The position numbers and the translations under genes are program-made. From the NCBI GenBank assembly GCA_963809565.1, contig CAWEKE010000001.1, forward strand, positions 239,452 through 303,451: DNA of 64,000 nucleotides, given 5' to 3'. Within the stretch, counting starts at the first letter, position 1, and every line of letters starts with the position of its first letter. The notes under the pieces are model-generated. The model was not told where the DNA came from. It searched no databases and was given only the letters and a program-made list of their open reading frames with translations. Positions 1 through 64,000 of this stretch are shown piece after piece. The DNA is from an uncultured Gammaproteobacteria bacterium (GTDB lineage: Bacteria; Pseudomonadota; Gammaproteobacteria; Steroidobacterales; XN24).

Positions 1-1
1 T

Positions 2-304
2 CAGGGTCTGCACAATCACCAGAACGCGTCCTGGTCAGGGATCTTCTGCGTCGATCCCGGTGACAGCCCCGAGCAACGGCCGGACAGCGGCCTGGTGCGC
101 TTCCACGACCCGCGTTTTTGCAGCGCGTTTCATGCCGAAGCCGGAAACATGGGGCTGGACATGCCATACAACCACGGCGGATTCGACGTACATCACCGCG
201 CCGGACGGCTGGTGATGTTCCCCTCGTTCATGATGCACGAAATCTTCCCCTACCAGGGCGAGCGTCCGCGAATCGTCATCGCCTTCAACTGCTCGGTCAA
301 TTAG
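2..304 (+). CDS. TIGR02466-type 2OG-Fe(II) oxygenase-like protein, C-terminal part (5' end lies outside the window)
   Basis: Frame 2 is open from the window edge to TAG 302-304. The translation reads ..QGLHNHQNASWSGIFCVDPG...GRLVMFPSFMMHEIFPYQGERPRIVIAFNCSVN. It shows the same H-x-H...SG and ..vMFPS.l.H.v......R.gI.FN pattern as the complete paralogue at 61384-62067. Confidence 0.7.
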   Translation, partial: QGLHNHQNASWSGIFCVDPGDSPEQRPDSGLVRFHDPRFCSAFHAEAGNMGLDMPYNHGGFDVHHRAGRLVMFPSFMMHEIFPYQGERPRIVIAFNCSVN

Positions 305-1935
305 TGGCAACGCCTCCGGACCCGCGGCGGCTTATCCGTGCGCTGGCAGCCGAGGCCGTCAACGATCCGGCCGCCGCCATGGGCCGCTGTCGGCAGATCC
401 TGCAGCGGGCGCCGGCGAGCCTGCCGGTGCTGTGTATCGCGGCCGGCATCCAGAGACGCAGCGGCAAATTTGCCGAAGCTGCCGAACTGCTGGCGCGCGC
501 CGCAGCGGTCGACGCCGAGGCTTCGCCGGTGTTTGCCGAGCGCGCCGCGCTGGCCATGTCCTGTCAGGACTTCGAACTTGCCGCGCAGAGCCTCCGCGCG
601 CTGTTACAGCAGCATCCCGGGCAATCGGATTCGTGGTTCAACCTGGGCCTGGCGGAAGAGCAGCGCGGACGAGTTCAGGCTGCGATCGAGGCATTTGAAA
701 ACGCACTGAATCTGGCGCCGGACGGGTACCCGGCAGCCGGCGCCAGACTGGCTATGTTACTGGCCACGGTCGGTCGCGACGCCGATGCGCGGCAACGCGT
801 CGATCAGGCTCTGGCGGCAGACCCGGACCAGGTCGAAGCCCGCTACGCGCTGGGCATGCTGTTGCTGGCCGAAGGCAGGACGGAGCAGGCGCTGGCTCAG
901 TTCCGGCAGTGTGTGGCACGCCAGCCGGGGCTGGCCGGCGCATGGCAGCAACTGCTCGAGTGCCGCCGCATAGAAGATCCCGACGATCCCGAGTTGGCCG
1001 CGGCGCGTGCGCTTCTCGACCAGCCTGATGTCAGTCCCGCCGAGCGCGAACAACTGGCGATGGCTGTGGGCAAGGCGCTTGATGACCTGCACGACTACGC
1101 AGCCGCATTCGACTGCTTTCACCAGGCCAAACGTTCCAGGCGCAAGCGCTTGCCGGATTTCGACCGCGAGGCCTGGCGCGCAGCTACCGATGCCCGCATC
1201 GCAGCGCCGGTGCCAGCCTCGCCCTTCGCGCCCGGGGCGGCCGTTCAGCCGCTGTTTATCGTCGGCATGCCCCGCTCCGGCACGACGCTGGTGGATCAGA
1301 TCCTCACCGCGCATCCGCAGGCTGAAGGCGTCGGCGAACTCGCGTTTTTCGACCAGGCGGCAGAGCGGTTCTTTGCTGCGGGCCTGGAGCCCGACGCCGG
1401 GGCCGCGTTGCGAGCGGATTACTTGCGCCTACTGACCGCGACCGGGGCAACGGTGGTCAGTAACAAATACCCGGCGAACTTCCGCAACATGCCCTTGCTG
1501 CGCTGGCTGATGCCGGAAGCGCGCTTTGTGCACCTGCGCCGCAGCGCGCTGGATACCTGCCTGTCTGTCTATCTCCAGGACTTTCCGCTGGGCAACCTGT
1601 ACGCCAACGATCTGGAAGACATCGCTGCCTATTACGGCGACTACCGCAGGCTGATGACGCACTGGGCCGGGCGCAAGGATGATGTGCTGGAACTGACCTA
1701 CGAGGCGCTACTGAACGACCAGGCCGGTGTCACCCGACGATTGCTGGACTTTTGTGGTCTGGACTGGGACCCGGCGTGTCTGGACTTTGCCAGTAACCCG
1801 CGTCCGGTCGGAACGCTGAGCCGCTGGCAGGTGCGGCAGCCTATCTATGCGTCGTCGGTAGGCCGCTGGCGGCACTATGAAGCGCAGCTGGAGCCGCTGA
1901 TCAGAGCCCTGGGGCCCTGGGCGGATTCAGCCTAG
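304..1935 (+). CDS. TPR repeat + TPST-like sulfotransferase fusion (paralogue ST1)
   Basis: N-terminal Ala/Leu-rich TPR-like repeats (e.g. WFNLGLAEEQRGRVQAAIEAFENALNLAP). C-terminal sulfotransferase motifs: FIVGMPRSGTTLVDQILTAHP (5'-PSB loop), RFVHLRRSALDTCLSVYLQDF (3'-PB), GLDWDPACLDF, SRWQVRQPIYASSVGRWRHY. Start taken as GTG 304, which shares 1 nt with the upstream TAG; ATG 379 is an alternative. The track start at 118 would overlap the upstream gene. Confidence 0.85.
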   Translation: MATPPDPRRLIRALAAEAVNDPAAAMGRCRQILQRAPASLPVLCIAAGIQRRSGKFAEAAELLARAAAVDAEASPVFAERAALAMSCQDFELAAQSLRALLQQHPGQSDSWFNLGLAEEQRGRVQAAIEAFENALNLAPDGYPAAGARLAMLLATVGRDADARQRVDQALAADPDQVEARYALGMLLLAEGRTEQALAQFRQCVARQPGLAGAWQQLLECRRIEDPDDPELAAARALLDQPDVSPAEREQLAMAVGKALDDLHDYAAAFDCFHQAKRSRRKRLPDFDREAWRAATDARIAAPVPASPFAPGAAVQPLFIVGMPRSGTTLVDQILTAHPQAEGVGELAFFDQAAERFFAAGLEPDAGAALRADYLRLLTATGATVVSNKYPANFRNMPLLRWLMPEARFVHLRRSALDTCLSVYLQDFPLGNLYANDLEDIAAYYGDYRRLMTHWAGRKDDVLELTYEALLNDQAGVTRRLLDFCGLDWDPACLDFASNPRPVGTLSRWQVRQPIYASSVGRWRHYEAQLEPLIRALGPWADSA

Positions 1936-3849
1936 CTGCTGACCACCGGTTTCCGCCAGCTCGCCCAGCGGGCCTAACCAGTCGGCATAATGGCGCCAGC
2001 GGCCGATGGACCGCTGATGCAGGGGTTCCCTTACCTGGGCGTGACTCGCCGTTGCCGTCACCCGCTGCTGCGTGCTGAACTCCAGACACGCCGGATCCCA
2101 GTCCAGACCGCAGAATTGCAGCAGCTCGAGCAGGACCGGTTGCGGGGCCGTCACCAGACGCTCGTAATCCAGCGCAAATACCGGCGAATAATCTGCACAC
2201 CACTTCAGCATCAGCTGGCGATAGTGCGCCAGATAGCTGCTCAGCCAGTCCAGCCGCGTGGCAAATCCCAGTGCCTGATCCGCGAAATCGGTGAACAGGC
2301 ACGACAAGCCGGTATCGCGCAGGTCGCGACGGCAATGCACGATCCGGGCGTCCGGAAACACGCGGCGGATCAGCGGCAGATACCGGAAGTTCAACGGCAT
2401 CTTGTCGCTGATCAGTCGCGTGCCGGTCCCGGATGCCGGCAGACGACGGCGGTATTCATCGCCGAGCCGGCCAAGCAACGCCGGTCGTTCGTCCTCGCTG
2501 GCGCCGATAACCCGATGCACCAGCTCGCCGAAAAACGGCAACTCTCCCGCGCCGTGCACGCCCGGATGAGCCGCCAGCATTTGCTCCAGCAAGCTGGTGC
2601 CCGACCGCGGCAGGCCGATGATGAACAGCAGATCTGCGCCACCCTGACCAGCCGGCGTCTGTCCGGCCAGACGCTCGATCAAACGCGCCTCCCGGATCTG
2701 GGCGCCGGGGTCGAACGTCGCCGGTGTCAGCGCATTGGCCTGCTGATACCAGTCCCAGGCCTGGGCAAAATCGCCGAGCTCGTCACACACGTCACCGAGG
2801 CTGAAACAGAATGCACGACGACTGGAGCCTTCGGCCGGGATCGCCTCGGTGAGAATCGGCCGGGCTCGGGCAGGATCGCCAAGCCGACGCCACAAGCGAG
2901 CCTTCACCAGTGCCGGACCCGGCCGTTGCCGCGCCTGCGCGTCAAGGGTTTCGAGACTGTCCAGCCCGGCCTGGTATCGGCCTTGCCATTCCAGCAGCTC
3001 CGCTCGCCCCACCAGCGCATCCATGTTCCCTGGCATGAGTTCCAGCGCACGCTCGTATGCGGCTCCGGCCTGCGTGTACTCACCCACCGCCTGCAAGGTC
3101 ATCGCCAGACCGGCCTGCCAGCCGGCATGTTCGGGGTCGGCATCCACCGCTGCGCGCCAGGCGGAGAGGGCTTCGGTGAGCCGTCCCTGCTGTTTGCGCA
3201 GCCCGCCCAGCAGCGCGAGCCCGGCGCCATCAGCCGGGCGTCGCCGGAGCACCTCGGCAAGCGTCTGTTCCGCGGTGGCCAGATCGCCGCATTCGATACT
3301 GGCGCCGGCCAGGTTGGTCAACGTCCCGGGATCATCCGGTCGGTGAGACAAGCTGTGTCTGAAGCAGGCCAGCGCTTCCTCATACCTGCCCTGTTCCATC
3401 CGCAGGATGCCGTATTCGTTCCACGCCGGAGCGTGTCCAGGCGCTATTGCGACCGCTTGCGCGAGGGCCTGTTCAGCGATCTCAAGCCGGCCGGCCGCGT
3501 GCTCCAGCTGGCCCTGATAGAAAGTCGCATCGGCCGTCACCCGCGGGTCGCTCCTTGCTTCCGCGAAACACTCCGCTGCCTCACCGGTTTTGCCCTGTTG
3601 CATCAGCACGCGACCGAGCGTGAGGCACGCCGGGCCGTCCTTCCTTGCCTCCACGCAGCGCCGCGCGAGCCCTTCTGCCTGCTCGAGTTCACCGAGTTCA
3701 GCCGACGCCATCGCGGCCAGCAACAACAGATCCGGCTGGCGCGGATCAGACGCCAGCAAGCGACGATAGACCTCCAGCGCAGCCTCGGGCCGGCCATCGC
3801 GATGCCACTGCCTGGCCGAAGCCAGTTCGTCTCCGGGTTTAGTCGCCAT
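1927..3849 (-). CDS. TPR repeat + TPST-like sulfotransferase fusion (ST2)
   Basis: 640-aa ORF with N-terminal TPRs. Motifs: FIIGLPRSGTSLLEQMLAAHPGVHGAGEL, RIVHCRRDLRDTGLSCLFTDF, GLDWDPACLEF, SHAQVREPLHQRSIGRWRHY. Its ATG shares one nt with the stop codon of ST3 (TGATG at 3847-3851). Confidence 0.9.
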   Translation of the reverse strand: MATKPGDELASARQWHRDGRPEAALEVYRRLLASDPRQPDLLLLAAMASAELGELEQAEGLARRCVEARKDGPACLTLGRVLMQQGKTGEAAECFAEARSDPRVTADATFYQGQLEHAAGRLEIAEQALAQAVAIAPGHAPAWNEYGILRMEQGRYEEALACFRHSLSHRPDDPGTLTNLAGASIECGDLATAEQTLAEVLRRRPADGAGLALLGGLRKQQGRLTEALSAWRAAVDADPEHAGWQAGLAMTLQAVGEYTQAGAAYERALELMPGNMDALVGRAELLEWQGRYQAGLDSLETLDAQARQRPGPALVKARLWRRLGDPARARPILTEAIPAEGSSRRAFCFSLGDVCDELGDFAQAWDWYQQANALTPATFDPGAQIREARLIERLAGQTPAGQGGADLLFIIGLPRSGTSLLEQMLAAHPGVHGAGELPFFGELVHRVIGASEDERPALLGRLGDEYRRRLPASGTGTRLISDKMPLNFRYLPLIRRVFPDARIVHCRRDLRDTGLSCLFTDFADQALGFATRLDWLSSYLAHYRQLMLKWCADYSPVFALDYERLVTAPQPVLLELLQFCGLDWDPACLEFSTQQRVTATASHAQVREPLHQRSIGRWRHYADWLGPLGELAETGGQQLG

Positions 3850-5555
3850 CAGGCATTATCTTCCACCTGCTCAAGCAACTGTGCCAATGGCGCCAGGTGT
3901 TGCGCGTAGTCTTTATGGCGGCCGACCGCTGAAGTGTAGATCGGTCGTTGTACCTGCTCGTAGCTGGCCGTCGCGATAATCGGCTCAGCGACCGCGGCCG
4001 GACCTGCAGTGATCGACGGTGCGTCTGCGACACAGGCCGCATCCCAGTCCAGGCCAATAAAATCCAGCAACGCGCGGACCGTGCTTTCGGGCTCAGCCAC
4101 CAGCGACTCGTAGTTCAGCTCGAACAGGCCCACATCCAGCGTGGCCCGCCAGTGCCTCATCAGGCGCCGATAGTCAGCATAGTACGCAGCAATGTCCGGC
4201 AGCCGCCGGCTCCAGGCCAGAGCGGGGGCGCTGAAGTCCTGGCAAAAACAGGACAGCGCGACATCCATCGGCTCGCGCCGCAGGTGGATGATCCGGGCCT
4301 TGGGAAACAACACCTGGATCAAGCCGAGATGAAGAAAGTTAGCCGGCATCTTGTCAGTCACGCGTAAATGCGACCCGGCGCCAATCGAGGCCAGATAGGA
4401 CCGGGCCTCGTCACGCCACCGGGCTGCCGGGACCCGGCTCGTGATCAGCGCCGGATCCGGCGCCGGCCTCGAGCCGCGCAGACGTCGCTCGATATCGCCG
4501 ATACCGGTCGATTCACCGCCAGCATGGATCGATTGATGACGCGACAATATGCGCTCCACCAGGGATGTGCCCGAGCGCGGCATGCCGACGATGAACACCG
4601 GGGCATCGCTGTCGCTGCCGCGGTTCTGCAAGGAATGCAGGGTATCCCGGGTCCAGGTCTGCCGGATCGCAGCAACCCGAGCCCGATGCCGCTCGCAGTC
4701 GAACCCGCCAGGCAGCGCGGCGTTGGCTCGACAGTAGGCTTCGAATGCGGCGTCGAACTCGCCTGCGTCATGGTGCATATCGCCCCTGGCAAACAGCCAG
4801 CGTGCCCGCTGATGACTGGTCAATGTGTCCGGGGTCAACGACTCCAAAATCGCGCGCGCTGCTTCCGGATGCCCCGTCCGGCGCAACAGACGGGCATAGA
4901 CCAAAGCCATCTCGGGAGTACGGCCCTCGGCGGGCCCGTTTGCCCCGGTTGTCATCAACGGCTCGAGCAGCGCCAGGCCATGACGCGGTTGTCCACGCAC
5001 TTCATATTGCGCGGCCAATGCAGTCAGCGCCTCGACATGCCCGGGAGACAGCGCCAGCACGCTCTCCAGTTCTGCCCTTGATTCATCGAATCGCCCCTGG
5101 ATCTGCCATACGCCGGCCCGGCCAACGCGCGGCTCCACGTTACCGGGGGCCAGCGTCAAAGCGCGTTCGTAGGCATCCAGCGCCCGTTGGTAGGCGCCGG
5201 CAGCATGGCAGACCACGCCCAGCCGATACCACAGCCGGGGTCTCCCCGGCGTCTGCTCCAGCGCTTTCTCCAGTAAACGTATTGCGGCATCGAATTGTCC
5301 GGCAGTCATGGCCAGCGCAGCAGCGGTGTCGATCACGCGAGGATCGCCGGGGGCTCTGGCGCGTGCAGTGTCCAGGTCCGCTTTAGCCGCATCCACGCGC
5401 CCGGCACGCAAGTGCAGTTCTGCGCGCGCGCACAGCGCGGACATCGGCAGTGCGTCAGCGGGCAGCAGGCCCAGATCCTGCTCTGCCTCGCGCAGGCGTC
5501 CCGCGCGCAGATGCGCCATGGCTTGTTCCAACCTGGCGGAATCAGCGCGTTCCAT
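3849..5555 (-). CDS. TPR repeat + TPST-like sulfotransferase fusion (ST3)
   Basis: TPR N-terminus. Motifs: FIVGMPRSGTSLVERILSRHQSIHAGGES, RIIHLRREPMDVALSCFCQDF, GLDWDAACV, SYEQVQRPIYTSAVGRHKDY. Start chosen at ATG 5555 (MERADSARLEQ..), a 14-nt overlap with the ST4 stop; the track start at 5633 is the maximal ORF. Confidence 0.85.
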   Translation of the reverse strand: MERADSARLEQAMAHLRAGRLREAEQDLGLLPADALPMSALCARAELHLRAGRVDAAKADLDTARARAPGDPRVIDTAAALAMTAGQFDAAIRLLEKALEQTPGRPRLWYRLGVVCHAAGAYQRALDAYERALTLAPGNVEPRVGRAGVWQIQGRFDESRAELESVLALSPGHVEALTALAAQYEVRGQPRHGLALLEPLMTTGANGPAEGRTPEMALVYARLLRRTGHPEAARAILESLTPDTLTSHQRARWLFARGDMHHDAGEFDAAFEAYCRANAALPGGFDCERHRARVAAIRQTWTRDTLHSLQNRGSDSDAPVFIVGMPRSGTSLVERILSRHQSIHAGGESTGIGDIERRLRGSRPAPDPALITSRVPAARWRDEARSYLASIGAGSHLRVTDKMPANFLHLGLIQVLFPKARIIHLRREPMDVALSCFCQDFSAPALAWSRRLPDIAAYYADYRRLMRHWRATLDVGLFELNYESLVAEPESTVRALLDFIGLDWDAACVADAPSITAGPAAVAEPIIATASYEQVQRPIYTSAVGRHKDYAQHLAPLAQLLEQVEDNA

Positions 5556-7563
5556 GTTCGTAGCCGGCGGCGTCCAGGGCCTCGGCAAACGGCTCCAGGT
5601 GCTCACGGTAGTGACGCCAGGCGCCGACTTCACGTGAGTTGAGCGGCTGCCGGACCGGCGTATCGGCTGCGCTGGTCGCTACCCCGGGTTGATAGAATCG
5701 CAGGCAGGCCGGATCCCATTCCAGACTCAGAAATTCCACCAGCTGCCGACTGTAAGATTCCGGGCTTGTGACCAGTTCTTCATAGCGCAACTCAAACATC
5801 GCCAGCCCGCTGACATCACGCCAATGCCGCATCAGGCGCCGATACAGCTGGAAGTAGCGCACCATCGACTCGAGCTCGAAGGTAAAAGCCAGGCTGCGAC
5901 CAGCAAAGTTTTTCAGCCAACAGCGCAGGACCAGGTCCAGCGGGTGGCGCAGGCAGTGAATCACATGGGCATCAGGAAACAGCATCTCGATCAGACCCAG
6001 ATGGACAAAATTGAACGGCATCGTGTCGGTGACCCGCGCCACGTCGCCTGCGCGGGCATCAAGGCCTGCGAGATAGCGGCTGGCATGACGCTCGAGCTGC
6101 CGCCGATCAAGGCGCGCAACACCATCCGGCCAACCACCGCTCTCGCGGCCCAGGGCCATGCTGATGTCGCCGATCATGGTCAGCTCGCCGGCGCCGTGCA
6201 CCTGCGGATGGCTGCACAGAATCTGTTCCGCCAGCGACTTGCCGCTACGCGGCATGCCGACGATGAATACCGGCCTCGAACTCGGGGTCCGGGCGCGTGG
6301 TAATGCCGCCATGGCCGGTGCCGAGAATGCCCGACGGCTGGCCTCCACGGCGCCTTTCAATGCGTCCAGGTCGCGCCCCGGCACGCCGGCTGGCAGCGAA
6401 CGTCGACGCCATTCGTTGGCCTCGAGCGCGGTGTCCCATGCCTGCTGATACTCGCCACTCTCGTCCAGCACACGGGCCAGCGAAAAGCGTAACTGCGCCT
6501 GGCCCTCGGCCCCGATATGGGTCGACTCCAGTGCAGTCTCCAGCACCCGCCTGGCCTCCTCCAGCCGCCCCGTGTTGCGCAACAACCGCGCCTGGATCGG
6601 AGCCACCACGGCCGGATCGGGAGCAGGCCCGGTATTCAGCATGGCCAGGGCCTCATCATGGCGGCCGCGGTTATCCAGCCACGCCGCCAGGCCCGATCTC
6701 GCCTGGTCGTGGCCGGGGTTTACTGCCAGCGCGCGACGGAAATACTCGCCAGCCTGCGCGGGTTCACCCTGCGCCTGCAGCAGCTTCGCCAGGTTGGCCA
6801 GCGCATCGGCATCCTGCGGGTCTTTTTCCAGCGCTGTGCGGTAACACTCCTCGGCCTGATCAAACCGGCCCTGCAGCTGCAGCGATGCGCCCAGCCAGGT
6901 CCAGCCGACTGCGTTGACCGGATCCTGCTCCAGAAAGCGGCGCAACGCGCGTTCCGCATCGGAGTAACGGCCCAGCGCGTTGAGCACTCCGCCAAGTTGT
7001 AACCAGCCCGCGGCAAGCTCGGGTCGTTGCCGGGTCAATGTCTGCAGCGAACTCAATGCCTGCCCGGTGTCGCCTCTGCCCATTGCGGCCATGGCCAGAT
7101 TGAAATGCGCGGCCGCCAGCGCGGGATCGAGGTCAAGCGCCTGCTGAAACAGGTCCGCGGCCCGGTCCAGATTCCCCAGATTGCCGATGATCTCCCCGGC
7201 CTGATTATTGATCTGCGCCGTGCCCGGCTCCATGGCTACCGCAGACTCGACCTGCTCGATTGCGGCCGCGGTGTCCCCAAGCGAGGCCAGGCTTCGTGCC
7301 AGACTCAGTCGCGTCGGTGCGGAATCCGGATCCAGCCGAAGCGCTCGGTTTAACGCGTCTCTCGCGGCATCGGCTTGTCCCAAACGCTGTAGCAGCTCTC
7401 CGCTCAAACGCCAGGCGCCGGCTTCCTCCGGCGCGTCGGCAAGCGCTTGTTTACAAAGCTCCAGCGCCTGCGCGAGCTGCCCTTGCCTGGCCAGCGTCAT
7501 CGCCTGCCGGACGGTGCGGTCGATCGCCTGTGGCGGGACCTGCCTGGGCGCATCCGGGCTCAC
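5542..7563 (-). CDS. TPR repeat + TPST-like sulfotransferase fusion (ST4)
   Basis: 673 aa with a long TPR N-terminus. Motifs: FIVGMPRSGKSLAEQILCSHPQVHGAGEL, HVIHCLRHPLDLVLRCWLKNF, SLEWDPACLRF, VRQPLNSREVGAWRHY. GTG start overlaps the ST5 stop (GTGA at 7560-7563). Confidence 0.9.
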   Translation of the reverse strand: MSPDAPRQVPPQAIDRTVRQAMTLARQGQLAQALELCKQALADAPEEAGAWRLSGELLQRLGQADAARDALNRALRLDPDSAPTRLSLARSLASLGDTAAAIEQVESAVAMEPGTAQINNQAGEIIGNLGNLDRAADLFQQALDLDPALAAAHFNLAMAAMGRGDTGQALSSLQTLTRQRPELAAGWLQLGGVLNALGRYSDAERALRRFLEQDPVNAVGWTWLGASLQLQGRFDQAEECYRTALEKDPQDADALANLAKLLQAQGEPAQAGEYFRRALAVNPGHDQARSGLAAWLDNRGRHDEALAMLNTGPAPDPAVVAPIQARLLRNTGRLEEARRVLETALESTHIGAEGQAQLRFSLARVLDESGEYQQAWDTALEANEWRRRSLPAGVPGRDLDALKGAVEASRRAFSAPAMAALPRARTPSSRPVFIVGMPRSGKSLAEQILCSHPQVHGAGELTMIGDISMALGRESGGWPDGVARLDRRQLERHASRYLAGLDARAGDVARVTDTMPFNFVHLGLIEMLFPDAHVIHCLRHPLDLVLRCWLKNFAGRSLAFTFELESMVRYFQLYRRLMRHWRDVSGLAMFELRYEELVTSPESYSRQLVEFLSLEWDPACLRFYQPGVATSAADTPVRQPLNSREVGAWRHYREHLEPFAEALDAAGYEHGTR

Positions 7564-9548
7564 GCCGTTCCCGTGCTTTCTGCGAGCTGCGCATCCACCC
7601 GTTCAGCCAGACCGCTGCGTCGCCACGCGTCCCAGTCGATGCCTTCGGTCAGTGGGCCGATCCATTCCCGATAGTGGCGGAAGCGGCCGGCCGAGGTCTG
7701 GTAAATCGGGCGTCGAACCTGCGCATGGCTGGCGGTCGCTACCAGGCGGCCCGATTCATGAAAGCGCAGACAGGCGGGATCCCATTTCAGGCCGAGAAAG
7801 TCGACTAGCTGCCGGCTGATCTTTTCCTGGTCTGACACCAGTTCCTCGTACACGACTTCGTGGAAGGCCAGATTCGTGTGGCGCCGCCAATGCTCCATCA
7901 CCTCGAGGTAGCCGTTGTAATAGGTGACGATGTCCTCGAGGCGATAGGAAAACGGGATTCCCTGACCGGCGAAATCCTGGAAGTAGCAGGACAAGGCGGT
8001 ATCCAGCGGATGACGGACGCAATGGATTACATGGGCCTTGGGAAATAACTGCTCAACAAAGCCGAGAAACAGATGGTTTGCCGGCGTCTTGTCCACCACC
8101 CTCAGCGCCGCGTCGTCGACCGAGGACAGGCAGGCGCTATACTCCCTGGCCGCATTTTCCAGGGCTTCGCGCTTCGCCTTCGCGGCACTGTCGGGAAAGC
8201 GCAGGCGATCGGCCTGACCCAGGCTGATCGCCAGCCGGCTCAGATCGAGAAGCTCGCCCGCTCCGGCTATCTGCGCATGACAGGAAAGAATCTGTTCCAC
8301 CAGCGAGGTGCCGGATCGTGGCATGCCCAATACGAACACCGGGCGCTGATCTTCGCTGTCGGCGCGCGGCAACGCTGCCCGGTTCTCAGCCGCGTAGACC
8401 TGCAGCAATCGCCTCACATCATCACGGTATTCGCTGCCGCTGAATTTCACCGGTTTCAGTTTGTTGCCGCGACGGTAGTGTTCGAAGGCCGGCGCATAGT
8501 CGGCAGCCGCGTTGAGCGCGTGGCCCAGGTTGAAATGCAGGCGCTGTCTCGCGGCATCGTTCAGATCCGGTCGCTCGAGTGCGGCATTGAGGATCTCTGC
8601 TGCGCGTTCGTTGTCGCCGAGATGGCGCTGCAGCTGCGCCCCGGTGATCACCAGTTCAAGCCCGCTGCGCAGCGGATCGAAACCATGCTCCAGCAACGCC
8701 CAGCCTTCCGCATAGCGGCCGCGGCGGTCGAGGTTGGCGGCCAGACCGGCCAGCGCATCCTGATGGCCCGGCGCCAGGCTCAATGCGCGGCGGAAACAGG
8801 CGTCGGCGCTCTCCACGTCACGCAAGCTCTGATATGCCGTGCCCAGGTTGCTGTGGGCCTGCGCGTAGTCGGGGTTCAGCTTCAGCGCGTGCAAGTAGCA
8901 ATCCCGGGCCGAATTCAGATCGCCAAGCATGTGCAACGAGGTGCCGAGACTGGTATGCGCGGCGGGATCATCGGGACGCAGTTGGACCAGCTTTCGATAG
9001 CCACGCACGGCCTGCTGATAGCGACCGAGGGAATGCAGCAGATGAGCAAAGGTCTGCAGCGGCTCCGCTGCATCGGGCGCCAGCTCGACAGCGCGGGCCA
9101 GAGCGCCGGCGGCCGACTCCGGCTGGCCCGCCGCGCGCAGCGCGAGACCAAGGTTGTAGTGCGCGTGCGCGAAATCCGGCCTCAGGTCCACGGCCCGGGC
9201 GAATGCATTGACCGCCTCTTTGATCCGGCCGAGATTGCCCAGTGCCTCGCCAGCGCTGTTCCAGATCATCGCGCTATCGGGCTTGAGATCGAGCGCCTGC
9301 CTTAACGCTGGCAGCGCCTCCTGGAAGCGGCCGAGCCGGTTCAGGGTCGATCCAAGGCGCTCGAATGCCTCTGCGCCAGGACGGATCTGGGTCAGCGTGC
9401 GCAGGCTCTCGGTCGCTGCACCGAGACGGCCGGCCTGGATTTGCAGGCTGGCCAGGCAATTGAGAAGTTGCGGATCGTCCGGCCTCGCTTTGAGTGCCTG
9501 TCGCAGGCTCTCCTCGCTCTGCGGATTCACGGTGTCCGGCTCAGCCAC
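7560..9548 (-). CDS. TPR repeat + TPST-like sulfotransferase fusion (ST5)
   Basis: 662 aa with TPRs. Motifs: FVLGMPRSGTSLVEQILSCHAQIAGAGEL, HVIHCVRHPLDTALSCYFQDF, GLKWDPACLRFH, SHAQVRRPIYQTSAGRFRHY. GTG start has GAGG about 9 nt upstream and overlaps the ST6 stop by 8 nt. Confidence 0.9.
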   Translation of the reverse strand: MAEPDTVNPQSEESLRQALKARPDDPQLLNCLASLQIQAGRLGAATESLRTLTQIRPGAEAFERLGSTLNRLGRFQEALPALRQALDLKPDSAMIWNSAGEALGNLGRIKEAVNAFARAVDLRPDFAHAHYNLGLALRAAGQPESAAGALARAVELAPDAAEPLQTFAHLLHSLGRYQQAVRGYRKLVQLRPDDPAAHTSLGTSLHMLGDLNSARDCYLHALKLNPDYAQAHSNLGTAYQSLRDVESADACFRRALSLAPGHQDALAGLAANLDRRGRYAEGWALLEHGFDPLRSGLELVITGAQLQRHLGDNERAAEILNAALERPDLNDAARQRLHFNLGHALNAAADYAPAFEHYRRGNKLKPVKFSGSEYRDDVRRLLQVYAAENRAALPRADSEDQRPVFVLGMPRSGTSLVEQILSCHAQIAGAGELLDLSRLAISLGQADRLRFPDSAAKAKREALENAAREYSACLSSVDDAALRVVDKTPANHLFLGFVEQLFPKAHVIHCVRHPLDTALSCYFQDFAGQGIPFSYRLEDIVTYYNGYLEVMEHWRRHTNLAFHEVVYEELVSDQEKISRQLVDFLGLKWDPACLRFHESGRLVATASHAQVRRPIYQTSAGRFRHYREWIGPLTEGIDWDAWRRSGLAERVDAQLAESTGTA

Positions 9549-11448
9549 GACTACTTGCCTCAGTCATTGCTTCGCTCTGTGCCTGATCAAGAGCGGCGAG
9601 TACCGGAGCCAGCTGTTCGCGATAGGCGTCGCCCCGGCCCAGCTGGTTTGGATCCAGCGGTCCATGCAGCACTGGCGCTACCGACAGCCTGGATCGGGTC
9701 GGATCGCTATAAGCAGCGCAGCGGTCAGACCACTCCAGGCTCAGGAAATCCAGCATCCGCCTCAATTCACCCTCGGGGTCGGCGACCAGTCGCTCGAATT
9801 CGACATCGAGTATCTGGATATCCAGCGATTGCCAGTAGCTCATCAGGCGTTCGACGTTGGCCAGATACGCGCCGATCCAGGCAGGTGATGTGCTGAACGC
9901 CGTGACCTGGTCAGCAAAACCCCGCGCGTAGCAGGCCAGCGCGAGATCGAGCGGGTGGCGGCGGCAATAGATCACCTTCAGCCCCGGACACAGCGAGGCG
10001 GCCAGTCCTACGTGCATGAAATTCGTCGGCTGCGTATCGCTCAGGTGGGACGCAGAGCGGGCGCGCCGGGCCAGCGAGCTTGCATAGCTCTGAGAGGCCG
10101 TCTCCAGCATCTCCGGCTGCACGTCGGCCATGCATGCCGGATAGGGGTGGCGGGATCCGCTAAGTTCGCGCAAGGTTTCGGTCAGGTTGTTGAGCACACG
10201 CAATTCGCCGGCGCCGCGGACATCAGGATGGCAGGCGAGCATCTGCTCGCAGATGCTTTTGCCAGCCCGCGGCAAACCGACCAGCAAGACCGGCTGTGGC
10301 CCGGTCCAGCCGGCTGGCGCTGGGCTGATCTCCGGAAACGCGCTGATCAGCGCGTCGACAACCGCGGCAAACCGGGCCGGATCGAACCGCGCCGGGACCG
10401 CCTGGTTGGCGCTGGTCCACTCCCTCCACGCATCCTGGTGGCGACCCAGCGCATCCAGCGCGTCCCCGCGCAAACGGTGTAAACCCGCTCTGAGCTCCGG
10501 ACCCACGCGCGGATTGGCGATCCAGTCGCCGAGCCTGTCGACCGCCAGTTGATAGGCCCCTGTGTCCAGCCATAATCGGGCGGCGGTGACCATGATCGGC
10601 AATGCCGGCAAATCCAGTTCCAACGCGGGGGCGAGGAGCTCAAGACCCCGCGCTGCATGGCCGAGATGCAGGTCGAGCTCGGCGCTGCCGGCGAGTGCCA
10701 GCGGATCCCGCGGCCGGTTCTTGAGCACTGCGGAAAACGCGTCCCGCGCCTCTTCAAGTCGACCCACCGACTGCAGCAAACGTCCCAGCGCCGCGCGCCC
10801 GGCCACATCCTCCGGTGCCAGCCTGAGCGCCTGTTCGAGGCTCGCTTCGGCGTCGTCGACCTGATCCAGCGCCATCTGTGCCCGGGCCAGCGCGACCCAG
10901 GCCGGGACCCTGCGTTTGTCCTGCGCCAGCACCGCGCGAAAACAGGATACCGCGCGTTCGGGCCGCCCCTGCTCGAGGCAGATAGCGCCGAGGTTGTAAC
11001 GCGCCTGGAGATGACCAGGATGCTGATCCAGCACTTGCTCGAGGACCTCGGCCGCCTCTGCGGAACGTTGCGCGCGATGCAGCGCGACCGCTAACTGATA
11101 ACGGGCATCGGCAAGGTCCGGGTCCAGTTCCAATGCCCGCCGCAACGCATCGACGGCTGCTGTCGGCTGATCGACCATCAACATGCTGGTGCCCAGACCC
11201 GCATGGCCCTGAGCCTGGTCTGGACTGGCGGCAATAGCTTTGCGAAACGCCTGAGCCGCGGCCGCGTGGTCACCACATTGACCCTCCATGCTGGCCAACA
11301 GGCACCAGGCCCCTGCATCTCGCGGAGATTTTTCAAGATAACGCCGGTACATCGATCTGGCCGAGGCCAGATCCCCTGCCCGGTGCCGGGCCATGGCCGC
11401 GGCCAGTTCGGCTGGCGCGGCGTTATCAGGCACCCAGGAACCCGTCAT
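9541..11448 (-). CDS. TPR repeat + sulfotransferase fusion, most divergent paralogue (ST6)
   Basis: 635 aa with TPRs. Motifs: LLVGLPRAGKSICEQMLACHPDVRGAGEL, KVIYCRRHPLDLALACYARGF, SLEWSDRCAAY. The C-terminal QV(R)xPxY..S.GRW motif is not conserved. ATG 11448 has GGAAGG 8 nt upstream and overlaps the ST7 stop by 23 nt; alternative start at 11394. Confidence 0.85.
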   Translation of the reverse strand: MTGSWVPDNAAPAELAAAMARHRAGDLASARSMYRRYLEKSPRDAGAWCLLASMEGQCGDHAAAAQAFRKAIAASPDQAQGHAGLGTSMLMVDQPTAAVDALRRALELDPDLADARYQLAVALHRAQRSAEAAEVLEQVLDQHPGHLQARYNLGAICLEQGRPERAVSCFRAVLAQDKRRVPAWVALARAQMALDQVDDAEASLEQALRLAPEDVAGRAALGRLLQSVGRLEEARDAFSAVLKNRPRDPLALAGSAELDLHLGHAARGLELLAPALELDLPALPIMVTAARLWLDTGAYQLAVDRLGDWIANPRVGPELRAGLHRLRGDALDALGRHQDAWREWTSANQAVPARFDPARFAAVVDALISAFPEISPAPAGWTGPQPVLLVGLPRAGKSICEQMLACHPDVRGAGELRVLNNLTETLRELSGSRHPYPACMADVQPEMLETASQSYASSLARRARSASHLSDTQPTNFMHVGLAASLCPGLKVIYCRRHPLDLALACYARGFADQVTAFSTSPAWIGAYLANVERLMSYWQSLDIQILDVEFERLVADPEGELRRMLDFLSLEWSDRCAAYSDPTRSRLSVAPVLHGPLDPNQLGRGDAYREQLAPVLAALDQAQSEAMTEASSRG

Positions 11449-13297
11449 CTCGCAGACCTTCCAGCAGCGGACCGAGGTGCTGCCGGTAATGATCGGCGCG
11501 GCCGATGGATGTCGTGTAGACAGGGCGCTTTACCTGGGCGTGACTTGCCGTGCGCACCAATCGCGGGTTCTCGTAAAACCGGAGGCAGCCGGGGTCCCAT
11601 TCCAGACCGATGAACTTCAGCATCCGCCGGGTTGTGTCCTCGGTATCGCTGACCAGATCCTCATAGCGCACATCCAGCATCTGCAGCTCAAGGTGGTCTG
11701 CCCAGTGGTCCATCAGCCGCCGGTACTGGCCATAGTAATGGGCGATATCGCCGAGATCGTAACTGAACGGAGGTCCGGCGGTGCCAAAGCTCTGCTGGAA
11801 ACACGACAAGCCCGTGTCCACCGGATCGCGCAGACAGTGGATCACCCGCGCTCTCGGCAACACCAGCTGGATCAGTCCGAGTTGCTCGAAGTTCTGCCAC
11901 ATCTTGTCGGTAATCCGCTCGGCCTTGCCGCGGTTTCGCATCAAACGCTCGATATAGGCGGCTGTCGCTTCGCCAAGGGAACCGGAATCGATCGTCTCCA
12001 CGCATTCCGGATACGGGATACCGTGCTTGTTGCGCCCCAGGCTCATCGCCGCGAGCCCAAGTTCCCGGAGTTCCCCGGCGCCATAGATATCCTGGTGACT
12101 GGCCAGGATCTGCTCGACGAGAGACGTGCCGGAACGAGGCATACCGACGATAAACACCGGGTACTCGTTGTCCCGGTCACAATGCGGGAGCCGGGACATG
12201 TTGTCCCGGTTGAACACATTCATCAACCGCTCGATCTCGCGCTCCCGACCGGCACGAGAATAATTACCGGAGTGAAACTTGTTCGCGCGGCGGTAGTGAG
12301 CGAAAGCACGATCATAGTCCTGCAGATCGTCGAGCAAATCGCCGAGGGTGAAATGGATCGCTGACCGCTCATGATCAGACAGACCCTCGGCCTTGGCCAG
12401 CGGCGCCAGGTGCAACAGCGCTTCCTTGCTGCGCTCCAGCCGACGCAGCAGGCGAGCGTAGGCGACGTGCATGGTCGGGCTGGCGGTGCCCTGCTTCAGG
12501 TACGGCAACAATATGGCGATGCCGCGTTTGAACTCTCCATTGAGTTCCAGCAATCCCGCCAGTGCCGCCAGTGACGGCGCGTGGTCCGGGTCTATTTCCA
12601 GCGCGGTTTCAAATCCTGCCGCGGCGATCTTCAGCTCGCCCATTGCCATCAATACCGAGGACAAATTGCTGAACACATCAGCATCGCGCTCGCCTTCGGC
12701 GATGACCTGCCGGTAATTGTGCACCGCCTCGTCCAGACGACCGACCTGGTGCTGAGCGATGGCCAGGTTGTAGCGGCCGGGTCGGTTGGTCATCTCCTCC
12801 TTCAGCCCACGCTCAAGATGACGGATGGCCAGTTCGATATGCCCCTGCTCATACAGCATCGAACCCAGATTGAGATTGGCGTTGCCATGGTCGGGTTTGT
12901 GCGAGAGCGCGGTACGGAAACACTGTTCCGCTGCCTCCTTATACCCTTTGCGCCGCAGCACGTGGCCCAGATTGCTGTGCGCGTCAGCGAACTGCGGGTC
13001 CAGTTCCAGAGCCTGTCTGAAATCGCTCTCCGCCTGATCCAGTTCATCGCGATTATTGAGGATGCGCCCGCGAATATTGAACAGCAGCGGATCGCTGGTA
13101 TCCAGATCCAGCGCCTGATTGATGAACTCCCAGGCCAGATCCGGCCGGTTTTGCTTCAGGCGCACCTCGGCCATCAGGCGCAGCGCCCACACATGGTCCG
13201 GCCTTTCGGCGAGTACCGACTGGCAGATCGTTTCCGCTTCGCCCACCCTGCGATCCCGCAGACCGCGCTCCGCCCGTTGCAGATCCATCTGGAACAC
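11426..13297 (-). CDS. TPR repeat + TPST-like sulfotransferase fusion (ST7)
   Basis: 623 aa with TPRs. Motifs: FIVGMPRSGTSLVEQILASHQDIYGAGEL, RVIHCLRDPVDTGLSCFQQSF, GLEWDPGCLRFY, SHAQVKRPVYTTSIGRADHY. GTG start at 13297 has GGAGG 6 nt upstream and lies 20 nt downstream of the preceding stop. Confidence 0.9.
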   Translation of the reverse strand: MFQMDLQRAERGLRDRRVGEAETICQSVLAERPDHVWALRLMAEVRLKQNRPDLAWEFINQALDLDTSDPLLFNIRGRILNNRDELDQAESDFRQALELDPQFADAHSNLGHVLRRKGYKEAAEQCFRTALSHKPDHGNANLNLGSMLYEQGHIELAIRHLERGLKEEMTNRPGRYNLAIAQHQVGRLDEAVHNYRQVIAEGERDADVFSNLSSVLMAMGELKIAAAGFETALEIDPDHAPSLAALAGLLELNGEFKRGIAILLPYLKQGTASPTMHVAYARLLRRLERSKEALLHLAPLAKAEGLSDHERSAIHFTLGDLLDDLQDYDRAFAHYRRANKFHSGNYSRAGREREIERLMNVFNRDNMSRLPHCDRDNEYPVFIVGMPRSGTSLVEQILASHQDIYGAGELRELGLAAMSLGRNKHGIPYPECVETIDSGSLGEATAAYIERLMRNRGKAERITDKMWQNFEQLGLIQLVLPRARVIHCLRDPVDTGLSCFQQSFGTAGPPFSYDLGDIAHYYGQYRRLMDHWADHLELQMLDVRYEDLVSDTEDTTRRMLKFIGLEWDPGCLRFYENPRLVRTASHAQVKRPVYTTSIGRADHYRQHLGPLLEGLRDDGFLGA

Positions 13298-13317
13298 TGT
13301 TCACCTCCGCCCGGTGA

Positions 13318-14970
13318 TTATCGTTCCCCGGGGGCGTCGCGGCCAGCGCCGGCCGCCGCGGGACGGAATACCGGGTGATCCTCGGGCCAGGCACGTGACG
13401 CCGGCTGCTGCCGGCGATAGGCCTCGAGCAACCGTTGGGCCTCCCGGGCCTGCTCCTCGCCCTCGGCTGCAGAGGCCTGATACACACGGGTCTGCATTTG
13501 CACCGCTTGCTGCCAGCGGCCGTTGGCCGCCAGAGCCATGGCCAGGGTTTCGGCATGAGCATAATCGGGTCGTGCCCGGAATATCGTGTTAGCGTATTCC
13601 AGGGCCAGGCGCAGGCGCTCCGCCGTGGCACCAGGGCAGCTCGCGTAGCTGCGCGCCAGGGCCTGCATGACTTCCCCGCTGCCAGGCTGAGCCTCCAGCG
13701 CGCTTTCGAACGCATCCAGGGCGCGCGGACAGTTGCCCGAGGCCAGCGCCGCGAGCCCGGCACGATAGGCGAAGATCGCGACCTGCTCCGGAGGCGGCAC
13801 GGCTGCAGCATAGACCGCCAGGGCCTCTTCGTAGCGTTTCATGCGCATCAGCGCATTACCCAGACGCAGACTCGCCAGCGAGTAGCCGGGATCAGCGCTC
13901 AGCGCGGCGCGATAGTCGTCGACGGCGCCCGCCTCATCACCGAGTTCCTCGCGTATCGCGCCCCGCCGGTATCTGGCCGGACCGAAATCCGGATCGATCT
14001 CGAGTGCCCGCTCAAACTCCGCCAGCGCGGCTGCGCTCTGGCCGGTCTGGAGCAGTCCCTGACCGAGACTGACTCGCGCTGCCGCATCGTCGGGGTTGTA
14101 TTCCACGGCGCGCTGGAACTCCATTACCGCTTCGTCCTCGCGGCCGGCACGTGACGCGGCGTAACCGCGCTCCAGATAATATTGGGCGCTGCGTGAACGA
14201 GCGGCCATATCCGCCAGGATGGGATCGGCCACTGCAGGATCGGTGCTGCCCTTGAGCAGCAAATTGCGCTGCGCCTGCTCCACCTGGCCTTGCTGTCGGT
14301 AAGCCATGGCCAGCGGATAACGCAGCCGGTCAGCGCCCGGATCGGCGGTCAGCGCCTGTTCGAAGAAGCTGATCGCCTGCAGGTATTCGCCACGTTCGAG
14401 CGCCACCTGGCCGAGACCCGCCAGCGCCGCCGGCTGGCCCGGTCGGGCCTCCAGCACGGCGGTGAAATCCACTTGCGCGGCATCCAGCTGGCGCCGCTTT
14501 AACTGCACCTGGGCCCGTCGCAGCAAGCCTGGCAGATAAGCCGGATCGAGTCTCAACGCGATTTCGTAGTTCTCCAGCGCCGCGTCAAGCTCGCCGGTCT
14601 CCTGATACAGATAGCCGAGCAGATAGCGCCAGCGGAACTCCTCCGGCTGGTACTTTGCTGCCACGAGATAGCACTGACGGGCCAGCGACTGCAGATGATG
14701 AGCCTGATAAGTCATGCCCAGCTCGCCCCATGCCGCGCCGGTGTTTGCCGGGTCCGCAATGCTGCTGCGGAAGTCCGTGAGCGCCTGAGCCAAAGCCTGC
14801 CGCACACCAGGCTCAAAATCCTCCAGTGCCGGGGCTGGCGGCGCAGCGGGATCAGCCGCGCTCGCCGCGGCGCTCGCTGCGGCACCGGCCGCCAGGCAAA
14901 GCCAGGCGAGGAAAAGCACTGCGCCAGGCTGGCGCAGGCGCCGCGCGGACGGACAGGCCGGCCGGTTCAT
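13318..14970 (-). CDS. secreted TPR-repeat protein with no catalytic domain
   Basis: N-terminal signal peptide (LFLAWLCLAAGAAASAAASA) followed by TPR-like repeats throughout. ATG overlaps the upstream stop (ATGA at 14967-14970). Confidence 0.85.
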   Translation of the reverse strand: MNRPACPSARRLRQPGAVLFLAWLCLAAGAAASAAASAADPAAPPAPALEDFEPGVRQALAQALTDFRSSIADPANTGAAWGELGMTYQAHHLQSLARQCYLVAAKYQPEEFRWRYLLGYLYQETGELDAALENYEIALRLDPAYLPGLLRRAQVQLKRRQLDAAQVDFTAVLEARPGQPAALAGLGQVALERGEYLQAISFFEQALTADPGADRLRYPLAMAYRQQGQVEQAQRNLLLKGSTDPAVADPILADMAARSRSAQYYLERGYAASRAGREDEAVMEFQRAVEYNPDDAAARVSLGQGLLQTGQSAAALAEFERALEIDPDFGPARYRRGAIREELGDEAGAVDDYRAALSADPGYSLASLRLGNALMRMKRYEEALAVYAAAVPPPEQVAIFAYRAGLAALASGNCPRALDAFESALEAQPGSGEVMQALARSYASCPGATAERLRLALEYANTIFRARPDYAHAETLAMALAANGRWQQAVQMQTRVYQASAAEGEEQAREAQRLLEAYRRQQPASRAWPEDHPVFRPAAAGAGRDAPGER

Positions 14971-16757
14971 CGCTGCCCGGCGATGCTCACGCCCTCGCCT
15001 TGGCGCAGCGTGTGATAACGACTTGTCGCCAATTGCGGAAAGCGCTCCTCGGTCCCGTCAGGCCAGACAATATGCACATCGCGCTTACCGCCGGCGGTCC
15101 CCAGGCCAAATAGAACGCGCGGATCGTTGGCCGAGGCATAGCTGCCATCCGCACGCACCCGGCTCCAGCGTCTGGGGTCGGCGATCAATTCAACCCTGGC
15201 GCCGAGCGCATCGCGGCCGCCGCTGGCAGTGATCAGCCTCAGGCCGAGCCACTCATTGCGGTCGCCGACCAGGTTCTGCAGCACACGCGCGGGGCCGGCG
15301 TTGTTGGAGATCAGCACATCCGTATCGCCGTCGTTGTCGAGGTCGCCGAACGCGGCGCCGCGACTTACCCGCAACGCCTGAAATGCCGGCCCGGCGCTGG
15401 CGCTGACGTCCGCGTAACGGCCATCGCCGAGATTGTGAAACAGCTGATTGGCTTGCCGTAATGGCAGCAGTTCATCCGCCAGCATCTGCTCTTCGATCGC
15501 AGTGACGGCGCCATTGACTACCAGTAAATCCAGCCAGCCGTCGTTGTCATAGTCGATCCAGCCGGTACCAAACCCCGTCGAGGCAAAGCTGGGGCCCGCC
15601 AGACCCATGGCTACGGTCCGGTCCTGGAACCAGCCGTTGCCGTCATTCACGTACAGGGTATTGGTCTCGCGCGCCAGATGAGTCATGAACAGATCTTCGT
15701 CACCGTCGCCGTCAAAATCCGCAGCATCGACGCCCATGCTGGCTTCCGGACTGCCATCCATGTTGACGCTGACACCGGCAAGGACCGCATCGTTGATGAA
15801 CCGTCCATGCTGGTCGTTGATCCAGAGCTGGTTGGGTACGCCGTCATTGGCAACATAAATATCCGGCCAGCCGTCACCATTAAAGTCCGCGGCGATGACG
15901 CCGAGCGCGCCGCCGAAATCGCCACGGATGCCGACCTTGAGGCTGACATCTTCGAACGTCCCGTCGCCGCGATTACGAAACAGGCTGTCTGGCAGCGGTT
16001 CATAGACCAGCGGTGAACAGTAGTCCCGGGCGCTGGTGGATGAGCGGCAGGGCTTGGCATTGGCCAGGGAGAAATCCACGTAATTACCGACATAGAGATC
16101 GAGCCAGCCGTCTCGGTCATAGTCCAGCCAGGCCGCGCTGACGCTCCAGCGCGGGTCGTCGACCCCGGCTTTTGCAGTCACGTCAACGAAACGGCCATTG
16201 CCGGCATTGCGCCATAGCTGATTGGAGCCAAAGTTGGTCACATACAGATCGGGGCGACCATCGTTGTCATAGTCAGCCACCGTCACGCCCATGCCGTAAC
16301 CAGTCGCGTTCAGACCGGATTGTGCGGTGACGTCGACAAACTTCAGCTGCCCGTCTGCGCTGTCGTTACGGTACAGCCGGTCGGTCAGCGGCAATGGATG
16401 GCGCGGTTTGAACGTCGCCTCGCTGAGCGGCTTGTCGCCCAGCATGTGACCCTGGACCAGATAGAGATCCAGATCGCCGTCCCCGTCGTAGTCGAGCAAT
16501 CCGGCACCCGAGCCCATCATCTCGGTGAAATAGAGCTCCCCGCTCATGCCATTGAAGTGTTCAAACTCGAGACCGGAGGCCTCGGTGACATCAGCGAAAA
16601 TCGGCTCCGCGCGGACCGCGGCCGATACCAGCAACAGCCCTCCGAAAAGCGCTATCGCGCAGCGGGTGGCGGGCCTGCCTGTGCGCCTGAACGGCTTGTG
16701 AAACAAGGACTTTGACATCGACAATTGCGCTGACTTCGGGGCGCGAAAGCATACCAC
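14967..16757 (-). CDS. CRTAC1-family protein (FG-GAP/VCBS repeats + ASPIC/UnbV domain), secreted
   Basis: Signal-like N-terminus (AIALFGGLLLVSAAVRA). Repeated Ca-binding FG-GAP loops: LDYDGDGDLDLYLV, ADYDNDGRPDLYVT, LDYDRDGWLDLYVG, ADFNGDGWPDIYVA, ADFDGDGDEDLFMT, IDYDNDGWLDLLVV, GDLDNDGDTDVLIS. C-terminal UnbV/ASPIC-like segment (GARVELIAD..YASANDPRVLFGLG..VHIVWPDGTEERF). The maximal ORF starts at GTG 16757; ATG 16718 (MSKSLFHK..) is a plausible alternative. Confidence 0.85.
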   Translation of the reverse strand: MVCFRAPKSAQLSMSKSLFHKPFRRTGRPATRCAIALFGGLLLVSAAVRAEPIFADVTEASGLEFEHFNGMSGELYFTEMMGSGAGLLDYDGDGDLDLYLVQGHMLGDKPLSEATFKPRHPLPLTDRLYRNDSADGQLKFVDVTAQSGLNATGYGMGVTVADYDNDGRPDLYVTNFGSNQLWRNAGNGRFVDVTAKAGVDDPRWSVSAAWLDYDRDGWLDLYVGNYVDFSLANAKPCRSSTSARDYCSPLVYEPLPDSLFRNRGDGTFEDVSLKVGIRGDFGGALGVIAADFNGDGWPDIYVANDGVPNQLWINDQHGRFINDAVLAGVSVNMDGSPEASMGVDAADFDGDGDEDLFMTHLARETNTLYVNDGNGWFQDRTVAMGLAGPSFASTGFGTGWIDYDNDGWLDLLVVNGAVTAIEEQMLADELLPLRQANQLFHNLGDGRYADVSASAGPAFQALRVSRGAAFGDLDNDGDTDVLISNNAGPARVLQNLVGDRNEWLGLRLITASGGRDALGARVELIADPRRWSRVRADGSYASANDPRVLFGLGTAGGKRDVHIVWPDGTEERFPQLATSRYHTLRQGEGVSIAGQR

Positions 16758-16792
16758 GGCAGACGCTGCCGGCTGTGCTAACCTGCCCGCTC

Positions 16793-17887
16793 ATGAACGG
16801 TCCACATCCGGACTCCATGCCGCCTGGTCAGATGCCGGGCGACCTGCTGCGCGATCTCGCCGACGATCCCGCGTGGTTTCTGCGCGACGTCGACCCGATT
16901 CGTGGCCAGGCGATATTTTCGCCGATGGACGAAGCCAGTTATCAGGCCTCGATCTTCCTCGACAACCGCATCCAACGCGCCGGACCGCGCGACCTCGTGG
17001 TGGACCTGGACGGGCTGCTGCGCCTGGCCCACAAGCTGAATCTGCCGCCGCGCCCGATCCACTATATTTTCCACATCGGGCACTGCGGGTCGACCCTGAT
17101 ATCCACCATCCTCGGCGGGCTCGACGGTTTTCTTGCCTTGCGCGAACCACCGATGCTGATGGGGCTCTCTCGCAGCATGCGCCATCTGGATCAAACCGGG
17201 TTCCCGATCTCCCGCGAGCGCTGGGAGCAACTGTCGCAACTGGCGCTGAGGCTGCTGGGCAGGACCTGGCGGCCGACGCAAACCGTGCTGGTCAAGCCCA
17301 CCAGCCACGCCGGAAACCTGATTCCGCTGTTGATGGGTTTCACCGGGCGGGAACGGGCCCTGCTCCTGCACGTTGGCCCGGAGACGTATCTGACGACCAT
17401 GCTGCGCGCGGAAGTGCGGCGGGAGACGATGCTGTTCGCGAGAGACTTCCGGCTACGCGACTTCGTCACCTTGATGCCGGAAATGCCAGACTCGGTCGAG
17501 GCCTATCGGCCCGGGGAGCTGGCCGCGATGAGCTGGCTGTTGCACGCGCGCGAGCTGGCCGCCGTGATGGAGGCCGGCGCCTTGCACGAGCGCACGCTGG
17601 GACTGGACTTCGATCGCTTTCTCGCGGATCCGGAGCCATCGCTGCGACAAGTGTGTGAGTTCTTCTCGCAGCCCGCTGACGACGCAACATTGCAACGACT
17701 CCTCGCGATTCACGGCAGGCGCAGCGCCAAGGACCCCGGACGCAGTTATGACCACGCCCGGCGGCAGGCCGATCTGGGTGCGGCCAGCAAGACGTACGCG
17801 GAGGAAATCAGCGCCGGGCTGCGCTGGGCTGAACGGATCCAGACTCAGGGTGGTCCGTTCAGCAGGCTGCGCGAGCGCCTGGGCTAG
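16793..17887 (+). CDS. hypothetical protein, possibly a divergent sulfotransferase-like / P-loop-like protein
   Basis: The only recognisable element is IHYIFHIGHCGSTLISTILGG..LREPP, which resembles a PAPS 5'-PSB loop (h-h-G-x-x-R/C-S/G-G-S/T-T-L). I see no clear 3'-PB motif. Start chosen at ATG 16793 to avoid overlapping the divergent gene. Confidence 0.4.
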   Translation: MNGPHPDSMPPGQMPGDLLRDLADDPAWFLRDVDPIRGQAIFSPMDEASYQASIFLDNRIQRAGPRDLVVDLDGLLRLAHKLNLPPRPIHYIFHIGHCGSTLISTILGGLDGFLALREPPMLMGLSRSMRHLDQTGFPISRERWEQLSQLALRLLGRTWRPTQTVLVKPTSHAGNLIPLLMGFTGRERALLLHVGPETYLTTMLRAEVRRETMLFARDFRLRDFVTLMPEMPDSVEAYRPGELAAMSWLLHARELAAVMEAGALHERTLGLDFDRFLADPEPSLRQVCEFFSQPADDATLQRLLAIHGRRSAKDPGRSYDHARRQADLGAASKTYAEEISAGLRWAERIQTQGGPFSRLRERLG

Positions 17888-17924
17888 CGCGATGCGCGCG
17901 ACAGGGCTGAAACAGCCTTGACGA

Positions 17925-19733
17925 TCAGACCAGGCCGTGGCTCCAGGGCTCGTTCAGGGCCTCGGCCAGCGGCTGCAGCCAACGCGAATAATTGCGCCAG
18001 CGGCCGACGCTGCTGGTGTAGATCGGCTGCCGTACCTGTTCGAAGCTGGCCGTGCGCACCAGCCGCGTGCTGCGATGGAAGTCGAGGCAGGCCTGATCCC
18101 ATGGCAGACCGTTGAACTCGATCAGGGCTCGGGCCTCGCGTGCCGGGTCTTCGATCAGTCGTTCGTAATCCAGCACGTAAATCGGGAGTGAAAGATGTTG
18201 CTGCCAGTGCTCCATCAGCCGCCAGCAACCCTGCTGCTGCAGGCCGATGTGGCGCAGGTCGCGCGCGAAATCCATGCCTTCGCTGCGAAAGTTCTGCTGG
18301 AAACAGGACAAACCGGTGTCCATCGGGTCACGCCGGCAATAGACCACCCGCGCACCCGGCAGCAGGACCTGGATCAGGCCGAGATTCAGGTAGTTGGCCG
18401 GCAACTTGTCGGTTATCCGCGCTGGCCCGCGATCCCAGCCCGGAGCGGTCCGCAGATACTCATTGGCCAGCCGTTCGAGCACCCCGGCTTCGACATGCTG
18501 CAGGCACTCCGGCCAGCGCGTGGCCACGTCGCCTTGGCTTAACCGGCGGGGCAAACGGTAAATATCCGTACGCTCGCCGCCGGCCCGGACCTGCGGATGA
18601 CTGGCCAATATCTGCTCCGCGAGCGACGTCCCCGAGCGGGGCATGCCGACAATGAACACCGGCGCCATCGAATCGACCCCGGATGACGGCATCTGCTGCA
18701 GCCGTTCAGCGGTAAAGAAGGCACACAGTCGTTCAACCGTCGTCCGGAAACCCTCCGGATCAAAACGGCTGGGCAGACAGTCGTTGGCGCGAACGAATTG
18801 CTCGAACGCTCCCGCGTAATCGCCGCTGGCGTCGAGCACCTCACCGAGGGTTGCGCTGATCGTTGCGCGGTCCTGATCGGAAGCATGGGTAGCGTCAAAC
18901 CGCTGCAGCAGCGCTTTGGCTTCGTCGCAACGATCCAGGCGGCGCAGCATCCTTCCGGCGGTAATCACTGCCCACGCGGGCGGCGCGGATGCCAGAACCG
19001 GCTTCAGCAGCTCCAGCACGGCTGCGTATTCGCGCTGTAATTCCAGGGTCCAGATCAGGCCGTGATGCGCCACTTCGTGGGTCGGATCGGACTCCAGCAC
19101 CTCGCGGAAGCAATCCGCGGCGGCAGCCTGATCGTCAAGCCGATGATAGACAAGGCCGAGCGCTGCGCGCGCATCATGATTATCCGGCGCACGCCCGATG
19201 CAACTCAGATAAGTTGCCCGGGCCTGCTCGAGGCAACCCTGTCCGCGCAATGCGTCTGCGTATTCGCGCAGGACTTCCGGATCTTCCGGCATGGCCTTGA
19301 GGACTGGCTCGAGCAGCTCGCCGGCCTCCTCCGCCCGACCCTGCAACAAGTATATTGTCGCCAGCAAACGCCGGCCGCGATGCGCCCGGGCCGAGCCCGC
19401 CGAGACCACAGCCATCGCCTGGCGACAGGCTCCGGCAGCATCTTCCAGCTTGCCCAGAGTGCGCTGCACGTGGGCCAGATTAAGCCATGGGTCGGGTGTA
19501 TCGGGATCCAGCTTCACCGCGGTAAGCAGCGCACGCTCTGCGTCCGGCAAGCGGCCGAGATTATTCAGCGCGCGGCCCAGCGCATTCCATGCCGATGCCA
19601 TCGCCGGGGCTGCCAACACCAGTTGCTGCAGGAGTTTTTCCGCCGCCGCCGGATCACGCTGCCGGATCAGCGCCTCCGCCTGGCTTAACTGTTCGGCCGC
19701 CGCCACGGTCGGTGCTCCATCGCCGTTGCTCAT
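17925..19733 (-). CDS. TPR repeat + TPST-like sulfotransferase fusion (ST8)
   Basis: 602 aa with TPRs. Motifs: FIVGMPRSGTSLAEQILASHPQVRAGGE, RVVYCRRDPMDTGLSCFQQNF, GLPWDQACLDFH, SFEQVRQPIYTSSVGRWRNY. Confidence 0.9.
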   Translation of the reverse strand: MSNGDGAPTVAAAEQLSQAEALIRQRDPAAAEKLLQQLVLAAPAMASAWNALGRALNNLGRLPDAERALLTAVKLDPDTPDPWLNLAHVQRTLGKLEDAAGACRQAMAVVSAGSARAHRGRRLLATIYLLQGRAEEAGELLEPVLKAMPEDPEVLREYADALRGQGCLEQARATYLSCIGRAPDNHDARAALGLVYHRLDDQAAAADCFREVLESDPTHEVAHHGLIWTLELQREYAAVLELLKPVLASAPPAWAVITAGRMLRRLDRCDEAKALLQRFDATHASDQDRATISATLGEVLDASGDYAGAFEQFVRANDCLPSRFDPEGFRTTVERLCAFFTAERLQQMPSSGVDSMAPVFIVGMPRSGTSLAEQILASHPQVRAGGERTDIYRLPRRLSQGDVATRWPECLQHVEAGVLERLANEYLRTAPGWDRGPARITDKLPANYLNLGLIQVLLPGARVVYCRRDPMDTGLSCFQQNFRSEGMDFARDLRHIGLQQQGCWRLMEHWQQHLSLPIYVLDYERLIEDPAREARALIEFNGLPWDQACLDFHRSTRLVRTASFEQVRQPIYTSSVGRWRNYSRWLQPLAEALNEPWSHGLV

Positions 19734-19814
19734 CGGATGCTGCTCGTCAGATCCGGCGCCCGACGATGCTCATGCCGGGCCAGGTCAACCGGGACTCATG
19801 GTTTGCCGACCCAT

Positions 19815-20432
19815 TCATCGCAGGGGATAAGAGAAGCGGAAATCGTCGTCAGGATCGCGGAAATTCACGTAGCTGGTAAGAATGTACTTGTCCCCGGATA
19901 CCGGCGCCTCGCCGACATGCTCATACATCCAGTAGGGAGGCATGATCACCAGCCTTCCGGTGCGCGCTGCGACCCGGGTCCCCAATATCGGAAACACCGT
20001 TTCACCGCCCTCATCCACGGTATTCAGGTACCACAAAAAGGCCACGGTTCGCACCGCAGACCGGTGATCGAACACATCCACATGCAACGGGAAGTGGTGC
20101 GGCTCATCACCGCCGGCCAGGTACTTCTTGACCTTCAGATGTTCAAACGCCCGCGGCGCCTTGCGCGCCAGCATTCCGGCTACCGGCAAGGTCGCGTACT
20201 CGGCCAGGTGGCGCACCATGTTTTCGATCAGCGCGCGCTCGACTTCACGCCATTTCGGATTCGGGTTGCGGGTGATCACATACTCGACCCAGGTTCGCTG
20301 CCGGGCGCGCTGGAACTGTTCAGCCGGATCGGCTTCGACCTGCTCGATAATGCGGGCGCACAGCTCCGGATCCAGCGCATCGTCATAGACCCTGATCAGT
20401 TCCGACAGGCGTGGGTCTGAGCTATCGTTCAT
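19815..20432 (-). CDS. 2OG-Fe(II) oxygenase, prolyl-4-hydroxylase-like (P4Hc type)
   Basis: Motifs HHFPLHVDVF (HxD), RTVAFLWYLNTVDEGGETVFP, ARTGRLVIMPP...YEHVGEAPVSGDKYILTSYVNF (distal His, G.KY..t.w). This is the classical P4H-type jelly-roll signature. Its start overlaps the ST9 stop by 11 nt. Confidence 0.85.
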   Translation of the reverse strand: MNDSSDPRLSELIRVYDDALDPELCARIIEQVEADPAEQFQRARQRTWVEYVITRNPNPKWREVERALIENMVRHLAEYATLPVAGMLARKAPRAFEHLKVKKYLAGGDEPHHFPLHVDVFDHRSAVRTVAFLWYLNTVDEGGETVFPILGTRVAARTGRLVIMPPYWMYEHVGEAPVSGDKYILTSYVNFRDPDDDFRFSYPLR

Positions 20433-22551
20433 AGCCGAAGTACTCGAGGTGGGGATCGAGAGCCGGCATCAGCGGCTCCATATAGTGAGCATATGCCTGC
20501 CACCGGCCTCGGGAGCGCTGGTAGAGCGCCTCGGTCACCTGATGATAACTGTTGGTATTGATGTGGCCACGCTGGCGTGCGCGCTCGGCATAGTCCAGGA
20601 CTCGGGGGTCCCACTCCAGACCGAGGAAGTCGAGCAGCTTGCGCGTCTCCGCTTCCAGGTCATCAATCAGGGACTCATAGCGCACCACGTGGACGTTCAG
20701 CGGCAGGCGCCGGTTGTATAACTGCCACAGGCGCATGGTCTTGTCGTAGATACGGGTCGAATCCTCCAGCGTATGGAAATTCGCGAAGGCGTCGCTGACC
20801 GTATAGTGCTGCATGAAGTTTGACAGCACCACATCGCAGGGATGGCGTTGGCAGAAGACGAAGCGCGCGTCCGGAAACAGACGCCAGAGCATCCCGACCT
20901 GAATGGTGCGGATCGGCATCTTGTCGACAATCAACGTGTCCGCGTGGCCAGCCATGAACGGATCGATTGCATCGAAATACAGCTTCCTCAGCCGGGCGAA
21001 CGTCTGCTCATCAAGCTGCGCCAGCGCGCGCGGGAAACCATCTGGCAACTCCTGCAGAGCCTCCAGCGCGGGCAGGATGGTGACCTGCTCTTCTACAGTG
21101 GTGATGCCCGGGTGACTATCGAGAACGACATCCGTCAGCGTCGTGCCCGAACGCGGGAATCCGAGCATGAACACCGGCGACGGGCGCTCGCAGCGCGGGG
21201 CCTCGGTCCACTCTTCCAGGCGGGTCGTGCTGAAAAACTCGTCCAATTCGTCAAGCAGGGCCAGAAACCGCTCCGGTCTTGCCTCCCGGGCCCGGGGGGT
21301 CGCCCGCGCCAGTTCATTGGCCGCGGTGAAATGTTCATAGGCTGCGTCCGCATTCCCGTGACGATCGTGCAGGTAACCAAGCTGGTAATGGAATTGCTCC
21401 GCCAGACGCGGATCCATCTTCGTGGTGTCGAAGCGCATCAGGCGCTGTAACCCCAGAGTCGGTTCACCGCGGCGACGATCGCCCTTGGCCGCTTCCAGAT
21501 TCAGTCGCGGGTGATCCGGCGCCAGTTGCAGGCCCTTTTCCACCATCTGATCAAGCTCTTCGAGCCTGTTTGCTTCCTCGTACAGCGCGGCCAGTTCTGC
21601 GTAGGCCGCGGGCGAGTGAGGGTCGAGTTCCAGCGCCCGCTTGAAGCTGGCCTCGGCCTCATCGCTGCGGCGCTGCTCATTGAGCACCAGGCCCAGGTTC
21701 AGGTGGACCGATGCATTGTCCGGATCCAGCTGCAGCGCGTGGCGGTAACAGATAGCGGACTTCTTGAAGTTGCGCCGCGTGTGATACGCAATACCCAGGT
21801 TGATCAGCGTTTCGGTGTGGCCGGGCTTAAGGCTCAGCGCATGCTCAAATTGCGCGATAGCTGCATCCACGTCGCCCTGACTCATCAGTACCGTGGCCAG
21901 ATTTCGCCTGGCTGAAGCGAAATCCGGGTCGATGGCCACCGCATGTTCAAACGCATCCCGGGCCTCGTCGAGTTCACCCATCGCGCGCAGGGCATGACCG
22001 AGGTGATCATAGGCAACCGCAAACTCCGGCCGGATCAAAACCGCGCGCCGGAACGCATCCGCCGCTTCCGCCAGACGCCCCATGTTGTTAAACGCGCGGC
22101 CAAGATTGTCATAGGCGCCCGCCAGATTGGGGTTGATTTCCAGCGCCTTGACGAAAAACGGAATCGCCTCCTCCGGTTTGCCCTGCCGCAGCAGGGTTTC
22201 ACCGAGATTGCTGTGCGCCATCGCGAACTCGGGCTGCAGCTGGATCGTCTGCTGATACATCGCCGCGGCGTCGTCCAGTCTGTCCCGCGCCTTCATCAGA
22301 TTACCCAGGCTGTTGATAAAGCTGGCTTTTAACGGATCGAGCTGGATCGCGCGCCGGATCAGTCGCTCGGCGTCTTCCAGCCGTCCCTGGCGGGCGTCGA
22401 TATTGCCCAGGCAATGCAGGGCATCCGCATGCGCCGGTTCGCGCTTGAGCACCTCCAGATACTGGGCCTTGGCCGACTCCAGATCACCCTCATGCTGGGT
22501 CTGCTGGGCCTGATGATAAAGCTCTGCCGTAGATAGGGACTGAGCAGCCAT
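20422..22551 (-). CDS. TPR repeat + TPST-like sulfotransferase fusion (ST9)
   Basis: Long TPR N-terminus. Motifs: FMLGFPRSGTTLTDVVLDSHPGITTVEE, RFVFCQRHPCDVVLSNFMQHY, GLEWDPRVLDY, SYHQVTEALYQRSRGRWQAY. Start chosen at ATG 22551 (GGAG about 12 nt upstream); the maximal ORF reaches 22608. Confidence 0.85.
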   Translation of the reverse strand: MAAQSLSTAELYHQAQQTQHEGDLESAKAQYLEVLKREPAHADALHCLGNIDARQGRLEDAERLIRRAIQLDPLKASFINSLGNLMKARDRLDDAAAMYQQTIQLQPEFAMAHSNLGETLLRQGKPEEAIPFFVKALEINPNLAGAYDNLGRAFNNMGRLAEAADAFRRAVLIRPEFAVAYDHLGHALRAMGELDEARDAFEHAVAIDPDFASARRNLATVLMSQGDVDAAIAQFEHALSLKPGHTETLINLGIAYHTRRNFKKSAICYRHALQLDPDNASVHLNLGLVLNEQRRSDEAEASFKRALELDPHSPAAYAELAALYEEANRLEELDQMVEKGLQLAPDHPRLNLEAAKGDRRRGEPTLGLQRLMRFDTTKMDPRLAEQFHYQLGYLHDRHGNADAAYEHFTAANELARATPRAREARPERFLALLDELDEFFSTTRLEEWTEAPRCERPSPVFMLGFPRSGTTLTDVVLDSHPGITTVEEQVTILPALEALQELPDGFPRALAQLDEQTFARLRKLYFDAIDPFMAGHADTLIVDKMPIRTIQVGMLWRLFPDARFVFCQRHPCDVVLSNFMQHYTVSDAFANFHTLEDSTRIYDKTMRLWQLYNRRLPLNVHVVRYESLIDDLEAETRKLLDFLGLEWDPRVLDYAERARQRGHINTNSYHQVTEALYQRSRGRWQAYAHYMEPLMPALDPHLEYFGYER

Positions 22552-22771
22552 AAGTGTTTGATTCTCCGCCTGATGCAGGCAAAACATATAATTATCCCCT
22601 TTTGCCACGCAGGCGCAAGAAAGGCCGGTGGACCGCAGCGGGACCGTCGTAACGGAACGTATCCGGCGAATCAGGGGTCGGGAAATCCAGCATGGCGGGT
22701 GACATCGGGCCCATGGGCGCGGTGCCCCGATTCTGCTACCGTGACGCGCAGTCGAAGTTCAGGACAACCGG

Positions 22772-23368
22772 ATGAGCAGAACCAAAATCTTCGTTTGCCT
22801 GGCAATCCTGCTGGGCGCGGCCCCGATCCAGGCGGCCGAGGAATCCGATTCGGCGGCGTCCGCCTTTATCAAATGCGCCCGCATTGCCAGCGATGGCCAG
22901 CGCCTGCTGTGCTATGACCGGCTGGCAACAGAGTTGATCGAGCTCGGGCTGAACAGCCGGGGTGGCCTCCCCACCGCTCAGCCGCTCCCGCAGGCGTCAA
23001 CGGCGGGGGCGACGGAGACGGCGACAGCAGACACCGGCTCGCCATCCGTACAGACACCGGCCGCGGACCAGCCGGCGCCTGAAGCCACCGCTGCTGTATC
23101 TCCGGTCGACAAGTTTGGCGCCGAACGGGTGGAGGATGAGACCAATCTGAAGAAGATCCAGAGTCGTTTTGTCGGCGACTTCACCGGTTGGGATGGCAAG
23201 ACGGTTTTCGAACTCGAGAACGGCCAGGTCTGGCAGCAAGCCGAGTCCGGTCGTTTCACTTATCGCGCGGTGAATCCGATGATCACGATCAAGCGCGGGT
23301 TTCTTGGTAGTTATATCCTGACCGTGGATGACATGAATACCACCGTGCGGGTTAAACGCATCAAGTAA
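22772..23368 (+). CDS. secreted hypothetical protein with a Pro/Ala/Thr-rich linker
   Basis: Signal peptide MSRTKIFVCLAILLGAAPIQA, a small Cys-containing N-domain, a low-complexity linker (TAQPLPQASTAGATETATADTGSPSVQTPAADQPAPEATAAVSP), and a C-terminal beta-rich domain. No family recognised. Confidence 0.7.
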   Translation: MSRTKIFVCLAILLGAAPIQAAEESDSAASAFIKCARIASDGQRLLCYDRLATELIELGLNSRGGLPTAQPLPQASTAGATETATADTGSPSVQTPAADQPAPEATAAVSPVDKFGAERVEDETNLKKIQSRFVGDFTGWDGKTVFELENGQVWQQAESGRFTYRAVNPMITIKRGFLGSYILTVDDMNTTVRVKRIK

Positions 23369-23371
23369 AGC

Positions 23372-23839
23372 TCAGCTGTCGGCCACCAGCGGACCTTCGG
23401 TGAGCTCCCAGATTTCTTCCCGCTCTACCAGGCCATAGAGCCCTTCTGCCTGACCGCGCAGGCCGGCCGCCACCTTCTGCCAGTCCACATCATCACCCGG
23501 CGATGCGTCGCCTTTGGAGCCGAGCTGTTCGAGGCGGGCGCTTTGCAGCTGCCATTTCATTACGAAATGACGCGCAGCGTCGCGCGCGGTATCCGCGACT
23601 TCCATATCGACATGATCCGAAGGGATATCTACCCCTGAAATCACCCAGTAGGCGCGGTTCCTGTTTGCCTGAGACCAGGCCTTGCCGATGAACAACTGGT
23701 GCGGCAGTGTCCACACGGCATGGCCGACGACTTCATCCTGGATCAGGTCGCTGTTGCGAACATGTTGCGCCATGTTCTGTAACTGTCCCTTTGCCCATTC
23801 GGCATAGGCCTGCAATTCCTGTTCGTTCCTGAATGCCAT
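23372..23839 (-). CDS. conserved hypothetical cytoplasmic protein (possibly DUF4826-like)
   Basis: 155-aa ORF with coding-like composition and no signal peptide. The family assignment is from memory only and is weak. Confidence 0.55.
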   Translation of the reverse strand: MAFRNEQELQAYAEWAKGQLQNMAQHVRNSDLIQDEVVGHAVWTLPHQLFIGKAWSQANRNRAYWVISGVDIPSDHVDMEVADTARDAARHFVMKWQLQSARLEQLGSKGDASPGDDVDWQKVAAGLRGQAEGLYGLVEREEIWELTEGPLVADS

Positions 23840-23860
23840 ATCGCTGTCACCTCTGCTTGA

Positions 23861-25549
23861 TTACTGCCCAGCCTGGTCTGCTGGCCTGGCCCCGTCTGCC
23901 ATCGGCGTGAGGACAGGCGGCGGACCCTGCACCGGCCGCGGCTTGAATACCTCGGCGTCGGGGCTCCAGGCCTGCCGGGCCGGCTTGTTCTCCTGATACA
24001 AAGCCATATTGGTCTGTAGCCATTCCAGGTCTGCATCCTTATCGGTCTTCAGGGCTTCGAAGATAGCCTGCGCCTGAAAATCCACCGCGGCGTTGAACTT
24101 GCCATTGGCCGCCGAGGCCATCGCCAGGGTCTCCGCGTTGCGCATGCTCGGGTTCTTCAGATACAGCGCAGTCGCGGTCTCCAATGCCTGAATCTTCTGC
24201 TCGTCGGTACTGTCATCACAGATTGCAAATGCCCTGGTCGCGGCCACCACCATCTGCTCATCACCGGGGCTCAGTTTCAGACCCCTGGCCAGAACAGGAT
24301 GCGCCCACTGGCAATCGCCGGATGCCAGCCACGCCATACCCAGCAGATAGGTCACCTCTGCATTTGTCGGCAGCACATGCGCGATCTGTCCGTAGTTCTC
24401 TCCTGCCTCGGAGAACGCTTTGCGTCGCATCAGGCTGTTGGCCAGCAACAGACGCGGCTCGACCAGCTGGGGCTCCGCCTCCAGCGCCTTGCGATAAGCG
24501 ACCTCGGCCTCGGCGTCATTGCCGGTCTGCTCGAACAGCAAGCCGACGAAATAGTTTGCTTTCGCATTGTCCGGCTCGATGGCCAGCAGCCGCGAGAACG
24601 CGACCATCGCCGCGTCCAGCCGGCCCGTGGCCGCGTTCATCTCGCCGAGGTTCATCAGCGCCTCGATGTTGCCCGGCTGGATCGATGCGGCAAGCTCATA
24701 GGCCTGAATAGCCGCATCCGGGCTGTTGTATTGCCTTGCCTGGGCCGCCGCTGCCATATAGCGGTCAAAGTCTCCCGTATGCGAGCGAACAAACGTCATC
24801 AGCGGATCGTCAACGCGCGGTTTGCGATCTCCCGATTTGGCCTGCTCGCTTGCCGCCTTGCTGTCTTCGCCCATCGCCCGATACACCGCCGCCAGTTGCC
24901 CGTGGATCGAATTCGCCTCGGGATCGAGATCCAGCGCTTTTTGCAGCGCATCCAGGGCCTCAGCGTATTTACCCTGAAGGAACAGCGCCTGGCCGAGTCC
25001 AGCCAGCGCGGCCGGGTCGTCAGGATTGCGCCGGACGGCAACGAAAAACCCGGTTTCCGCTTCCTCGGGCTGATTCAGCAACAGCTGCATCTGGCTGCGA
25101 TGGATCAGCGCCGGGGTGAAGCTGAAGGCCAGATCCAGTGCATGACCAAAGCTGGCGGCGGCGGCCTCCGGATCACCGGTCTGTTCGTAGTGGATGCCGA
25201 GCAGATAGGGCCACCGTGGATTAGTCGTGTCCAGAGCCATGGCATTGTAGAAACAGGCTCCGGCCGCTGCTTGCTGACCGTTGGCCAGATAATTGATCCC
25301 CATGCGCCCATAGGCCAGTCCCAGCGGGACCCCTTCCAGACTCATGCGCTGATCGCGAAAAAAATCGACCGCCGGCTGCAAGCGCCGGCTGACCTCCGGA
25401 TCAAGCTTCGACAGATCGGGATGAGGCACCAGCTTGAGGTCGGGCAGATTGGCTTCCTGTTGCGCCGACACCTGGGCCAGCGGCGCAATCAGAAGCACCA
25501 GAACCGCGGTCAGCGCCAGGCAAAATGAAGTTCTCAGGGTATTTTTCAT
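23861..25549 (-). CDS. secreted TPR-repeat protein (second copy of this type)
   Basis: Signal peptide (CLALTAVLVLLIAPLAQVSA) followed by TPR repeats throughout. Same architecture as 13318-14970. Confidence 0.85.
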   Translation of the reverse strand: MKNTLRTSFCLALTAVLVLLIAPLAQVSAQQEANLPDLKLVPHPDLSKLDPEVSRRLQPAVDFFRDQRMSLEGVPLGLAYGRMGINYLANGQQAAAGACFYNAMALDTTNPRWPYLLGIHYEQTGDPEAAAASFGHALDLAFSFTPALIHRSQMQLLLNQPEEAETGFFVAVRRNPDDPAALAGLGQALFLQGKYAEALDALQKALDLDPEANSIHGQLAAVYRAMGEDSKAASEQAKSGDRKPRVDDPLMTFVRSHTGDFDRYMAAAAQARQYNSPDAAIQAYELAASIQPGNIEALMNLGEMNAATGRLDAAMVAFSRLLAIEPDNAKANYFVGLLFEQTGNDAEAEVAYRKALEAEPQLVEPRLLLANSLMRRKAFSEAGENYGQIAHVLPTNAEVTYLLGMAWLASGDCQWAHPVLARGLKLSPGDEQMVVAATRAFAICDDSTDEQKIQALETATALYLKNPSMRNAETLAMASAANGKFNAAVDFQAQAIFEALKTDKDADLEWLQTNMALYQENKPARQAWSPDAEVFKPRPVQGPPPVLTPMADGARPADQAGQ

Positions 25550-25690
25550 GAATCTGATTTCCCGTTCCCGGTGTCGGGAACTCCGTCCTCCATTATGGCG
25601 GTTTCGCTCCGCTTACGCAGAATTCATCATCGTGGAAGGATGACCGTGGCGGAATCCGGAACACGCGCTCCCGCAAGACGCGAGAGGGGA

Positions 25691-27574
25691 TCAGGTAGCC
25701 GGACGCCCGCCTCCGGGCGCCGCCTGCTCGATGACCAGTTCCTGGCCTGCCTCGATGCCCTCGAGGACCTGAACAGTCCCGTCTGGCCAGTGGATCTCGA
25801 GCCGCAGCGCCGATTGTGAGTCTCCGAGCCCAAAAGTCTGGACAAGTTCCGTCTGCGACAGATAACTCCGCGCGCTGTTTATCTGGCGCTCCTGAAGCCG
25901 CTCGCCCTCGGCCAGCACCAAGCGCGCACCGACAGCGCCGGTGTTCGGGGCTGTTCCGCGCAAGCGCACACGCAGCCATCGATGTCCCAGCACCTGATCA
26001 TTGCGCAACAGGTGCGGCGCGCCACCGACCTGGGTGATCACCACGTCAAGATCGCCATCGCTATCGATGTCTGCGTAGCTGGCGCCCCGGCCCACCATGG
26101 GTTGCGTCAGATCGCCAGTATTCGCAGCCGGCATTGGAATGAATTGCCGGTCGCAATCATATCCGCAATTCCAGAACAACTGTGCGGACTGGGCATGCTG
26201 CTGGCTGGGTTGAACACGGTTGATCTCATCCTCGACGTGACCGTTGGCCTGCAACAGATCCAGACGTCCGTCCAGATCGGCATCAAACAGGAACAGGCCG
26301 AAACTCAGCACGCTGCGGCTGGCCGGGCCGATACCGGTAACGATGGCTTCATCGTTGAACAACACGCTGCGCGCCGGATCGACAAAAAACGAGGTCATCT
26401 CGTTGGCGAAATTGCCCATCGCCACAGCATATTCGCCCTGATCGCCGATGCGGCCGCCGTCGATACCCATCGCGCCGGTGGCGCTGCCGGTGTTGTCAAA
26501 AGCCAGCCCGGCATTGACGCCCTGCTCCTCGAACTGTCCACCGACGTTGCGAAACAGGAAGTTACGCACGGTGTCGTTGGCCACTACCAGGTCCGTCCAG
26601 CCATCCAGATCCAGGTCCTCGGCCAACACCGCCAGGCCCTTGCCGACCGGGACGCCGGTATCGGCGTTGCGCACATGGATGCCGCTTCCGGCACCAAGCT
26701 CGGTGAATCGACCCTGGCCGTCATTGCGAAACAGATAGCTGTCGGTGCCGGCAAAATTCGTCGGCGGGCCATAGGCACGGCCAATCCCCGCGAGGCGATA
26801 GTCGACCTCGAAATCCAGTTCCCGCGACCACTGCACGTAATTCACCACGAACAGGTCCAGGTCACCGTCCCGGTCGTAATCAAGAAACGCCGCGCTGCTG
26901 CTCCAGGTGTCGGCACCGCCGGCGACGCCGGCTTTCGCGGTCACATCCTCGAAGCGGCCGTCGCCGAGATTCCGCAACAGCCGATTGGGGCCGACCGCGG
27001 TCAGGTAGACATCGACCCGGCCGTCGCCATCATAGTCGCCGGTGGCAATCCCCATCCCGTACAGCGGCTTGTCCAGGCCCGAGCCGGCAGTGACATTCTG
27101 AAATTGTCCCCCGCCGAGATTCCGATACAGCTCGGGCGTCGATGGCCGGTCTGAATCTTCCGACCAGGGCCAGGCAGTCGAGTTGACGAACAACAGATCG
27201 GGCAGATCGTCCTGGTCCAGCGAAAAGAACGCGACGCCACCACCCATGGTCTCGGGCAACAGCCGTTCGCCGGCAGCGCCGCTGTCATGGTGAAAACTGA
27301 TACCCGCAGCGCCGGTGATGTCGGTAAACGGGATCTGCGGAGCGTCCGGCTCAGCCACCGTGACCGCGGGTTTCGACAGGGCCTGCTCGTTCACCGGGGC
27401 CTGTTCGGCGGGCCGGCCGCGCCACCAGAGCATTGCCGATACCAGCGCGATGAAAACGACGATCGCGATCAGCGACCGGCGCAGTGCAACGCCGATGACT
27501 GCGTCATCCTGGACCAGATCCGTTTCCGGGTCCCGGTCATCGGTCAAGGCTGGCTCAACGGGTTCCTGTCTCAA
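25691..27574 (-). CDS. CRTAC1-family protein (FG-GAP/VCBS + ASPIC/UnbV), N-terminally membrane-anchored
   Basis: N-terminal TM segment (LIAIVVFIALVSAMLWW). FG-GAP loops: GDYDGDGRVDVYLT, LDYDRDGDLDLFVV, EDLDLDGWTDLVVA, FDADLDGRLDLLQA, ADIDSDGDLDVVIT. UnbV-like C-terminus (GARLVLAEGERLQERQINSARSYLSQTELVQTFGLG..LEIHWPDGTVQVL). ATG overlaps the upstream stop (27571-27574). Confidence 0.85.
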   Translation of the reverse strand: MRQEPVEPALTDDRDPETDLVQDDAVIGVALRRSLIAIVVFIALVSAMLWWRGRPAEQAPVNEQALSKPAVTVAEPDAPQIPFTDITGAAGISFHHDSGAAGERLLPETMGGGVAFFSLDQDDLPDLLFVNSTAWPWSEDSDRPSTPELYRNLGGGQFQNVTAGSGLDKPLYGMGIATGDYDGDGRVDVYLTAVGPNRLLRNLGDGRFEDVTAKAGVAGGADTWSSSAAFLDYDRDGDLDLFVVNYVQWSRELDFEVDYRLAGIGRAYGPPTNFAGTDSYLFRNDGQGRFTELGAGSGIHVRNADTGVPVGKGLAVLAEDLDLDGWTDLVVANDTVRNFLFRNVGGQFEEQGVNAGLAFDNTGSATGAMGIDGGRIGDQGEYAVAMGNFANEMTSFFVDPARSVLFNDEAIVTGIGPASRSVLSFGLFLFDADLDGRLDLLQANGHVEDEINRVQPSQQHAQSAQLFWNCGYDCDRQFIPMPAANTGDLTQPMVGRGASYADIDSDGDLDVVITQVGGAPHLLRNDQVLGHRWLRVRLRGTAPNTGAVGARLVLAEGERLQERQINSARSYLSQTELVQTFGLGDSQSALRLEIHWPDGTVQVLEGIEAGQELVIEQAAPGGGRPAT

Positions 27575-30384
27575 TCGCCTGTGATCCTCGAGATCTGTTC
27601 CTGAAGTCCATAGGCGCCAGCGCGCTGCAGATCGTAGATCACGACCGGCTCGGCGGCGTGGTTCGCCGCGTCATTGTTTCGGCGCGCCAGCGCAATCGCC
27701 CGGTCGCGGGCATTGTCGTCGGTTTTATAGCGCGCATGAAGCGCACGCTGGATCTCAGCTTGCTGCTCCTGCCCTGTGCGTGCATAGATCTGGGCCAGAC
27801 CCCAATGCGCCTCGGCATTCTCCGGATCCAGCTGCAGCACTCGTTGATAAGTTGCCACCGCTTCATCCAGCAACTGTTGCGCGCGCTCCGCGGCGGCGCT
27901 TCCGCGCAGTGCCCGCGCGCGCTCGAACAAGGTCCCGGCAAACTCATTCAGTGCCCGGTAATCACGGCTGAAATCCAGACCCCGCGCGCGCGCATCGACA
28001 AAACGCGTCTCCAGCACGCTGCGCATACCGTCGATAGCCTGGTCCAGATAGCCGTTCTGCCGATCCAGCAGTGCGGTAAACCAGGCCACGGTCCACGGGT
28101 ACGCCGGCGGATCAAAACCAATGGCCCGATCCAGCGCGGCGCGAGCATCATCCAGTCTGCCTTCTCGAAGGTAGACCCGGGCAAGATTCAGCGCTCCGTG
28201 AGACTGGCCCATGAACTCGACCGCGGCAAACGCCTCCTCCGCCTGGCGCAGTTCGCCGGTGCCGCGCTTGCGCAGCAAGCCGATACCGTAGTCGTTCAGC
28301 CGCTGCCACGCCGCTATATCGGGTGCGGGCTGTGCGGGCGGCGCTGGCCCGCCGGCAACCGGGAATACGATCTCATCGCTGGCAATTTCTACCACCGGCA
28401 GGTCATTGCGCCGGAATTCGTCACCCTGGAAGTACTGCAGATACGTCGTGTCGAATTTCCGATAGTTGAGGCGCGCTCTTACCACCACCGGCTCGCTCAC
28501 CCACGCGGGCACGGTCAGCCGATAATGCACCACATCGGCGGCGCCCGGCGGAATCTGGTTGTTGTACAGCGCGGTGAAAATGTCCTCGGCGTTGCGGCGA
28601 TCGATACGCCGGCCATCCCGGTCAACGACCCAGGAATTCACAAAATGAGACCAGGGATCGACCCGCCGCTGCTCAGGCTCCATGGCGCCGCTTCTGCCGA
28701 TCAGCGCGTCGCCGCTATAGACCTCGACGTCAACCCATATCTGGTTAGAGTCCGAGGTGCCCTGGGTAAACAGGTGACCCAGCGTCAGCGTCCGGATCAC
28801 AGTCTCCAGCAAGTAACTCTCACCAGGCACCAGCGCCGGCACCTGCGGCCGCAGCGGGGCATGCAGCGCGCCGTCGACACTGCCCCCTTGCTTCAGACCG
28901 ACAATGTCCAGGCGTAAGGAACCCTGGAGAAATTCGCGATGCGCCTCGATCACCGATTCCGGCAGCCCCAGAAGGTAAGGAATGGCAGTGTTGGCCGAGG
29001 GAAACTGGTGATCGTGGACCTGGAGCTCGCCGCTGTCGTCAAGCTGCCGCGCGCCAAAGTCATCGGAGACAAGGGCGGGCATATGGCAGCCGTTGCAATT
29101 TTCCTGCGCCCGCTCGGGGTAATAAAAGCTCTGTGTGCTGTGACCGGAGACGCCGCTGAGCAGGAAGCTGTCGTAGTGATTCTGTCCGCGCAGCCAGCGA
29201 TAGCCATTAAGGGCTTCCGGTAGCCCCACCTTGTGGCAAGTGCCACAAAATTCCGGGCTGCGATGCAGTGGCTTGAGGAAGGTCTTGCGGTGAAACTCCG
29301 GCTTGGCTTTGATCAGCGCCCGGTTTATCCATTGCAGGGCCGCATTTTCAGAATAGACAAACGGGTAATGCAGCGGCTCCTCGATGGTGTAATCCGCATT
29401 GCCGCGCGGACTGTTGATGTGGGTGATCGCATGGCAGCCGGTACAGGTGATGCCTGCCTGTGCGGTCGGATGGCCAACATCGTCGAATTCCGGGTCGTCG
29501 AAAGCGCCGGAGAAAAACGGCACCAGATCGTGACATCCGGCGCAAAAGCGCGAGGCTTGAACGTCGCCGTCGCGTTCCAGCATGGCCTGACGCGTGTTAC
29601 GTACCGAGAACAGGTAGGCAGGATTGTTAAACGACGCAAAGCGATGGACGCTGTGGGACCATCGTTGATGAATGTCGCCGTGGCATTCGGCACAATACTG
29701 ATCCTGCATCAGCGCCCGTGCCGGGATGAAATTGCCGCTGGCGGTACGCGCAAGAGAGGGCTGGAAGTACCGCTCTCCCGAGGCCGGTCCTGCCTGGTCC
29801 CAACGCCTTGGATCCTGTGCCTGGACGACGATCAACAGCGCAGAAAACAGCACTGCGACCAAGGCTACGGTCGCCCCTGCACGCCAGTTGATCGCACTCC
29901 CCGCCAGCCTGTGCAATACGAAAAGCCAGATCGCGGCCAGCGGCGTGATCACATGCAGCCAGTAAGCGAGGTTTCGCGCTGCCGGGGCACGCACCTCGAT
30001 CACCGGGATGCCGCGGGTCAGCACCAGTCCGCTGACTATCAGCAGCAATGCGACGCTGAACAAGGCATAGCCCACGGCCACGGCGCGACGGTTGGGCCGG
30101 TGGCGAGCTACCTTCAGGTGCAGGACCCCGTAGACGACCACCGGAAGCACCAGAATCAGCCCCAGCACCAGGTGTCCGAGAAACATCAGCTGGTAGAAAT
30201 ATCCCTGAAACGTCTCGCCACGCAGCCATTCCAGCAGCGTCACGCCGCCAAGATAGCCGGCATTGATAGTCAGCAGCGAAAACAGGCCGAAAACCACGTA
30301 GAGCAACTTGCGCAGACGCGGGCCCACGACCGGAACATATTTCCGTCGGCGTGCAGGTCCTGTTTGAGCTCGCTGGGTCATCAC
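27571..30384 (-). CDS. polytopic membrane domain + pentaheme c-type cytochrome + C-terminal TPR fusion protein
   Basis: About five N-terminal hydrophobic helices (several with His), then five CXXCH motifs (CAECH, CAGCH, CTGCH, CGTCH, CNGCH), then a TPR-like C-terminal third. Both ends overlap the neighbouring genes by 4 nt. Confidence 0.85.
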   Translation of the reverse strand: MMTQRAQTGPARRRKYVPVVGPRLRKLLYVVFGLFSLLTINAGYLGGVTLLEWLRGETFQGYFYQLMFLGHLVLGLILVLPVVVYGVLHLKVARHRPNRRAVAVGYALFSVALLLIVSGLVLTRGIPVIEVRAPAARNLAYWLHVITPLAAIWLFVLHRLAGSAINWRAGATVALVAVLFSALLIVVQAQDPRRWDQAGPASGERYFQPSLARTASGNFIPARALMQDQYCAECHGDIHQRWSHSVHRFASFNNPAYLFSVRNTRQAMLERDGDVQASRFCAGCHDLVPFFSGAFDDPEFDDVGHPTAQAGITCTGCHAITHINSPRGNADYTIEEPLHYPFVYSENAALQWINRALIKAKPEFHRKTFLKPLHRSPEFCGTCHKVGLPEALNGYRWLRGQNHYDSFLLSGVSGHSTQSFYYPERAQENCNGCHMPALVSDDFGARQLDDSGELQVHDHQFPSANTAIPYLLGLPESVIEAHREFLQGSLRLDIVGLKQGGSVDGALHAPLRPQVPALVPGESYLLETVIRTLTLGHLFTQGTSDSNQIWVDVEVYSGDALIGRSGAMEPEQRRVDPWSHFVNSWVVDRDGRRIDRRNAEDIFTALYNNQIPPGAADVVHYRLTVPAWVSEPVVVRARLNYRKFDTTYLQYFQGDEFRRNDLPVVEIASDEIVFPVAGGPAPPAQPAPDIAAWQRLNDYGIGLLRKRGTGELRQAEEAFAAVEFMGQSHGALNLARVYLREGRLDDARAALDRAIGFDPPAYPWTVAWFTALLDRQNGYLDQAIDGMRSVLETRFVDARARGLDFSRDYRALNEFAGTLFERARALRGSAAAERAQQLLDEAVATYQRVLQLDPENAEAHWGLAQIYARTGQEQQAEIQRALHARYKTDDNARDRAIALARRNNDAANHAAEPVVIYDLQRAGAYGLQEQISRITGD

Positions 30385-33300
30385 CGCGCAGATTGATAAC
30401 GGGTGTTGTACTGCTGGTGAAGTTCTTCCCGCCGCATCTCTGCGGCATCGTCTCCCAGAGCGCTGCGCGGCAACGGGCCCAGCTGCCCGCCGTCACGGGT
30501 AAACAGATCCATGTCCTTGGCCCAGCCCCGGGCTTCGAGCACGAACCTGCGCGTCCAGTCATGCGCCACTGCATCTGGTGCATTGAACTCAAGGTGCACC
30601 TCTTCACCGGAGCCGATAATCGCTACCGCATCGTCTGCCTGCTCAAGCAACGGTTCCACGGGGCCTGTCCGGGTGTAAAAGCCGTCGAGATAACGGGCGT
30701 CCCAGAACGCATCGCGCACCTGATAATCGTAATCAGGCACGCGCTGGGCTGCCGTAGTTCTTGTCGCAAAGCCGGTAATCGCCAGACGCGCGGCTGTCGG
30801 AGTCATCACTTGATGGACCATCGCCGGCGGCGCGTCTTCCTCGAATACGATACGAATACGATCCCAATACACTTCGAGATTGGTCGACAGGCGCAACGCA
30901 ACTGTCTTTGCTGGCAGGTCGCCCAGCGGCAGGGCCATCTCCCTCGGCATCCCGGCCGGATAGCCGAAGCCGGTGTAGACGCGATGCCAGACGCCATCGA
31001 CGCTCAGCGCATCCAGACTCGGGGCCTGGTAATCAGCGCCAGCCTGCCAGGCGGCAAACACGGTCTGCGAATACGGGTATTCGACCCAGCCATCGGCGAC
31101 CAACACCGGGCGACTGCCGGCCGGATTGATTTCACGGTCAAATTCGAGCAGCAAACGATGTTCCTGTTGCAGGCGGCCGATAAACCGATGATCGACCTCG
31201 CCCACCGGCGCCGCCACACGGTCAGCGGTCCTGACCGTGTCGAGGACGTCCTCACCGCCGGCATTGCTCGCGGATACCGGGCTGAGGCTGCGCTCGGGAC
31301 GGAAAAAGATCGGGCGGCCGGTGACCGCCGGACCGCCTGTGGCCATGCGCTCATCGACGGCCATGTCCCAGCCTGGCGGCAAATCGAACCCATGCAGCCG
31401 CACCACATCGAGATAAGCGCTCTCCTCCATCGGCTCCGCTATCTTCAGCGCGTAAACCCCTTCCTTTGGCACCAGGCTGCCTGCGGGCATCAGAAAATAC
31501 TCCCACGGTCGCGGCTCGGCATACTCTCCCGGCGCAACCAGAAAACCCAAACCTCCGACGCCGAGCACGTCGCTGACGAAGCCGTAATGCGTCCCGTTCC
31601 AGGCAAATATCACCGGACAGCTGGACAGCTGACGCTGGGTCTCGGCGATCCGGTGCAATTCGCCCTGAGCCAGAGACAATTCGGTCTGGAACACGCCGTC
31701 GGACCAGTCTATCGCCACATAGTCAGCGGCAGGCAATCCGGCCAGACCCATCAGCAAGGGCTGCAGACTTTGACCCGGCGCGGAATTGTGATCCAGCGTG
31801 GTGGTCATGGTCCAGCGATCGAGCAGGCGCAGGGACACCCGGGTGCCGATGCCGGAACGATTCGAACGCATGGAGTCGGCCTTGTCTTCCTTGCCGCTGA
31901 AGCTCAGGCCCAGAAACGGCAGGCGCCCGGGCCCCGGCGGCCAGCGTCTCAGGGCTTCTTCGGTCGGCGCTACGATTTCCGGGCCGGCCTGGATATCGGC
32001 ATTCAATATCAGCAGCGGCCCGGTCAGCCCGGCGCTGTCCTGCAATTGCAGCATGCCGCCGGCATGGTGGCGGATCGAAACGCCGGCGCTGCTGGCGATG
32101 ACAAGTTTCAGACTGCCGTCACCGTCAAAATCGGAGACCGCAAGCTGCGGCTTACTGCCGGCAACGGTGTCCAGTGTATCCAGGGACCAGGACCCCGGAC
32201 GCCAGCTCCAGCGCAACAAGCGTCCGTCTTCGTCCACTGCGTAGATCTCGGGGCGGCCATCGCTGTCCAGGTCGGCGATGGCCGCGGCCTGCAGCGATGC
32301 CTGGCGAAAACTGTCCAGCCCGGTCGCCCGGCGATATTCCCAGAGCCGGTCGTTGATCCAGATATCATTGCCGCCGCCTTCGTTCACCACAATCAGGTCG
32401 AGATCCCGGTCCAGGTCCAGATCAGCGGCGAGAAACTGGCGGCCGGCACCAGCACCGGCGATCCCCTGGCTGGCCCCGAGGCGACGAAAACTGCCGTTGC
32501 CGTTGTTGCTGAACAGCTCGTCCGGCCCATCCGCATTGACCACGAATATGTCGAGATCGCCGTCATGATCTGCATCGATCATGCCGCCATCCACACAGTC
32601 TCCGGCATCATCCGTCGCGGTGTCCGCGCCACGCTCGCGCCACTCGCCCCGGTCCGCGCCCAGCCATAGCTGGTTAGGTCCCTTCCGGCACAGATACAGA
32701 TCCAGATCGCCATCGTTGTCGACATCGCCCCACAATGCGGCGGTGGCGTTGCGGATTCCGGCCAGCGGATGATCCGCGAGATCCGCAAAGCGCCCGTCCG
32801 CCTGGCCGATGATCACGCGCGTGCCGACGGTCGTGGCGGCAAAGATGTCGAGGACGGTATCGGCATCGATGTCGGCAGCCGTCAGCGACAAGACCTGGCC
32901 GCTGATGTCGGCTGCGAGCGGCACCGCCTGCGCGAACAGCGGGCCGGGCGGAAGCGTCGCCGGTTCTATCCGCTCGCGACCCACTGCAAGCGCCTCGGCC
33001 TTGGGACCCAGTTTCGTGTATTTGAACTCGGCCAGACGCGCCCGCGGATTGTCCGCAAATCGCTCGTAAACGGCGAGCATGTCCCGGGCCTCCTGCGGCT
33101 GTCCCGTCCGGCGCAGCACCAGGGCAGCACCGTAGTAGGCGCTGCGCAGATACGGATCCAGATCGATGGCGCGACGGTACCAGTCCAGAGCGCCTTCCAT
33201 GTCGCCCTGCTGCAGCAACGCCTGGCCGGAGAAATATGCGGCATAGGCATCCTCCGGATCGCCCGCGGTCACGACATTCAAGTGCTCCAGCGCCGCGGCC

Positions 33301-33671
33301 GTGTCGCCCAGATACAGTCGCAGCAGACCGGTAATGTAATTGGCACGCAGATCATCCGGTTCCGCTGCCAGCACCGTGGCAACGATGTCCAGTGCGCGTT
33401 GTTCATCACCCTCCTGCTGGCGATTCAGCGTAGCGATGGCGAGATTAAGACGCGCATCACGCCAGTCCGGATTTCTTTGCGCAACTTGCTCAAACGTATC
33501 TCGGGCCGCCGCATAGTCGAAATTACCCATCAGCGCGACGCCGCGATTATTGGCTGCGATGTCCGCTGCGCTGATGTCGTCATCAGCCCTTTCGCAACCA
33601 GTGCCTGAGAGCAAACTCAGCAGGACCGGTATCGCCCACAGCGGGCCGGACATTCCTCTTGCTGCGGTCAT
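30381..33671 (-). CDS. large secreted (possibly lipoprotein) TPR + FG-GAP/VCBS + UnbV-like protein with a long uncharacterised C-terminal region
   Basis: Signal peptide with a possible lipobox (LLSLLSGTGC). N-terminal TPRs. FG-GAP loops: GDVDNDGDLDLYLC, IDADHDGDLDIFVV, ADLDLDRDLDLIVV, ADLDSDGRPEIYAV, SDFDGDGSLKLVIA. UnbV-like segment (GIGTRVSLRLLDRWTMTTTLDHNSAPGQS). I recognise no family in the final ~450 aa. Confidence 0.8.
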   Translation of the reverse strand: MTAARGMSGPLWAIPVLLSLLSGTGCERADDDISAADIAANNRGVALMGNFDYAAARDTFEQVAQRNPDWRDARLNLAIATLNRQQEGDEQRALDIVATVLAAEPDDLRANYITGLLRLYLGDTAAALEHLNVVTAGDPEDAYAAYFSGQALLQQGDMEGALDWYRRAIDLDPYLRSAYYGAALVLRRTGQPQEARDMLAVYERFADNPRARLAEFKYTKLGPKAEALAVGRERIEPATLPPGPLFAQAVPLAADISGQVLSLTAADIDADTVLDIFAATTVGTRVIIGQADGRFADLADHPLAGIRNATAALWGDVDNDGDLDLYLCRKGPNQLWLGADRGEWRERGADTATDDAGDCVDGGMIDADHDGDLDIFVVNADGPDELFSNNGNGSFRRLGASQGIAGAGAGRQFLAADLDLDRDLDLIVVNEGGGNDIWINDRLWEYRRATGLDSFRQASLQAAAIADLDSDGRPEIYAVDEDGRLLRWSWRPGSWSLDTLDTVAGSKPQLAVSDFDGDGSLKLVIASSAGVSIRHHAGGMLQLQDSAGLTGPLLILNADIQAGPEIVAPTEEALRRWPPGPGRLPFLGLSFSGKEDKADSMRSNRSGIGTRVSLRLLDRWTMTTTLDHNSAPGQSLQPLLMGLAGLPAADYVAIDWSDGVFQTELSLAQGELHRIAETQRQLSSCPVIFAWNGTHYGFVSDVLGVGGLGFLVAPGEYAEPRPWEYFLMPAGSLVPKEGVYALKIAEPMEESAYLDVVRLHGFDLPPGWDMAVDERMATGGPAVTGRPIFFRPERSLSPVSASNAGGEDVLDTVRTADRVAAPVGEVDHRFIGRLQQEHRLLLEFDREINPAGSRPVLVADGWVEYPYSQTVFAAWQAGADYQAPSLDALSVDGVWHRVYTGFGYPAGMPREMALPLGDLPAKTVALRLSTNLEVYWDRIRIVFEEDAPPAMVHQVMTPTAARLAITGFATRTTAAQRVPDYDYQVRDAFWDARYLDGFYTRTGPVEPLLEQADDAVAIIGSGEEVHLEFNAPDAVAHDWTRRFVLEARGWAKDMDLFTRDGGQLGPLPRSALGDDAAEMRREELHQQYNTRYQSAR

Positions 33672-34666
33672 TTCGCATCTCCGCGCAGCGCTTTCTTGGC
33701 CCGCGCAATACGCTGCTCGAGCGAGGCAATGTCGATCTCGCCGGGATCAGCCGGCGCCAGGCGGCGGGTTTGCAGGTAAGTATAAAGCTCTGAGCGCAAA
33801 TGGGCGCGCATGTCATGACCCCGGCGGCGTTCACGTTCCTGGCGCAGGCGTCCGATGTCTATCGGCGCCACCACGACTTTCTCACCCGGACCGGGCTCGG
33901 CCTGGGCCAGAATGCGCCCGTCATAGTCGACAACCATGCTCGCTCCCGGCCAGCTGAACGGGGGATAGTTGCTCATCGCCGCCCCCTGGTTGGCGGCTAC
34001 GACATAAGCGGTGTTTTCCAGTGCCCGGGTACGATTGATCAGGGTCCACCAGTCCATCGGTTCGCTCGCGCCCCAGGGATCCATGTAGGCCGAGATGCGC
34101 ACCAGGATCTCGGCCCCGCGGAAGCTCAATTCGCGGATGGTCTCCGGGAACAACCAGTCATAACAGGTCGCGACCGCGATTTTACCCAACTCGGTATCGG
34201 CCACCGGAAACGGATCCGGCTGATAGTCCGGGATGTCGTGCGGACTGGCATGCACTTCCCAGGGAATCCACGGATTGACCTTGCGGTATTTGCTCAGCAC
34301 GCCATCGGCTCCGATCAGCACCGTGGTATTGAACACATGCTCGGGATAATCCGGGTCGCTTTCCAGGAACGAACCAGTCTGGATATAGCAGCCGAACTGG
34401 CGCGCGAGCGCTGCGTACCGCTCGGTGAACTCGTTGGGTACAGGCAGCGCCAGCTTGCGACGCAATTCGCCGACACTCTGATAGATCGGCACGGCATGCG
34501 CGAACTCCGGGAATGCCAGCAGTCTGACATCGAAAAACGGCTCGTAGCCGACGACAGTCTGGGCGACCATTTCACACATTCGCTCGACCCGGGAGGAGAT
34601 TTCTTCGCGGGTCTGCGCTGCGGGGAAATCGGTCTGACAGGCTGCAGCGTAAAACAAGTTACTCAT
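33668..34666 (-). CDS. carbon-nitrogen hydrolase (nitrilase superfamily, amidase-like)
   Basis: Glu-Lys-Cys triad contexts: LLAFPEFA, SKYRKVNPW, KIAVATCYDWLFPE. Start chosen at ATG 34666 (MSNLFYAAACQ..). The stop overlaps the start of the downstream gene by 4 nt. Confidence 0.85.
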   Translation of the reverse strand: MSNLFYAAACQTDFPAAQTREEISSRVERMCEMVAQTVVGYEPFFDVRLLAFPEFAHAVPIYQSVGELRRKLALPVPNEFTERYAALARQFGCYIQTGSFLESDPDYPEHVFNTTVLIGADGVLSKYRKVNPWIPWEVHASPHDIPDYQPDPFPVADTELGKIAVATCYDWLFPETIRELSFRGAEILVRISAYMDPWGASEPMDWWTLINRTRALENTAYVVAANQGAAMSNYPPFSWPGASMVVDYDGRILAQAEPGPGEKVVVAPIDIGRLRQERERRRGHDMRAHLRSELYTYLQTRRLAPADPGEIDIASLEQRIARAKKALRGDAK

Positions 34667-34810
34667 CTGTCTTTTTGACCCCGGTTGGCAACAGCGGCAG
34701 GCGGCGGATGCGTAAGACTGAATTTGTATTCTAAACGTTGCGTCGCCGCAGGCGCAGCGGGAGCGGCGCATGGCGATGCGGAAGTCTTTGTACTATAGTC
34801 TTGAGCTGAA

Positions 34811-34828
34811 CTTGTCGTTTTCGACAAG
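34811..34828 (+). promoter_or_regulatory. inverted repeat CTTGTCG-TTTT-CGACAAG in a divergent promoter region
   Basis: Perfect 7-bp arms with a 4-nt spacer, followed by CAATGTTTTTT, located 39 nt upstream of ATG 34867. It could be an operator or a leader hairpin. Confidence 0.3.
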
Positions 34829-34866
34829 CAATGTTTTTTAGTCAGGAACCCCGGGAGACTTCGTCG

Positions 34867-35568
34867 ATGACCAATCACCTCAGCGATCTGGAAAAGGCGT
34901 TCCATGACGCCCGTGCCCAGTTTTCCAAATCCGCCAGTCAGACCTACAAACGACTTAATCGTGAGCTGCAGGCCCTGATCAAGCGCGGCAACCGCTCCGC
35001 GGCAAGGGTGAAGTCACTGCGGCAGCGCTTGCAGGCCCAGGCCGAGCGGGCCGCGCGTACCGGCACCAAGGCAGCGCAGCAGCAGATGAAGAAGCTGGAC
35101 AAGATGCTCGCGGATGCTCGCGACGAGCTGCGCATCACTGAAGAAGACAAGCGCCGGGTACGCCAGCTGGCAACCGATGCCCGGGCGTATTTCATCAAGG
35201 CCACGCATACCGAAAAGGCGTTTGCCGCCCTCGAGAAGGAGTGGGCGAAGGCTTTCGGCGAAACGAAAAAGCCGGCGCGCAAGAAGAAAGCCGCCAAGAA
35301 GAAGGCTGCGAAGAAGAAAGTGGCAAAGAAGAAGGGCGTCGCGAAGAAGCGTACCGGCGGCAAGAAGAAGACCGCTGCCCGGAAGAAGGCGACAGCGAAA
35401 AAACGGCCGGCCGCGAGGAAGAAACCGGCAGGCAAGAAGAAGGCTGCGAAGAAGAAAGCGACGACCAAGCGGCGTCCGGCGCGGAAGAAGACCGCCGCCA
35501 AAAAGCGCCCCGTCAGTCGCAAGAAGGCGAGCAGCAAGAAGCGCGTGTCGAAAAAGCGCAGCGCCTGA
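34867..35568 (+). CDS. histone H1-like / AlgP-type lysine-alanine-rich nucleoid-associated protein
   Basis: GGGAG lies 9 nt upstream of the ATG. The N-terminal ~130 aa look like a helical or coiled-coil domain. The C-terminal 100 aa consist of KKAAKKK / ARKK repeats. Confidence 0.8.
   Translation: MTNHLSDLEKAFHDARAQFSKSASQTYKRLNRELQALIKRGNRSAARVKSLRQRLQAQAERAARTGTKAAQQQMKKLDKMLADARDELRITEEDKRRVRQLATDARAYFIKATHTEKAFAALEKEWAKAFGETKKPARKKKAAKKKAAKKKVAKKKGVAKKRTGGKKKTAARKKATAKKRPAARKKPAGKKKAAKKKATTKRRPARKKTAAKKRPVSRKKASSKKRVSKKRSA
35266..35565 (+). repeat. AAG/GCN-rich degenerate tandem coding repeats (KKAA-type tail)
   Basis: Repeated aagaagaaagc(c/g)gc(c/g)aagaagaag units are visible in the DNA and create spurious ORFs in all other frames. 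Confidence 0.8.
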
Positions 35569-35587
35569 ATCACAAGCCGCGTCAACG

Positions 35588-35617
35588 AAAACGCCGCCCT
35601 CCGGGCGGCGTTTTTTT
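35588..35617. terminator. rho-independent terminator, probably bidirectional, between convergent genes
   Basis: AAAA-CGCCGCCC-tcc-GGGCGGCG-TTTTTTT. An 8-bp GC stem flanked by an A-run and a T-run. Confidence 0.75.
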
Positions 35618-35660
35618 GAGTCAGACTCGCCACCGGGAAGGCATGTCGTTCAGCGGCGGG

Positions 35661-37880
35661 TCAGAATGGCCGCCCGAGAATCAGGTACGCAGAAGAATGG
35701 CCGCCCTCGGCAGTGCCTGCACCAAGATACAGAGGACCGATGAACGAATCCACGCCGAGGAACAGACTGCCCGCGCCTCGCATGTTGGCCAGATTCAGAT
35801 TATTGGTGGCGTCCCCGTATTCGAGTGATCCGCCGACAAACACTGGCAATAGCGCCGAATCGTTGATCCGCCGGTAATAGATGATTTCCGCCAGCGCGAA
35901 TGCTTCACCGGAAAGCGCGTTGTTCTCGAAACCGGACAGGTTCAGGAACCCGCCGCCGCGGTACAGCGCATAGATCGGCGGATCCCCCCTGACGGTTTGC
36001 TCGAAACGAAGCTGAGGCAGGAGCGTGTTGCGGCCCCAGGTAAACGCACGTCTGAATTCCGCCCGTACCTGATCAAAACCCGAATCCTCGCCGAGTTCGG
36101 ACCGATGCACCGTGTAACGCACTACTCCGCTGTAGCCCCGGGTGGGGAAATTCACGTTGTTCAGACGATCGACGCTGAACTGGAGAAACACAGAGCCGGA
36201 GTTGAAGTCCTGGGTCGGCAGTGTTGCGGGATCGCCGACCCGTCGGCTGGCATTGACCCAGCGACGCGTGTAGCCGACCCTGACCTCGCCATAGGTGGAT
36301 AGTTCGCGTCCTCCCGCAAGTTCCAGCTGCCAGTTAGTCAGCCGGTATTCGCCGATCTTGTCGTCGGCATTGTCATCAAAGATATTGATGCTGCTCTTGC
36401 CGAAAGATACGGAAGGATTGATGAAGTAACGCAGGTCCCGGTCCAGCGGCTGGTACCACTCCGTCCCGAGGCCGGGGTCCTGACCGATCCCGCCAAAACT
36501 GCGCCACTCCGCACCGAGTCGGTTGAGGCCGGTCCTCAGATATGCCACTCGCAGGTTGTACTGGTTGTCGCCCTCGAAATCGTCTTCCAGCTGCAGGCCG
36601 AATTGCAGGTAGTCCGGGCCCCAGGGCTTGGCGCTGCCTTCCACCACCACACCGCTGCGACCGTCCTCCTGGACAATTTCGTAAGAGACTTTTTCGAATA
36701 CGTCGAGGCCATAGATGCGACCAACATCCCGATCCAGCTTGTCAGCGTCCAGGGGCTCGCCGATACGCTGCCGGATCATGCCCGAGAGCAGCCCCGGATC
36801 CAGCCCGGCGTTATTCTCCACCCGGATGAACTCCACGACCGGCACCCCCGCCGGTCGGCTGGCCCGCCGCGCCAGCCACTGCTGATATTCGTCCTCCGGC
36901 ACCGACAGGGCACTGAGCTGCTCACGCAGCCTTGAGGCCGCCTCGTAACCAGCCGGCACCGCTTCGATGGCGCGGTCGAAGTCGGTGGAGCCGATATCAC
37001 CCAGGTCCGGGATGATCTGGATATCCCGCTCGTCCAGCGTCGCCAGCTGGGCCTCGGTATTTCCGCGGGTCATGATGTTGATCAGCTGGTCAGTGATGCT
37101 GATCAGCGAATCGACCTCCTGAGGATCACGCAATGGCGTGCTGATATCGACGACGATCAGGATTTCGGCACCCATGTCTCGCGCCACGTTGACCGGCAGG
37201 TTGTTGGTGACACCACCATCGACCAGCAGGCGGCCATCCAGCTTGAGCGGAGCGATGGCCCCGGGAACCGACATACTCGCGCGCATCGCGTCCGCCAGGT
37301 TGCCGTTGCCGATGACGTAGGTGGTGCCCGCACCGATGTCAGTGGTCACCGCGCGGAAGGGGATGGGCAGGCGATCAAAATCCGATACTCCGGATACCGG
37401 CAGGGTCAGGTCGCGCAACAACAATCCTATCTTCTGTCCCTGGATCAATCCGGCCGGCAGCTCCAGTTCGGCTCCGCGCAGATCGACTCCGGGCTTCGCC
37501 TTGACCGGCAGCAAGCGATCATCGCCCTTACGTCTGAAGCTCCGATCCTTACGCTCCTCACGATCGTCCAGGACTGCTTCCCAATCTATCGCCTGCAGCG
37601 CGGCCAGGATTTCTGCGGGACTCATGCCTGACGCGTAAAGCCCGCCGGCGGTCGCCCCCATACTGGTCCCGGCGATGTAATCAATCGGCACCCGCATTTC
37701 CTCCAGGACCTGCAACACGCCCACATGCGCGCCGCCGCGGGCGCCGCCGCCGCTGAGTACCAGACCTACTGTAGGTCGCGCCGGCTGTTCTGCGCTGTCT
37801 GGCGTGTCGGCGCCAGCTGGTGGGGCCAGAACAAGACTGAACATCAGGATTGCCCGGATATGAGTTCGCAGGAACATCAC
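35661..37880 (-). CDS. patatin-like phospholipase with POTRA/Omp85-type C-terminal beta-barrel (PlpD-like, type Vd secretion architecture)
   Basis: Signal peptide. Patatin motifs: LVLSGGGARGGAHVGVL (oxyanion), GTSMGA (GxSxG), DGGVTNNLP (DGG). The C-terminal ~400 aa are beta-strand-rich and end in ..YLILGRPF (terminal aromatic). Confidence 0.9.
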   Translation of the reverse strand: MMFLRTHIRAILMFSLVLAPPAGADTPDSAEQPARPTVGLVLSGGGARGGAHVGVLQVLEEMRVPIDYIAGTSMGATAGGLYASGMSPAEILAALQAIDWEAVLDDREERKDRSFRRKGDDRLLPVKAKPGVDLRGAELELPAGLIQGQKIGLLLRDLTLPVSGVSDFDRLPIPFRAVTTDIGAGTTYVIGNGNLADAMRASMSVPGAIAPLKLDGRLLVDGGVTNNLPVNVARDMGAEILIVVDISTPLRDPQEVDSLISITDQLINIMTRGNTEAQLATLDERDIQIIPDLGDIGSTDFDRAIEAVPAGYEAASRLREQLSALSVPEDEYQQWLARRASRPAGVPVVEFIRVENNAGLDPGLLSGMIRQRIGEPLDADKLDRDVGRIYGLDVFEKVSYEIVQEDGRSGVVVEGSAKPWGPDYLQFGLQLEDDFEGDNQYNLRVAYLRTGLNRLGAEWRSFGGIGQDPGLGTEWYQPLDRDLRYFINPSVSFGKSSINIFDDNADDKIGEYRLTNWQLELAGGRELSTYGEVRVGYTRRWVNASRRVGDPATLPTQDFNSGSVFLQFSVDRLNNVNFPTRGYSGVVRYTVHRSELGEDSGFDQVRAEFRRAFTWGRNTLLPQLRFEQTVRGDPPIYALYRGGGFLNLSGFENNALSGEAFALAEIIYYRRINDSALLPVFVGGSLEYGDATNNLNLANMRGAGSLFLGVDSFIGPLYLGAGTAEGGHSSAYLILGRPF

Positions 37881-38013
37881 AGAGAACCTCGGTGTATGGG
37901 TCGTCGCCAGTGAGGGGACGATGCCGTAGAAAGCGCCGCTTTCGGCTTTCCGCCAGTGTATATGACCGTCGCGGCCGGATATTTGCGTGGATAGATTTTC
38001 GCACTCAGACGGA

Positions 38014-38031
38014 GGAAAATAGCGATTTTCC
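38014..38031. promoter_or_regulatory. inverted repeat GGAAAAT-AGCG-ATTTTCC upstream of 38058 CDS
   Basis: Perfect 7-bp arms lying 27 nt upstream of the ATG in a divergent intergenic region. A related GATTTTCGC lies at about 37993. Confidence 0.25.
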
Positions 38032-38057
38032 GCGACAGATCAGGGCAGGGCCTCGTT

Positions 38058-38969
38058 ATGGAGAGCAACAAACCCACCGTATTCATCCACACCAACCACA
38101 AACAGTGGCTGGGGGCCGTCGTCAGCAAGTACTCATTCGAGCGCAATTCGAAGCACGCCGGCGAGTTCGAGGTGAAGTTCATCCACACCCGGGATTATCC
38201 GTTCATGCACCGCCGTGAAGGCGAGCTGTACCTGCGCGACGGAGACAAGCGCGCGTGGCTCAACGACGATCTGCAGTCGTTCACGCCCTTGCGTTTCATG
38301 CCGCCCGAGCTGATGGGCTATCAGGGCCGGGCGGTGGTCGTGGATCCGGATGTATTCGCGGTCGGCGACGTCTGGGACCTGCTCAACCGGGATATGGGTG
38401 GGGCCGCTATCATGTGCCGGCCCAAATCCGGGTCTAAGGGCAAGCGCGGCTGCATGGCCAGCAGCGTAATGCTGCTGGACTGCGCCAAACTCGGCCATTG
38501 GAAAGTCGAAGAGCAATTCAACGCGATGTTCGATTTTACCCGCGACTATATGGACTGGGTCTGTCTGAAGCTGGAAGACCCCGACCTCATCGGCTTCTTT
38601 GAAGAGTACTGGAACGACTTCGATCACCTGGACCAGAACACGCGCCTGTTGCACAACACCAAGCGCAAGACGCAGCCGTGGAAGACCGGCTTGCCGGTGG
38701 ATTATCGCCAGGCCGATACCTTCCAGTTGTTCCCGCCCAGGCACTGGATCCGCCGCGCCCGGCGCGCGCTGTTCGGCGACTACGGCATGGCTGGCCGTTA
38801 TGCGGCCCACCCGGATCCCGGGCAGGAACGCTTCTTCTTTGGGCTGGTCCGCGAATGCCTGGATAAAGGCGTCATCACCGAGGAATTACTGCGCGAGGAG
38901 ATGAGCAAAAACCATCTCCGCCACGACGCCCTGGAACTGGTCAAGCAGGTCCCGCCGCTGGCAGCATGA
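38058..38969 (+). CDS. putative GT-A fold glycosyltransferase (GT8-like)
   Basis: The overall pattern resembles GT8: N-terminal TVFIHTNHKQWLGAVVSKYSFERNS, RFMPPELMGYQGRAVVVDPDVFAVGDVWDLL (DxD-like DPD), ASSVMLLDCAKL, LLHNTKRKTQPWKTG. Motif-level only. Confidence 0.45.
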   Translation: MESNKPTVFIHTNHKQWLGAVVSKYSFERNSKHAGEFEVKFIHTRDYPFMHRREGELYLRDGDKRAWLNDDLQSFTPLRFMPPELMGYQGRAVVVDPDVFAVGDVWDLLNRDMGGAAIMCRPKSGSKGKRGCMASSVMLLDCAKLGHWKVEEQFNAMFDFTRDYMDWVCLKLEDPDLIGFFEEYWNDFDHLDQNTRLLHNTKRKTQPWKTGLPVDYRQADTFQLFPPRHWIRRARRALFGDYGMAGRYAAHPDPGQERFFFGLVRECLDKGVITEELLREEMSKNHLRHDALELVKQVPPLAA

Positions 38970-39009
38970 GCCTGCCTGCAGGCGCAGCAAGCCTGTTTTC
39001 GATCGGCAG

Positions 39010-39963
39010 CTAGCCGGCGACCTGAGTGGTCGCCGGCTGCGGATCGCTCAGCGGCTCCACCGAATAACCGAAAAGCGATGACAGATGCTCGGCCATATAG
39101 GCGTCGATTTCTGCAATCTGCTCATCGGTGTAGTAGTCCCGATAACCGCCGACCTTGGCGCGGCGCACCTTGAATGAATCAGGATTGCTTGCGTCGCCGG
39201 GCTTCATGCGACCACCAGACAGGCGAAACGCCCGCTTTTCTTCCAGTTTCTTCATGTTTTCGTAGGCCGCGTAATCGACTGCAGCCTGGATGTTCTCGTC
39301 GCTGCCCGGTGTGCCGGTGAAGTCCAGAATCCGCTTCAAAGTCTCGGCCGGCCGCGCCTTCATATCTTCGTAGCGCACGATCAGCAGATCCGGCAGTCTC
39401 TCCATGTCCGCGGCCCAGCCGTTGAAGTACTCGACGATCCGCGGCATCCCCTGCTGTTGATGCATCATGAAGTCGTACATGGAAATGTCCGAACCATGCT
39501 CCGGATAATCGTTAAGACGCTTCTTGCGCGGGCGCATGCGGTACTTCCACTGGAAGAACTGCGATACGGTCACATCACGCGGGTCGCGCACCAGCAGCAC
39601 AATTTTTTTCCCGTAGAAGTCGCGTTTGTCCTCGGTATGGCCGGTGTAATCCTTTAGATAGTTGCCGTGGGTAAAAAACACCTTCGGCGCCCCGGGATTG
39701 CGCTTGTGCATATTGTCGAAGCCAATCAGCATGCCCTCCGGCAAGTCGAAGTTGAGCTGGTAAAAGCGCGACAGCATCACGCGCAGCCAGGTACGTCCGC
39801 TCTTGCCCCAGGACACGAGCACCCAGTCCGCCTCGGCGATCTTGTTGGCCTCCCAGCGGCCACGCAGCCAGCGTTCGACCTTGCGCCGCTTTTCGTAGGG
39901 GAGGAAAAATACGAGGCTGAGCACCGCATATCGTGAGAACTTCTTCCAGATCGACTGAAACAT
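39010..39963 (-). CDS. sulfotransferase-domain protein (classical Sulfotransfer_1-like)
   Basis: 5'-PSB loop VLVSWGKSGRTWLRVML and 3'-PB LLVRDPRDVTVSQF. A short N-terminal hydrophobic stretch is present. The C-terminus FKVRRAKVGGYRDYYTDEQIAEIDAYM is shared with 41965-42972. Confidence 0.85.
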   Translation of the reverse strand: MFQSIWKKFSRYAVLSLVFFLPYEKRRKVERWLRGRWEANKIAEADWVLVSWGKSGRTWLRVMLSRFYQLNFDLPEGMLIGFDNMHKRNPGAPKVFFTHGNYLKDYTGHTEDKRDFYGKKIVLLVRDPRDVTVSQFFQWKYRMRPRKKRLNDYPEHGSDISMYDFMMHQQQGMPRIVEYFNGWAADMERLPDLLIVRYEDMKARPAETLKRILDFTGTPGSDENIQAAVDYAAYENMKKLEEKRAFRLSGGRMKPGDASNPDSFKVRRAKVGGYRDYYTDEQIAEIDAYMAEHLSSLFGYSVEPLSDPQPATTQVAG

Positions 39964-40113
39964 GGCTATCCTGACCTTTGCTGTCTGACCGGCATGGGTG
40001 CCGGTTCGCCCGCGGTCCCGGGCCTGAGGGGCCCCCGGATCGCCGGGCGGCAGTGTCGAAAACTGCGTTATTGTCCTCCGTTTGGCCCCTTCAGTAAAAC
40101 TGGCAGGCTAATC

Positions 40114-40800
40114 ATGAACAGCGCGAGCACATCCGCCGCACACGCTCCGGTGGCGACGCAGGAAAACCTGTTAAATATCGACAAGCTGGCTGCTGCCCGG
40201 CTGGAGCGCGATCCCTATGATCACCTGGTGGTGCCCGGTTTCCTCGACCCGGAAGTCGTGGACGCGATCAACCACGACTATCCGCAGATACCCAGCGCCG
40301 GGAACAAGGACTATGAAACCTACCCGCACGGACCGGTCTTCGATGCCTTCATCGAGCAACTGACCAGCCCGCAGATGTACAAAGCCCTGGGCGATAAATT
40401 CGGCGTCGATCTCTCCGACTGCACCACTACCGTCACGGTAAGGACGTTCTCGGAGCTGAGCGACGGCCATATCCATACTGACCACTGGAGCAAGATCATT
40501 ACCGTACTGGTCTACTTCAACGAAGGATGGTCCGGTGACGGAGGGCAGTTGCGCATCCTGCGCTCCAAGGACGATATCGACGATTATGCGGCGCAGATTC
40601 CGCCGCTCGCCGGCGGCCTCACCGCCTTCCGCCGCTGCGATCATTCCTACCACGGCTATGTGCGTTATGCCGGACCAAGACGCATGGTGCAGATGAGCTG
40701 GATCCGGCCGTCGAAAGTGGCCAGCGTCTCACAGCGCCTGAGCCGGCTGGCAACCCGGGCGATGAAGCTGATCACGCGGGGCAGCGGCCGCCAGATGTAA
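40114..40800 (+). CDS. 2OG-Fe(II) oxygenase family protein (P4H/Tpa1-like)
   Basis: HIHTDHWSKIITVLVYFNEGWSGDGGQLRIL (HxD and GG.l motifs) and a distal CDHSYHGYV. Start chosen at ATG 40114 (MNSASTS..). Confidence 0.7.
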   Translation: MNSASTSAAHAPVATQENLLNIDKLAAARLERDPYDHLVVPGFLDPEVVDAINHDYPQIPSAGNKDYETYPHGPVFDAFIEQLTSPQMYKALGDKFGVDLSDCTTTVTVRTFSELSDGHIHTDHWSKIITVLVYFNEGWSGDGGQLRILRSKDDIDDYAAQIPPLAGGLTAFRRCDHSYHGYVRYAGPRRMVQMSWIRPSKVASVSQRLSRLATRAMKLITRGSGRQM

Positions 40801-40804
40801 TTGC

Positions 40805-41902
40805 TCAGGCCGCTATCAGCAAACGAATACGCTCGACGATATGCTCCACGTCGGCCTGCGGTGAGGCAGTCGGTTTGATAAACGGCTGACCCGCCCAGAC
40901 CGCCTGCCCGGCCCGCACCAGATGACGCTGGAAGGCCGGGAAGTGCCGGCTCTGGTAGACCAGGCGCGCCCGGTAAAGCCACCGCGCCAGACCCTGGCGC
41001 AACGGCCCCGCGCCATCCTCGCGGGTAGCGAACAGCCAGGCCAGCGCATCGCGACGGGCCAGATCCAGCCTGCCGGTCAACCCGACCGGCAGAGGCAACA
41101 CAGCCGCGGGCCGCCCCAGGCCAATAGCCTCTACCAGCATCGAAATGCTGTCCGCGGTAACCACCAGTCCGTCGGCAAGGCCCAGAATGCCCCTGTATGG
41201 ATTGTCAGTGGCGTCGGGTGACCATCTGAACAGCTGCGCTCCAGCCGGCAATTGCTGCTCAAGCGCCTCACTGAACCAGTCGGGAGTCCGTCGGCTGGTG
41301 CTCAAATAAGCAGTGCCACCCTGTATCCCGGTGACATCGCCGGCCAGGGCCAGGACTCGCTCAAGCACGTCGCGATTGAAGATAAACGGCTTGGTCGGGC
41401 CGCCGAGCAGAAATCCAACCAGCGGTCGGGGCAGCGGCGCAAAGCGCTGACGCCAGTGCTCCAGTTCAGCGGGGTCCTGGGTGACCCTCATCAGCGGTAA
41501 TTCCGTGCGGATGACATTTGCCAGCGGCGGCATCAGGATCTCGCCGCTGACCGCGACCAGATCGAACCGCTCTACCCGCGTCGATGGCTTTCCAAGATAG
41601 ACGATCCGCGTGTTGCCATCGGATTGTTGCTGAATCCACAGGGCCACCGACGAGGGCCGGCGGCCGACGGTCAGGATCAGATCCGGCCACGGTGGCTCGA
41701 GCGGATCCGACTTGTCACGATCAATATGATCGAGTGACGGCCGAACCGGAGGCTTGCCGTACACCCATTCCGGACGCATCTGGACAAACCGGCGCTCCCA
41801 CGGCCACGGCAGACCGGCGGCGACAGCCTCCACCTGACCGTTATCGCCCTTCTTGTCGCCCAGCACCAGCCAGGTTCGCGGCGGCTTGGTGGCACGGTCC
41901 AT
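40805..41902 (-). CDS. ELM1/DUF1022-family protein (predicted GT-B-like, envelope biogenesis associated)
   Basis: N-terminus ..TWLVLGDKKGDNGQVEAVAAGLPWPWERR.. and overall length are typical of bacterial ELM1-family proteins. Assigned from memory. Confidence 0.6.
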   Translation of the reverse strand: MDRATKPPRTWLVLGDKKGDNGQVEAVAAGLPWPWERRFVQMRPEWVYGKPPVRPSLDHIDRDKSDPLEPPWPDLILTVGRRPSSVALWIQQQSDGNTRIVYLGKPSTRVERFDLVAVSGEILMPPLANVIRTELPLMRVTQDPAELEHWRQRFAPLPRPLVGFLLGGPTKPFIFNRDVLERVLALAGDVTGIQGGTAYLSTSRRTPDWFSEALEQQLPAGAQLFRWSPDATDNPYRGILGLADGLVVTADSISMLVEAIGLGRPAAVLPLPVGLTGRLDLARRDALAWLFATREDGAGPLRQGLARWLYRARLVYQSRHFPAFQRHLVRAGQAVWAGQPFIKPTASPQADVEHIVERIRLLIAA

Positions 41903-41964
41903 AAGTCCTCTCCTGCCTCAGCTCTTGCCTGAGCCCCGGCCTGCGCTACGACCGCATTCAGCGC

Positions 41965-42972
41965 CTAGGCCGGGGTCCCCGTCGCCGCAGCACCGGTACC
42001 GGTATCGGTATCGGTATCGGGCGGGTCGACGTATACCGCGGGCGCCACGGGCGTATATCCGAACACCGGCGACAGTCGGTCATCGACCAGTGCTTCCAGT
42101 TCGGCGACCTGCTCCGGTGAAAAATAATCACGGTAACCGCCCACCTTGGCGCGCCGGACTTTGAAGCTCTCTTCGTCCTTCTTGTTGCGCAAAGTCATGC
42201 CGCCCTGGCGGAAGAATCCCTCCACTTCGAGCTTGCGCAGATTCTCAAACGAGCCCCACTGCACCGCGGCCTCGATCTCCTGCTCGCTGAATGTCGCGCC
42301 CATCAGCTCGAGGACCCGGGCAAGAGTCTCAGCGGTGTGCTGCCGCAGGTCCTCGTAGCGAACAATACTCCCTCGCGGCAATGCGTCGATATTCCGGGCC
42401 CAGGTATTCAGATAGTCGATCAGAAACGGCAGACCGATCTCGCTGTGACGGACGAAGTCCCACATTTCGACGGTGCGCCGATCGATAGGCCGGCGCAGGT
42501 TGTGGTTGATCAATTCCTGCTTGCGCGCGGATTGCCGCTTGGTGAATTGCATATACCAGGAGACTGCGATATCCAGCGGGTTGCGTGCCAGCAGCATGAC
42601 GGCCTTGTGCTTGAGCGGATTATCCGCAGCCTCCGGCGCCAGCGCCCGACCCACCGCCCCTTCATAGCTGTAGCACGCATTGGTCGCCGCCATGCGGGGG
42701 ATCTCGGGATTACGCCGGGAATACTCATCGGATTTATTGACCAGTCTCTCCGGCATCCCGTAGCGGACCTGATACAGCCGCGACAACATCGCTTTCAGCC
42801 AGGTATTGCCGCTTTTCGGATGCCCGACGATCAACAGCTCGGACCGATCAGCGATACCCATCTCCAGATCGGCCAGCATTCGCTCACGGGCGCGGATGCG
42901 CAGGCTGCGCGGCAGTGGTCCGGTACTGCCGATGATCAGAATTTTCTTCACCGCATCGCTCAGGATCGGCAT
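41965..42972 (-). CDS. sulfotransferase-domain protein (paralogue of 39010-39963)
   Basis: LLIVGHPKSGNTWLKAML (5'-PSB), LLARNPLDIAVSWY (3'-PB), FKVRRAKVGGYRDYFSPEQVAELEALV. The C-terminal tail DTDTDTGTG is encoded by a hexanucleotide repeat. Confidence 0.85.
   Translation of the reverse strand: MPILSDAVKKILIIGSTGPLPRSLRIRARERMLADLEMGIADRSELLIVGHPKSGNTWLKAMLSRLYQVRYGMPERLVNKSDEYSRRNPEIPRMAATNACYSYEGAVGRALAPEAADNPLKHKAVMLLARNPLDIAVSWYMQFTKRQSARKQELINHNLRRPIDRRTVEMWDFVRHSEIGLPFLIDYLNTWARNIDALPRGSIVRYEDLRQHTAETLARVLELMGATFSEQEIEAAVQWGSFENLRKLEVEGFFRQGGMTLRNKKDEESFKVRRAKVGGYRDYFSPEQVAELEALVDDRLSPVFGYTPVAPAVYVDPPDTDTDTGTGAAATGTPA
41993..42020. repeat. hexanucleotide microsatellite (C/T)CGGTA x ~5 inside the 3' end of the sulfotransferase CDS
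   Basis: The sequence ccggtaccggtatcggtatcggtatcgg is directly visible. It encodes ..DTDTDTGTG.. on the minus strand. Confidence 0.85.
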
Positions 42973-42985
42973 GCCTGGTCTCCCT

Positions 42986-43978
42986 TCATTTGTCTGGCAA
43001 CCCGTTTCGGGGCGTGCTGCTGCGCGCGCTTGACCCGCCTGCGGGTCTGTCCTTGGGCCAGCGCCGGTTACCGCAAAACCACTGGCCTGGATCCTCGCGG
43101 ATCCAGCGCTCGAACAGCTGGTTGACCCGGATCATCATCTGTCTGGCCGTCTCGACTTCTCCGCCACGCGCGGATTCAACCGGTATCGGTTCGCAGATCG
43201 TGGCGCGGAACGTGGAACCAGCCAATCGCTGTATCCGGATCGGCACCAGTTCCAGCCCGTGGCGAAGCGCCAGCCTGGCCGGGATCAAAGTCGTCATTTT
43301 ATCCCTTCCGAAGAACGGCAGGGGATCTCCATTCTCTACCTTCTGATCGACCAGCAGGCCGATCGAGCGGCCGGCTTTGAGCTCGGTGAGCAGCGGGCGC
43401 ATGCTGTCTGCCCGGGGCACCAGATGACAGCCGAGGACCTCCCGATATCTGGCCAGGCGCTGGTCCAGCCCCGGGTTCTGCAACGGGGAATAGACCGCGG
43501 TTACGGGGATGCGCTGTTGCGCGACGGCCAGAGCAGCCAATTCCCAGTTTCCGTAATGCGCGGTGACGAAGATTGCCGGTCGATCACGCGCTTCAAGCGC
43601 GCGGATGCCCGGCGCAACCACATACTCGACACCGGCGCCTCTGCGGCCCCGGGCGATATGGTCGAGGTGCGCGTACTCGGTCATGCAGGCGCCGAAATTG
43701 CTCCACGCAGCCCGCACCAGAGCCTCTATCTGCTGCTTGTCCAAATCAGGGAACGCGATAGAGAAGTTGCGGCGCAGATGTTTGCTCTTGCCCTGACGGG
43801 GGCCCACGCTGCGCAGCATCCATGCGCCGAAGGCCGCTGCGCTGGCCGGGGGCAGCAGGCGCAACAGCCAGAACACCACCCCGAACAGCGCGTTCTCGAT
43901 ACCCCACAAGACGCGCCGGAATACCGGGTAGCGACGCATCAACTGCTTCGCTCGGTCGCCAAAGAGTGACTCTGCCAA
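42986..43978 (-). CDS. LpxL/HtrB-family (lipid A late / lysophospholipid) acyltransferase
   Basis: N-terminal TM segment followed by FVTAHYGNWELAA (H(x)4E/D-type acyltransferase motif). Length and layout are typical of PF03279-type enzymes. Confidence 0.75.
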   Translation of the reverse strand: MAESLFGDRAKQLMRRYPVFRRVLWGIENALFGVVFWLLRLLPPASAAAFGAWMLRSVGPRQGKSKHLRRNFSIAFPDLDKQQIEALVRAAWSNFGACMTEYAHLDHIARGRRGAGVEYVVAPGIRALEARDRPAIFVTAHYGNWELAALAVAQQRIPVTAVYSPLQNPGLDQRLARYREVLGCHLVPRADSMRPLLTELKAGRSIGLLVDQKVENGDPLPFFGRDKMTTLIPARLALRHGLELVPIRIQRLAGSTFRATICEPIPVESARGGEVETARQMMIRVNQLFERWIREDPGQWFCGNRRWPKDRPAGGSSARSSTPRNGLPDK

Positions 43979-44364
43979 GGGGATCCCCGTGGACCAGGTG
44001 CCAGGTGCCGATGCGACGGCCTGACAACGGTGTGCCTGTGTCTAAAGCCGATAAATACCACGGCCTCGGGCCGCATGTTCGCCCATGCTCCATGCCCGGG
44101 GCAAGGCAGGCGAGTGCTTTTTCCGCTGCCCGCTTGCCTGCGAGCCGGGGCTTGTTATGCTGCCCGCGCTGCAATCCGGCGCGCGGGGGCCGCCAACAAC
44201 GCTGCCCGCTCGCGGCATGCCGGGAGCGGTCGGCCGGTGGTTGAGTGTCGAGGACCGCAACTGGCCTGCCGACAGCCGGGCGGGTCAATTTCAAGCAAAT
44301 CGGATGCCGCCCATTCATGGCTGGCGACCATCGCGGACAAGGTGCACATCGAGGGAAACAGGCT

Positions 44365-45750
44365 ATGCAAAACGGGACATCATTTATTGCCACATGGATG
44401 GCCACATGCATGGCCACATGGCTGAAACCGCTGGCATGGCTGGTGCTTGCCATGGCGCCGGCGGGCCTGATGGCGGCGGAAACCAAAGCCCTGGTGGGCG
44501 GCACGTTGATCGACGGCTATGGCGGACGGCCGATCCATGACAGCGTGATACTGATCGAAGACGAGCGCATCGTCGCGGTCGGTCAAATTGACACCCTGCC
44601 GGTGCCCGAGGGCGCCGAGCTCATCTCTACCGAAGGCATGAGCGTGCTGCCGGGTCTGTGGGATATGCATGTGCACCTGATGATCAACGGTCATACCGAC
44701 TACGAGCATTGGGACAAGACTTACCTGGACCAGCTGGAAAGCTTGATCATGCCTGCCTCCGCGCATCAGCTGCTGCTGGCAGGCGTTACCAGCGCACGTG
44801 ATCTGGGCGCGCCGCTGGAAGCCAGCATCGCGGTCCGCGACGCGATCAACGCGGGAGAGATCCCGGGGCCGACCATGTATGTGTCGGGTCCTTTTATCCA
44901 GAAGACGCCCTATCCGGGGACCGAGGCTTTTCGGTGGGGTGTCAGCGGCGCGCGGGATGCCCGCGCCAAGGTCAAACGCCTGGCGGATGCCGGCGTGGAT
45001 GTGATCAAACTGATCGACCAGGATCAGATGAGCATGGAAGAACTGGAAGCCATCGTCGACGAGGCGCACGATCAGGGTCTGATTGTCGTGGCTCACGCGC
45101 ATCGCCCTGACGAGATACGTCGTGGACTGGTCGCCGGGGTGGACAACTTCGAACATACCGGTTTATCGACTGCGCCGGAGTATCCGCCGGACGTGATGAC
45201 CATGATCGAGGAGCGCACTGCGCAGATGAACCTGGGGCCGTTGTTCTGGACCCCGACGATCGAGGGTCTCTACAACTACGAGTATCTGCGCGACAACCCG
45301 GAAGAACTGGACAACACCTCCTGGCACCTCGATCTGCCGCAATCGATCATCGACGACATCCAGGCCTCATTCGCGCACCCGGATCGCTTGTCCTACTTCC
45401 AGATCACGCCGGCCCGCAAACCCACTTTGGCCCGCAAGTTCCAGCAGCTGAATGACGCAGGCGTGGTGCTGCTGATCGGCACCGACAGCGGCATCCCGAT
45501 GAAATTCCACAGCCAGTCGACCTGGCACGAGCTGGACGTCTGGGTCAACGAGCTGGATTATCCGGCGATGCAGGCGATCAGGGCGGCCAGCTACTGGCCT
45601 TCAGTGCTGATGGGCGTGGACGATCAGGTCGGCACCATCAGCGAGGGCAAGTACGCCGACATCATCGCGGTCAAAGGGGATGTGCTGCGCCATATCGCGC
45701 TGCTCCAGGATGTGGACCTCGTGATCAAACACGGGCAGCGCTACAAGTAA
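44365..45750 (+). CDS. amidohydrolase-family metallohydrolase, secreted
   Basis: GAGGGA about 9 nt upstream of ATG 44365. Signal peptide present. LVGGTLIDGYGG.., LPGLWDMHVHL (HxH metal motif), VAHAH. Confidence 0.85.
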   Translation: MQNGTSFIATWMATCMATWLKPLAWLVLAMAPAGLMAAETKALVGGTLIDGYGGRPIHDSVILIEDERIVAVGQIDTLPVPEGAELISTEGMSVLPGLWDMHVHLMINGHTDYEHWDKTYLDQLESLIMPASAHQLLLAGVTSARDLGAPLEASIAVRDAINAGEIPGPTMYVSGPFIQKTPYPGTEAFRWGVSGARDARAKVKRLADAGVDVIKLIDQDQMSMEELEAIVDEAHDQGLIVVAHAHRPDEIRRGLVAGVDNFEHTGLSTAPEYPPDVMTMIEERTAQMNLGPLFWTPTIEGLYNYEYLRDNPEELDNTSWHLDLPQSIIDDIQASFAHPDRLSYFQITPARKPTLARKFQQLNDAGVVLLIGTDSGIPMKFHSQSTWHELDVWVNELDYPAMQAIRAASYWPSVLMGVDDQVGTISEGKYADIIAVKGDVLRHIALLQDVDLVIKHGQRYK

Positions 45751-45786
45751 CGCAGCGCGCCCCCGGGTCCGGGCCCGACAGGGCTG

Positions 45787-47358
45787 CTATCGTGGCCGCG
45801 GGTGCCCGGGACGCGGGCGTCCACGCTCATCGACGATCAGCGAGCGGGTCCCGGGCGGCAGCACCTGCAGGCTTTTCAGGAACTCGATCACCGCATCCCG
45901 ATCCGTCGCCGGCAGGCCCGCGAACGCCTGACGCGATACCGATGCCTCGCCCGCGTGAGCCATTACCGCCTCCCTCAAGGTCGTGAACTTGCCGTGATGG
46001 AAATACGGCGGTTCGCTGGCGACCCCCCAGAGCTTGCGGGTCAGGAACCGGCAGTTGCCGGCGAAGAACTCGGCGGAGCCGGCGGCCTGCTGCATATCCA
46101 GTGGTTCGGCGTTGGCATCCTCCGGTCCATCGCACATGTGGTGCAGTTTGAGGTCCGTGTAGGCAGGCACGTCCACCACGCCCCGTCGATCCGGCCGCAA
46201 ACGCGGCAACGGTAGTGAGCGACTTGCCAGGTCGACGATCAGCTCGGGTGCGTCACCAGGCTGCAGATTGCCTGGCGGGTTATATGGATTCGGCTCTGAA
46301 TACTGGTCGCCATGCGGGCCCAGCGACAGGCTGGGAAGATGGCAATCGCTGCAGCCGATCTCGGCGAACCGGTCTTCGCCCAGCGCGATAGCCGCCTCGA
46401 TCTCCCGCTCGCGCGGGATGACCTGTCCGGGTACCGGCAAGGTCGCCTGGAATATCGTTACCGCGGTGATATCCGCCCGGGTCAGTTCATCAGCGAAACC
46501 GTCGCCGTCCGGGTCCATGCCGGACCCGAAACGCTCGGCGGATTGCATGCCGTGATGGTGATTGAACGCGTTGTTGCTGAACTGTCTCAGCGACACCACG
46601 GCACCGGCCTGGTGGAACGGCCGAATGACGAGATCCGGCGGTGAGTCAGGTCCGGCGCTGTGCAGGCTGGGCGCGGGCAGGCCCTCCACCGCCGTGGTGT
46701 CCCACTGACCCTGCGGATCGCGGCTCAAGCGCCCGAAGTCGACACCCTTGGTTACCAGTCGCTGTTGACCGCCGGGCGCGATCGAGTCGCGGATCGCCTG
46801 CAGGTCACGGGTCATCTCCCGGGCCAGCATCTCGATATAGCCGGAGCCGAACATGCCCAGCGTCGCCCGCTCGTTGGCAATGGATTGCAAAGTGGCGGAT
46901 CGCCCGGCTTCATCGACAGCTCCGCCGGTCGGCACCGGGTCGAGCGGATCGAAACTGGCGAAGTCAAAGCGCTGTCCGAGCACGAAGACATTGGTCACGA
47001 TGTCGCCGCCGCCGCCAATCCGCGGCTGCGCATGGCAACCCGCACAGGCATTGGAGTCCGGACCGGAGACGCGATTGAAATTGCGCGGAAACACCAGCGG
47101 AGCAGAAAAATCTGTCAGGTTTGCGCCGGTGCCCTTGCTCAAGGGACGCCCACCACCATCCTGGACGGTCCACGGCGCCCTGAACAGGGCCTCACCGAAG
47201 TCGATCAGCTCCATCAGCGGGAGATCGAATTCCTGCCCGTCCTGCAGATGCAGTGGCACCGCCTTTTCGCTGCCGATCTCGGCCGCGTTCACTCCGCCGC
47301 TGACGGCGAGCGCTACGGCCAACATTGATGCCAAGCTGCGCGTTTCAAACATAGTCAC
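45787..47358 (-). CDS. DUF1111-family di-heme oxidoreductase / putative peroxidase
   Basis: Signal peptide and two CXXCH motifs (NACAGCHAQPRIGGGGD and IGCSDCHLP). C-terminus HHGKFTTLREAVMAHAGEA is typical of the family. Confidence 0.85.
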   Translation of the reverse strand: MTMFETRSLASMLAVALAVSGGVNAAEIGSEKAVPLHLQDGQEFDLPLMELIDFGEALFRAPWTVQDGGGRPLSKGTGANLTDFSAPLVFPRNFNRVSGPDSNACAGCHAQPRIGGGGDIVTNVFVLGQRFDFASFDPLDPVPTGGAVDEAGRSATLQSIANERATLGMFGSGYIEMLAREMTRDLQAIRDSIAPGGQQRLVTKGVDFGRLSRDPQGQWDTTAVEGLPAPSLHSAGPDSPPDLVIRPFHQAGAVVSLRQFSNNAFNHHHGMQSAERFGSGMDPDGDGFADELTRADITAVTIFQATLPVPGQVIPREREIEAAIALGEDRFAEIGCSDCHLPSLSLGPHGDQYSEPNPYNPPGNLQPGDAPELIVDLASRSLPLPRLRPDRRGVVDVPAYTDLKLHHMCDGPEDANAEPLDMQQAAGSAEFFAGNCRFLTRKLWGVASEPPYFHHGKFTTLREAVMAHAGEASVSRQAFAGLPATDRDAVIEFLKSLQVLPPGTRSLIVDERGRPRPGHPRPR

Positions 47359-47637
47359 GTCCTCCGGTCGGCATTGATTCGTCCTTCACGAGGCATCGTC
47401 GGACACGGTGCTCTCATTGCCCATGACACAAATGTTGCGAGTTGACTCGGAAACGCTTCCGGGCAACGACTGGCGGCCTGACATCCGGAACCGATCCGAC
47501 TCCCATCCTCCAGAAACAAGTGACCAACGAAACCTGAACAGCATCCGGAACAGCGCGTTGGATTACGACGATCGGTGCGGTCTCGTACCAAACCATGCGC
47601 TTCCGGGCATGGCGCACGCATTGGGAATGCGAGCTGG

Positions 47638-47680
47638 AAAAAAGGTGGTGCGCGGCTGTCCGCAATGCCGCCCGCGCACC
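47638..47680 (-). terminator. rho-independent terminator for the 47695-48300 gene
   Basis: Minus strand reads GGTGCGCGG-(16 nt loop)-CCGCGCACC followed by ACCTTTTTTCC. Confidence 0.6.
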
Positions 47681-47694
47681 CAATACCAACCTCG

Positions 47695-48300
47695 TTAATC
47701 GATGGCAAACACGCTCACCGCCACCGGGTAGCCCAGACCGCCGTCCACGAAGTTGCCGAGATGCGGAGCTCCGGCGTTGGGATCCTCGGGCGTCAACAGC
47801 TGGCGAGCGAGGCGATCCCCGTCGCTGTAGTCCGCGGGTCCATGCCCGAACGCCAGCAGCCACACTTCCGCGCCGGCGCTGGGTTGCATACCGGGAATGT
47901 TGCCGTAGAAGTGCAGGGTTCCCCGACGCGGAGCAACACCCGAGTCCATACGTCCGAAAATGACGGGTGGTTTGTCGCCCGCGAAGTCGGCAAAGCCGCA
48001 GCGACCAACATCCGGGAATCCACCGACACATGTATCCGGGTCGTCGATGTAGACCCACCAGACCGTGTATGCGTTGCCGGATGCCAGGCCATTTATCTTC
48101 ATATGCCCTTTGAATCCGTTGTGGTTGGCACAAAATGTCGTGCTGCCACTGGCCCCTGCCTCGACAAATGCCAGCTCGGCAACGCGGTCGCGATCGCAGT
48201 TGCGATGACCGCCATCGCCGCCATCGCCGGCCGAGACAGGCATGGTGATGAATGCCATGAACATCAGCCACATCAGGTGTACTGGACGATATCTGAGCAT
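47695..48300 (-). CDS. secreted hypothetical protein (Cys-containing, about 200 aa)
   Basis: AGGGGGAAGGA SD-like sequence upstream of ATG 48300. Signal peptide MLRYRPVHLMWLMFMAFITMPVSAG. No family recognised. Confidence 0.6.
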   Translation of the reverse strand: MLRYRPVHLMWLMFMAFITMPVSAGDGGDGGHRNCDRDRVAELAFVEAGASGSTTFCANHNGFKGHMKINGLASGNAYTVWWVYIDDPDTCVGGFPDVGRCGFADFAGDKPPVIFGRMDSGVAPRRGTLHFYGNIPGMQPSAGAEVWLLAFGHGPADYSDGDRLARQLLTPEDPNAGAPHLGNFVDGGLGYPVAVSVFAID

Positions 48301-48520
48301 GTTCCTTCCCCCTTTATCTGTTATCCGGCGCGGTGTCCGGCGCCAGCGCTGTGAGCACAACCAGCCCCGCAGCTTGAAGTTCCGGCCGACCCCAGCCGTC
48401 GAGCTGCGGCCCCAACCGAGCCTGCAGCGTAGATTTCCACTCCAATCCGGTCACGAAAAAGGAGCGAAAAATCTGCTATAAATGCCTGATATTTTTGGAA
48501 AGTTGTCGGTTTGACGGGGT

Positions 48521-50422
48521 ATGACCGAACAAGGCAAGAATCTGGTCAAGGCGGCTTCGGCATATGTTTTCGGGGAATACACCCTGGATCTGGTGCGCGG
48601 CGCCCTGTTGAAAGATGGCGCCGAGATCAAGCTGCGACCGCAATCCTATGAGGTGCTGGTCTATTTGCTGCAGCGGCCGGGAAAGCTGGTATCCCGGGAT
48701 GAGCTGGTCCGGGCGATCTGGGGCCAGACCGTCGTCACCGATGACTCCGTGACCCACTGTGTGATTGATATCCGCAAGGCCATCGGCGACAAATCGCAAA
48801 AAGTGATCCGCACCATCCCGAAGCGGGGCTACATATTCGATCTGGATGTTGCGATACAAGGCGAGGGGCATGCCGGGGATCAGCTGTCCGGCGAGGCGCC
48901 AGATACCAGAACCGGAGACATGGGCCTCAGGCGTCTGGCGCCAGCGCTTGTCGTGTTATTGCTTGCGGCCGCTGCGTGGTGGCAGGCAGATCGCTTTGCA
49001 TCCCGCCCAATCGAGTCCGGCAACGACATCGGCGGTCCGGCAGCGAATACCATCGCCGTTCTGCCCTTTGTCGACATGAGCACTGAGCAGGATCAGGGCT
49101 ATTTCGCCGAGGGCGTCTCCGAGGAAGTGATACACCTGCTGGCACAAACGCCTGATCTCCTGGTGATTGCGCGGACGTCGTCTTTTTCCTTCGGCGAGAA
49201 CACGCCCGACATCGCCACGGTGGCAAAGGCATTGAATGTCGCCCATGTACTGGAGGGCAGCGTACGCAAGACCGAGGACCAGGTCCGCGTCACCGCGCAA
49301 CTGGTAGACGCCGCGACCAGCGCTCATGTCTGGTCGCACGTTTACGAGCGGGACCTGGGCGACATGATGAAAATCCAGACTGATATCGCACGCTCGGTCG
49401 CCGCTCAGCTTCAGGCCACGCTGACAGCCGGGGGAACACGCCTTGTCGGGATGTCCCACGACCCGAAGGCATACGAAAGCTATTTGCGAGCCAATTTCTT
49501 CTTCAATCGTCGCGCTCCAGGCGATGTGGCCCGGGCTCGGGACTATTACCAGCAGGCCATCGACCTGGATCCCGGCTTCGCACGTGCATGGGCCGGTCTT
49601 GCCGGTGCCTATTGGGTGCTCACCGCGGGCGAGGGTGAGATCCCGTTTGAGCAGGGCATGAAAATGCTTCGACAGGCGGCAGATCGATCCCTGGCCCTGG
49701 ATCCGGATCTGGTCGAAGGCCATCTGCGGGCGAGAGCTTACTGGTGGGCGACCGGGGACGACGAGGCAGCACGCAGGCATCTGGACGCTGCATTGGCTAT
49801 CGATCCAAACAATGAGCTGTTGCTGGGTATTCTGGCAGGCAATTACGCGTGGGACGGCGACATGCAGCAGGCGGTCGAGTTGCAGCGCAAGCTTGTGCGC
49901 AGGGATCCGCTGGCCGCAACGCACCGCCATAATCTGGCATCTTACCTTCTCACCGCCGGCCGTCTTGAAGAGGCCAGCAGCGAGTACACACGCGCGCTCG
50001 AACTTAACCCGTCAGAATCCTACGAGCTGGAATTCAGCGCTATCGCGATCCTTCAGGGTCGGCTGGACGAGGCTCTGTTCATGGTCGAATCCTGGCCAGA
50101 AGGGCCAGACCGGCAGCAGGCGCTGTCAATGATCCATCAGGCGCTGGGTCGGGATGCCGAGGCGGCGGCCGAATTCGAGAAGCTGACCAGGCACCCCGAT
50201 GCGGTCACAGCAGTCCGACTGGCCGAGATCTGCGCCTATCGCGGAGACGTCGACGGAGCGTTTGAGTGGCTGTCAACGGTGGTGGGGCCTGCGTACCGGT
50301 CCGAAGAGCGCTCCAGCCCGGGCATGCAGGCGCTGGACCGCATACGCCAGTCTGCATTTCTTTTCGCTCTGCGTGATGACCCACGCTGGAATACGCTGCC
50401 CGCAGAGCCGCGCCGGAGCTAA
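48521..50422 (+). CDS. CadC/ToxR-like membrane-bound transcriptional regulator (OmpR-type wHTH + TM + TolB-like + TPR)
   Basis: wHTH domain: YVFGEYTLDLVRGALLKDGAEIKLRPQSYEVLVYLLQRPGKLVSRDELVRAIWG...IRTIPKRGYIF. Single TM segment (LAPALVVLLLAAAAWW). Then IAVLPFVDMS..YFAEGVSEE and C-terminal TPRs. Confidence 0.85.
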   Translation: MTEQGKNLVKAASAYVFGEYTLDLVRGALLKDGAEIKLRPQSYEVLVYLLQRPGKLVSRDELVRAIWGQTVVTDDSVTHCVIDIRKAIGDKSQKVIRTIPKRGYIFDLDVAIQGEGHAGDQLSGEAPDTRTGDMGLRRLAPALVVLLLAAAAWWQADRFASRPIESGNDIGGPAANTIAVLPFVDMSTEQDQGYFAEGVSEEVIHLLAQTPDLLVIARTSSFSFGENTPDIATVAKALNVAHVLEGSVRKTEDQVRVTAQLVDAATSAHVWSHVYERDLGDMMKIQTDIARSVAAQLQATLTAGGTRLVGMSHDPKAYESYLRANFFFNRRAPGDVARARDYYQQAIDLDPGFARAWAGLAGAYWVLTAGEGEIPFEQGMKMLRQAADRSLALDPDLVEGHLRARAYWWATGDDEAARRHLDAALAIDPNNELLLGILAGNYAWDGDMQQAVELQRKLVRRDPLAATHRHNLASYLLTAGRLEEASSEYTRALELNPSESYELEFSAIAILQGRLDEALFMVESWPEGPDRQQALSMIHQALGRDAEAAAEFEKLTRHPDAVTAVRLAEICAYRGDVDGAFEWLSTVVGPAYRSEERSSPGMQALDRIRQSAFLFALRDDPRWNTLPAEPRRS

Positions 50423-50515
50423 ACGTAAATCCGGCTGCTTATCGCCAGGTGCATGGCCTTTATGGTCGCGTGGCGCTGTCGGACAGGATTAAACGAACCC
50501 CGCCCGGTCAGGCCC

Positions 50516-51889
50516 CTAATACATCCCGGAGACCAGCATGCCGCGTTCCTGTTCCGCTTCGCTGAGCTTGGGACAATAGTGAGAAATATTCCGCAGCAGC
50601 CATATCAGATAGGGCAAATGCAGGCCGACGATCAATTTGCCGGTGGTCAGCAGTGCCACCGAGATATCGCGCTCCGGGTCTGCCCATATCAGATTGTTGG
50701 TAAAGCCCAGATGCCCGAACGCCTTGTCGGTGTCCGGCCCATATAGGCCGACACTGGCGCTGCCGCGCATCATCCCGGCGGAATATCGCACCGGCACCAG
50801 CAATGAGCGATCAAATTCCATCTTGCCCACCTCGGCGACCGCGCGGCGTACGGTCAGCGGCTGGAATACGCGGACGCCGTCCAATTCACCCCCGTTGAGC
50901 AGGCACTGGAAAAAGCGCGCGCATTGATCGGCGGTGCCGACGCCATTGCCGGCCGGGATCACCGCGGCATAGAAGCGCGGATCGTTGGAAATCTCTACCG
51001 CCCGTCGCAAGCTGGTGCCGATCGCCCGGCGCAGATAGACATCTCCGGGTGCGTTCAAGCGCAAACCGGTCACATAGTTGGTGGCCAGCTTCGACAGCAC
51101 CGCACCCCGGGCGCCAAAATCCAGACCACGCAGGCCGAGCGGGAGCGCAATATTCTCGCGGAAAAACCGGCGGAATCGGATCCCGGCGACCCGCTCCACG
51201 AGGTCGGCGATCACGAAGCCCGCGGTCAAGGCGTGATAAGCATGATGGTGGCCGGGTTTCTCCGGCGCGGCCGCGTACAAACGACGCAGGATCTCCGGTC
51301 GATCCAGCAATAGCTCGGCGACATCCTCGTCGTCGCCCGCTGTGACGGTCGGGATCCCGGCCTTGTGACACAGCAGCTGGTAGATGGTGATGTCCTGCTT
51401 GCCGTTTTGCGCAAACTCAGGAATGTAATGACTGACCGGATCCAGCAGGCTGAGTTGCTTGCGTTCGGACAGCAGATGAACGGTCATCGCCGCCATCGCC
51501 TTGCTCGCCGAATACAGACACACCGGCGTCTCGGGAGTCATCGGCACCGGGTCGGCGGTTTCGTCGCCCGGGCCGTTACCGCGCGCATGGCCGATGGCGC
51601 GCTTGAGGACGACTTTGCCATGGCGCCGGAGCACAAAAGAAATTCCCGGATGCATACCGGTGGCGTAGATGTCCTCGATGCAGCCCCAGATTGCATCGAT
51701 GCCAGCCTGTTGCATGCCGACCGACTCTGGCTCCGCCTCCAGCGCCGGCTTGAACGAGGTCACGCTGGCCAGATCTCCGGGCACCGACGCGGAGTCGGTA
51801 ATCAGGCCACGCAGGGGCCGGGGAACAAAACGCACGGCGGTCAGCAAATCCATCTCCCGCGACGATGTCTGCACGGGAAGATACCGCAA
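50516..51889 (-). CDS. serine hydrolase (beta-lactamase / esterase family)
   Basis: SxxK motif in VCLYSASKAMAAM. Length and overall pattern fit class-C-like or EstB-like hydrolases. Confidence 0.8.
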   Translation of the reverse strand: MRYLPVQTSSREMDLLTAVRFVPRPLRGLITDSASVPGDLASVTSFKPALEAEPESVGMQQAGIDAIWGCIEDIYATGMHPGISFVLRRHGKVVLKRAIGHARGNGPGDETADPVPMTPETPVCLYSASKAMAAMTVHLLSERKQLSLLDPVSHYIPEFAQNGKQDITIYQLLCHKAGIPTVTAGDDEDVAELLLDRPEILRRLYAAAPEKPGHHHAYHALTAGFVIADLVERVAGIRFRRFFRENIALPLGLRGLDFGARGAVLSKLATNYVTGLRLNAPGDVYLRRAIGTSLRRAVEISNDPRFYAAVIPAGNGVGTADQCARFFQCLLNGGELDGVRVFQPLTVRRAVAEVGKMEFDRSLLVPVRYSAGMMRGSASVGLYGPDTDKAFGHLGFTNNLIWADPERDISVALLTTGKLIVGLHLPYLIWLLRNISHYCPKLSEAEQERGMLVSGMY

Positions 51890-52018
51890 ATCCGGTAAAA
51901 CTCCCTGGATGGACTGCTCAATTCGAACAATCAGGCAGGGCGCGGCCTGGCCGGCCCGACCTGGGCATACGAACCAAAACGTACCAGCGCAAGGCTCGCG
52001 GAAACGTCCGCTGGCCGC

Positions 52019-53533
52019 TTACAACTTGCGGCCCGACTCTTCATCCCGCTCTGCCCGTCGCGCGATGGCGGTAGTGAGACCCTTGAACAAGAATAAATGC
52101 GCCGGTAGCAAGGCATACCAGTACAACAGGCCCAATGGCCCGGCCGGATGCCAGTAGGCTGTGGCGCTGACCGCTCGTTTGCCGTCCAGGTCACGGATCA
52201 CGAATTCCAGCACACCCGCACCTGGCGCTTTCATTTCCATCAACAAGGTCAGCTTCTTTTCTGGCTCTACCGCGATGGCGCGCCACGAATCCACCACGTC
52301 ACCGACGCGCAAGTCGTCCGGGTGGCGCCGGCGACGGCGGAAGCTGGGCCCTCCTACCGACCAGTCCATCAAGCGACGCAGAAACCAGAGAAAGTCTGCG
52401 TAGTAGTAGCCTCGCTTGCCACCGAAGGCCGTCACCTGCCGCCACAACGCGTCCGCGCTGGCGCTGGTGACGGCCTCATCTCCGGCCTTCTTTGCGTAGA
52501 ACGCATATTCGGGATGAAAGTTACGACACACAATGGATCCCTCTACCCAGTGGGCAACCACCGCGTTTTCCTGCTCGGCCTGCATCGCCGCACGCACGGA
52601 TTGTTTGAAATCCATCAGCTGCATCGGGATCAGCGCGCGGATATCCGCGTCATCAGCGATCACGTCATGCTCGAGCCCGTCGATCAACGCGCGGGCGATA
52701 TTTGTCGGTACGGCGGTGACAAATCGGAGCCAGTAAGAAGACAAACGCGGCGTCAGTACCGGCAGGCTGAGCAAGCGAAAATGCCTGCCGGCCAGCTCGC
52801 CGTATTGGCGCATCAACTGTTCATAGGTGAGGACTTCCGGTCCGCCAACGTCGTAGGTCTTACCTGCCGCCTCGGGCAATGCCGCAACCCCGGCGAGATA
52901 ATCCAGCAGGTTGTCGAGCGCGATAGGCGTGGATCGCGATTGAACCCAGCGCGGGGTAATCATCAGCGGCAAATAATTGACCAGATCACGGATCACCTCG
53001 TAGGCGGCCGAGCCGGGCCCGACGATCATCCCTGCGCGGATCTCGGTGACCGGCACCGGCCCCTGGCGCAGGACATCACCGGTTGCCGCGCGGGAAGCGA
53101 GATGCTGGGATTTCGGCCGCTCAGGAATCAACCCGCCCAGATAGACAATGCGGGACACTCCGGCTTTGGCGGCCGCGCTGGCAAAATTGCGCGCCGCTTC
53201 AATGTCCAGGTCGGCAAAGCGGCTCCCGGCGGCCATGGAGTGCACCAGGTAGAAGGCAACATCCACGCCAGTCAGGACTGCGTCGAGACTCTGCGGACGC
53301 AACGCGTCTGCCTCGACCAGGTCGACGTCCTGCCAACTGCGCGCCTCCAGCACTTCGCGATGCCGGGCCGCGGCGCGCACCCGCCAACCCCCGGCCAGCA
53401 GGCGCGGGGTCAGATTGGTACCGATGTAGCCACTGGCGCCAAACACCAGGGCAAGCCCCAGGGGCGGTGCGGCCCGGGCCGCGCCAGCGCCTGGCCCGGG
53501 CCGCACCGGGGTCGCCGGCTGAGTTGTCTCCAT
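52019..53533 (-). CDS. NAD(P)-binding SDR-family protein with C-terminal DUF2867-like domain
   Basis: Rossmann motif LVFGASGYIGTNLTPRLL. The long C-terminal extension is typical of SDR + DUF2867 fusions. Confidence 0.75.
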   Translation of the reverse strand: METTQPATPVRPGPGAGAARAAPPLGLALVFGASGYIGTNLTPRLLAGGWRVRAAARHREVLEARSWQDVDLVEADALRPQSLDAVLTGVDVAFYLVHSMAAGSRFADLDIEAARNFASAAAKAGVSRIVYLGGLIPERPKSQHLASRAATGDVLRQGPVPVTEIRAGMIVGPGSAAYEVIRDLVNYLPLMITPRWVQSRSTPIALDNLLDYLAGVAALPEAAGKTYDVGGPEVLTYEQLMRQYGELAGRHFRLLSLPVLTPRLSSYWLRFVTAVPTNIARALIDGLEHDVIADDADIRALIPMQLMDFKQSVRAAMQAEQENAVVAHWVEGSIVCRNFHPEYAFYAKKAGDEAVTSASADALWRQVTAFGGKRGYYYADFLWFLRRLMDWSVGGPSFRRRRRHPDDLRVGDVVDSWRAIAVEPEKKLTLLMEMKAPGAGVLEFVIRDLDGKRAVSATAYWHPAGPLGLLYWYALLPAHLFLFKGLTTAIARRAERDEESGRKL

Positions 53534-53719
53534 GTGTAAGTCTCTCCGTATTACAACCTGCAGTCAGCCGGCTGGCAGTAAAGACGCCTGCTCACCGCCT
53601 CGGTCGGCTCTGGATGGGCCAACATTCCAGTACAATGGCGATTAGCCAGCCCGCGTTCAATATGCGCAAGTTTGCCAGACCGTCTGTTCCCAGCCCGCCC
53701 AACGTGCAGTCGAACCATC

Positions 53720-55039
53720 ATGCCGGACACTCTGCTAAAGACCAATCCGCTGCGCAGCGAGCTCTACGAGGAACTGCACGCGCGACCGTTTCCCGAGATC
53801 GCCGCGCCCGCCTGCGTATCGCATATCGCGATTCCAGCGGAGGGTGTCGATATTCCTGCTCACATTGCGCACCTGTCCGAACTTGCCCGGCGCTACAGCA
53901 CCAACCCACCGTCGGCGGACGCCGGATGCTACTACCAGACGTTTCCCGGATTCGAGCTGCGCTGGGAGCGCCACACCGAGTTTTGCACTTACACCTTTAT
54001 CCGCAACCGCTGTGAAGCGACGCCGTTTGCGCGGACCGCGATGGAATTGCTGCCAATCGACTGGCGCGCGGCCGGGCCCGGCCACAGCGTCGCCGCCGCG
54101 CATCTGGTCATGCTGCCAGGCGAACCGCCCGAGCCGCACGTTGAATCGATGCGCGAGATGTTTGAGGAGCAGCTGGTCTTTGGCAGCAATATCGTCGATC
54201 GGCGCGCAGCGATCTTCACCAGTTTCCGCCTGCACAGCGATGGCTTTGCCCGCTTCCTGGTTTACAACCGTCAACTCAGCGACTTTCAGGCCGGACGCAC
54301 GACCCAGCGGGTGCTCGAGGTAGAAACCTATCGCATCATGGCCTTGCTCGGCTTTCCCGTGGCCAAGGCGATATGGCCCCGGGCGCAACGCATAGACGCC
54401 CAACTCGGGGACATCATTGAAGACAATTCGCGCCTCCAGTCTGCCGCAGACGAGCGCACCATGTTGAACAGGATCAGCGGGCTGGCGGACGAAATCGAGC
54501 ATTTTCGCAGTCGGACCAATTACCGCTTCTCCGCGACACGCGCCTATCACCACCTGGTGACTCGCCGTCTCGCCGATCTGCGCGAGGAAGCGTTGCCCGG
54601 GATGTCGAGTCTGGCCAAGTTTGTCGACCGCCGGCTGTCGCCTGCCGTGGACACCTGCAGTGCGCTGGAAGAACATCTCAAGGACATGTCGAAACGCGTG
54701 GCAAGAGCGACGGAAATGCTGCGCACCCGGGTCGAGATGACCATCGAGACCCAGAACCAGAATCTGCTGGAAGGCCTGAACCGGCGTGGGCAGCAGCAGA
54801 TCAAACTGCAGCAGACGGTAGAAGGCCTTTCCGTGGCGGCAATCAGTTATTACGTGGTCGGCTTGCTGCATACGGGGATCAAGGCTGGCGCGGATGCCGG
54901 CTGGCCGGTGAACGTTGAGATCGCCACCGGGGTCCTGGTGTTGCCGGTCGTGGCCGCGGTCTGGTGGCTGATCCGCCTGCGCCGCCGCCGGATCCAGGGG
55001 GATATCGACAGTAAGGCCGGCAACGGGGACAGCGATTGA
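53720..55039 (+). CDS. DUF3422-family membrane-anchored protein
   Basis: N-terminus NPLRSELYEELHARPFPEI.., long helical middle region, two C-terminal TM segments. Start chosen at ATG 53720. Confidence 0.7.
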   Translation: MPDTLLKTNPLRSELYEELHARPFPEIAAPACVSHIAIPAEGVDIPAHIAHLSELARRYSTNPPSADAGCYYQTFPGFELRWERHTEFCTYTFIRNRCEATPFARTAMELLPIDWRAAGPGHSVAAAHLVMLPGEPPEPHVESMREMFEEQLVFGSNIVDRRAAIFTSFRLHSDGFARFLVYNRQLSDFQAGRTTQRVLEVETYRIMALLGFPVAKAIWPRAQRIDAQLGDIIEDNSRLQSAADERTMLNRISGLADEIEHFRSRTNYRFSATRAYHHLVTRRLADLREEALPGMSSLAKFVDRRLSPAVDTCSALEEHLKDMSKRVARATEMLRTRVEMTIETQNQNLLEGLNRRGQQQIKLQQTVEGLSVAAISYYVVGLLHTGIKAGADAGWPVNVEIATGVLVLPVVAAVWWLIRLRRRRIQGDIDSKAGNGDSD

Positions 55040-55183
55040 TCGGACGCCGACGGCGGTGGACGCTCGCGGTCCGCGGCCGCAGTTCAGATCACCATTGTTT
55101 CCATCATCGCTGCTGGCCAGGACCGGCCACCGATCAGGCCAGTGCAGACGCCGAGAGTCGAATCGTGCGGGCCGCGACCCGAT

Positions 55184-55212
55184 AAAAAAGTCCCCGCCCA
55201 CCGGGCGGGGAC
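55184..55212 (-). terminator. rho-independent terminator for the DUF4397 gene
   Basis: Minus strand reads GTCCCCGCCC-ggt-GGGCGGGGAC followed by TTTTTT. Confidence 0.7.
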
Positions 55213-55239
55213 AAACGTTGCGCTCTCGGGGCAGAGCGA

Positions 55240-56598
55240 CTAGGGAACAAAATCGTCCATCAGGATCAGGCCGAGTGGCGCACCGCCACCCGCGGCATCG
55301 CGGGCAATAGCGGTGTAGATGCCACCGCCGGCGACCGAGATAGCGGCCGGACCGATGGCCGGCGTCTTGGTCCCGGTCGGCACAACGGTAACCTCATAGT
55401 CTCCGGCAGCCAGGGACAAGAACCCGGTGTTGGCCTTGAACGGAACATTGGTCAGGTTCGCAGCGGGCGAAACCGTATTGATGTCGGTGCCCGGAGCGGT
55501 GACGTAGATGTCCACGTTCTGCGCAGCCGGTGAAGCATGGATGATCCGAACCTTCGCTTCGGTAGCAACCCGGCGGGGATCATCAGCGGCGATCAGCGGC
55601 TCCAGACTGGCCAGTTCGCCGACCGCCAGTACGGTGTAGCGGGTCGCGGCGTCGAGGGTGACGTCGACATCGATCGGGACCAGGGTCTGGGTAGCTGCGT
55701 CGGTCACTTTGACGTTGTAGCTGGCCGCCGGAACGCTGGCATACGGCGTGAAGTCGGGGAACGTGAGGTCGCTCACCAGAGGCGCGGCAAAATCGTCATT
55801 GACCACGACGTCGACCGCCGGCGCATCGGGGGACGCATGGACGAAGCGGAGGTCAGCGGGAGTAGCGCTGTCGAACAGTTCCGCGGAACCGGTGCCGTCC
55901 TGAAGCACCAGGCTGATCGGCGACGCGCCGGTGGCGGTATTCTCCACAGCAGTCAGCAGCAGGTTGGCGCCATCGGTCAAGGTAATGGTGCCGGAATCGA
56001 ACACGACGGCGGCGGGGTCGCCGGCGGCGGTAACCCGGGCCTGGTATTCGGTGGCGGGCACTTCTACCGGACCGAGGTCTTCGCCGAAAGCAAAGCTGCC
56101 GACCGGCGTCACCGTGCTCAGATCGACACCCGGCGCGGTCAGGTAAACATCAACCGGGGGGGCCAGCGGTGCGGCATGAACCACGCGCAGACGCGTCGAC
56201 CCTGCCGGGACGGCAGTCGCGGGCTGGTCCAGCACCAGCGGCTGGATATTGGCGACATCGCCGATGGCGATGATGCTGTAGAGCGTGTCCGCGGCGAAGG
56301 TCAGATCGACCGGCCCGATCACGGTTGCGGTGCCTCCGGGCACGATACCGTCGACCTGCACACTGTAGGTGCCGGCGTCGAGCTCGATCACGCCGGTCCC
56401 GGATTTGTAGTCGACGTCCGGGATGGTCGCCGCGCCGACAACCAGATTGACGGCCGGAGCATCAGGGGAAGCATGCAGGGCCTGGATATTAGTGGTCTGC
56501 GTCTCGTTTGCTGCCGGAGGAGGTCCGTCGCTGGAACCTCCGCAGCCGGCCAGCAACAGGAGAGCACCTGCGGTGGCGATGTGTTTGCGGTAATTCAT
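55240..56598 (-). CDS. DUF4397-repeat lipoprotein
   Basis: Lipobox LLLAGCGG. Repeated (R)VxHASPDAPAVDVxV / DIYVTAPG modules. Confidence 0.8.
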   Translation of the reverse strand: MNYRKHIATAGALLLLAGCGGSSDGPPPAANETQTTNIQALHASPDAPAVNLVVGAATIPDVDYKSGTGVIELDAGTYSVQVDGIVPGGTATVIGPVDLTFAADTLYSIIAIGDVANIQPLVLDQPATAVPAGSTRLRVVHAAPLAPPVDVYLTAPGVDLSTVTPVGSFAFGEDLGPVEVPATEYQARVTAAGDPAAVVFDSGTITLTDGANLLLTAVENTATGASPISLVLQDGTGSAELFDSATPADLRFVHASPDAPAVDVVVNDDFAAPLVSDLTFPDFTPYASVPAASYNVKVTDAATQTLVPIDVDVTLDAATRYTVLAVGELASLEPLIAADDPRRVATEAKVRIIHASPAAQNVDIYVTAPGTDINTVSPAANLTNVPFKANTGFLSLAAGDYEVTVVPTGTKTPAIGPAAISVAGGGIYTAIARDAAGGGAPLGLILMDDFVP

Positions 56599-56767
56599 TG
56601 GTCATTCCCGTTTTTGTATGTGGAGTTTCAGCGGTGGATAAATCGTCGAGGGGGAGTTTGCCCTGCTCCCGCAGGCATTGGGTTTCAGCTCCGTAACGAT
56701 TTGTAACGATTGGTAACAGCCGCAAGCAGAGGCGCCGCCGGGCCTGATATCAGGGTAAGATTCATGC

Positions 56768-57466
56768 ATGATCAGAGTGCTATTGATTGATGACGACGAG
56801 CGCCACTCCGAACTGCTGAAGACCTTTCTCAGCCGCTATGGAATCCAGCTCGATTGCGCCCCCGAAGCCGAGTCGGGTCTGGCGAAACTCGAGGCCAATA
56901 GTCCGGATCTGTTGTTGCTCGACGTGATGCTCCCGGGGAAGGACGGCTTCGAGATTTGCCGCGAGGTTCGCAAGACCAGCGACATCCCGATCATCATGCT
57001 CACCGCTCGCGGCGACGTCATCGACCGGGTCTCGGGTCTCGAGCTGGGTGCCGACGACTACATTGGCAAACCTTTCGAGCCGCGCGAGCTGGTCGCCCGG
57101 ATCCAGACGATTCTGCGTCGTATCGGGGCACGCACGGACGATGACTCCACTACGCTGCGTTTTGATGGCATCACGGTCGATACCGATGCGCGCACGGTCG
57201 CGATCGAAGGGGAGATCATTGACTTGACCTCAATGGAGTACGAGTTGCTGAACCTGCTGGCGCGTAACGCAGGCAAGAAGATGTCGCGAGATGAGATTCT
57301 GTCCGAACTGCGCGGTATCGATGCACACATCCAGACTCGCTCCGTCGACATCATGGTGAGTCGGGTGCGTCAGAAGATCGGGGACACTGCCAAGCCGCCG
57401 CGTTTTATCCAGACCGTCTGGGGCCGCGGCTATGTATTCGTCGGGCGTCGCAGCAAACATGTTTAG
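56768..57466 (+). CDS. OmpR-family response regulator (CpxR-like)
   Basis: Receiver domain (LLIDDD.., LLLLDVMLPGKDG, MLTARGDVIDRVSGLELGADDYIGKPFEPRELVARIQTILRR) plus a wHTH output domain (..VWGRGYVF). Confidence 0.95.
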   Translation: MIRVLLIDDDERHSELLKTFLSRYGIQLDCAPEAESGLAKLEANSPDLLLLDVMLPGKDGFEICREVRKTSDIPIIMLTARGDVIDRVSGLELGADDYIGKPFEPRELVARIQTILRRIGARTDDDSTTLRFDGITVDTDARTVAIEGEIIDLTSMEYELLNLLARNAGKKMSRDEILSELRGIDAHIQTRSVDIMVSRVRQKIGDTAKPPRFIQTVWGRGYVFVGRRSKHV

Positions 57467-58802
57467 GCGGCTCGCGCGGTCGCTGTCATTTCGACTGCTG
57501 GCGATCTTCCTGGTGATGGGGGCTCTGTTCGCGTACGGCGCGATTCTCGGCATCCGCTGGGTCTACGCGACTGATCAGCTGCGCGAACTGGTCAGCGGCC
57601 ACCTTTCTCTGCATGTCGAGTACGTAAAGAGCGATATCGGCAACCCGCCACGGATCACTAACGCGCTGGAGATCACCAGGAAGGTGCCGGTGGACATTCG
57701 CATCACAGGGCCCGAGCTGGACTGGGCCTCGGATGCCGCGTTTCCAAGGCTCGAGCAACTGGAGTTCGGCAGAGCCGGCGTATTCAGCGAAGAAACCGAG
57801 GCGTGGCTGCGAGGGGTAGACGGGGTCCAGTTTGCGTCTGATGGCGGGCACGGCTATCTGAAGATCGATCAGGACCCGTACGCGATCATCGTGTCGACGC
57901 CGAAGATCTCTGACCAGGCCGTGGTCCGTCAGCTTACCCCGATCATCATGGGCTTCGGTCTGTTCCTGGTCCTGCTGGCCTATCTGGCCGTGCGCTGGCT
58001 GTTCAAACCGATAGGCGCGATCCAGCACGGTGCGGCTGAGATCGGCAGCGGCAACTTTCAGTACCGGATTACCGATATCCGCCGCGATCAGCTTGGTGAT
58101 CTGGCCACCGATATCAATCAGATGGCTGACGACGTTCAGCGCATGCTCGATGCCAAACGCCAGCTGCTGCTCGGCATCAGCCACGAACTACGCTCACCTC
58201 TTTCGCGTCTGACTCTGGCGCTGGCGCTTGCCGACGACACGCCAGGTATTGAGGGCCTGAAGCAAGACGTCAGGGAGATGGAGAAAATCATCACCACGCT
58301 GCTCGAAGCCGAGCGCCTGAACAGCCGCCATGCGGGGCTTAGCTTGTCGCGGGTATCGGCTGCGGAGCTCGCCGGCAGCCTGGTGGATAATTTCTTCAGT
58401 CGGGAACGGGAGCGTATCCGCTTGTTCGCGCCGGATTCGCTGTGGATCAATGTGGATGAGGCTCGAGCGACGCTGATGCTGAAAAATCTGGTCAGCAACG
58501 CGCTGCGGTATTCGAGCCCCGAGGATGGTCCGGTTTCCGTCGAGTTCGAATTGGCTGAAGACGCGTGGATTATTCGCGTTCGAGATCATGGCCCCGGAAT
58601 CCCGGACACGCAGGTCGAGTTCATTGGCGAACCGTTTTACCGCGGCGACCCCTCCCGGACCCGCCATACCGGCGGCAGTGGTCTCGGCCTGTATCTGGCG
58701 AGGCTTGTAGCCGAGGCGCATGACGGGACCCTCGAACTCGACCGCAGCTATCGAGACGGCGCCTGTTTTGTGGTGAGGCTCCCGTTCGAGCTGCGGCACT
58801 AG
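57459..58802 (+). CDS. sensor histidine kinase (HAMP-HisKA-HATPase)
   Basis: Two TM segments, a HAMP-like segment, H-box SHELRSPLSRL, N-box NLVSNALRYS, G-boxes DHGPGIP and GGSGLGLYLAR. The start overlaps the response-regulator stop by 8 nt. Confidence 0.9.
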   Translation: MFRRLARSLSFRLLAIFLVMGALFAYGAILGIRWVYATDQLRELVSGHLSLHVEYVKSDIGNPPRITNALEITRKVPVDIRITGPELDWASDAAFPRLEQLEFGRAGVFSEETEAWLRGVDGVQFASDGGHGYLKIDQDPYAIIVSTPKISDQAVVRQLTPIIMGFGLFLVLLAYLAVRWLFKPIGAIQHGAAEIGSGNFQYRITDIRRDQLGDLATDINQMADDVQRMLDAKRQLLLGISHELRSPLSRLTLALALADDTPGIEGLKQDVREMEKIITTLLEAERLNSRHAGLSLSRVSAAELAGSLVDNFFSRERERIRLFAPDSLWINVDEARATLMLKNLVSNALRYSSPEDGPVSVEFELAEDAWIIRVRDHGPGIPDTQVEFIGEPFYRGDPSRTRHTGGSGLGLYLARLVAEAHDGTLELDRSYRDGACFVVRLPFELRH

Positions 58803-58850
58803 ATGACCGGCAGGTCCTCTATTGAAGCCCCGGCACCCGTATTGTCCTGA

Positions 58851-58863
58851 TTGTCAAAGACAA
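58851..58863. promoter_or_regulatory. candidate TetR operator: palindrome TTGTC-AAA-GACAA
   Basis: Lies 45 nt upstream of the TetR-family gene. An adjacent direct repeat ATTGTC occurs at 58841 and 58850. Confidence 0.3.
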
Positions 58864-58907
58864 CGCGGGATGGTAATTTGTACCGAACGTTCTAACTGAG
58901 AGCCGCG

Positions 58908-59471
58908 ATGCCCGCAGCGCTGATGCCAAAAACGGAAGTATTGGACCGCCTGACCACGGTATTCCGGGAATATGGCTATGACGGGGCCAGCATCGCCAGA
59001 TTGTCGGCCGCCACGGGTCTGGGCAAAGCCAGCCTCTATCACTACTTCAAGGGCGGAAAACAGGAAATGGCCGGCGCCGTGCTGGCCCACGTCGGCAGCA
59101 GGTTCAGCACTCTGGTCATCGCCCCGCTCAAGCAACGCGCCGACCCCGAGCGGCGGCTGCGCGTAATGACCGACGGCTTGAACGAGTTTTACAACCAGGG
59201 CGGCGCTTCGTGCACGCTGGACCTGTTCGGCTTCGGCAGCGCCGGCGAGCTGTTCCAGCCCCAGCTCAAGGGTTCGATCCATCGCTTCCGGAACGCGCTG
59301 GCCGAGGTCATACAAGCAGCTGGCCTGGAACACGCAGCAGCCGAAACGCGGGCCGAAGACGCCATAGTTGCGATTCAGGGCGCTCTGGTGCTCGGCCGTG
59401 CCACTGGTGAAAAAAGCGTGTTCCAGCGAGTGTTGAGAGAACTGCCGGACCGGCTGCTCCAGCCGGCCTGA
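58908..59471 (+). CDS. TetR/AcrR-family transcriptional regulator
   Basis: N-terminal HTH: FREYGYDGASIARLSAATGLGKASLYHYFKGGKQEM. Confidence 0.9.
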   Translation: MPAALMPKTEVLDRLTTVFREYGYDGASIARLSAATGLGKASLYHYFKGGKQEMAGAVLAHVGSRFSTLVIAPLKQRADPERRLRVMTDGLNEFYNQGGASCTLDLFGFGSAGELFQPQLKGSIHRFRNALAEVIQAAGLEHAAAETRAEDAIVAIQGALVLGRATGEKSVFQRVLRELPDRLLQPA

Positions 59472-59501
59472 GCGATCCGCTGCAATCCGCTCCGGGGATG
59501 A

Positions 59502-60692
59502 CTAATCTCCGGCAGCAACCCTCGGATCAGCCGCTGGCAATGCCGCCCTGAGCACGAAATACCCGGCCGCGCCAGACAGCAGCGAGCCGATGATGATGCC
59601 CAGACGCTCATCAAACAGCTGATTCAGGCCCGTATTCTCGAACGCGAGCGAACTGATAAACATACTCATCGTGAAACCCACACCGCACAACAGACCCACG
59701 CCATAGATATGCAGCCACGACAGCTCCCTGGGTAAGCGAGCCAGGCCTGTCAGCACCCCCAGCCAGGCGAACAGAACCACCCCGACCTGCTTGCCGAAGA
59801 ACAAGCCTGCGAACACGCCCAGCGGAACCGGGTGCAGCAAATATTCAAGCGTGACTCCGCCGAGTGGAATGCCGGCGTTGGCAAACGCAAACACCGGCAG
59901 GATGCCGAAAGCCACCGCGGTGTGCAGATCGTGCTCCAGATCGTGTAGCGGCGAGGGCTCTTTCTCGGAGTCACGGATCGGGATAAAGAACGCCAGCACA
60001 ACGCCAGCCAGAGTCGCGTGAACGCCGGATTTCAGCAAGGCAGCCCACATCACCAGCCCGATCAGCAGATACGGCGTCAGTTCAAGGACCTTGCGGCGAT
60101 TCAGAAAATAAAGCAGCGGCAGACATCCGGCCGCGACCGTCAGGCCGGTCAAAGACAGGTCACTGGTATAGAACAACGCGATGATGGCGATCGCACCGAC
60201 GTCGTCGAAGATAGCGATCGACACCAGCAGGACACGCAGCGACAACGGAACCCGGTCACCGAGCAAGGCCAGAATAGCGAGTGCAAAAGCGATGTCCGTT
60301 GCGGCCGGTATCGCCCAGCCCTGCAAGGCCGCTGGATCCCCCAGATTGATCCAGGCGTAAATGAGCGCCGGAATCAGCATGCCGCCGATCGCGGCCAGCG
60401 CGGGCAAGACAATCTGGCTGGAGTCGGACAGCTCTCCATCGATAAACTCGCGCTTGAGCTCAAGGCCAACCACCAGGAAGAACACTGCCATCAGGCCATC
60501 GTTGACCCAAAGCAGCAAGGGCTTTGCAATCTCGAAAGTGCCGATCCGGATTTCGACCGGGATGTTCAGCAGGGAGCCATACAGACCACCCAACGGCGAG
60601 TTCGCGACGATCATGGCCAGCGCGGCGGCGCCTACCAGAAGGATGCCGCTGGCGGTCTCCAGCTTCAGAAAGTCGCGTAGTCCTTTTAGCAT
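59502..60692 (-). CDS. nhaA: Na+/H+ antiporter NhaA
   Basis: Collinear with E. coli NhaA as recalled: [89 protein letters not shown] lies 6 nt upstream of ATG 60692. Confidence 0.95.
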
Positions 60693-60743
60693 TGGATCTC
60701 CAACAACGATAAGCAAGCACAGCCTCGGCGACTCGAGCCACAA

Positions 60744-60761
60744 GGCGCTGTGCACAGCGCC
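60744..60761. promoter_or_regulatory. perfect 18-bp palindrome GGCGCTGTGCACAGCGCC upstream of nhaA
   Basis: Directly visible, 52 nt upstream of the nhaA start in the nhaA/csp divergent region. Possible regulator site or hairpin. Confidence 0.3.
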
Positions 60762-61051
60762 GCCCAGGCGTCGCGCAGCGACGATTATCTCAGGACTTCC
60801 CATGTACGGCACGAGGCGGACTGCTGATGCCGCCCCGATCCCGGTTTGCCAGGCCACCACCGCTCGAATCCGTCGGCTTGCGGCTTGCTTTGCGACGCAA
60901 CATCCCTCACACTGCGCCCGCGATCTACGTTTTGGCCTGCCTTTCAGCTATCCGCCTGGTTCCCGGGCGTTCGTTTCAAGCCACCCACTACGACCAGGTT
61001 GTTCGTTACCGCGCCCGATTTGCGCGCGGCTTTTTGATATGGAGGCCAAAC

Positions 61052-61255
61052 ATGGCTATTGGAACTGTAAAGTGGTTCGACCCCGCCAAGGGATTCGGAT
61101 TCATCCAGCCGGAGTCCGGTGATAAAGACGTTTTCGTGCACGTGAGCGCCGTTGAGCGTTCTGGCATGGGCTCACTGGCCGAAGGCCAGCGCGTCAGCTA
61201 CGACGTCGTCACCGAGCGTGGCAAACAGGCAGCCGACAACCTGAAAGCTGCCTGA
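61052..61255 (+). CDS. cold-shock protein (CspA family)
   Basis: GGAGG lies 6 nt upstream. [34 protein letters not shown].. contains the RNP1 and RNP2 motifs. 67 aa. Confidence 0.95.
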
Positions 61256-61297
61256 TTACGAAGTGTCGCGCCTTGACGGCGCACATCGAGTAACAAA

Positions 61298-61329
61298 AGG
61301 GGCGGTCCGGATGGACCGCCCCTTTTTTT
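61298..61329. terminator. rho-independent terminator (bidirectional) after csp
   Basis: AAAAGGGGCGGTCC-ggat-GGACCGCCCCTTTTTTT. Confidence 0.8.
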
Positions 61330-61383
61330 GCCCGAATGCTGCCGCCAGGACAACGACGAGCGCGGCAGCCGCGCAAATCATGT

Positions 61384-62067
61384 TCAGTATTGCGGCACGG
61401 CTGCCTTGCCCGGCACGCGCGCCGGGTCGATCAGGTCCAGATTGAACGTGATCCCGACCCGCGGCTTTTCGCCCATGTGCACGGCTACCGAATGTTCCAG
61501 GTAAGACGGGAACATCACCAGAACCCCCGAACGCGGCTGGACTGAGAATTCCAGTGCACTAAACGGTGTCTGCGCGGCGAACCCGCCGGGCTCATGCATG
61601 CGAAAACCGGCCTTGGGATCAAGGAAGGAAATCTTGGACGACGTCTTGTCCGCCGACACATAGTAAGTGCCGCTGATCAGGCTGTTGCGGTGCCGGTGCA
61701 ATTCGTGGCTCGAGCCAGTCACATTGATGGTGCCGAACATCAGGTTGAAATTGAGCGGTGGATCATCGATCGCATAACCCACGGCTCGGGCGAAAGCCCG
61801 GCCATGACGGAGGATATGTTCGGCGATCTCAGAAAAATCGGATTCCTGATGAATCTGGTTACGGCTGAAAAAAGAGGTGTATCCGATCCGGTACTCGCGC
61901 TCGCAGATTTCGATACCTTTTGGGTCATCGTCCCTCAGCGCCTCGATCTTGCGCACCAGGTCCAGATTGAATTCCTCATCGTCGACGACCGCCCGGATAT
62001 AGACGGGCACCGGGAATATCGGGAAAACGTGCTTTTGTGCTTCTTTCTCGGGAATCAGCTTGGACAT
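61384..62067 (-). CDS. TIGR02466-type 2OG-Fe(II) oxygenase-like protein (complete copy)
   Basis: HELHRHRNSLISGTYYV and GVLVMFPSYLEHSVAVHMGEKPRVGITFN. Paralogue of the truncated gene at 2-304. Confidence 0.8.
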   Translation of the reverse strand: MSKLIPEKEAQKHVFPIFPVPVYIRAVVDDEEFNLDLVRKIEALRDDDPKGIEICEREYRIGYTSFFSRNQIHQESDFSEIAEHILRHGRAFARAVGYAIDDPPLNFNLMFGTINVTGSSHELHRHRNSLISGTYYVSADKTSSKISFLDPKAGFRMHEPGGFAAQTPFSALEFSVQPRSGVLVMFPSYLEHSVAVHMGEKPRVGITFNLDLIDPARVPGKAAVPQY

Positions 62068-62203
62068 CTTGCTCGAGCGCCCCCAGCGGCCGTATTGGAA
62101 ATACCAGGTACCACATCAATAGCCGAAACATCCCGACCAGTGATAAGCCGCGACCTCAGCGGATCGAGCTTCGCGTCGGGGCGACTCGAGATTGATCGGA
62201 CAA

Positions 62204-62587
62204 CTAGGGCTCCTCGTCCGATACGCCCTCGGGCATCACGTAGGGCGTCGCAAACGGCGCGGGTGCCTGCAATACGATGCCCCCGCCCGGGCGCCCGATG
62301 TTGGCCTTGTCGCAGACGAAGTCGAACACCTCTTGTGCCTCGTTTTCTGCCACCAGCACCTCGACGATCCGTACCAGTTTCGGCACTGGCAACTTGCCGC
62401 GCCGGGATCTGGCTTCGGCCAGGATGGAGCTTCCGTAGCAAGAGATGCTATTGGCCCGAATGATGCCTTTCTCCTCGCGCAGGGCCCGCATCAGGGTCAG
62501 GTCGCTGCCGTCATCAGGCACCACAGCGGTAATCAACTTGCACGGCTCACCGGGAACCGACGGCAAGCGCATAACAGGCATGGTCAT
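62204..62587 (-). CDS. PII-like (GlnB-fold) small protein
   Basis: 127 aa, translationally coupled to the upstream gene by a 4-nt overlap. The pairing with DUF1538 genes recalls the 'P-II family nitrogen regulator' annotation. Sequence-level support is weak. Confidence 0.45.
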   Translation of the reverse strand: MTMPVMRLPSVPGEPCKLITAVVPDDGSDLTLMRALREEKGIIRANSISCYGSSILAEARSRRGKLPVPKLVRIVEVLVAENEAQEVFDFVCDKANIGRPGGGIVLQAPAPFATPYVMPEGVSDEEP

Positions 62588-62967
62588 GATCCGCCGCCCT
62601 CTCCGCGACCTTTCTTCAGTCTGCTGACGACCGCATCCGGCACATAGGTCGCGGCCTTTTCGACCGGCGAGATGTACATGATTCCGACGCCGGGCCGGTC
62701 CAGGCCACCAGCCCTGAACATGGTTTCGAATACGATGTCACGCTGTTCGGTGGAGACCAGCACATTGATGACATCCTTTTCTGCCTCGACCGCAACCGCC
62801 AGCGCGCCGAGGCGCTCCCGGGCCCCATAACCACGCGCGTGATAGCCGACCGCGCCCTGGGCGCCCACATCTCTCGCCGCCAGAAGCATCTTTTCGACCT
62901 GTTTGCTCCCCGTCGAAACGATGCAGGTAATCATCCACACATCGGTCAAATAGACGATATTGCTCAT
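62584..62967 (-). CDS. PII-like (GlnB-fold) small protein
   Basis: 127 aa. The beta-alpha-beta pattern (ITCIVSTGSKQVEKMLLAARDVGAQGAV..VINVLVSTEQRDIVFETMFRAGGLD..GIMYISPVEKA) is compatible with the PII/ferredoxin-like fold. 4-nt overlaps on both sides. Confidence 0.5.
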   Translation of the reverse strand: MSNIVYLTDVWMITCIVSTGSKQVEKMLLAARDVGAQGAVGYHARGYGARERLGALAVAVEAEKDVINVLVSTEQRDIVFETMFRAGGLDRPGVGIMYISPVEKAATYVPDAVVSRLKKGRGEGGGS

Positions 62968-64000
62968 ACGATTGCCTGGACCTCGTTTGCAGCTGAAATG
63001 GCGGGCCCGGTGGTCGCGGCCCGGGCCTCACGTCTGGCCTGATAACGCGACCAAAGACCGGTCAACATCACGGTGATAATCGGACCGATAGACGCCATGC
63101 ACAGGATCCCGAAACCCTCTACCGCATCAGTCGCGTTGCCAAACCCGAGACCCATCGCCAGCACCAGTGGAACCGTGATCGGCCCTGTGGTCACGCCCGC
63201 ACTGTCCCATGCCACGTTGACGAATGTCTCATCCGACAGGAAGGTGAGCACAATCGCGACCAGGTAACCCGGCACGATCATCCACACCAGCGGCAGATTG
63301 AAGATCAACTTGCACAAGCCCGCAGCGATGCCGAATGCGACTCCGGTCGATACCGCATAGATCAGAGTTTTCTTCTTGAATACACCGTTGGTCAGGTCCT
63401 CTGCGGTGACGCCGAGCGCATTCAGCGCGGGTTCCGCGATGGTGGCGCCAAAACCAAGCACCCAGGCAAACACGATCGCCACCGTCAGACCGACCGTATA
63501 GACATAGATCGGCGATCGCGGCGCACCCTCGATCGCCATGAATGCGGACGGCACCATGCTGCCTGCGTTGGCGCCCAGCTGTGACAAGCCGTAGGTAAGC
63601 CCGATATTGAAGATGCACATGCCGATGATGGTCAGCGTGATGCCGTAGAGAATCTCGCCAATATGTGGCAATGACTCACGCAGAACCAGCTTGAGCACAA
63701 TGAACAGAAAAATAACCAGCGGCAGAATGGCCCGGATGCCGAGAATAATCTCCACGCCCGGGCTGGTTTCGTACCAGGCTGGCACTGCGCCAGTCATCGC
63801 CTGCGCGGCCTGCGCGGCCTGCGCGGCCTCGATGATTTCAGCGGGACTCACCGTGGTCGAAACGTAGAACCCCAGTAGCAAAACGCCGATCACCGGAAAC
63901 AGCGAAGCCAGCGTGACGATGCCGAAACCGGAAAGACCCGAGTCACCTTTGCCTGCTGCCGCGGCGATACCGATGCCCAGGGATAAGACCAGAGGGACCG
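62964..64000 (-). CDS. DUF1538-type polytopic membrane protein, apparently a tandem double domain (5' end outside the window)
   Basis: The reading frame stays open upstream of the track's GTG at 63893 to the window edge (..VPLVLSLGIGIAAAAGKGDSGLSGFGIVTLASLFPVIGVLL..). That segment repeats the motif at the C-terminal end of the ORF (TGPITVPLVLAMGLGFGNATDAVEGFGILCMASIGPIITVML). This indicates two DUF1538-like halves joined by an (AAQ)3 linker. Confidence 0.65.
   Translation of the reverse strand, partial: VPLVLSLGIGIAAAAGKGDSGLSGFGIVTLASLFPVIGVLLLGFYVSTTVSPAEIIEAAQAAQAAQAMTGAVPAWYETSPGVEIILGIRAILPLVIFLFIVLKLVLRESLPHIGEILYGITLTIIGMCIFNIGLTYGLSQLGANAGSMVPSAFMAIEGAPRSPIYVYTVGLTVAIVFAWVLGFGATIAEPALNALGVTAEDLTNGVFKKKTLIYAVSTGVAFGIAAGLCKLIFNLPLVWMIVPGYLVAIVLTFLSDETFVNVAWDSAGVTTGPITVPLVLAMGLGFGNATDAVEGFGILCMASIGPIITVMLTGLWSRYQARREARAATTGPAISAANEVQAIV
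63799..63828. repeat. 9-nt tandem repeat GCCTGCGCG x3 (encodes AAQAAQAAQ linker)
   Basis: Directly visible: gcctgcgcggcctgcgcggcctgcgcggcc. Confidence 0.85.

Follow-up and report, generated by a model that had tools for sequence, protein, structure and literature searches.

A predicted P4H-clade oxygenase paired with a TPR-sulfotransferase in an uncultured gammaproteobacterium

Introduction

A small oxygenase gene lodged between two large sulfotransferase genes raises the question of what the encoded enzymes do together, and on which kind of substrate. We addressed this question for three genes in a stretch of 64,000 nucleotides from an uncultured Gammaproteobacteria bacterium (GCA_963809565.1, CAWEKE010000001.1:239452-303451; hereafter the window), which encodes nine TPR-sulfotransferases. 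The first-pass annotation had described a prolyl 4-hydroxylase (P4H)-like oxygenase sandwiched between two of them, ST9 and ST8, and had proposed that protein hydroxylation and protein sulfation are encoded in one transcription unit. Iyer, Abhiman, de Souza and Aravind (2010; PMC2938197) predicted bacterial neighbourhoods of 2OG dioxygenases and P-loop sulfotransferases, linked or fused, and already proposed hydroxylation followed by sulfation for them. The functional link between a 2OG dioxygenase and a sulfotransferase is shared with the window. The operons in the available text of that study differ in featuring beta-hydroxylase and PhyH-family oxygenases, collagen-like or phage tail-collar substrate proteins and PAPS synthetase. 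The window has none of them: Pfam scans of its large ORFs recovered no such substrate protein and no PAPS synthetase. Neither the specific pair of an ST9-type TPR-sulfotransferase and a small PF13640 oxygenase nor the nine-gene TPR-sulfotransferase array is described in that text.

Gene organisation

The ORF list of the window places three minus-strand genes in the order ST9, oxygenase, ST8. The features of the locus are as follows.

16712..17887, plus strand: divergent stand-alone sulfotransferase-fold protein, 391 aa, convergent to ST8, weak PF13469 match
17925..19733, minus strand: ST8, 602 aa, TPR and TPST-like sulfotransferase, third gene of the likely unit
19734..19814, minus strand: spacer between oxygenase and ST8, 81 nt
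19815..20432, minus strand: oxygenase, 205 aa, predicted single-domain P4H-clade 2OG/Fe(II) oxygenase
20422..20432, minus strand: 11-nt overlap between the end of ST9 (stop codon) and the ATG of the oxygenase, sequence ATGAACGATAG
20422..22551, minus strand: ST9, 709 aa, TPR repeats and C-terminal TPST-like sulfotransferase domain, conserved oxygenase partner
22772..23368, plus strand: exported protein, divergently transcribed, 198 aa, signal peptide
23372..23839, minus strand: DUF4826 protein (PF16108, E=2.3e-22), syntenic neighbour in orthologous loci

The ORF list and the sequence confirm the layout given in the first-pass annotation, with ST9 at 20422-22551, the 205-aa ORF, ST8, the 11-nt overlap and the 81-nt gap. 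ST9 could start at a GTG (20422-22608) or at an ATG (20422-22551), and the ATG-started protein has the length of most orthologues (709 aa). Where the end of ST9 overlaps the start of the oxygenase, the sequence reads ...TTCGGCTATGAACGATAG. The overlap architecture, TATGAnnnnT(G/A)(A/G), is present at every ST9-type orthologous locus, and the 11-nt overlap suggests translational coupling. The gap between oxygenase and ST8 is variable: most relatives have -4 to +29 nt, the closest one (L011) 67 nt. Promoter-like and terminator-like sites were sought in the 81-nt spacer and none was recognisable; the intergenic sequence of the window also holds no conserved small ORF between the three genes. A single transcription unit, as proposed earlier, is likely because the overlap is kept in ST9-type orthologous loci, the downstream gap is shorter in most relatives and the gap lacks promoter- or terminator-like sites. 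The N-termini of all three proteins, read by eye, carry no obvious signal peptide.

The oxygenase

The HMM search proposed as a check in the first-pass annotation placed the oxygenase above threshold for PF13640 (Pfam; E=3.1e-8; 34.9 bits, cut-off 27). All motifs quoted there as a P4H-type signature occur in the 205-aa ORF, namely H117-V-D119, GGETVFP at 142-148 and H172-VGEAPVSGD-K182-Y. Orthologues form 50 clusters at 50-99% identity. Their alignment (21 sequences, the window protein and 20 clusters) has 40 invariant columns, all four catalytic residues among them. The iron triad HxD...H (H117, D119, H172) and K182 do not vary among the 21 orthologues or across a wider set of 63 homologues. 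K182 is aligned with the Lys of the Bacillus anthracis P4H that binds the C5 carboxylate of 2OG. Given the 50 ortholog clusters and the invariant columns that include the catalytic residues, the ORF is not a chance one.

The AF2 model (pLDDT 89.2) matches prolyl 4-hydroxylases in all of its best 50 PDB fold matches, with TM 0.55-0.66 and E-values down to 4.8e-11. Profile searches recovered B. anthracis P4H (1.3e-12), the PBCV-1 viral P4H, C-P4H, P4H-TM and LH3. The best PDB matches by both sequence and fold are bacterial and collagen-type P4Hs, including PBCV-1 vCPH (5c5t), Chlamydomonas P4H (2jig/3gze), B. anthracis P4H (3itq/5hv0), Pseudomonas putida PPHD (4j25) and human C-P4H-II (7zsc). 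These share with the window oxygenase the double-stranded beta-helix, the HxD...H triad, PF13640 and the binding of the 2OG C5 carboxylate by Lys rather than Arg. The window oxygenase differs from them in its 17-24% identity, in that TM range and in lacking a peptide-substrate-binding domain. By sequence, catalytic residues and modelled fold, the 205-aa ORF is a predicted P4H-clade 2OG/Fe(II) oxygenase, and the earlier assignment stands on PF13640, the invariant catalytic residues and the predicted fold.

Conservation of the ST9-type/oxygenase pair

The oxygenase is paired with a sulfotransferase well beyond close relatives. ST9 orthologues are 56-85% identical, and their divergence parallels that of the oxygenase (ST9/oxygenase identity per relative 85/85, 76/78, 59/57 and 56/52%). 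ST8 orthologues are 40-74% identical and diverge faster than both. Distant oxygenase clusters stem from uncultured bacteria in soil, freshwater and marine metagenomes. We compared bacterial metagenome loci that carry a ~40% identical oxygenase and no less than 1.5 kb of flank on both sides of it. At 23 of the 29, an ST9-type sulfotransferase directly adjoins the oxygenase. In clusters with an oxygenase this distant, the adjacent sulfotransferase is always of the ST9 type: its scores are 153-171 bits for ST9 and no higher than 122 bits for any other window paralogue. Co-conservation with TPR-sulfotransferases in other genomes, on which the first-pass annotation had staked its view, is thus clear at distant loci. 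Its image of a sandwich stands for the window, where the oxygenase does lie between ST9 and ST8; the conserved unit, though, is the ST9-type gene and the oxygenase, with the faster-evolving ST8 missing or replaced in distant clusters. From these comparisons, we take the ST9-type gene and the oxygenase to be the old, co-evolving core of the locus, and ST8 a lineage-specific addition.

Fusion proteins offer a further indication of coupling. Distant clusters encode a single polypeptide in which a cupin domain resembling Asp/Asn hydroxylases is joined to Sulfotransfer_3 (a Rosetta stone). Such hydroxylase::sulfotransferase fusions in sister clusters show functional coupling, yet they are silent on reaction order. 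Among the best 150 representatives, seven proteins of clearly greater length (250-942 aa) were checked, and in none of them was the oxygenase itself fused to a sulfotransferase or to TPR repeats.

Viral relatives of the oxygenase

The nearest relatives of the window oxygenase are uncharacterised proteins of viruses and bacteria, and uncharacterised viral oxygenases are structurally nearer to it than the P4Hs are (TM 0.75-0.83). These best structural matches are small 2OG-Fe(II) oxygenases of cyanomyophages and marine viruses, likewise single-domain and ~190-200 aa long. Cyanomyophage homologues (T4-GC_240, e.g. S-MbCM100 gp157) are ~37% identical across 90% of the protein. Unlike the window gene, phage copies are located in a replication module between UvsX and a hypothetical gene, and no sulfotransferase was found in their neighbourhoods. 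Phage copies without any sulfotransferase would suit an oxygenase that hydroxylates ST9, ST8 or a housekeeping protein and so ties sulfation to the supply of oxygen, iron or 2OG. Among the structural neighbours are also the oxygen sensor PHD2 and two enzymes with EF-Tu as binding partner or target, PPHD and B. anthracis P4H. We consider such a regulatory role very improbable, as nothing points to regulation specifically, and the strict pairing with one sulfotransferase subtype and the parallel divergence are more simply explained by a shared substrate or complex.

The sulfotransferases

ST9 matches TPR families and PF13469 Sulfotransfer_3 (Pfam; E=9.6e-35), and ST8 contains TPR repeats and the same domain (E=1.8e-37), within the range of 1e-33 to 1e-47 for the window's TPR-sulfotransferases. 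The best PDB sequence matches of the ST9 catalytic domain are TPST1 (5.5e-13) and TPST2 (5.2e-11), and ST8 matches TPST2 at 1.8e-9. A profile of all nine domains recovered human TPST1/2 at 6e-24 to 8e-22, followed by the polyketide sulfotransferases OLS (1e-11) and CurM (6.5e-11) and by cytosolic SULTs at 6e-8 or worse. Judged by human TPST1/TPST2 sequences, with the bacterial RaxST (acting on RaxX) set beside them by description only, the window TPR-sulfotransferases are nearer to TPSTs than to other sulfotransferase classes.

The catalytic set is well retained. G14, P16, R17, G19, R119 and D123 are invariant across the nine aligned domains. All nine keep the PAPS-binding loop PR(S/A)G (PRSGT, 5'-phosphosulfate), the 3'-phosphate motif RxxxD (RxxPxDxxxS) and Glu E38 (alignment A3). 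In the TPST2 alignment, inspected for ST8, the Glu of GGERT lines up with the TPST2 motif GEET at its second Glu, which we take to be Glu99 (E99). The Lys of the DK(M/L)P motif, presumably equivalent to TPST2 K158, is found in seven of the nine domains, ST8 and ST9 included. ST8, ST9 and their seven paralogues thus have TPSTs as best match, with PAPS motifs and catalytic Glu kept. Unlike TPSTs and RaxST, ST8 and ST9 have long N-terminal TPR arrays fused and no obvious signal peptide.

The first-pass annotation had raised the possibility that hydroxylation creates the group that is then sulfated. The oxygenase would make a side-chain hydroxyl (hydroxyproline, hydroxy-Asp/Asn or hydroxy-Lys), which ST9, ST8 or both would sulfate. 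Gene order and coupling permit this sequence of events, CurM-type relatives sulfate aliphatic hydroxyls, the fusion proteins of sister clusters are compatible with it, and the available text of PMC2938197 predicts the same order for other bacterial dioxygenase/sulfotransferase operons. Sequential action is nonetheless not required, since the TPST-like catalytic set and similarity point to tyrosine, an acceptor whose hydroxyl is already there. The other seven TPR-sulfotransferases of the window have no oxygenase partner, so the class is not generally dependent on a hydroxylase. We regard this sequential order as improbable.

A RaxST/RaxX-type sulfated-peptide (RiPP) system, with its adjacent precursor and peptidase-containing ABC exporter, was also considered. 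Pfam scans of the window's large ORFs recovered no raxX-like precursor and no RaxB-type peptidase-exporter (RaxB/RaxA), and neither an ABC transporter nor a C39 peptidase nor any further gene for RiPP maturation.

Neighbouring genes and substrate candidates

With four exceptions, the scans covered every ORF in the window of at least 250 aa that does not shadow a longer ORF. The 391-aa protein adjoins ST8 in most orthologous loci, and many of its homologues carry PF13469. Its AF2 model (pLDDT 89.6) has only sulfotransferases among the best 50 fold matches. The 198-aa exported protein combines a CA.I..D..RL.CYD motif with an Ala/Pro/Thr linker, which varies, and a C-terminal domain, which is conserved (11 orthologues aligned). 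It is present in orthologous loci that extend upstream of ST9 and absent from distant clusters; as a candidate substrate it is only speculative. Together with FG-GAP/ASPIC proteins it is confined to the window's lineage and two loci elsewhere. Distant clusters have a TonB-dependent receptor in place of these proteins. The cluster comparison yielded no substrate gene common to all cluster types, a result that a metabolite, or a target encoded elsewhere, would explain at least equally well.

Distant paired loci often carry, besides the receptor, TPR-fused Asp/Asn hydroxylases and the hydroxylase-sulfotransferase fusion. TonB-receptor-linked multi-oxygenase clusters (Syn9-gp52/gp54-like neighbourhoods) house distant homologues of the oxygenase; the window itself has neither a receptor nor a second oxygenase in the scans of its large ORFs. 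The pair might tailor a small or peptide-derived metabolite instead of a protein. Such a product could be siderophore-like, a lipid or a glycan; it would be hydroxylated and sulfated in the cytoplasm before export or re-import, and the TPR domains would only assemble the enzyme complex. The pair adjoins a TonB-dependent receptor in most distant clusters. As many as four oxygenases accompany it there, along with two or three sulfotransferases and a methyltransferase, an arrangement typical of natural-product tailoring. CurM and OLS, the second-best sulfotransferase matches, act on the aliphatic beta-hydroxyl of a carrier-bound acyl chain, and a conserved substrate gene was not found among the clusters compared. 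Iyer et al. suggested siderophore-like products for TonB-receptor-linked dioxygenase clusters in the available text (PMC2938197). Against a metabolite speak the lack of a TonB-dependent receptor in the window and the lack of NRPS, PKS, NIS-synthetase, RiPP-maturation and exporter genes in the Pfam scans. TPST is also ahead of every small-molecule sulfotransferase by at least 12 orders of magnitude in E-value, and the top PDB fold matches of the oxygenase all act on polypeptides. A metabolite substrate seems rather unlikely to us.

Discussion

We lean modestly towards one cytoplasmic operon with a core ST9-type/oxygenase pair that acts on a common peptide or protein substrate, probably as a complex. 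The nearest characterised relatives of both enzyme types act on polypeptides (TPST1/2 and protein P4Hs). A peptide or protein acceptor is plausible on sequence and model grounds: the sulfotransferase domains are nearest to TPSTs, the solved structures nearest to the oxygenase are protein P4Hs, and TPR arrays are suggestive of peptide or protein binding.

Several observations sit less easily with joint action on a peptide or protein. They are the 17-24% identity to characterised P4Hs, the nearer viral oxygenases, the sulfotransferase-free phage copies, the second rank of CurM/OLS, the lack of a substrate gene common to all cluster types and the lack of oxygenase fusions to sulfotransferase or TPR among the longer proteins checked.

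Plant secreted peptide hormones (PSY, RGF) carry sulfotyrosine made by TPST and hydroxyproline made by P4H on one short peptide. The same two chemistries may meet at the locus studied here. The plant pathway belongs to the eukaryotic Golgi and has an unrelated gene organisation, hence the likeness would be a functional analogy only.

The conserved pairing of ST9-type sulfotransferase and oxygenase in many uncultured bacteria strongly suggests that both enzymes act together. Under the favoured reading, translation of the oxygenase would be coupled to the end of ST9, and the two proteins would share a substrate and probably form a complex. The substrate-recruiting surface missing from the domain-less oxygenase would come from the TPR solenoid of ST9. 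The substrate might be an extended peptide or protein segment. It would be O-sulfated with PAPS as donor, most simply at a tyrosine, and hydroxylated with O2/2OG at proline or a different side chain. In this lineage, ST8 and the neighbouring stand-alone sulfotransferase may add further sulfates.

Layout of the three-gene unit

The three minus-strand reading frames of the unit appear in the ORF list of the window exactly where the first-pass annotation placed them, and the oxygenase motifs that it quoted all occur in the 205-aa frame. The unit and the other TPR-sulfotransferase or sulfotransferase-fold genes nearby are as follows.

Sulfotransferase and oxygenase genes of the region
20422-22551, minus strand: ST9, a TPR-sulfotransferase, 709 aa from its ATG start (an open GTG also lies 57 nt upstream, at 22608)
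19815-20432, minus strand: P4H-like 2OG/Fe(II) oxygenase, 205 aa
17925-19733, minus strand: ST8, a TPR-sulfotransferase, 602 aa
118-13297, one gene on the plus strand and six on the minus strand, head to tail: seven more TPR-sulfotransferases, several overlapping by 4-90 nt (nine with ST8 and ST9)
16712-17887, plus strand: divergent stand-alone sulfotransferase-fold gene, 391 aa

The end of ST9 (...TTC GGC TAT GAA CGA TAG) and the start of the oxygenase gene (ATG AAC GAT AGC) have 11 nt in common, and 81 nt separate the oxygenase stop from the ST8 start. A promoter and terminator scan of 17600-23500 stayed at background level with no match in the 81-nt gap, and is uninformative beyond suggesting no obvious break. 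Rfam at gathering thresholds and a tRNA scan gave zero matches anywhere in the window. Read by eye, the N-termini of ST8, ST9 and the oxygenase carry no obvious signal peptide. The evidence throughout comes from sequences, structure predictions and genomic context.

Sulfotransferase domains resemble tyrosylprotein sulfotransferases

Pfam assigns PF13469 (Sulfotransfer_3) and TPR families to both ST8 and ST9. The closest solved structures to their catalytic domains are human TPST2 for ST8 (1.8e-9) and human TPST1 for ST9 (5.5e-13). A profile of the nine window domains matched TPST1/2 in the PDB at 6e-24 to 8e-22, followed by the polyketide sulfotransferases OLS (1e-11) and CurM (6.5e-11), with cytosolic SULTs at 6e-8 or worse. 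Each of the nine domains has the PAPS-binding PR(S/A)G loop, the RxxxD 3'-phosphate-binding motif and an invariant Glu, which in ST8 aligns with the catalytic Glu99 of TPST2. The Lys of a DK(M/L)P motif is present in seven of the nine, including ST8 and ST9. PAPS-binding and catalytic motifs are intact in each of the seven additional TPR-sulfotransferases. Together with the 391-aa gene and two Sulfotransfer_1 genes, the nine TPR-type genes bring the window to 12 sulfotransferase-fold genes in 64 kb.

The two Sulfotransfer_1 genes are of the non-TPR type and flank an ELM1-like gene at 39010-43978, with a lipid A biosynthesis acyltransferase gene as neighbour. Possibly they form a locus of their own, for the sulfation of lipopolysaccharide or of a different envelope glycolipid. 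Repeated pairs of an exported FG-GAP/ASPIC (CRTAC1-like) protein and a TPR-only partner occupy 13318-16757 and 23861-33671, accompanied by two further proteins, one of 937 aa that combines a cytochrome c554-like region with TPR and one of 1096 aa that combines TPR with FG-GAP. Farther along, a 245-aa protein (34831-35568, plus strand) has a long Lys/Ala-rich C-terminal tail with KKAAKKK repeats, like histone H1 or AlgP, and its gene explains a local GC dip and strong AT skew. On the minus strand, 35661-37880 encodes a 739-aa protein in which a patatin-like phospholipase domain is fused to an Omp85 domain.

The oxygenase belongs to the prolyl 4-hydroxylase clade

The 205-aa protein matches PF13640 (2OG-FeII_Oxy_3) at 34.9 bits against a cut-off of 27. 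NCBIfam has no family for it, for the 391-aa sulfotransferase-like protein, for the 198-aa exported neighbour protein (22772-23368, plus strand) or for DUF4826. A search of 5.8 billion proteins returned a sharply bounded group of orthologues, which fall into 50 clusters (50-99% identity) and nearly all measure 197-211 aa; beyond a gap lie hundreds of proteins at about 40% identity. A library of 1.84 billion representatives holds the orthologues as one 50%-identity cluster and the wider family as 626 representatives at E<=1e-10. Neither the 21 orthologues nor the 63 wider homologues show any substitution of H117, D119, H172 or K182, and the same holds for R128, Y135-L136-N137, G142-G143, T145 and W168-M169, which argues that the oxygenase is intact and under constraint.

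The AlphaFold2 model (pLDDT 89.2, pTM 0.88) finds only protein prolyl 4-hydroxylases among its best 50 PDB matches, all of them distant (TM 0.55-0.66, 17-24% identity): PBCV-1 vCPH, Chlamydomonas P4H, B. anthracis P4H, P. putida PPHD, PHD1/2 and human C-P4H-II. The sequence profile retrieves the identical set plus P4H-TM and the lysyl hydroxylase LH3. A closer fit to the model (TM 0.75-0.83) comes from predicted structures of viral 2OG oxygenases, found in giant viruses and cyanophages and themselves uncharacterised. By every feature testable, sequence and model place the oxygenase in the P4H clade, although such homology does not give the substrate. Oxidative desulfation in the manner of the 2OG-dependent alkylsulfatase AtsK was considered and ruled out, as AtsK is a TauD-family enzyme and not of the P4H clade. 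No fusion of the oxygenase to a sulfotransferase or to TPR was found among seven clearly longer proteins (250-942 aa) from the best 150 family representatives, which contain PF13640 only.

A probably ancient pair rather than a sandwich

Scanning 185,579 species genomes recovered 11 orthologous and three distant loci. All hosts of orthologous loci are uncultured Gammaproteobacteria MAGs except one labelled Phycisphaerae, and the relatives of the pair come entirely from metagenomes or MAGs, with no cultured host among them. The exception (L021, LJTR01000038.1, "Phycisphaerae bacterium SG8_4") has complete gammaproteobacterial-type synteny, and its proteins score against the window as the L009 and L010 proteins do, differing by no more than 1-2 bits and about 1% identity; the label is probably a MAG binning error. 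In all contexts looked up for orthologues at 52-66% identity, a TPR-sulfotransferase ends over the oxygenase start and a second one follows. An ST9 orthologue, the 11-nt overlap and an ST8 orthologue recur in every checkable orthologous locus, bar L004, where sulfotransferase paralogues stand in another order, and L018, where a 100-N assembly gap leaves nothing readable upstream of the oxygenase. The oxygenase-ST8 spacer ranges from -4 to +67 nt in relatives. ST9 and the oxygenase diverge together (identities of 85/85, 76/78, 74/76, 59/57 and 56/52%). ST8 changes more quickly, its identity falling from 74 to 40%. Locus ORFs were labelled by single-sequence phmmer and blastp against window proteins, not by curated profiles, so that weak relatives were possibly missed. 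In each of the orthologous loci the FG-GAP/ASPIC-TPR regions keep their synteny with the sulfotransferase array.

Among oxygenases of about 40% identity, a TPR-sulfotransferase adjoins the gene in five of the nine contexts first sampled (L008, L026-L029), and in all five the adjacent enzyme is ST9-type, that is, most like ST9 (153-171 bits versus at most 122 to other window paralogues). Five contexts with DNA but without a TPR-sulfotransferase (L006, L007, L022-L024) have a Sel1- or TPR-fused oxygenase in its place. A metagenome scan gave 80 loci with oxygenase homologues, many of them short fragments: 29 low-GC and 51 high-GC bacterial. All 29 low-GC loci are without a sulfotransferase, and the two tested are T4-like cyanophage fragments. 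An ST9-type gene touches the oxygenase gene in 35 of the 51 high-GC bacterial loci. Flanks of 1.5 kb or more on either side are available for 29 bacterial loci, and in 23 of these an ST9-type gene is directly adjacent, a count that includes L056, which the distance threshold had missed and which was confirmed by eye. Of the other six, two carry an ST9-type gene at a non-adjacent position in the locus and three have a sulfotransferase of another type.

The usual distant order is a TonB-dependent receptor, the ST9-type gene, the oxygenase, a TPR-Asp/Asn-hydroxylase and a hydroxylase-sulfotransferase fusion, then a methyltransferase and small genes. Pfam confirms the fusion as a single polypeptide with Asp/Asn-hydroxylase-like cupin and Sulfotransfer_3 domains.

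A fusion of this kind, of about 600 aa (L026, 2916-4709, minus strand), has the Asp/Asn-beta-hydroxylase-like cupin N-terminally and Sulfotransfer_3 C-terminally. On soil and freshwater bacterial contigs such a fusion lies repeatedly two genes away from the oxygenase homologue (also L027, L052, L055, L057, L059, L060, L065, L073, L077, L087, L096, L105 and L108). Clusters of the TonB-receptor type also encode a protein of about 235 aa without a Pfam match (L026, 1091-1786, plus strand; L027, 1047-1778, plus strand), whose N-terminal "LHKSGGTF" loop resembles the PAPS-binding loop of sulfotransferases and which in both loci adjoins a 120-128-aa lipoprotein with an Ala/Pro-rich linker. An ASPIC-like gene lies beside the distant clusters L023 (with a TPR partner) and L076.

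A lack of co-conservation, which the first-pass annotation had named as evidence against its reading, is clearly not what these loci show: the oxygenase keeps company with TPR-sulfotransferases in orthologous loci and in relatives of about 40% identity alike. The proposed sandwich, on the other hand, does not hold as the conserved unit. What is conserved is the pairing of an ST9-type TPR-sulfotransferase with the small P4H-clade oxygenase, most likely an old association, joined in this lineage by ST8, the stand-alone sulfotransferase and a large array of paralogous TPR-sulfotransferases and FG-GAP/ASPIC-plus-TPR genes.

Homologues of about 37% identity are also encoded in 429 phage records, mostly cyanomyophages (tblastn), where the gene is flanked by UvsX and a hypothetical gene and no sulfotransferase lies close by. 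In Synechococcus phage S-MbCM100 (L025, 135981-136604), L049 and L071 the homologue is T4-GC_240 in the DNA replication and recombination module. The cyanomyophage T4-GC_240 gene comes directly after UvsX, and next in line are the genes of a 461-aa hypothetical protein and of MazG.

Possible substrates of the pair

Three features lead us to infer that the ST9-type enzyme and the oxygenase share one substrate, probably as a complex: the translational coupling, the similar extent of their divergence, and the fact that a domain-less oxygenase repeatedly has a solenoid-repeat enzyme as its immediate neighbour. The solenoid-repeat neighbour is a TPR-sulfotransferase here and a Sel1- or TPR-oxygenase in some relatives, and the repeat array would recruit the substrate. 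Collagen P4H has a TPR-like peptide-binding domain and AspH a TPR region, and the ST9 repeats might act similarly. Given the TPST-like and P4H-like affinities, an extended polypeptide would be the most economical acceptor. The products would then be sulfotyrosine and one hydroxylated residue, by analogy with the plant PSY and RGF peptides, which carry both. It is conceivable, if improbable, that the pair forms a cytoplasmic two-enzyme complex writing these modifications on ribosomal proteins or peptides, as a prokaryotic counterpart of TPST and P4H.

The serious rival is that the pair tailors a small or peptide-derived metabolite. Distant clusters are headed by a TonB-dependent receptor and crowded with tailoring enzymes, zero candidate substrate genes are common to all cluster types, and after TPSTs the best match is to sulfotransferases of the CurM type, whose acceptors are aliphatic hydroxyls. 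A sequential scheme, in which the oxygenase hydroxylates a position that is then sulfated, is neither supported nor excluded: the hydroxylase-sulfotransferase fusions show coupling but not reaction order, and the scheme is unnecessary given the TPST-like catalytic set.

Two candidate substrates from the window were set aside. The 198-aa exported neighbour is found in this lineage only, its Pro/Ala/Thr linker is unconserved, and it is exported whereas the enzymes look cytoplasmic; it is kept as speculation. The DYDxDG loops of FG-GAP/ASPIC proteins are generic FG-GAP calcium-binding loops and hence no evidence.

Relation to known systems and significance

Bacterial neighbourhoods of 2OG dioxygenases and sulfotransferases were described by Iyer, Abhiman, de Souza and Aravind in 2010 (PMC2938197), and the general idea of the link is therefore already published. 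That article notes fusions of this sulfotransferase type to dioxygenases, proposes hydroxylation followed by sulfation, and ties phage-type oxygenases resembling Syn9-gp52/gp54 to TonB-receptor clusters that also contain sulfotransferases. It was the sole relevant paper in our searches on TPR-sulfotransferases and P4H/sulfotransferase operons, which returned no characterisation of either. The literature searched contained no account of the specific ST9-type/PF13640 pair or of any experimental substrate, and no study of TPR-fused sulfotransferases, though these are annotated in large numbers. Pfam scans of the large ORFs found no RaxX/RaxB-like, RiPP, NRPS, collagen-like, tail-collar or PAPS-synthesis genes in the window, and the locus is thus not assignable to RaxX/RaxB, RiPP, NRPS, collagen-like or tail-collar systems.

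The gene-cluster table of a comparative-genomics study of Pontixanthobacter (PMC10040529) gives near-consecutive cluster numbers to a lasso-peptide B2 protein, a sulfotransferase, an aspartyl beta-hydroxylase, a sulfotransferase-domain protein, PqqD and an asparagine-synthase-related protein, which suggests lasso-peptide clusters tailored by sulfation and hydroxylation.

The pair is specific, recurrent and translationally coupled, and is small enough to clone as two genes, with ST8 as an optional third. Polypeptide sulfation and hydroxylation, recognition by TPR arrays and the likely role of the abundant cyanophage homologues thereby become testable. To our knowledge, bacterial protein tyrosine sulfation has been demonstrated only for Xanthomonas RaxST, and bacterial protein sulfation is almost unexplored. 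Were the two-enzyme complex to write sulfotyrosine as outlined, protein tyrosine sulfation would be widespread in bacteria and not confined to RaxST, and the nine paralogous TPR-sulfotransferases would represent a combinatorial sulfation system in this lineage, with the exported FG-GAP/ASPIC proteins (through their acidic DYDxDG loops) or the adjacent Ala/Pro-linker protein as possible targets. A protein acceptor would widen the known range of bacterial post-translational chemistry, and a metabolite acceptor would point to a class of natural products, both sulfated and hydroxylated and tied to TonB-dependent uptake, that has gone unrecognised.

Follow-up and report, generated by a model that had tools for sequence, protein, structure and literature searches.

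The window analysed here, the whole stretch of 64,000 nt, contains five open reading frames on the minus strand that span positions 23861–34771 (Table 1); the first, in its longest form, runs from 33668 to 34771. They encode a carbon-nitrogen hydrolase, a 1096-aa predicted lipoprotein, a 937-aa membrane cytochrome, a 627-aa CRTAC1-family protein and a 562-aa TPR protein. Three junctions consist of 4-nt stop/start overlaps, as described in an earlier note made from the sequence alone; read on the minus strand, these are ATGA at 33668–33671 (hydrolase/1096-aa protein), GTGA at 30381–30384 (1096-aa protein/cytochrome) and TTGA at 27571–27574 (cytochrome/CRTAC1). An alternative ATG of the cytochrome gene lies one codon later and forms TGATG, a 1-nt overlap with the 1096-aa gene. 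In the gap that precedes the last TPR gene, a terminator scan found no terminator-like site and the hairpins of the RNA fold (z = -1.6) lack a U-tract, which also agrees with that note. The divergent region upstream contains a palindrome, CTTGTCG-TTTT-CGACAAG, with 7-bp arms at 34811–34828; it appears as a hairpin in the terminator-scan list and is a possible operator, a regulatory role that we infer. An Rfam search of the window found no family. The window is rich in TPR-sulfotransferase paralogues.

Table 1. Coordinates of genes, protein domains and intergenic regions at the locus
Feature	Position	Strand	Characteristics
Divergent intergenic region upstream of operon	34667–34830	.	sequence
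Carbon-nitrogen hydrolase, cytoplasmic (predicted)	33668–34666	-	332 aa from Met36; longest ORF to 34771
1096-aa predicted lipoprotein	30381–33671	-	leader, TPR, CRTAC1-like propeller and TTR core, novel C-domain
TPR domain, residues ~35–215	33027–33569	-	Pfam TPR_16, TPR_2, TPR_19
CRTAC1-like FG-GAP beta-propeller and TTR-like core, residues ~245–676	31644–32939	-	FG-GAP_3
Novel beta-rich C-terminal domain, residues ~677–1096 (~420 aa)	30384–31643	-	
937-aa membrane cytochrome	27571–30384	-	5 TM helices, pentahaem c domain, beta-sandwich, TPR
N-terminal 5-TM domain, residues 22–189	29818–30321	-	hydrophobic segments and model helices
Pentahaem c-type domain, residues ~225–440	29065–29712	-	CXXCH at 231, 281, 314, 380, 430
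Novel beta-sandwich, residues ~486–680	28345–28929	-	loops GH.FT.GT.DSN, LYNNQIPPGA
C-terminal TPR domain, residues ~692–911	27652–28311	-	Pfam TPR_11, TPR_19
627-aa CRTAC1-family protein	25691–27574	-	N-terminal membrane anchor, Ca-binding FG-GAP propeller, UnbV_ASPIC
Intergenic gap, 141 nt	25550–25690	-	between CRTAC1 gene and last TPR gene
562-aa secreted TPR protein	23861–25549	-	TPR families (Pfam); signal peptide
155-aa DUF4826 protein	23372–23839	-	PF16108, 80 bits

The cytochrome has more than 6270 homologues, and relatives are encoded in at least 597 species-representative genomes. Identity is 56–82% across loci of Gammaproteobacteria, Planctomycetota, Acidobacteriota, Verrucomicrobiota and others, and at 215 of the 937 positions identity among the sampled phyla reaches 97% or more. 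The combination of five CXXCH motifs and TPR (Pfam matches) in one membrane protein, read by the earlier note, is borne out, together with five TM segments. Hydrophobic segments lie at residues 27–45, 66–84, 104–122, 139–157 and 169–187, and the AlphaFold model has TM helices at 22–55, 62–93, 99–123, 134–161 and 167–189. Among 81 sequences, over which all histidine and motif conservation in this protein was computed, His71 and His89 on TM2 and His144 and His158 on TM4 are each 100% conserved. His71 and His144 are 9–10 residues from the periplasmic helix ends and His89 and His158 are 3–4 residues from the cytoplasmic ends, a geometry that we take to match that of bis-His dihaem b proteins (cytochrome b, NarI). 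The domain may thus hold two b-type haems on these four invariant histidines. Searches of Pfam, NCBIfam and the PDB detected no relative of it and no known b-cytochrome family. The earlier note missed this His-bearing domain, which says more than any other feature about how the module works.

The haem domain is predicted to lie outside the cytoplasm because of the five helices, the strongly basic N-terminus and the basic TM2–TM3 loop. All 15 CXXCH motif residues are 100% conserved, as are His247, His365, His374 and His459; His339 is conserved at 98%. Five invariant CXXCH motifs and five other histidines at 98–100% would fit five bis-His electron-transfer c-haems. The domain matches Pfam Cytochrome_C554 (29.3 bits against a cut-off of 20.8) and, by profile, the pentahaem cytochrome c552 of Thermochromatium tepidum (5ze8; E 7.5e-5): the first three haem motifs align, the fifth (C..CHMP) matches locally and the haem order is colinear. 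In the AlphaFold model its pLDDT is below 50, too low to judge haem packing and ligand assignment. The beta-sandwich that follows (strands at 490–674) is modelled with a pLDDT of ~90 in its core and below 50 in loops 535–545 and 584–613. It has no relative in Pfam or the PDB and, specifically, no sequence similarity to 5ze8. LY[NSD][NH]QIPPG is one of two stretches picked as the most conserved in the protein, and His537 and His620 are conserved at 100% and 99%. The C-terminal TPR domain (pLDDT ~90) has only TPR proteins as fold matches; we propose that it may be a docking surface for the CRTAC1 partner, since TPR-CRTAC1 fusions exist.

The partner, encoded by the next gene, has a membrane anchor at residues 26–44 and matches FG-GAP_3 (98.4 bits) and UnbV_ASPIC (61.8 bits) in Pfam and murine CRTAC1 (9etn; E 1.8e-19) in the PDB. 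In 61 orthologues, 121 of its residues are at least 95% conserved, repeated D.D.DG motifs among them; they include two His and no Cys. The 1096-aa protein begins with a short lipoprotein-type leader, in which Cys26 is at least 90% conserved. Its AlphaFold model (mean pLDDT 80.4) has helices at 35–214 followed by strands at 250–676. The label TPR/FG-GAP given earlier was correct on both counts (FG-GAP_3, 94.5 bits) and incomplete, as the protein is also of CRTAC1 type: 9etn is the best PDB fold match (E 2.4e-20, 550 columns), and UnbV_ASPIC is also present in homologues. The C-terminal domain bears the invariant motifs ETQRQLSSCPV, EPMEE, DGWVEYPYSQT.FAAWQ, FGYPAGMPR and AKDMDL. It has no match in Pfam or NCBIfam even at E 10 and no sequence relative in a profile search of the PDB; it is matched by 3567 cluster representatives at E ≤ 1e-3, and most of the 150 listed have it at the C-terminal end of a protein of ~1100 aa. 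Vertebrate CRTAC1 shares with both bacterial proteins the calcium-binding FG-GAP propeller and UnbV_ASPIC/TTR core. Unlike it, they are membrane- or lipid-anchored and encoded with a cytochrome, and one carries TPR and the novel 420-aa domain; functional transfer from the animal protein is not justified.

The hydrolase was placed by the earlier note at an end coordinate of 34666, which corresponds to Met36 of the longest frame. Two observations make this start plausible: residue 42 is the first in the Pfam match, and 332 aa is the length called for the closest orthologue. The protein matches PF00795 (128.8 bits; cut-off 23.2), and its nearest solved structures are formamidases (E 8e-26). The predicted catalytic triad Glu54, Lys129 and Cys168 is intact and belongs to 108 residues that are invariant in 14 orthologues. 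Formamidase AmiF and aliphatic amidase AmiE share the CN_hydrolase fold and the invariant Glu-Lys-Cys, and formamidase is the best NCBIfam match, but neither score comes near its equivalog cut-off (113.7 against 406 bits for formamidase; 82 against 427 for aliphatic amidase). The amide or nitrile-type step suggested by the earlier note is tentative, with the triad and this distant similarity as its basis. Orthologues from different phyla share 59–89% identity and nearly always adjoin a gene for the 1096-aa lipoprotein; the hydrolase forms a distinct subfamily of the nitrilase superfamily. A scan for hydrophobic segments found none, whereas every other product has TM segments, an anchor, a signal peptide (segment 9–27 of the 562-aa protein) or a lipoprotein-type leader, as had been noted before. 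The hydrolase is cytoplasmic by this prediction, while every partner is exported.

A synteny survey, which the earlier note had suggested, revealed how the genes belong together. In 57 of 63 informative loci, which come from Gammaproteobacteria, Planctomycetota, Acidobacteriota, Verrucomicrobiota and others, the gene immediately downstream of the cytochrome, on its strand, encodes a CRTAC1 orthologue with an identity of at least 50%; the pairing is kept across at least seven bacterial phyla. The two genes overlap or are at most 30 nt apart in 54/65 loci. The hydrolase and lipoprotein genes are found directly upstream of the cytochrome gene in 10/50 loci, and no neighbour recurs besides these two and CRTAC1. 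The four genes from hydrolase to CRTAC1, with overlapping junctions, are also present in cultured Wenzhouxiangella and in the complete genome CP053448. The arrangement goes beyond chance, as other genomes repeat both the order and the overlaps. TPR and a CRTAC1 core share one chain in the 1096-aa protein and likewise in a 970-aa protein of locus L001; elsewhere they are encoded by separate, adjacent genes. Judged from gene order, the unit is layered: a core of cytochrome and CRTAC1, an accessory pair of hydrolase and lipoprotein, and a clade-specific pair of TPR protein and DUF4826. The earlier proposal of a functional tie between the c-haem protein and FG-GAP/UnbV propellers is supported by the 57 loci; a physical association is putative.

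Like the earlier note, which knew of no characterised system with this composition, we found no description of a cytochrome-CRTAC1 system in the literature or in curated families. Kept across at least seven phyla and yet unstudied, the pair is most likely the sign of an electron-transfer machine of the cell envelope that has so far gone undescribed. For its core we favour, at about an even chance, a conduit anchored in the inner membrane, linked to the quinone pool and docked by TPR to a propeller. The five-helix domain would exchange electrons with the quinone pool, in either direction, via two b-haems between TM2 and TM4. Electrons would pass through the five bis-His c-haems in the periplasm to the beta-sandwich with its two further conserved histidines, and the C-terminal TPR would hold the membrane-anchored, calcium-binding propeller, which could present a substrate or partner. 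The lipoprotein and the amidase-like hydrolase join this core as an accessory pair in some lineages, and the last TPR gene and DUF4826 are a gammaproteobacterial add-on.

Inner-membrane quinol dehydrogenase cytochromes include the CymA/NapC/NrfH tetrahaem family and Geobacter ImcH, CbcL and CbcBA; in CbcL, a b-type membrane domain is fused to a multihaem c domain. The cytochrome resembles them as a membrane-anchored multihaem c protein, its own quinone link being a prediction, and differs in the C-terminal TPR of its 937-aa chain and in the obligate CRTAC1 partner. It has no sequence relationship to NrfH (11.3 bits against 134) and scores 18.3 against 192 for the DmsE family. A CRTAC1-family FG-GAP gene is also enclosed, among genes for periplasmic c-haem proteins, in hydrazine-synthase-like haem gene clusters of Planctomycetota and others; as described (PMC12758564), these clusters specify HZS alpha-like and beta-gamma-like propeller-haem proteins together with ABC substrate-binding proteins, and they have no gene for this TM-pentahaem-TPR protein. 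Several observations count against the conduit: no quinone-site motif was identified in the 5-TM domain, which is without detectable kinship to known b-cytochrome families; nothing in the CRTAC1 partner stands out as a redox centre that could accept electrons, given its lack of conserved Cys and only two conserved His; the neighbourhoods contain no conserved outer-membrane component or terminal enzyme; and a cytoplasmic hydrolase has no evident role in it.

One alternative, which we consider unlikely, is that the cytochrome itself is catalytic, as a quinol-dependent peroxidase or as a reductase or oxidase of a small N-, S- or O-compound. A haem would make up the active site together with the conserved beta-sandwich loops, the part of CRTAC1 would be limited to stabilisation or substrate capture, and the amidase, with its intact triad, would process a product. 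These loops and their two histidines are the most conserved stretches, AlphaFold cannot place them without a cofactor, the protein is weakly similar to the catalytic multihaem MccSep, and the cytochrome-CRTAC1 pair is self-contained in most phyla. However, all five motifs are standard CXXCH and, with the five further histidines as sixth ligands, no haem is evidently open. Signatures such as CXXCK, an extra Cys or a Tyr cross-link are absent, and catalytic families are matched at scores far short of their cut-offs.

It is improbable that the protein is instead an inner-membrane entry to extracellular electron transfer to metals, humics or a partner cell, in the way that Geobacter CbcL/ImcH feed ExtKL-type pentahaem cytochromes. 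Apart from the fusion of a His-bearing membrane domain to a multihaem c domain, the idea draws on the only solved relative, T. tepidum c552, which has no assigned function and was grouped with Geobacter ExtKL, Gsu2801 and cable-bacteria PHC proteins (PMC11976967). Members of that pentahaem family carry a beta-sandwich or Ig-like domain after the haems, as does our cytochrome, but are described as periplasmic, without a membrane domain or TPR (PMC11976967). Against it, the NCBIfam model of ExtKL gives 13.6 bits where 250 is the cut-off, the neighbourhoods have no conserved porin, outer-membrane cytochrome or additional periplasmic cytochrome, and Wenzhouxiangella, one of the genera that carry the pair, is reported to be aerobic (PMC7691419).

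There is similarly little chance that the genes specify a non-respiratory device for envelope assembly or sensing, in which the TPR and CRTAC1 proteins serve as a scaffold, structural or adhesive, with the cytochrome as a redox sensor or as a maturation or anchoring factor for them. Cytochrome-free TPR and CRTAC1 pairs recur in the very genomes that carry the unit, and the sulfotransferase-type TPR paralogues of the window point the same way. The only solved CRTAC1 structure is that of the murine extracellular protein, for which we know of no enzyme activity. Weak matches to the CcmH/CycH-type TPR family could be added, but they do not reach the cut-off and are of a sort that any TPR protein gives. 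Against this reading, a sensor with no output domain would be expensive at seven haems, assuming that the b-haems are real, and ~60% identity across phyla is unusual for a scaffold.

Mere adjacency without shared function, with incidental overlaps of a kind common in compact bacterial genomes, is highly improbable: order, orientation and short junctions conserved across phyla speak against it for the four upstream genes, and it would survive only for the TPR-DUF4826 tail. Here the view of five genes as one indivisible unit is not supported. A full-length relative of the 562-aa protein is encoded downstream in 6/48 loci, all Pseudomonadota, and the pair with DUF4826 is clade-specific, occurring only in gammaproteobacterial relatives. 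The DUF4826 gene begins 21 nt downstream of the TPR gene, follows it in five loci (L004, L005, L006, L014, L069) and is probably the last gene of the transcription unit. In L014, L069 and L078, the TPR gene follows a second CRTAC1 paralogue, not the partner of the cytochrome.

An ORF scan of the window returned five consecutive minus-strand genes, encoding in order a CN-hydrolase, a 1096-aa protein, a 937-aa cytochrome, a 627-aa CRTAC1 protein and a 562-aa TPR protein, with a DUF4826 gene beyond them (see table). The 4-nt stop/start overlaps that the earlier note described at three junctions are exactly where it placed them and read ATGA, GTGA and TTGA on the minus strand; if the cytochrome gene instead starts at an ATG in the following codon, the overlap there becomes TGATG. 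The 141 nt that separate the last TPR gene from the others had been described as devoid of a terminator, and a terminator scan found no such site in this gap; the fold of its RNA is not unusual (z = -1.6), and the hairpins in it are without a U-tract. An Rfam scan of the window gave no match. The right-hand limit of the operon had been set at 34666, which is Met36 of the hydrolase ORF. A start at this residue fits the Pfam match, which begins at residue 42, and the 332-aa orthologue in the closest relative. The genes share one strand and a conserved order, their junctions overlap or are short, and no terminator lies between them; the set thus has the features of an operon, and a single transcript is predicted from the sequence. 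The export features are also as claimed, with five hydrophobic helices in the cytochrome, one N-terminal anchor in the CRTAC1 protein and a signal peptide in the 562-aa TPR protein. Neither the hydrolase nor the DUF4826 protein has a hydrophobic or export segment. The 1096-aa protein is a likely lipoprotein, since its short leader ends in a Cys with a conservation of at least 90%.

Features of the window discussed in the text; the five consecutive ORFs span 23861 to 34771
Feature	Position	Strand	Remark
CN-hydrolase	33668-34771	-	ORF scan
1096-aa protein	30381-33671	-	ORF scan
Cytochrome	27571-30384	-	ORF scan
627-aa CRTAC1 protein	25691-27574	-	ORF scan
562-aa TPR protein	23861-25549	-	ORF scan
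DUF4826 gene	23372-23839	-	21 nt beyond the last TPR gene
Palindrome	34811-34828		CTTGTCG-TTTT-CGACAAG, perfect 7-bp arms
245-aa protein	34831-35568	+	divergent
739-aa ORF	35661-37880	-	upstream of the divergent gene
TPR-sulfotransferase array	1927-22608	-	eight paralogous genes, 594-728 aa each
Second CRTAC1-family gene	14967-16757		interrupts the array
550-aa TPR-only gene	13318-14970		4-nt overlap with the second CRTAC1-family gene

The cytochrome consists of four parts: a membrane domain of five TM helices, a haem domain, a beta-sandwich and a TPR domain. The strongly basic N-terminus and the basic TM2-TM3 loop argue for an N-in topology. TM2 carries His71 and His89, and TM4 carries His144 and His158; the four form two layers at matching depths and are 100% conserved across 81 aligned sequences, which cover all the phyla sampled. 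Four conserved histidines placed in two layers on two helices are what is expected of a dihaem cytochrome b, and haem binding is predicted accordingly for this domain. Paired, depth-matched TM histidines are the arrangement by which dihaem b proteins such as cytochrome b and NarI move electrons across or into the membrane. No match to any b-cytochrome family (FdnI/NarI/cytochrome b561-like) was found for the TM domain in Pfam and NCBIfam at E 10, and a profile search of the PDB gave none either. In the N-in topology, five CXXCH motifs (residues 231, 281, 314, 380 and 430) all follow the fifth TM helix. Several such motifs in an exported domain make the protein a multihaem c-type cytochrome with predicted covalent haem; it also matches PF13435 (29.3 bits, cut-off 20.8). 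In the 81-sequence alignment, the fifteen CXXCH residues are conserved at 100% and five spare histidines of the haem domain (247, 339, 365, 374 and 459) at 98-100%. The five c-haems thus resemble a wire in which every haem is bis-His, and not a site of catalysis. Over the whole protein, identity reaches 97% or more at 215 of the 937 positions.

The only solved relative of the haem domain is the pentahaem cytochrome c552 of Thermochromatium tepidum (5ze8), with colinear motifs; the alignment covers haems 1-3 (E 7.5e-5), and there is a local match at haem 5. The model of the haem domain is poor for fold comparison, so a fold search with the whole cytochrome, which returned TPR matches only, is informative for the TPR domain alone. 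Two known identities were rejected. NapC/NirT/NrfH quinol dehydrogenases (TIGR03153, 11.3 bits against 134.2) are tetrahaem proteins with a single N-terminal helix, whereas the present cytochrome has five TM helices and five predicted haems. The other is a role in cytochrome c maturation, for which the CcmH/CycH-like TPR matches are generic and below cut-off.

The 627-aa protein is a member of the CRTAC1/ASPIC-UnbV family, with an FG-GAP propeller (98.4 bits against 26.9), an UnbV_ASPIC domain (61.8 against 23.4), repeated calcium-type D.D.DG motifs and similarity to solved murine CRTAC1 (9etn) at E 1.8e-19. Its 121 near-invariant residues include two His only and no Cys. The 1096-aa lipoprotein was modelled well (pLDDT 80) as a TPR domain, a propeller-plus-TTR core and a beta-rich domain of ~420 aa, in this order. 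The best structural match of the core is again 9etn (Foldseek E 2.4e-20; target-normalised TM-score 0.66), and by this model the protein is predicted to have a CRTAC1/ASPIC-UnbV core fold. Homologues carry PF07593; the UnbV match of the window protein itself is below threshold. For the C-domain of the lipoprotein, neither Pfam and NCBIfam (E 10) nor a PDB profile search gave a relative. At E <= 1e-3 its family comprises 3567 representatives, and among the 150 of them listed the domain is mostly C-terminal in ~1100-aa proteins. The hydrolase belongs to the nitrilase superfamily (CN_hydrolase Pfam, 128.8 bits against 23.2), with Glu54, Lys129 and Cys168 invariant in 14 orthologues. Its closest matches are formamidase and aliphatic amidase, and it was rejected as an equivalog of either by the NCBIfam cut-offs (AmiF, 113.7 against 406; AmiE, 82 against 427). 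An Lnt-like lipoprotein acyltransferase was rejected as well, given the lack of a membrane or export segment and a score of 46 bits against 132.9. For the 562-aa TPR protein, PEP-CTERM PrsT was a further rejected identity, at 110.5 bits with a cut-off of 312.2.

Homologues of the cytochrome fall into more than 6270 clusters, and relatives are found in at least 597 species-representative genomes. Judged by record titles, the best 80 of these at least 597 loci comprise 34 from Planctomycetota (including Rhodopirellula europaea) plus Saltatorellus ferox, 17 from Gamma- and Betaproteobacteria and other Pseudomonadota, 16 from Acidobacteriota, 8 from Verrucomicrobiota, one each from Deltaproteobacteria, Latescibacterota and Methylomirabilota, and 2 unclassified; their cytochromes are 56-82% identical over essentially the full length. 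The sampled loci come from soils, sediments and waters. Synteny was examined by tblastn with the window proteins on 82 non-duplicate loci, and CRTAC1 orthologues were recognized by at least 50% identity, as against 25-38% for paralogues. An orthologue lies directly downstream of the cytochrome gene on the same strand in 57 of the 63 loci with enough sequence, and the junction between the two is overlapping or at most 30 nt in 54 of 65. The hydrolase and lipoprotein genes are found directly upstream in 10 of 50 loci, including Beta- and Gammaproteobacteria, Isosphaeraceae and Phycisphaerales, and in a few others they occur at another position within 10 kb. Of the 13 loci that have the hydrolase gene, nearly all have it next to the lipoprotein gene; in one (L057) it is directly upstream of the cytochrome gene instead. 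A search from lipoprotein orthologues revealed the same four genes with overlapping junctions in cultured Wenzhouxiangella and in the complete genome CP053448. Downstream, full-length relatives of the 562-aa protein (6 loci) and DUF4826 (5 loci) are seen in Pseudomonadota only, mostly gammaproteobacterial, and in L014, L069 and L078 the TPR relative comes after a second CRTAC1 paralogue. All-against-all clustering of ORFs from the 82 loci gave no recurrent neighbour apart from the four genes; the remaining large clusters were antisense shadow ORFs in GC-rich genes, and Pfam annotation of the flanks of three distant loci gave unrelated genes. The unit is thus layered, with a universal core pair of cytochrome and CRTAC1 protein, a frequent accessory pair of hydrolase and lipoprotein, and a clade-specific tail. 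The earlier note had treated five genes as one redox module; its tie between cytochrome and CRTAC1 protein is supported, both pairs recur across phyla, and the unity of all five genes is not upheld.

Some loci deviate. In the closest sequenced relative (GCA_942490605, L004; cytochrome 88% identical), the CRTAC1 partner at 12808-14794 is called as four short ORFs of 143, 108, 183 and 63 aa, from assembly frameshifts or as a pseudogene. Three loci (L077, L023 and L079) have ~2-10 kb downstream of the cytochrome gene without a CRTAC1 orthologue; the MAG label Akkermansia muciniphila of L077 is doubtful for this cytochrome family and may reflect mis-binning. One Limisphaerales MAG (L052, 7168-9897, minus strand) encodes a 909-aa protein divergent from the cytochrome, with FMN_bind, Fer4_5 and ApbE, which is of a membrane redox or flavin-transferase type.

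The module is probably of the membrane multihaem electron-transfer kind. The reading to which we give about an even chance is that the cytochrome and the CRTAC1 protein form a conduit linked to the quinone pool. The histidines of TM2 and TM4 would carry electrons across or into the membrane, as in dihaem b proteins, the five c-haems would serve as a bis-His wire, and the conduit would terminate at an assembly of the beta-sandwich and the CRTAC1 protein. The TPR domain of the cytochrome may hold the neighbouring CRTAC1 protein, as suggested by the repeated occurrence of TPR and CRTAC1 modules fused (in the 1096-aa protein and in a 970-aa protein of the homologous locus L001) or side by side (at the second CRTAC1-family gene of the window and in L085 and L086). 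The lipoprotein and the amidase would be lineage-variable accessories. More tentatively, the core pair may represent a class of quinone-linked redox enzyme complexes of the periplasm that spans phyla and has gone unrecognised until now, with a new dihaem-b membrane fold and a CRTAC1 propeller that handles the substrate. The beta-sandwich that follows the haems has no relative in Pfam or NCBIfam (E 10) or in a PDB profile search, and no sequence similarity to any PDB chain. Its core was modelled confidently and its two most conserved loops were not; His537 and His620 are 100% and 99% conserved in the 81-sequence alignment. A self-contained catalytic enzyme with its site in these loops is an unlikely alternative, set beside c-haems that resemble a wire. 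The nearest functional concept is that of the inner-membrane quinol-dehydrogenase cytochromes (CymA/NrfH, ImcH, CbcL), and sequence tests were negative for those families among them that could be checked. We regard an entry point for extracellular electron transfer as improbable, and a non-respiratory scaffold or sensor as equally so.

Literature searches for cytochromes, TPR or multihaem proteins in combination with UnbV/ASPIC/CRTAC1, and for Wenzhouxiangella, returned no description of the system, in agreement with the earlier note, to which no characterised system of this composition was known. Two partial parallels exist. In the c552/ExtKL/Gsu2801 "PHC" family, the pentahaem cytochromes carry an Ig-like domain (PMC11976967); the present cytochrome does not match the curated ExtKL model (NF040886), scoring 13.6 bits against a cut-off of 250. 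In Planctomycetota and other groups, clusters of genes for HZS-like haem proteins contain a CRTAC1-family gene (PMC12758564). As far as we could find, the pairing of cytochrome and CRTAC1 protein, the His-bearing membrane domain and the three domains without a relative in Pfam, NCBIfam or the PDB are apparently undescribed, and public annotation is generic ("multiheme c-type cytochrome", "tetratricopeptide repeat protein", "FG-GAP-like repeat-containing protein"). An identity of ~60% across phyla and 215 near-invariant positions amount to a constraint that usually marks a central function. The module provides a concrete electron-transfer context for the abundant bacterial CRTAC1/ASPIC-UnbV proteins. 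Should the core pair be a new class of redox enzyme, it would give this very large bacterial family its first biochemical role, and with the addition of the lipoprotein's novel C-domain and the dedicated amidase, a new pathway of the envelope would be complete. The hypothesis is directly testable because cultured carriers exist in Wenzhouxiangella, Rhodopirellula europaea and Saltatorellus ferox.

Other features were observed around the operon. The palindrome in the divergent promoter region was picked up by the terminator scan and is absent from the output of an inverted-repeat search; as no gene lies upstream whose transcription it could end, an operator role is possible. The C-terminal half of the divergent 245-aa protein consists almost entirely of Lys/Ala repeats (AKKKAAKKK...), like histone H1 or AlgP, and its true start may be further downstream, as the first ATG directly follows the palindrome. 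The 739-aa ORF has a 740-aa counterpart in L004 with Patatin and Omp85 domains. An Epimerase_2 gene (UDP-GlcNAc 2-epimerase-type) is found within a few kb downstream of the module in three gammaproteobacterial genomes (L001, 22023-22826; L085, 19066-20271; L086, 18017-19222), together with a DegT aminotransferase in L085, which hints at a surface-polysaccharide locus nearby. Finally, the order of a CRTAC1-family gene followed by a TPR gene, seen within the TPR-sulfotransferase array of the window, is the same in L085 and L086.

Follow-up and report, generated by a model that had tools for sequence, protein, structure and literature searches.

The gene at positions 27571..30384 (minus strand) of the window, i.e. 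the whole stretch of 64,000 nucleotides from an uncultured gammaproteobacterium that was analyzed here, raises the question why a polytopic membrane domain, five c-type heme motifs and a TPR solenoid are combined in one polypeptide. An earlier note, made from the letters only, had described an unusual three-part protein and suggested that it could conduct electrons from the quinol pool through b- and c-type hemes, with the TPR part as docking platform for a neighboring protein. The evidence collected below makes it fairly probable that its product is a membrane-integral b/c-type cytochrome in a single polypeptide, linked to the quinone pool and working together with a propeller partner.

Gene structure and distribution

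The open reading frame encodes 937 amino acids, as judged from the ORF list and full-length homologues. It starts with GTG, and 4 nt overlap with the stop codon of the upstream gene, while its own stop shares 4 nt with the start of the downstream gene. The long plus-strand ORFs across the same span (27658-28917 and 29233-30396) were discarded as high-GC shadow ORFs. The possibility that two or three genes were joined by mistake during assembly or annotation has next to no chance of being correct. Collinear full-length homologues are present in the complete genomes NZ_CP036434 and NZ_CP036526 as well as in about 60 MAGs, the junctions between the membrane and heme parts, between the Ig-like and TPR parts, and between the cytochrome and CRTAC1-like genes are all crossed with zero indels by independent contigs (independent DNA runs and estuary metatranscriptomes), and the order of the parts is identical in 80/80 aligned distant representatives. 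Support for a wrong join was not found in these comparisons. Hence, we are dealing with a single gene lacking a frameshift or mis-join, and the metatranscriptome contigs document that it is transcribed in nature in estuarine sediments.

The same full-length architecture exists in more than 60 genomes, which represent at least six phyla, with 74 loci found among Gammaproteobacteria, Planctomycetota, Acidobacteriota, Verrucomicrobiota and Myxococcota; the carriers include the cultured Planctomycetota Saltatorellus ferox, Stieleria marina and Alienimonas chondri. Searches at E<=1e-30 with 50% clustering returned 660 representatives, and homologues in the databases number thousands, where they are labeled "multiheme c-type cytochrome" or "TPR repeat protein". 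Cytochromes with a TPR tail are therefore hardly a rarity in databases, but literature searches on UnbV, CRTAC1, ASPIC, FG-GAP, VCBS and TPR together with multiheme or pentaheme retrieved no paper describing the family. Mentions of a Tenderiales TPR/pentaheme in the literature were unrelated to it. Similarly, the membrane, heme and TPR parts named in the earlier note were all recovered, but a fourth part, an Ig-like beta-sandwich, had been missed. The protein thus runs from membrane helices through a pentaheme cap and an Ig-like domain to a TPR tail.

Membrane domain and putative b-heme ligands

The N-terminal domain (aa 22-189; 29818..30321, minus strand) comprises five helices with the N-terminus in the cytoplasm and the C-terminal end in the periplasm. 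Hydropathy analysis revealed five hydrophobic segments (aa ~27-52, 62-90, 101-123, 139-160 and 170-190), in agreement with the helices in the AlphaFold2 model (22-55, 62-93, 99-122, 134-160 and 167-189), and the His-bearing helices anticipated around residues 25-190 proved to be helix 2 with H71 and H89 and helix 4 with H144 and H158. The positive-inside rule gives the same orientation in 52/52 sequences (K+R 14.1 inside vs 3.6 outside), which places the CXXCH region on the periplasmic side and not in the cytoplasm.

His71 (30172..30174) and His144 (29953..29955) are located toward the periplasmic side and, as judged from their conservation, are proposed to ligate an outer b-heme. On the cytoplasmic side, His89 (30118..30120) and His158 (29911..29913), the latter followed by the conserved Arg159, are the proposed ligands of an inner b-heme; all four codons are on the minus strand. 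Not one of 63 orthologues deviates at the four His residues or in the five CXXCH motifs, and among 80 distant representatives H71 is conserved in 100% and H144 in 99%. The inner pair is complete in 64 of these sequences, completely absent in 13 and mixed in only 3. Such joint retention or loss is the pattern expected of ligands to one heme. The domain thus has the features of a generic transmembrane diheme cytochrome b, i.e. four conserved His residues in two pairs at two membrane depths, and the four residues behave as two bis-His sites, in line with the b-type hemes suggested earlier. Most likely, helices 2 and 4 bind two b-hemes, which would be stacked across the membrane and tied to the quinone pool, an assignment that is deduced from sequence patterns.

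It is very unlikely, in our view, that the domain instead lacks heme and is a polytopic anchor, or resembles a sensor or transporter, in which case it would tether a periplasmic pentaheme cytochrome fed by other carriers. It is true that no database model recognizes a cytochrome b in the domain and that the relatives P0219, P0220, P0240, P0257 and P0260 lack it, with either a signal peptide or just one anchor in its place. However, a mere anchor would not explain four invariant His residues matched in membrane depth on two helices, an inner pair lost only jointly, the conserved Arg159 beside H158, or five helices kept at ~52% identity across phyla, which is more than an anchor needs.

Regarding a more specific classification of the presumed diheme cytochrome b, the membrane domain had no identifying match in Pfam, NCBIfam or PDB sequences, its profile gave no meaningful match when compared with PDB sequences, and a membrane cytochrome b was absent from the top 50 Foldseek results. 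Pfam searches with 52 membrane domains yielded scattered sub-threshold matches to DUF7139 (20/52), DUF2231, DUF4405 and Ni_hydr_CYTB, and assignment to any Pfam family was dropped because every match was below the gathering score. For Ni_hydr_CYTB (PF01292), 3/52 orthologues matched below threshold (best E 1.3e-4) and the protein of the window did not match, while one family member showed a near full-length match with 15.1 bits vs a cut-off of 30.1. The PF01292 proteins FdnI and HyaC share with the present domain the helical bundle and the two membrane-stacked hemes, which are predicted in our case. In FdnI (1KQF), helices 1 and 2 each supply one His as heme ligand and helix 4 supplies two. 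In contrast, a conserved His is missing on helix 1 here, two are found on helix 2 and two on helix 4 with spacings of 18 and 14 residues, respectively, and an extra fifth helix is present. An hhalign comparison with E. coli FdnI and HyaC reached only ~1% probability and was used solely for the coincidence of His positions; in this alignment H144 and H158 fall on the FdnI ligands H155 and H169 with the same 14-residue spacing. The below-cut-off score and the different His pattern argue against filing the domain as an FdnI/HydC-type cytochrome b.

Pentaheme cap and Ig-like domain

The pentaheme c-type cap (aa 226-440; 29065..29709, minus strand) contains the five expected motifs CAECH (aa 231; 29680-29694), CAGCH (aa 281; 29530-29544), CTGCH (aa 314; 29431-29445), CGTCH (aa 380; 29233-29247) and CNGCH (aa 430; 29083-29097), all on the minus strand. 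The protein has exactly 10 Cys residues, each of them in a CXXCH motif, and about 0.004 C..CH motifs would be expected by chance from its composition (10 C, 31 H, 937 aa); the motifs are 100% conserved in the 63 orthologues and the 80 distant representatives. Of the heme families proposed for an HMM check, Cytochrome_C554 (PF13435) matched above its gathering score (29.3 vs 20.8 bits, aa 231-318), whereas the NapC/NirT/NrfH models failed to give a significant match, as did the DmsE decaheme models. A profile comparison retrieved the low-potential pentaheme cytochrome c552 of Thermochromatium tepidum (5ZE8; E 3.9e-5), MccSep (E 0.012) and c554 (E 0.21), with a coverage limited to hemes 1-3.

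The cap is followed by an Ig-like beta-sandwich, which belongs to the pentaheme module (aa ~441-690; 28315..29064, minus strand) and is formed by strands at aa 437-675 in the AlphaFold2 model. Because the full model gave only TPR matches in Foldseek, aa 1-690 were modeled separately, and the periplasmic module then matched 5ZE8 across its entire length with E 1e-9 (TMt 0.57, 501 columns); RhoGDI/Wzt-type sandwiches were also returned for the Ig-like domain. The PHC family considered here includes, besides c552, Geobacter ExtKL / MccSep (9WT8), Gsu2801, the sPHC/lPHC of cable bacteria, and PtdA. As in c552 and its family, five CXXCH motifs reside in an alpha-helical cap that precedes an Ig-like beta-sandwich, and the CHM at heme 5 is common to both; the five-CXXCH cap, the matching fold of the sandwich behind it and the detectable sequence homology place the module in the PHC family. 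The c-heme part is a c552/ExtKL/MccSep-type pentaheme module and not a NapC/NirT-type one. However, the known PHC members are soluble or periplasmic proteins without a membrane b-domain or TPR repeats, whereas the present protein has both a TPR part and a membrane domain, the latter with predicted b-hemes.

In MccSep, heme 2 is catalytic and the catalytic Sec is carried on a loop of the Ig domain. A comparable loop, G536-H537-x-F-T-Q-G542-T543-x-D545-S-N-x-x-W550 (28735..28779, minus strand), represents a candidate heme-pocket or distal-ligand loop because of its conservation, with G536, H537, G542, D545 and W550 conserved in >=95% of the 80 distant representatives, and it might be analogous to the Sec loop of MccSep. 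By this analogy the periplasmic module could catalyze a reaction instead of only conducting electrons, with a heme 2 active site closed by the H537...D545...W550 loop, a quinone pool that feeds or drains it via the b-hemes, and the CRTAC1-like and TPR parts as accessories. Such an enzyme appears rather unlikely to us. The membership in the fold family of MccSep is in its favor, as is the conservation of the H537 loop at the level of the heme motifs; the low model confidence of this loop is frequent for heme-contacting loops that are modeled heme-free. Furthermore, only four non-motif His residues for five hemes, the candidate distal ligands H247, H365, H459 and H537, are 100% conserved in the 80 distant representatives, while H374 (69%) and H403 (44%) vary, hence in some family members one heme may have no fixed distal ligand. 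However, close orthologues possess five non-motif His residues in the cap region (H247, H365, H374 and H459 invariant, H403 in 97%), which are enough for five bis-His hemes. Moreover, the heme-ligating Cys239 distal to heme 2 and the catalytic Sec325 of MccSep have no counterpart here because no spare Cys exists, and the absence of any Cys or Sec beyond the CXXCH motifs means that the MccSep chemistry is missing. A MccSep-type polysulfide reductase was dismissed for this reason.

TPR tail and neighboring genes

The TPR solenoid (aa 691-912; 27649..28314, minus strand) confirms the expected TPR-like last ~250 residues. The Pfam families TPR_11 (50.3 bits), TPR_19 (49.6 bits) and TPR_16 matched above their cut-offs at aa ~730-880, helical repeats were modeled at aa 692-910, and Foldseek returned MamA, OGT and CTPR for this part. 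The AlphaFold2 model packs the Ig-like and TPR parts rigidly with high confidence (pLDDT >90, pTM 0.80). The chain ends with a tail (aa 913-937 plus stop codon; 27571..27648, minus strand), in which V915, Y917, D918 and L919 are conserved. Specific kinship with the other TPR proteins of the window was rejected, as the resemblance is only generic.

The translationally coupled downstream gene (25691..27574, minus strand) codes for a CRTAC1-like protein with an N-terminal membrane anchor and, according to Pfam, an FG-GAP Ca-propeller and an UnbV_ASPIC domain. It matches human CRTAC1 (9ETN) with E 1.8e-19, and its DxDxDG motifs are conserved. A search for redox motifs in this protein found none, as it has no CXXCH, one invariant His and mainly Ca-binding motifs. 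The earlier suggestion of this neighbor as partner gains weight from the fact that in 53/61 loci (87%) it follows the cytochrome gene directly and in the same orientation. As a conserved partner, it makes the idea of TPR docking reasonable, and since the cytochrome gene is nearly always beside that of a CRTAC1-like propeller, the cytochrome probably wires the quinone pool to a periplasmic partner. A third gene, coupled upstream (30381..33671, minus strand), encodes a lipoprotein of 1096 aa with a lipobox-like LLSGTGC, in which N-terminal TPR repeats and an FG-GAP propeller (Pfam) are fused in one chain; such a gene is found upstream of the cytochrome gene in 15/52 loci. Longer relatives of the cytochrome were scanned for Rosetta-stone fusions, and the truncated P0143 was the only one with FG-GAP after TPR, which may reflect gene-calling read-through. 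CRTAC1-family proteins of bacteria have also been found within clusters of hydrazine-synthase homologues (PMC12758564).

Alternatively, the TPR tail might serve other purposes than docking of the CRTAC1-like protein: it could bind its own C-terminal tail, oligomerize, make contact with the outer membrane or with peptidoglycan, or assist heme attachment like NrfG/CcmI. The conserved strand and helix behind the TPR part may act as a self-ligand, the rigid Ig/TPR packing may indicate a structural role, and the CRTAC1-like gene is missing downstream in 8/61 loci. A weak match to TPR_CcmH_CycH (PF23914; 21.8 bits) points to heme attachment, although it lies below the cut-off of 42, so that membership in the NrfG/CcmI (CycH) cytochrome-maturation TPR proteins was rejected. 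We regard these alternatives as doubtful in view of the synteny across phyla, the four occurrences in the window of TPR fused or adjacent to FG-GAP or CRTAC1, and the retention of the TPR part in relatives without the membrane domain.

Proposed function and comparison with known cytochromes

Hence, docking of the propeller is preferred in the following model. The five helices would span the inner membrane with a cytoplasmic N-terminus, and H71/H144 near the periplasmic and H89/H158 near the cytoplasmic face would form the two bis-His b-heme sites. Helix 5 would deliver the rest of the chain into the periplasm, where the pentaheme cap and Ig-like domain would extend the heme chain; we infer that electrons flow along it, in one direction or the other. 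The rigid TPR solenoid would come next, with the membrane-anchored CRTAC1-like Ca-propeller as its most likely client, and the propeller would provide a binding site for a periplasmic substrate or surface.

Inner-membrane-anchored multiheme c cytochromes of the NapC/NirT/NrfH/CymA and TorC types also join the quinone pool to periplasmic partners, a link that is predicted for the present protein. They attach through a single helix, carry four or five hemes in a different fold and contain no b-heme, whereas five helices are found here; with the NCBIfam NrfH model giving E 0.52 and 10.4 bits vs 134, membership was excluded. A closer analog is CbcL of Geobacter sulfurreducens, a fusion of a diheme cytochrome b and a nine-heme cytochrome c that has been described as unique (bioRxiv 10.1101/2022.08.31.506072). 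Both proteins unite in a single chain a transmembrane b-type domain, with predicted b-hemes in our case, and a multiheme c domain in the periplasm, and neither has FeS, flavin or Mo subunits. However, CbcL, compared by its description, has nine c-hemes instead of five of a different fold family. Its b-domain is probably C-terminal, as inferred from reported point mutations, and not N-terminal, and it has an FdnI/HydC-like "three-helix" His motif in place of the 2+2 pattern. A TPR or Ig domain, both present here, has not been described for CbcL.

More tentatively, the cytochrome and its CRTAC1-like neighbor, often joined by the TPR+FG-GAP lipoprotein, might constitute an unrecognized quinone-linked periplasmic redox complex that is shared by at least six phyla of sediment, soil and marine bacteria, most of them aerobic. 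Its reaction would be one that has been assigned to no enzyme so far, for example redox chemistry on a propeller-held substrate, with a c-heme under the invariant His537 loop as the catalytic site.

The cytochrome family would be the second, independently built single-chain fusion of a membrane b and a multiheme c cytochrome beside CbcL, and its 660 representatives, which come from Gammaproteobacteria, Planctomycetota, Acidobacteriota, Verrucomicrobiota and other groups, make it far more widespread. It directly ties to the membrane the enigmatic c552/ExtKL pentaheme fold; even the role of the T. tepidum c552 itself is unknown (PMC11976967). Moreover, the bacterial CRTAC1-like propellers gain a testable partner, and the occurrence of the gene pair in cultured planctomycetes makes genetics and biochemistry feasible. 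If the redox complex exists as proposed, it would provide the first function for CRTAC1-family proteins of bacteria.

Results

The cytochrome gene (27571..30384, minus strand) is a single open reading frame with a GTG start and encodes 937 amino acids. At either end there is a 4-nt overlap with the neighbouring gene, between its start and the upstream stop at one end and between its stop and the downstream start at the other. The five hydrophobic segments (aa ~27-52, 62-90, 101-123, 139-160 and 170-190) are long helices in the AlphaFold2 model, and the histidines quoted in the earlier note are situated on helix 2 (H71 and H89) and helix 4 (H144 and H158). All five CXXCH motifs reported for the middle of the protein were found (first residues: CAECH 231, CAGCH 281, CTGCH 314, CGTCH 380, CNGCH 430); the chance expectation from the protein composition is ~0.004, and each of the 10 cysteines belongs to one of these motifs. 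The family search proposed earlier gave a Cytochrome_C554 Pfam match (aa 231-318) that scores 29.3 bits against a cut-off of 20.8; at aa ~730-880, several Pfam TPR families likewise exceed their cut-offs, in agreement with the TPR-like C-terminal part. Hence, the named parts were recovered; in addition, the models place an Ig-like beta-sandwich of ~250 residues as a fourth part between the heme region and the TPR. Two plus-strand ORFs antisense to the gene (27658-28917, 419 aa; 29233-30396, 387 aa) are shadow ORFs typical of high-GC DNA and not genes.

The earlier note had also considered two genes mis-joined by a frameshift or an assembly error. This explanation is ruled out, because independent contigs from sediment DNA runs span the membrane/heme and Ig/TPR junctions as well as the boundary to the downstream gene, free of indels or joints, and because full-length collinear relatives exist. 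The same junctions are spanned, likewise with no indels or joints, by estuary metatranscriptome contigs of a relative with ~90-95% identity. Transcription of the cytochrome gene in the environment is thereby shown, and it apparently includes the downstream neighbour. The protein search revealed full-length relatives of 904-982 aa with 62-92% identity. A genome scan in which each species was represented once returned 74 loci, almost all of them collinear across residues ~10-927, in Gammaproteobacteria, Planctomycetota, Acidobacteriota/Thermoanaerobaculia, Verrucomicrobiota and Myxococcota, among others; cultured carriers include the Planctomycetota Saltatorellus ferox Poly30, Stieleria marina K23_9 and Alienimonas chondri. 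Clustering of matches to the non-TPR part (aa 1-700) at 50% gave 2912 representatives at E<=0.001, of which 660 reached E<=1e-30, and most representatives with at least 640 aa retain ~5 helices, five CXXCH motifs and a tail of ~480-530 aa. The family is large and uncharacterised, and our gene is a typical member of it. The earlier note knew of no described cytochrome with a TPR tail; our literature search found no paper describing the family, but its members are abundant in databases under generic names.

The four histidines H71, H89, H144 and H158 are invariant across 63 orthologues from at least six phyla. According to the AlphaFold2 helix coordinates, H71 and H144 are each 9-10 residues away from the periplasmic end of their helix (2 and 4, respectively), and H89 and H158 are close to the cytoplasmic ends, which in the model corresponds to the geometry of two bis-His hemes stacked across the membrane. 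Among 80 distant representatives, down to ~33% identity, H71 is present in 100% and H144 in 99%, while 64 have both H89 and H158, 13 have neither and 3 are mixed. Such joint retention or loss is the pattern expected if both residues ligate one cofactor. In most sequences Arg159 directly follows H158. The 13 members that keep H71/H144 and lost the inner pair (P0148, P0149, P0166, P0209, P0218, P0226, P0245, P0250-P0253, P0266 and P0268) suggest a subfamily with a single b-heme.

Comparison of the membrane-domain profile with PDB sequences gave no meaningful match. Pfam hits on the membrane domains of individual orthologues were scattered and all sub-threshold (DUF7139 in 20 of 52, DUF2231 in 14, DUF4405 in 7, Ni_hydr_CYTB in 3), and hhalign against E. 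coli FdnI and HyaC reached a probability of ~1%. In the weak FdnI alignment, H144/H158 fall on His155/His169, the two helix-4 heme ligands of FdnI, with a spacing of 14 residues in both proteins. The other two ligand candidates of the cytochrome are both on helix 2 and none is on helix 1, which differs from FdnI. The membrane domain belongs to no curated family and is, judged from its conserved histidines, very probably a diheme b-type domain.

Attachment of c-type hemes requires a periplasmic location. To assess topology, Lys and Arg were counted in the last 15 residues before helix 1 plus loops 2-3 and 4-5, and compared with loops 1-2 and 3-4. The inside count was higher in all of the 52 orthologues (means 14.1 vs 3.6), which argues for an N-in topology in which helix 5 exports everything that follows it. 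This predicts the CXXCH region to be periplasmic, and not cytoplasmic, the outcome that the earlier note had named as a refutation.

The model of aa 1-690 (pLDDT 74.6) matched 5ZE8, the penta-heme cytochrome c552 of Thermochromatium tepidum, over the heme cap and the Ig-like domain jointly (E 1e-9, TMt 0.57, 501 alignment columns); the next-best matches were generic Ig-like sandwiches. A sequence profile of aa 200-690 also pointed to 5ZE8 (E 3.9e-5), followed by MccSep (ExtKL; E 0.012) and c554 (E 0.21). The c552/ExtKL fold has been named the PHC family; besides ExtKL it includes Gsu2801 and pentaheme cytochromes of cable bacteria, and no role is known for T. tepidum c552 itself (PMC11976967); the related PtdA has also been described (bioRxiv 10.1101/2023.11.21.568154). 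MccSep is a Geobacter selenoprotein with polysulfide reductase activity, in which the active site at heme 2 has a distal Cys and is completed by Sec on an Ig-domain loop (bioRxiv 10.1101/2025.11.18.688581). Our protein is not such an enzyme, because it has no Cys outside the CXXCH motifs. Regarding non-motif histidines, H247, H365, H374, H403 and H459 are conserved at 97-100% in close orthologues and would be enough for five bis-His hemes; in the broad family H247, H365, H459 and H537 reach 100%, H374 69% and H403 44%. The Ig-like-domain loop G536-H537-x-F-T-Q-G-T-x-D-S-N-x-x-W550 is as conserved as the heme motifs and by analogy might correspond to the loop that completes the MccSep active site.

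The full-length model (pTM 0.80; pLDDT >90 across most of the Ig-like and TPR parts) gave Foldseek matches to MamA, OGT and consensus TPRs. Similarity of the tail to the other TPR proteins of the window is generic only, and relatives without the membrane domain retain the TPR. The CRTAC1-like protein encoded directly downstream (25691-27574, minus strand) has an N-terminal membrane anchor, FG-GAP repeats and a UnbV_ASPIC domain and is homologous to human CRTAC1 (9ETN, E 1.8e-19); its DxDxDG calcium motifs are conserved, only one His is invariant, and it contains no CXXCH. Such a gene follows directly on the same strand at 53 of the 61 loci with enough flank. No other neighbour is strongly conserved at the 39 long loci: the CRTAC1-like gene occurs in 35 of them, and a TPR+FG-GAP lipoprotein, the next most frequent, in 15; the gene of the latter is upstream in our sequence (30381..33671, minus strand). 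The eight exceptions are L007, L033, L036, L043 and four shorter loci; at L007, CRTAC1-like and FG-GAP genes are situated upstream of the cytochrome gene. The earlier note had suggested that the TPR could dock a partner such as the neighbouring CRTAC1 or TPR proteins. The CRTAC1 adjacency is indeed conserved, and a TPR-propeller partnership is supported, not proved, by TPR and FG-GAP/CRTAC1 modules that are fused or adjacent four times in the window. At one of these places (13318-16757, minus strand), the gene of a 550-aa TPR-only protein is coupled to that of another CRTAC1-like protein (FG-GAP+UnbV_ASPIC, 596 aa), which is 36% identical to the partner. In the N-terminally truncated representative P0143, cytochrome-Ig-TPR runs on into an FG-GAP repeat, either as a natural fusion with the CRTAC1-like partner or as a read-through gene call.

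Eight paralogous TPR + Sulfotransfer_3 genes (594-728 aa), several of them translationally coupled, occupy 1927-22608 on the same minus strand as the cytochrome operon. Six form an uninterrupted tandem (1927-13297) and two more are found at 17925-19733 and 20422-22608, with the TPR/CRTAC1-like pair and an unassigned stretch intervening; part of this array recurs in the relatives L001 and L002. Both also keep a small Cys-free DUF4826 protein (23372-23839, minus strand, 155 aa), encoded between a TPR_562 gene and a TPR-sulfotransferase gene. A CN-hydrolase gene (33668-34771, minus strand), formamidase/aliphatic amidase-like with every NCBIfam score below cut-off, is coupled upstream of the lipoprotein gene; in several phyla, CN-hydrolase genes are found close to that of the cytochrome (L007, L050, L052, L054, L057, L066). 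Further upstream (35661-37880, minus strand), a gene encodes a 739-aa patatin-like phospholipase with signal peptide and a fused Omp85-type barrel, similar to PlpD-type outer-membrane lipases; its conservation at this place is limited to the closest gammaproteobacterial relatives.

Discussion

Among described proteins, only Geobacter CbcL joins a membrane cytochrome b and a multiheme cytochrome c in a single chain, a linkage its authors call unique (bioRxiv 10.1101/2022.08.31.506072). Compared by description, CbcL differs from the present family in having nine hemes instead of five c-hemes, a different His motif and a b-domain that appears to be C-terminal, and neither an Ig nor a TPR part is described for it. 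In the present family, modules that are known by themselves follow one another in a new arrangement, from a probable diheme b bundle through a PHC pentaheme + Ig-like domain to the TPR, and a CRTAC1-like partner is conserved next to it. The CRTAC1 propeller family is associated with c-heme proteins in a second, independent setting, the hydrazine-synthase-homologue clusters of non-anammox bacteria, which enclose a 'CRTAC1 family' FG-GAP gene (PMC12758564).

Most likely, a single polypeptide would connect the quinone pool with the periplasm by way of two b-hemes followed by five c-hemes, with electrons flowing in one or the other direction (quinol oxidation or quinone reduction). The TPR would hold the membrane-anchored Ca-propeller, which would supply substrate or surface recognition, and one of the c-hemes might be catalytic. 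With two stacked b-hemes, charge would cross the membrane as in FdnI or CbcL. About one-sixth of the distant representatives lost the inner His pair; the central element of the device would then be the outer heme together with its connection to the c-hemes.
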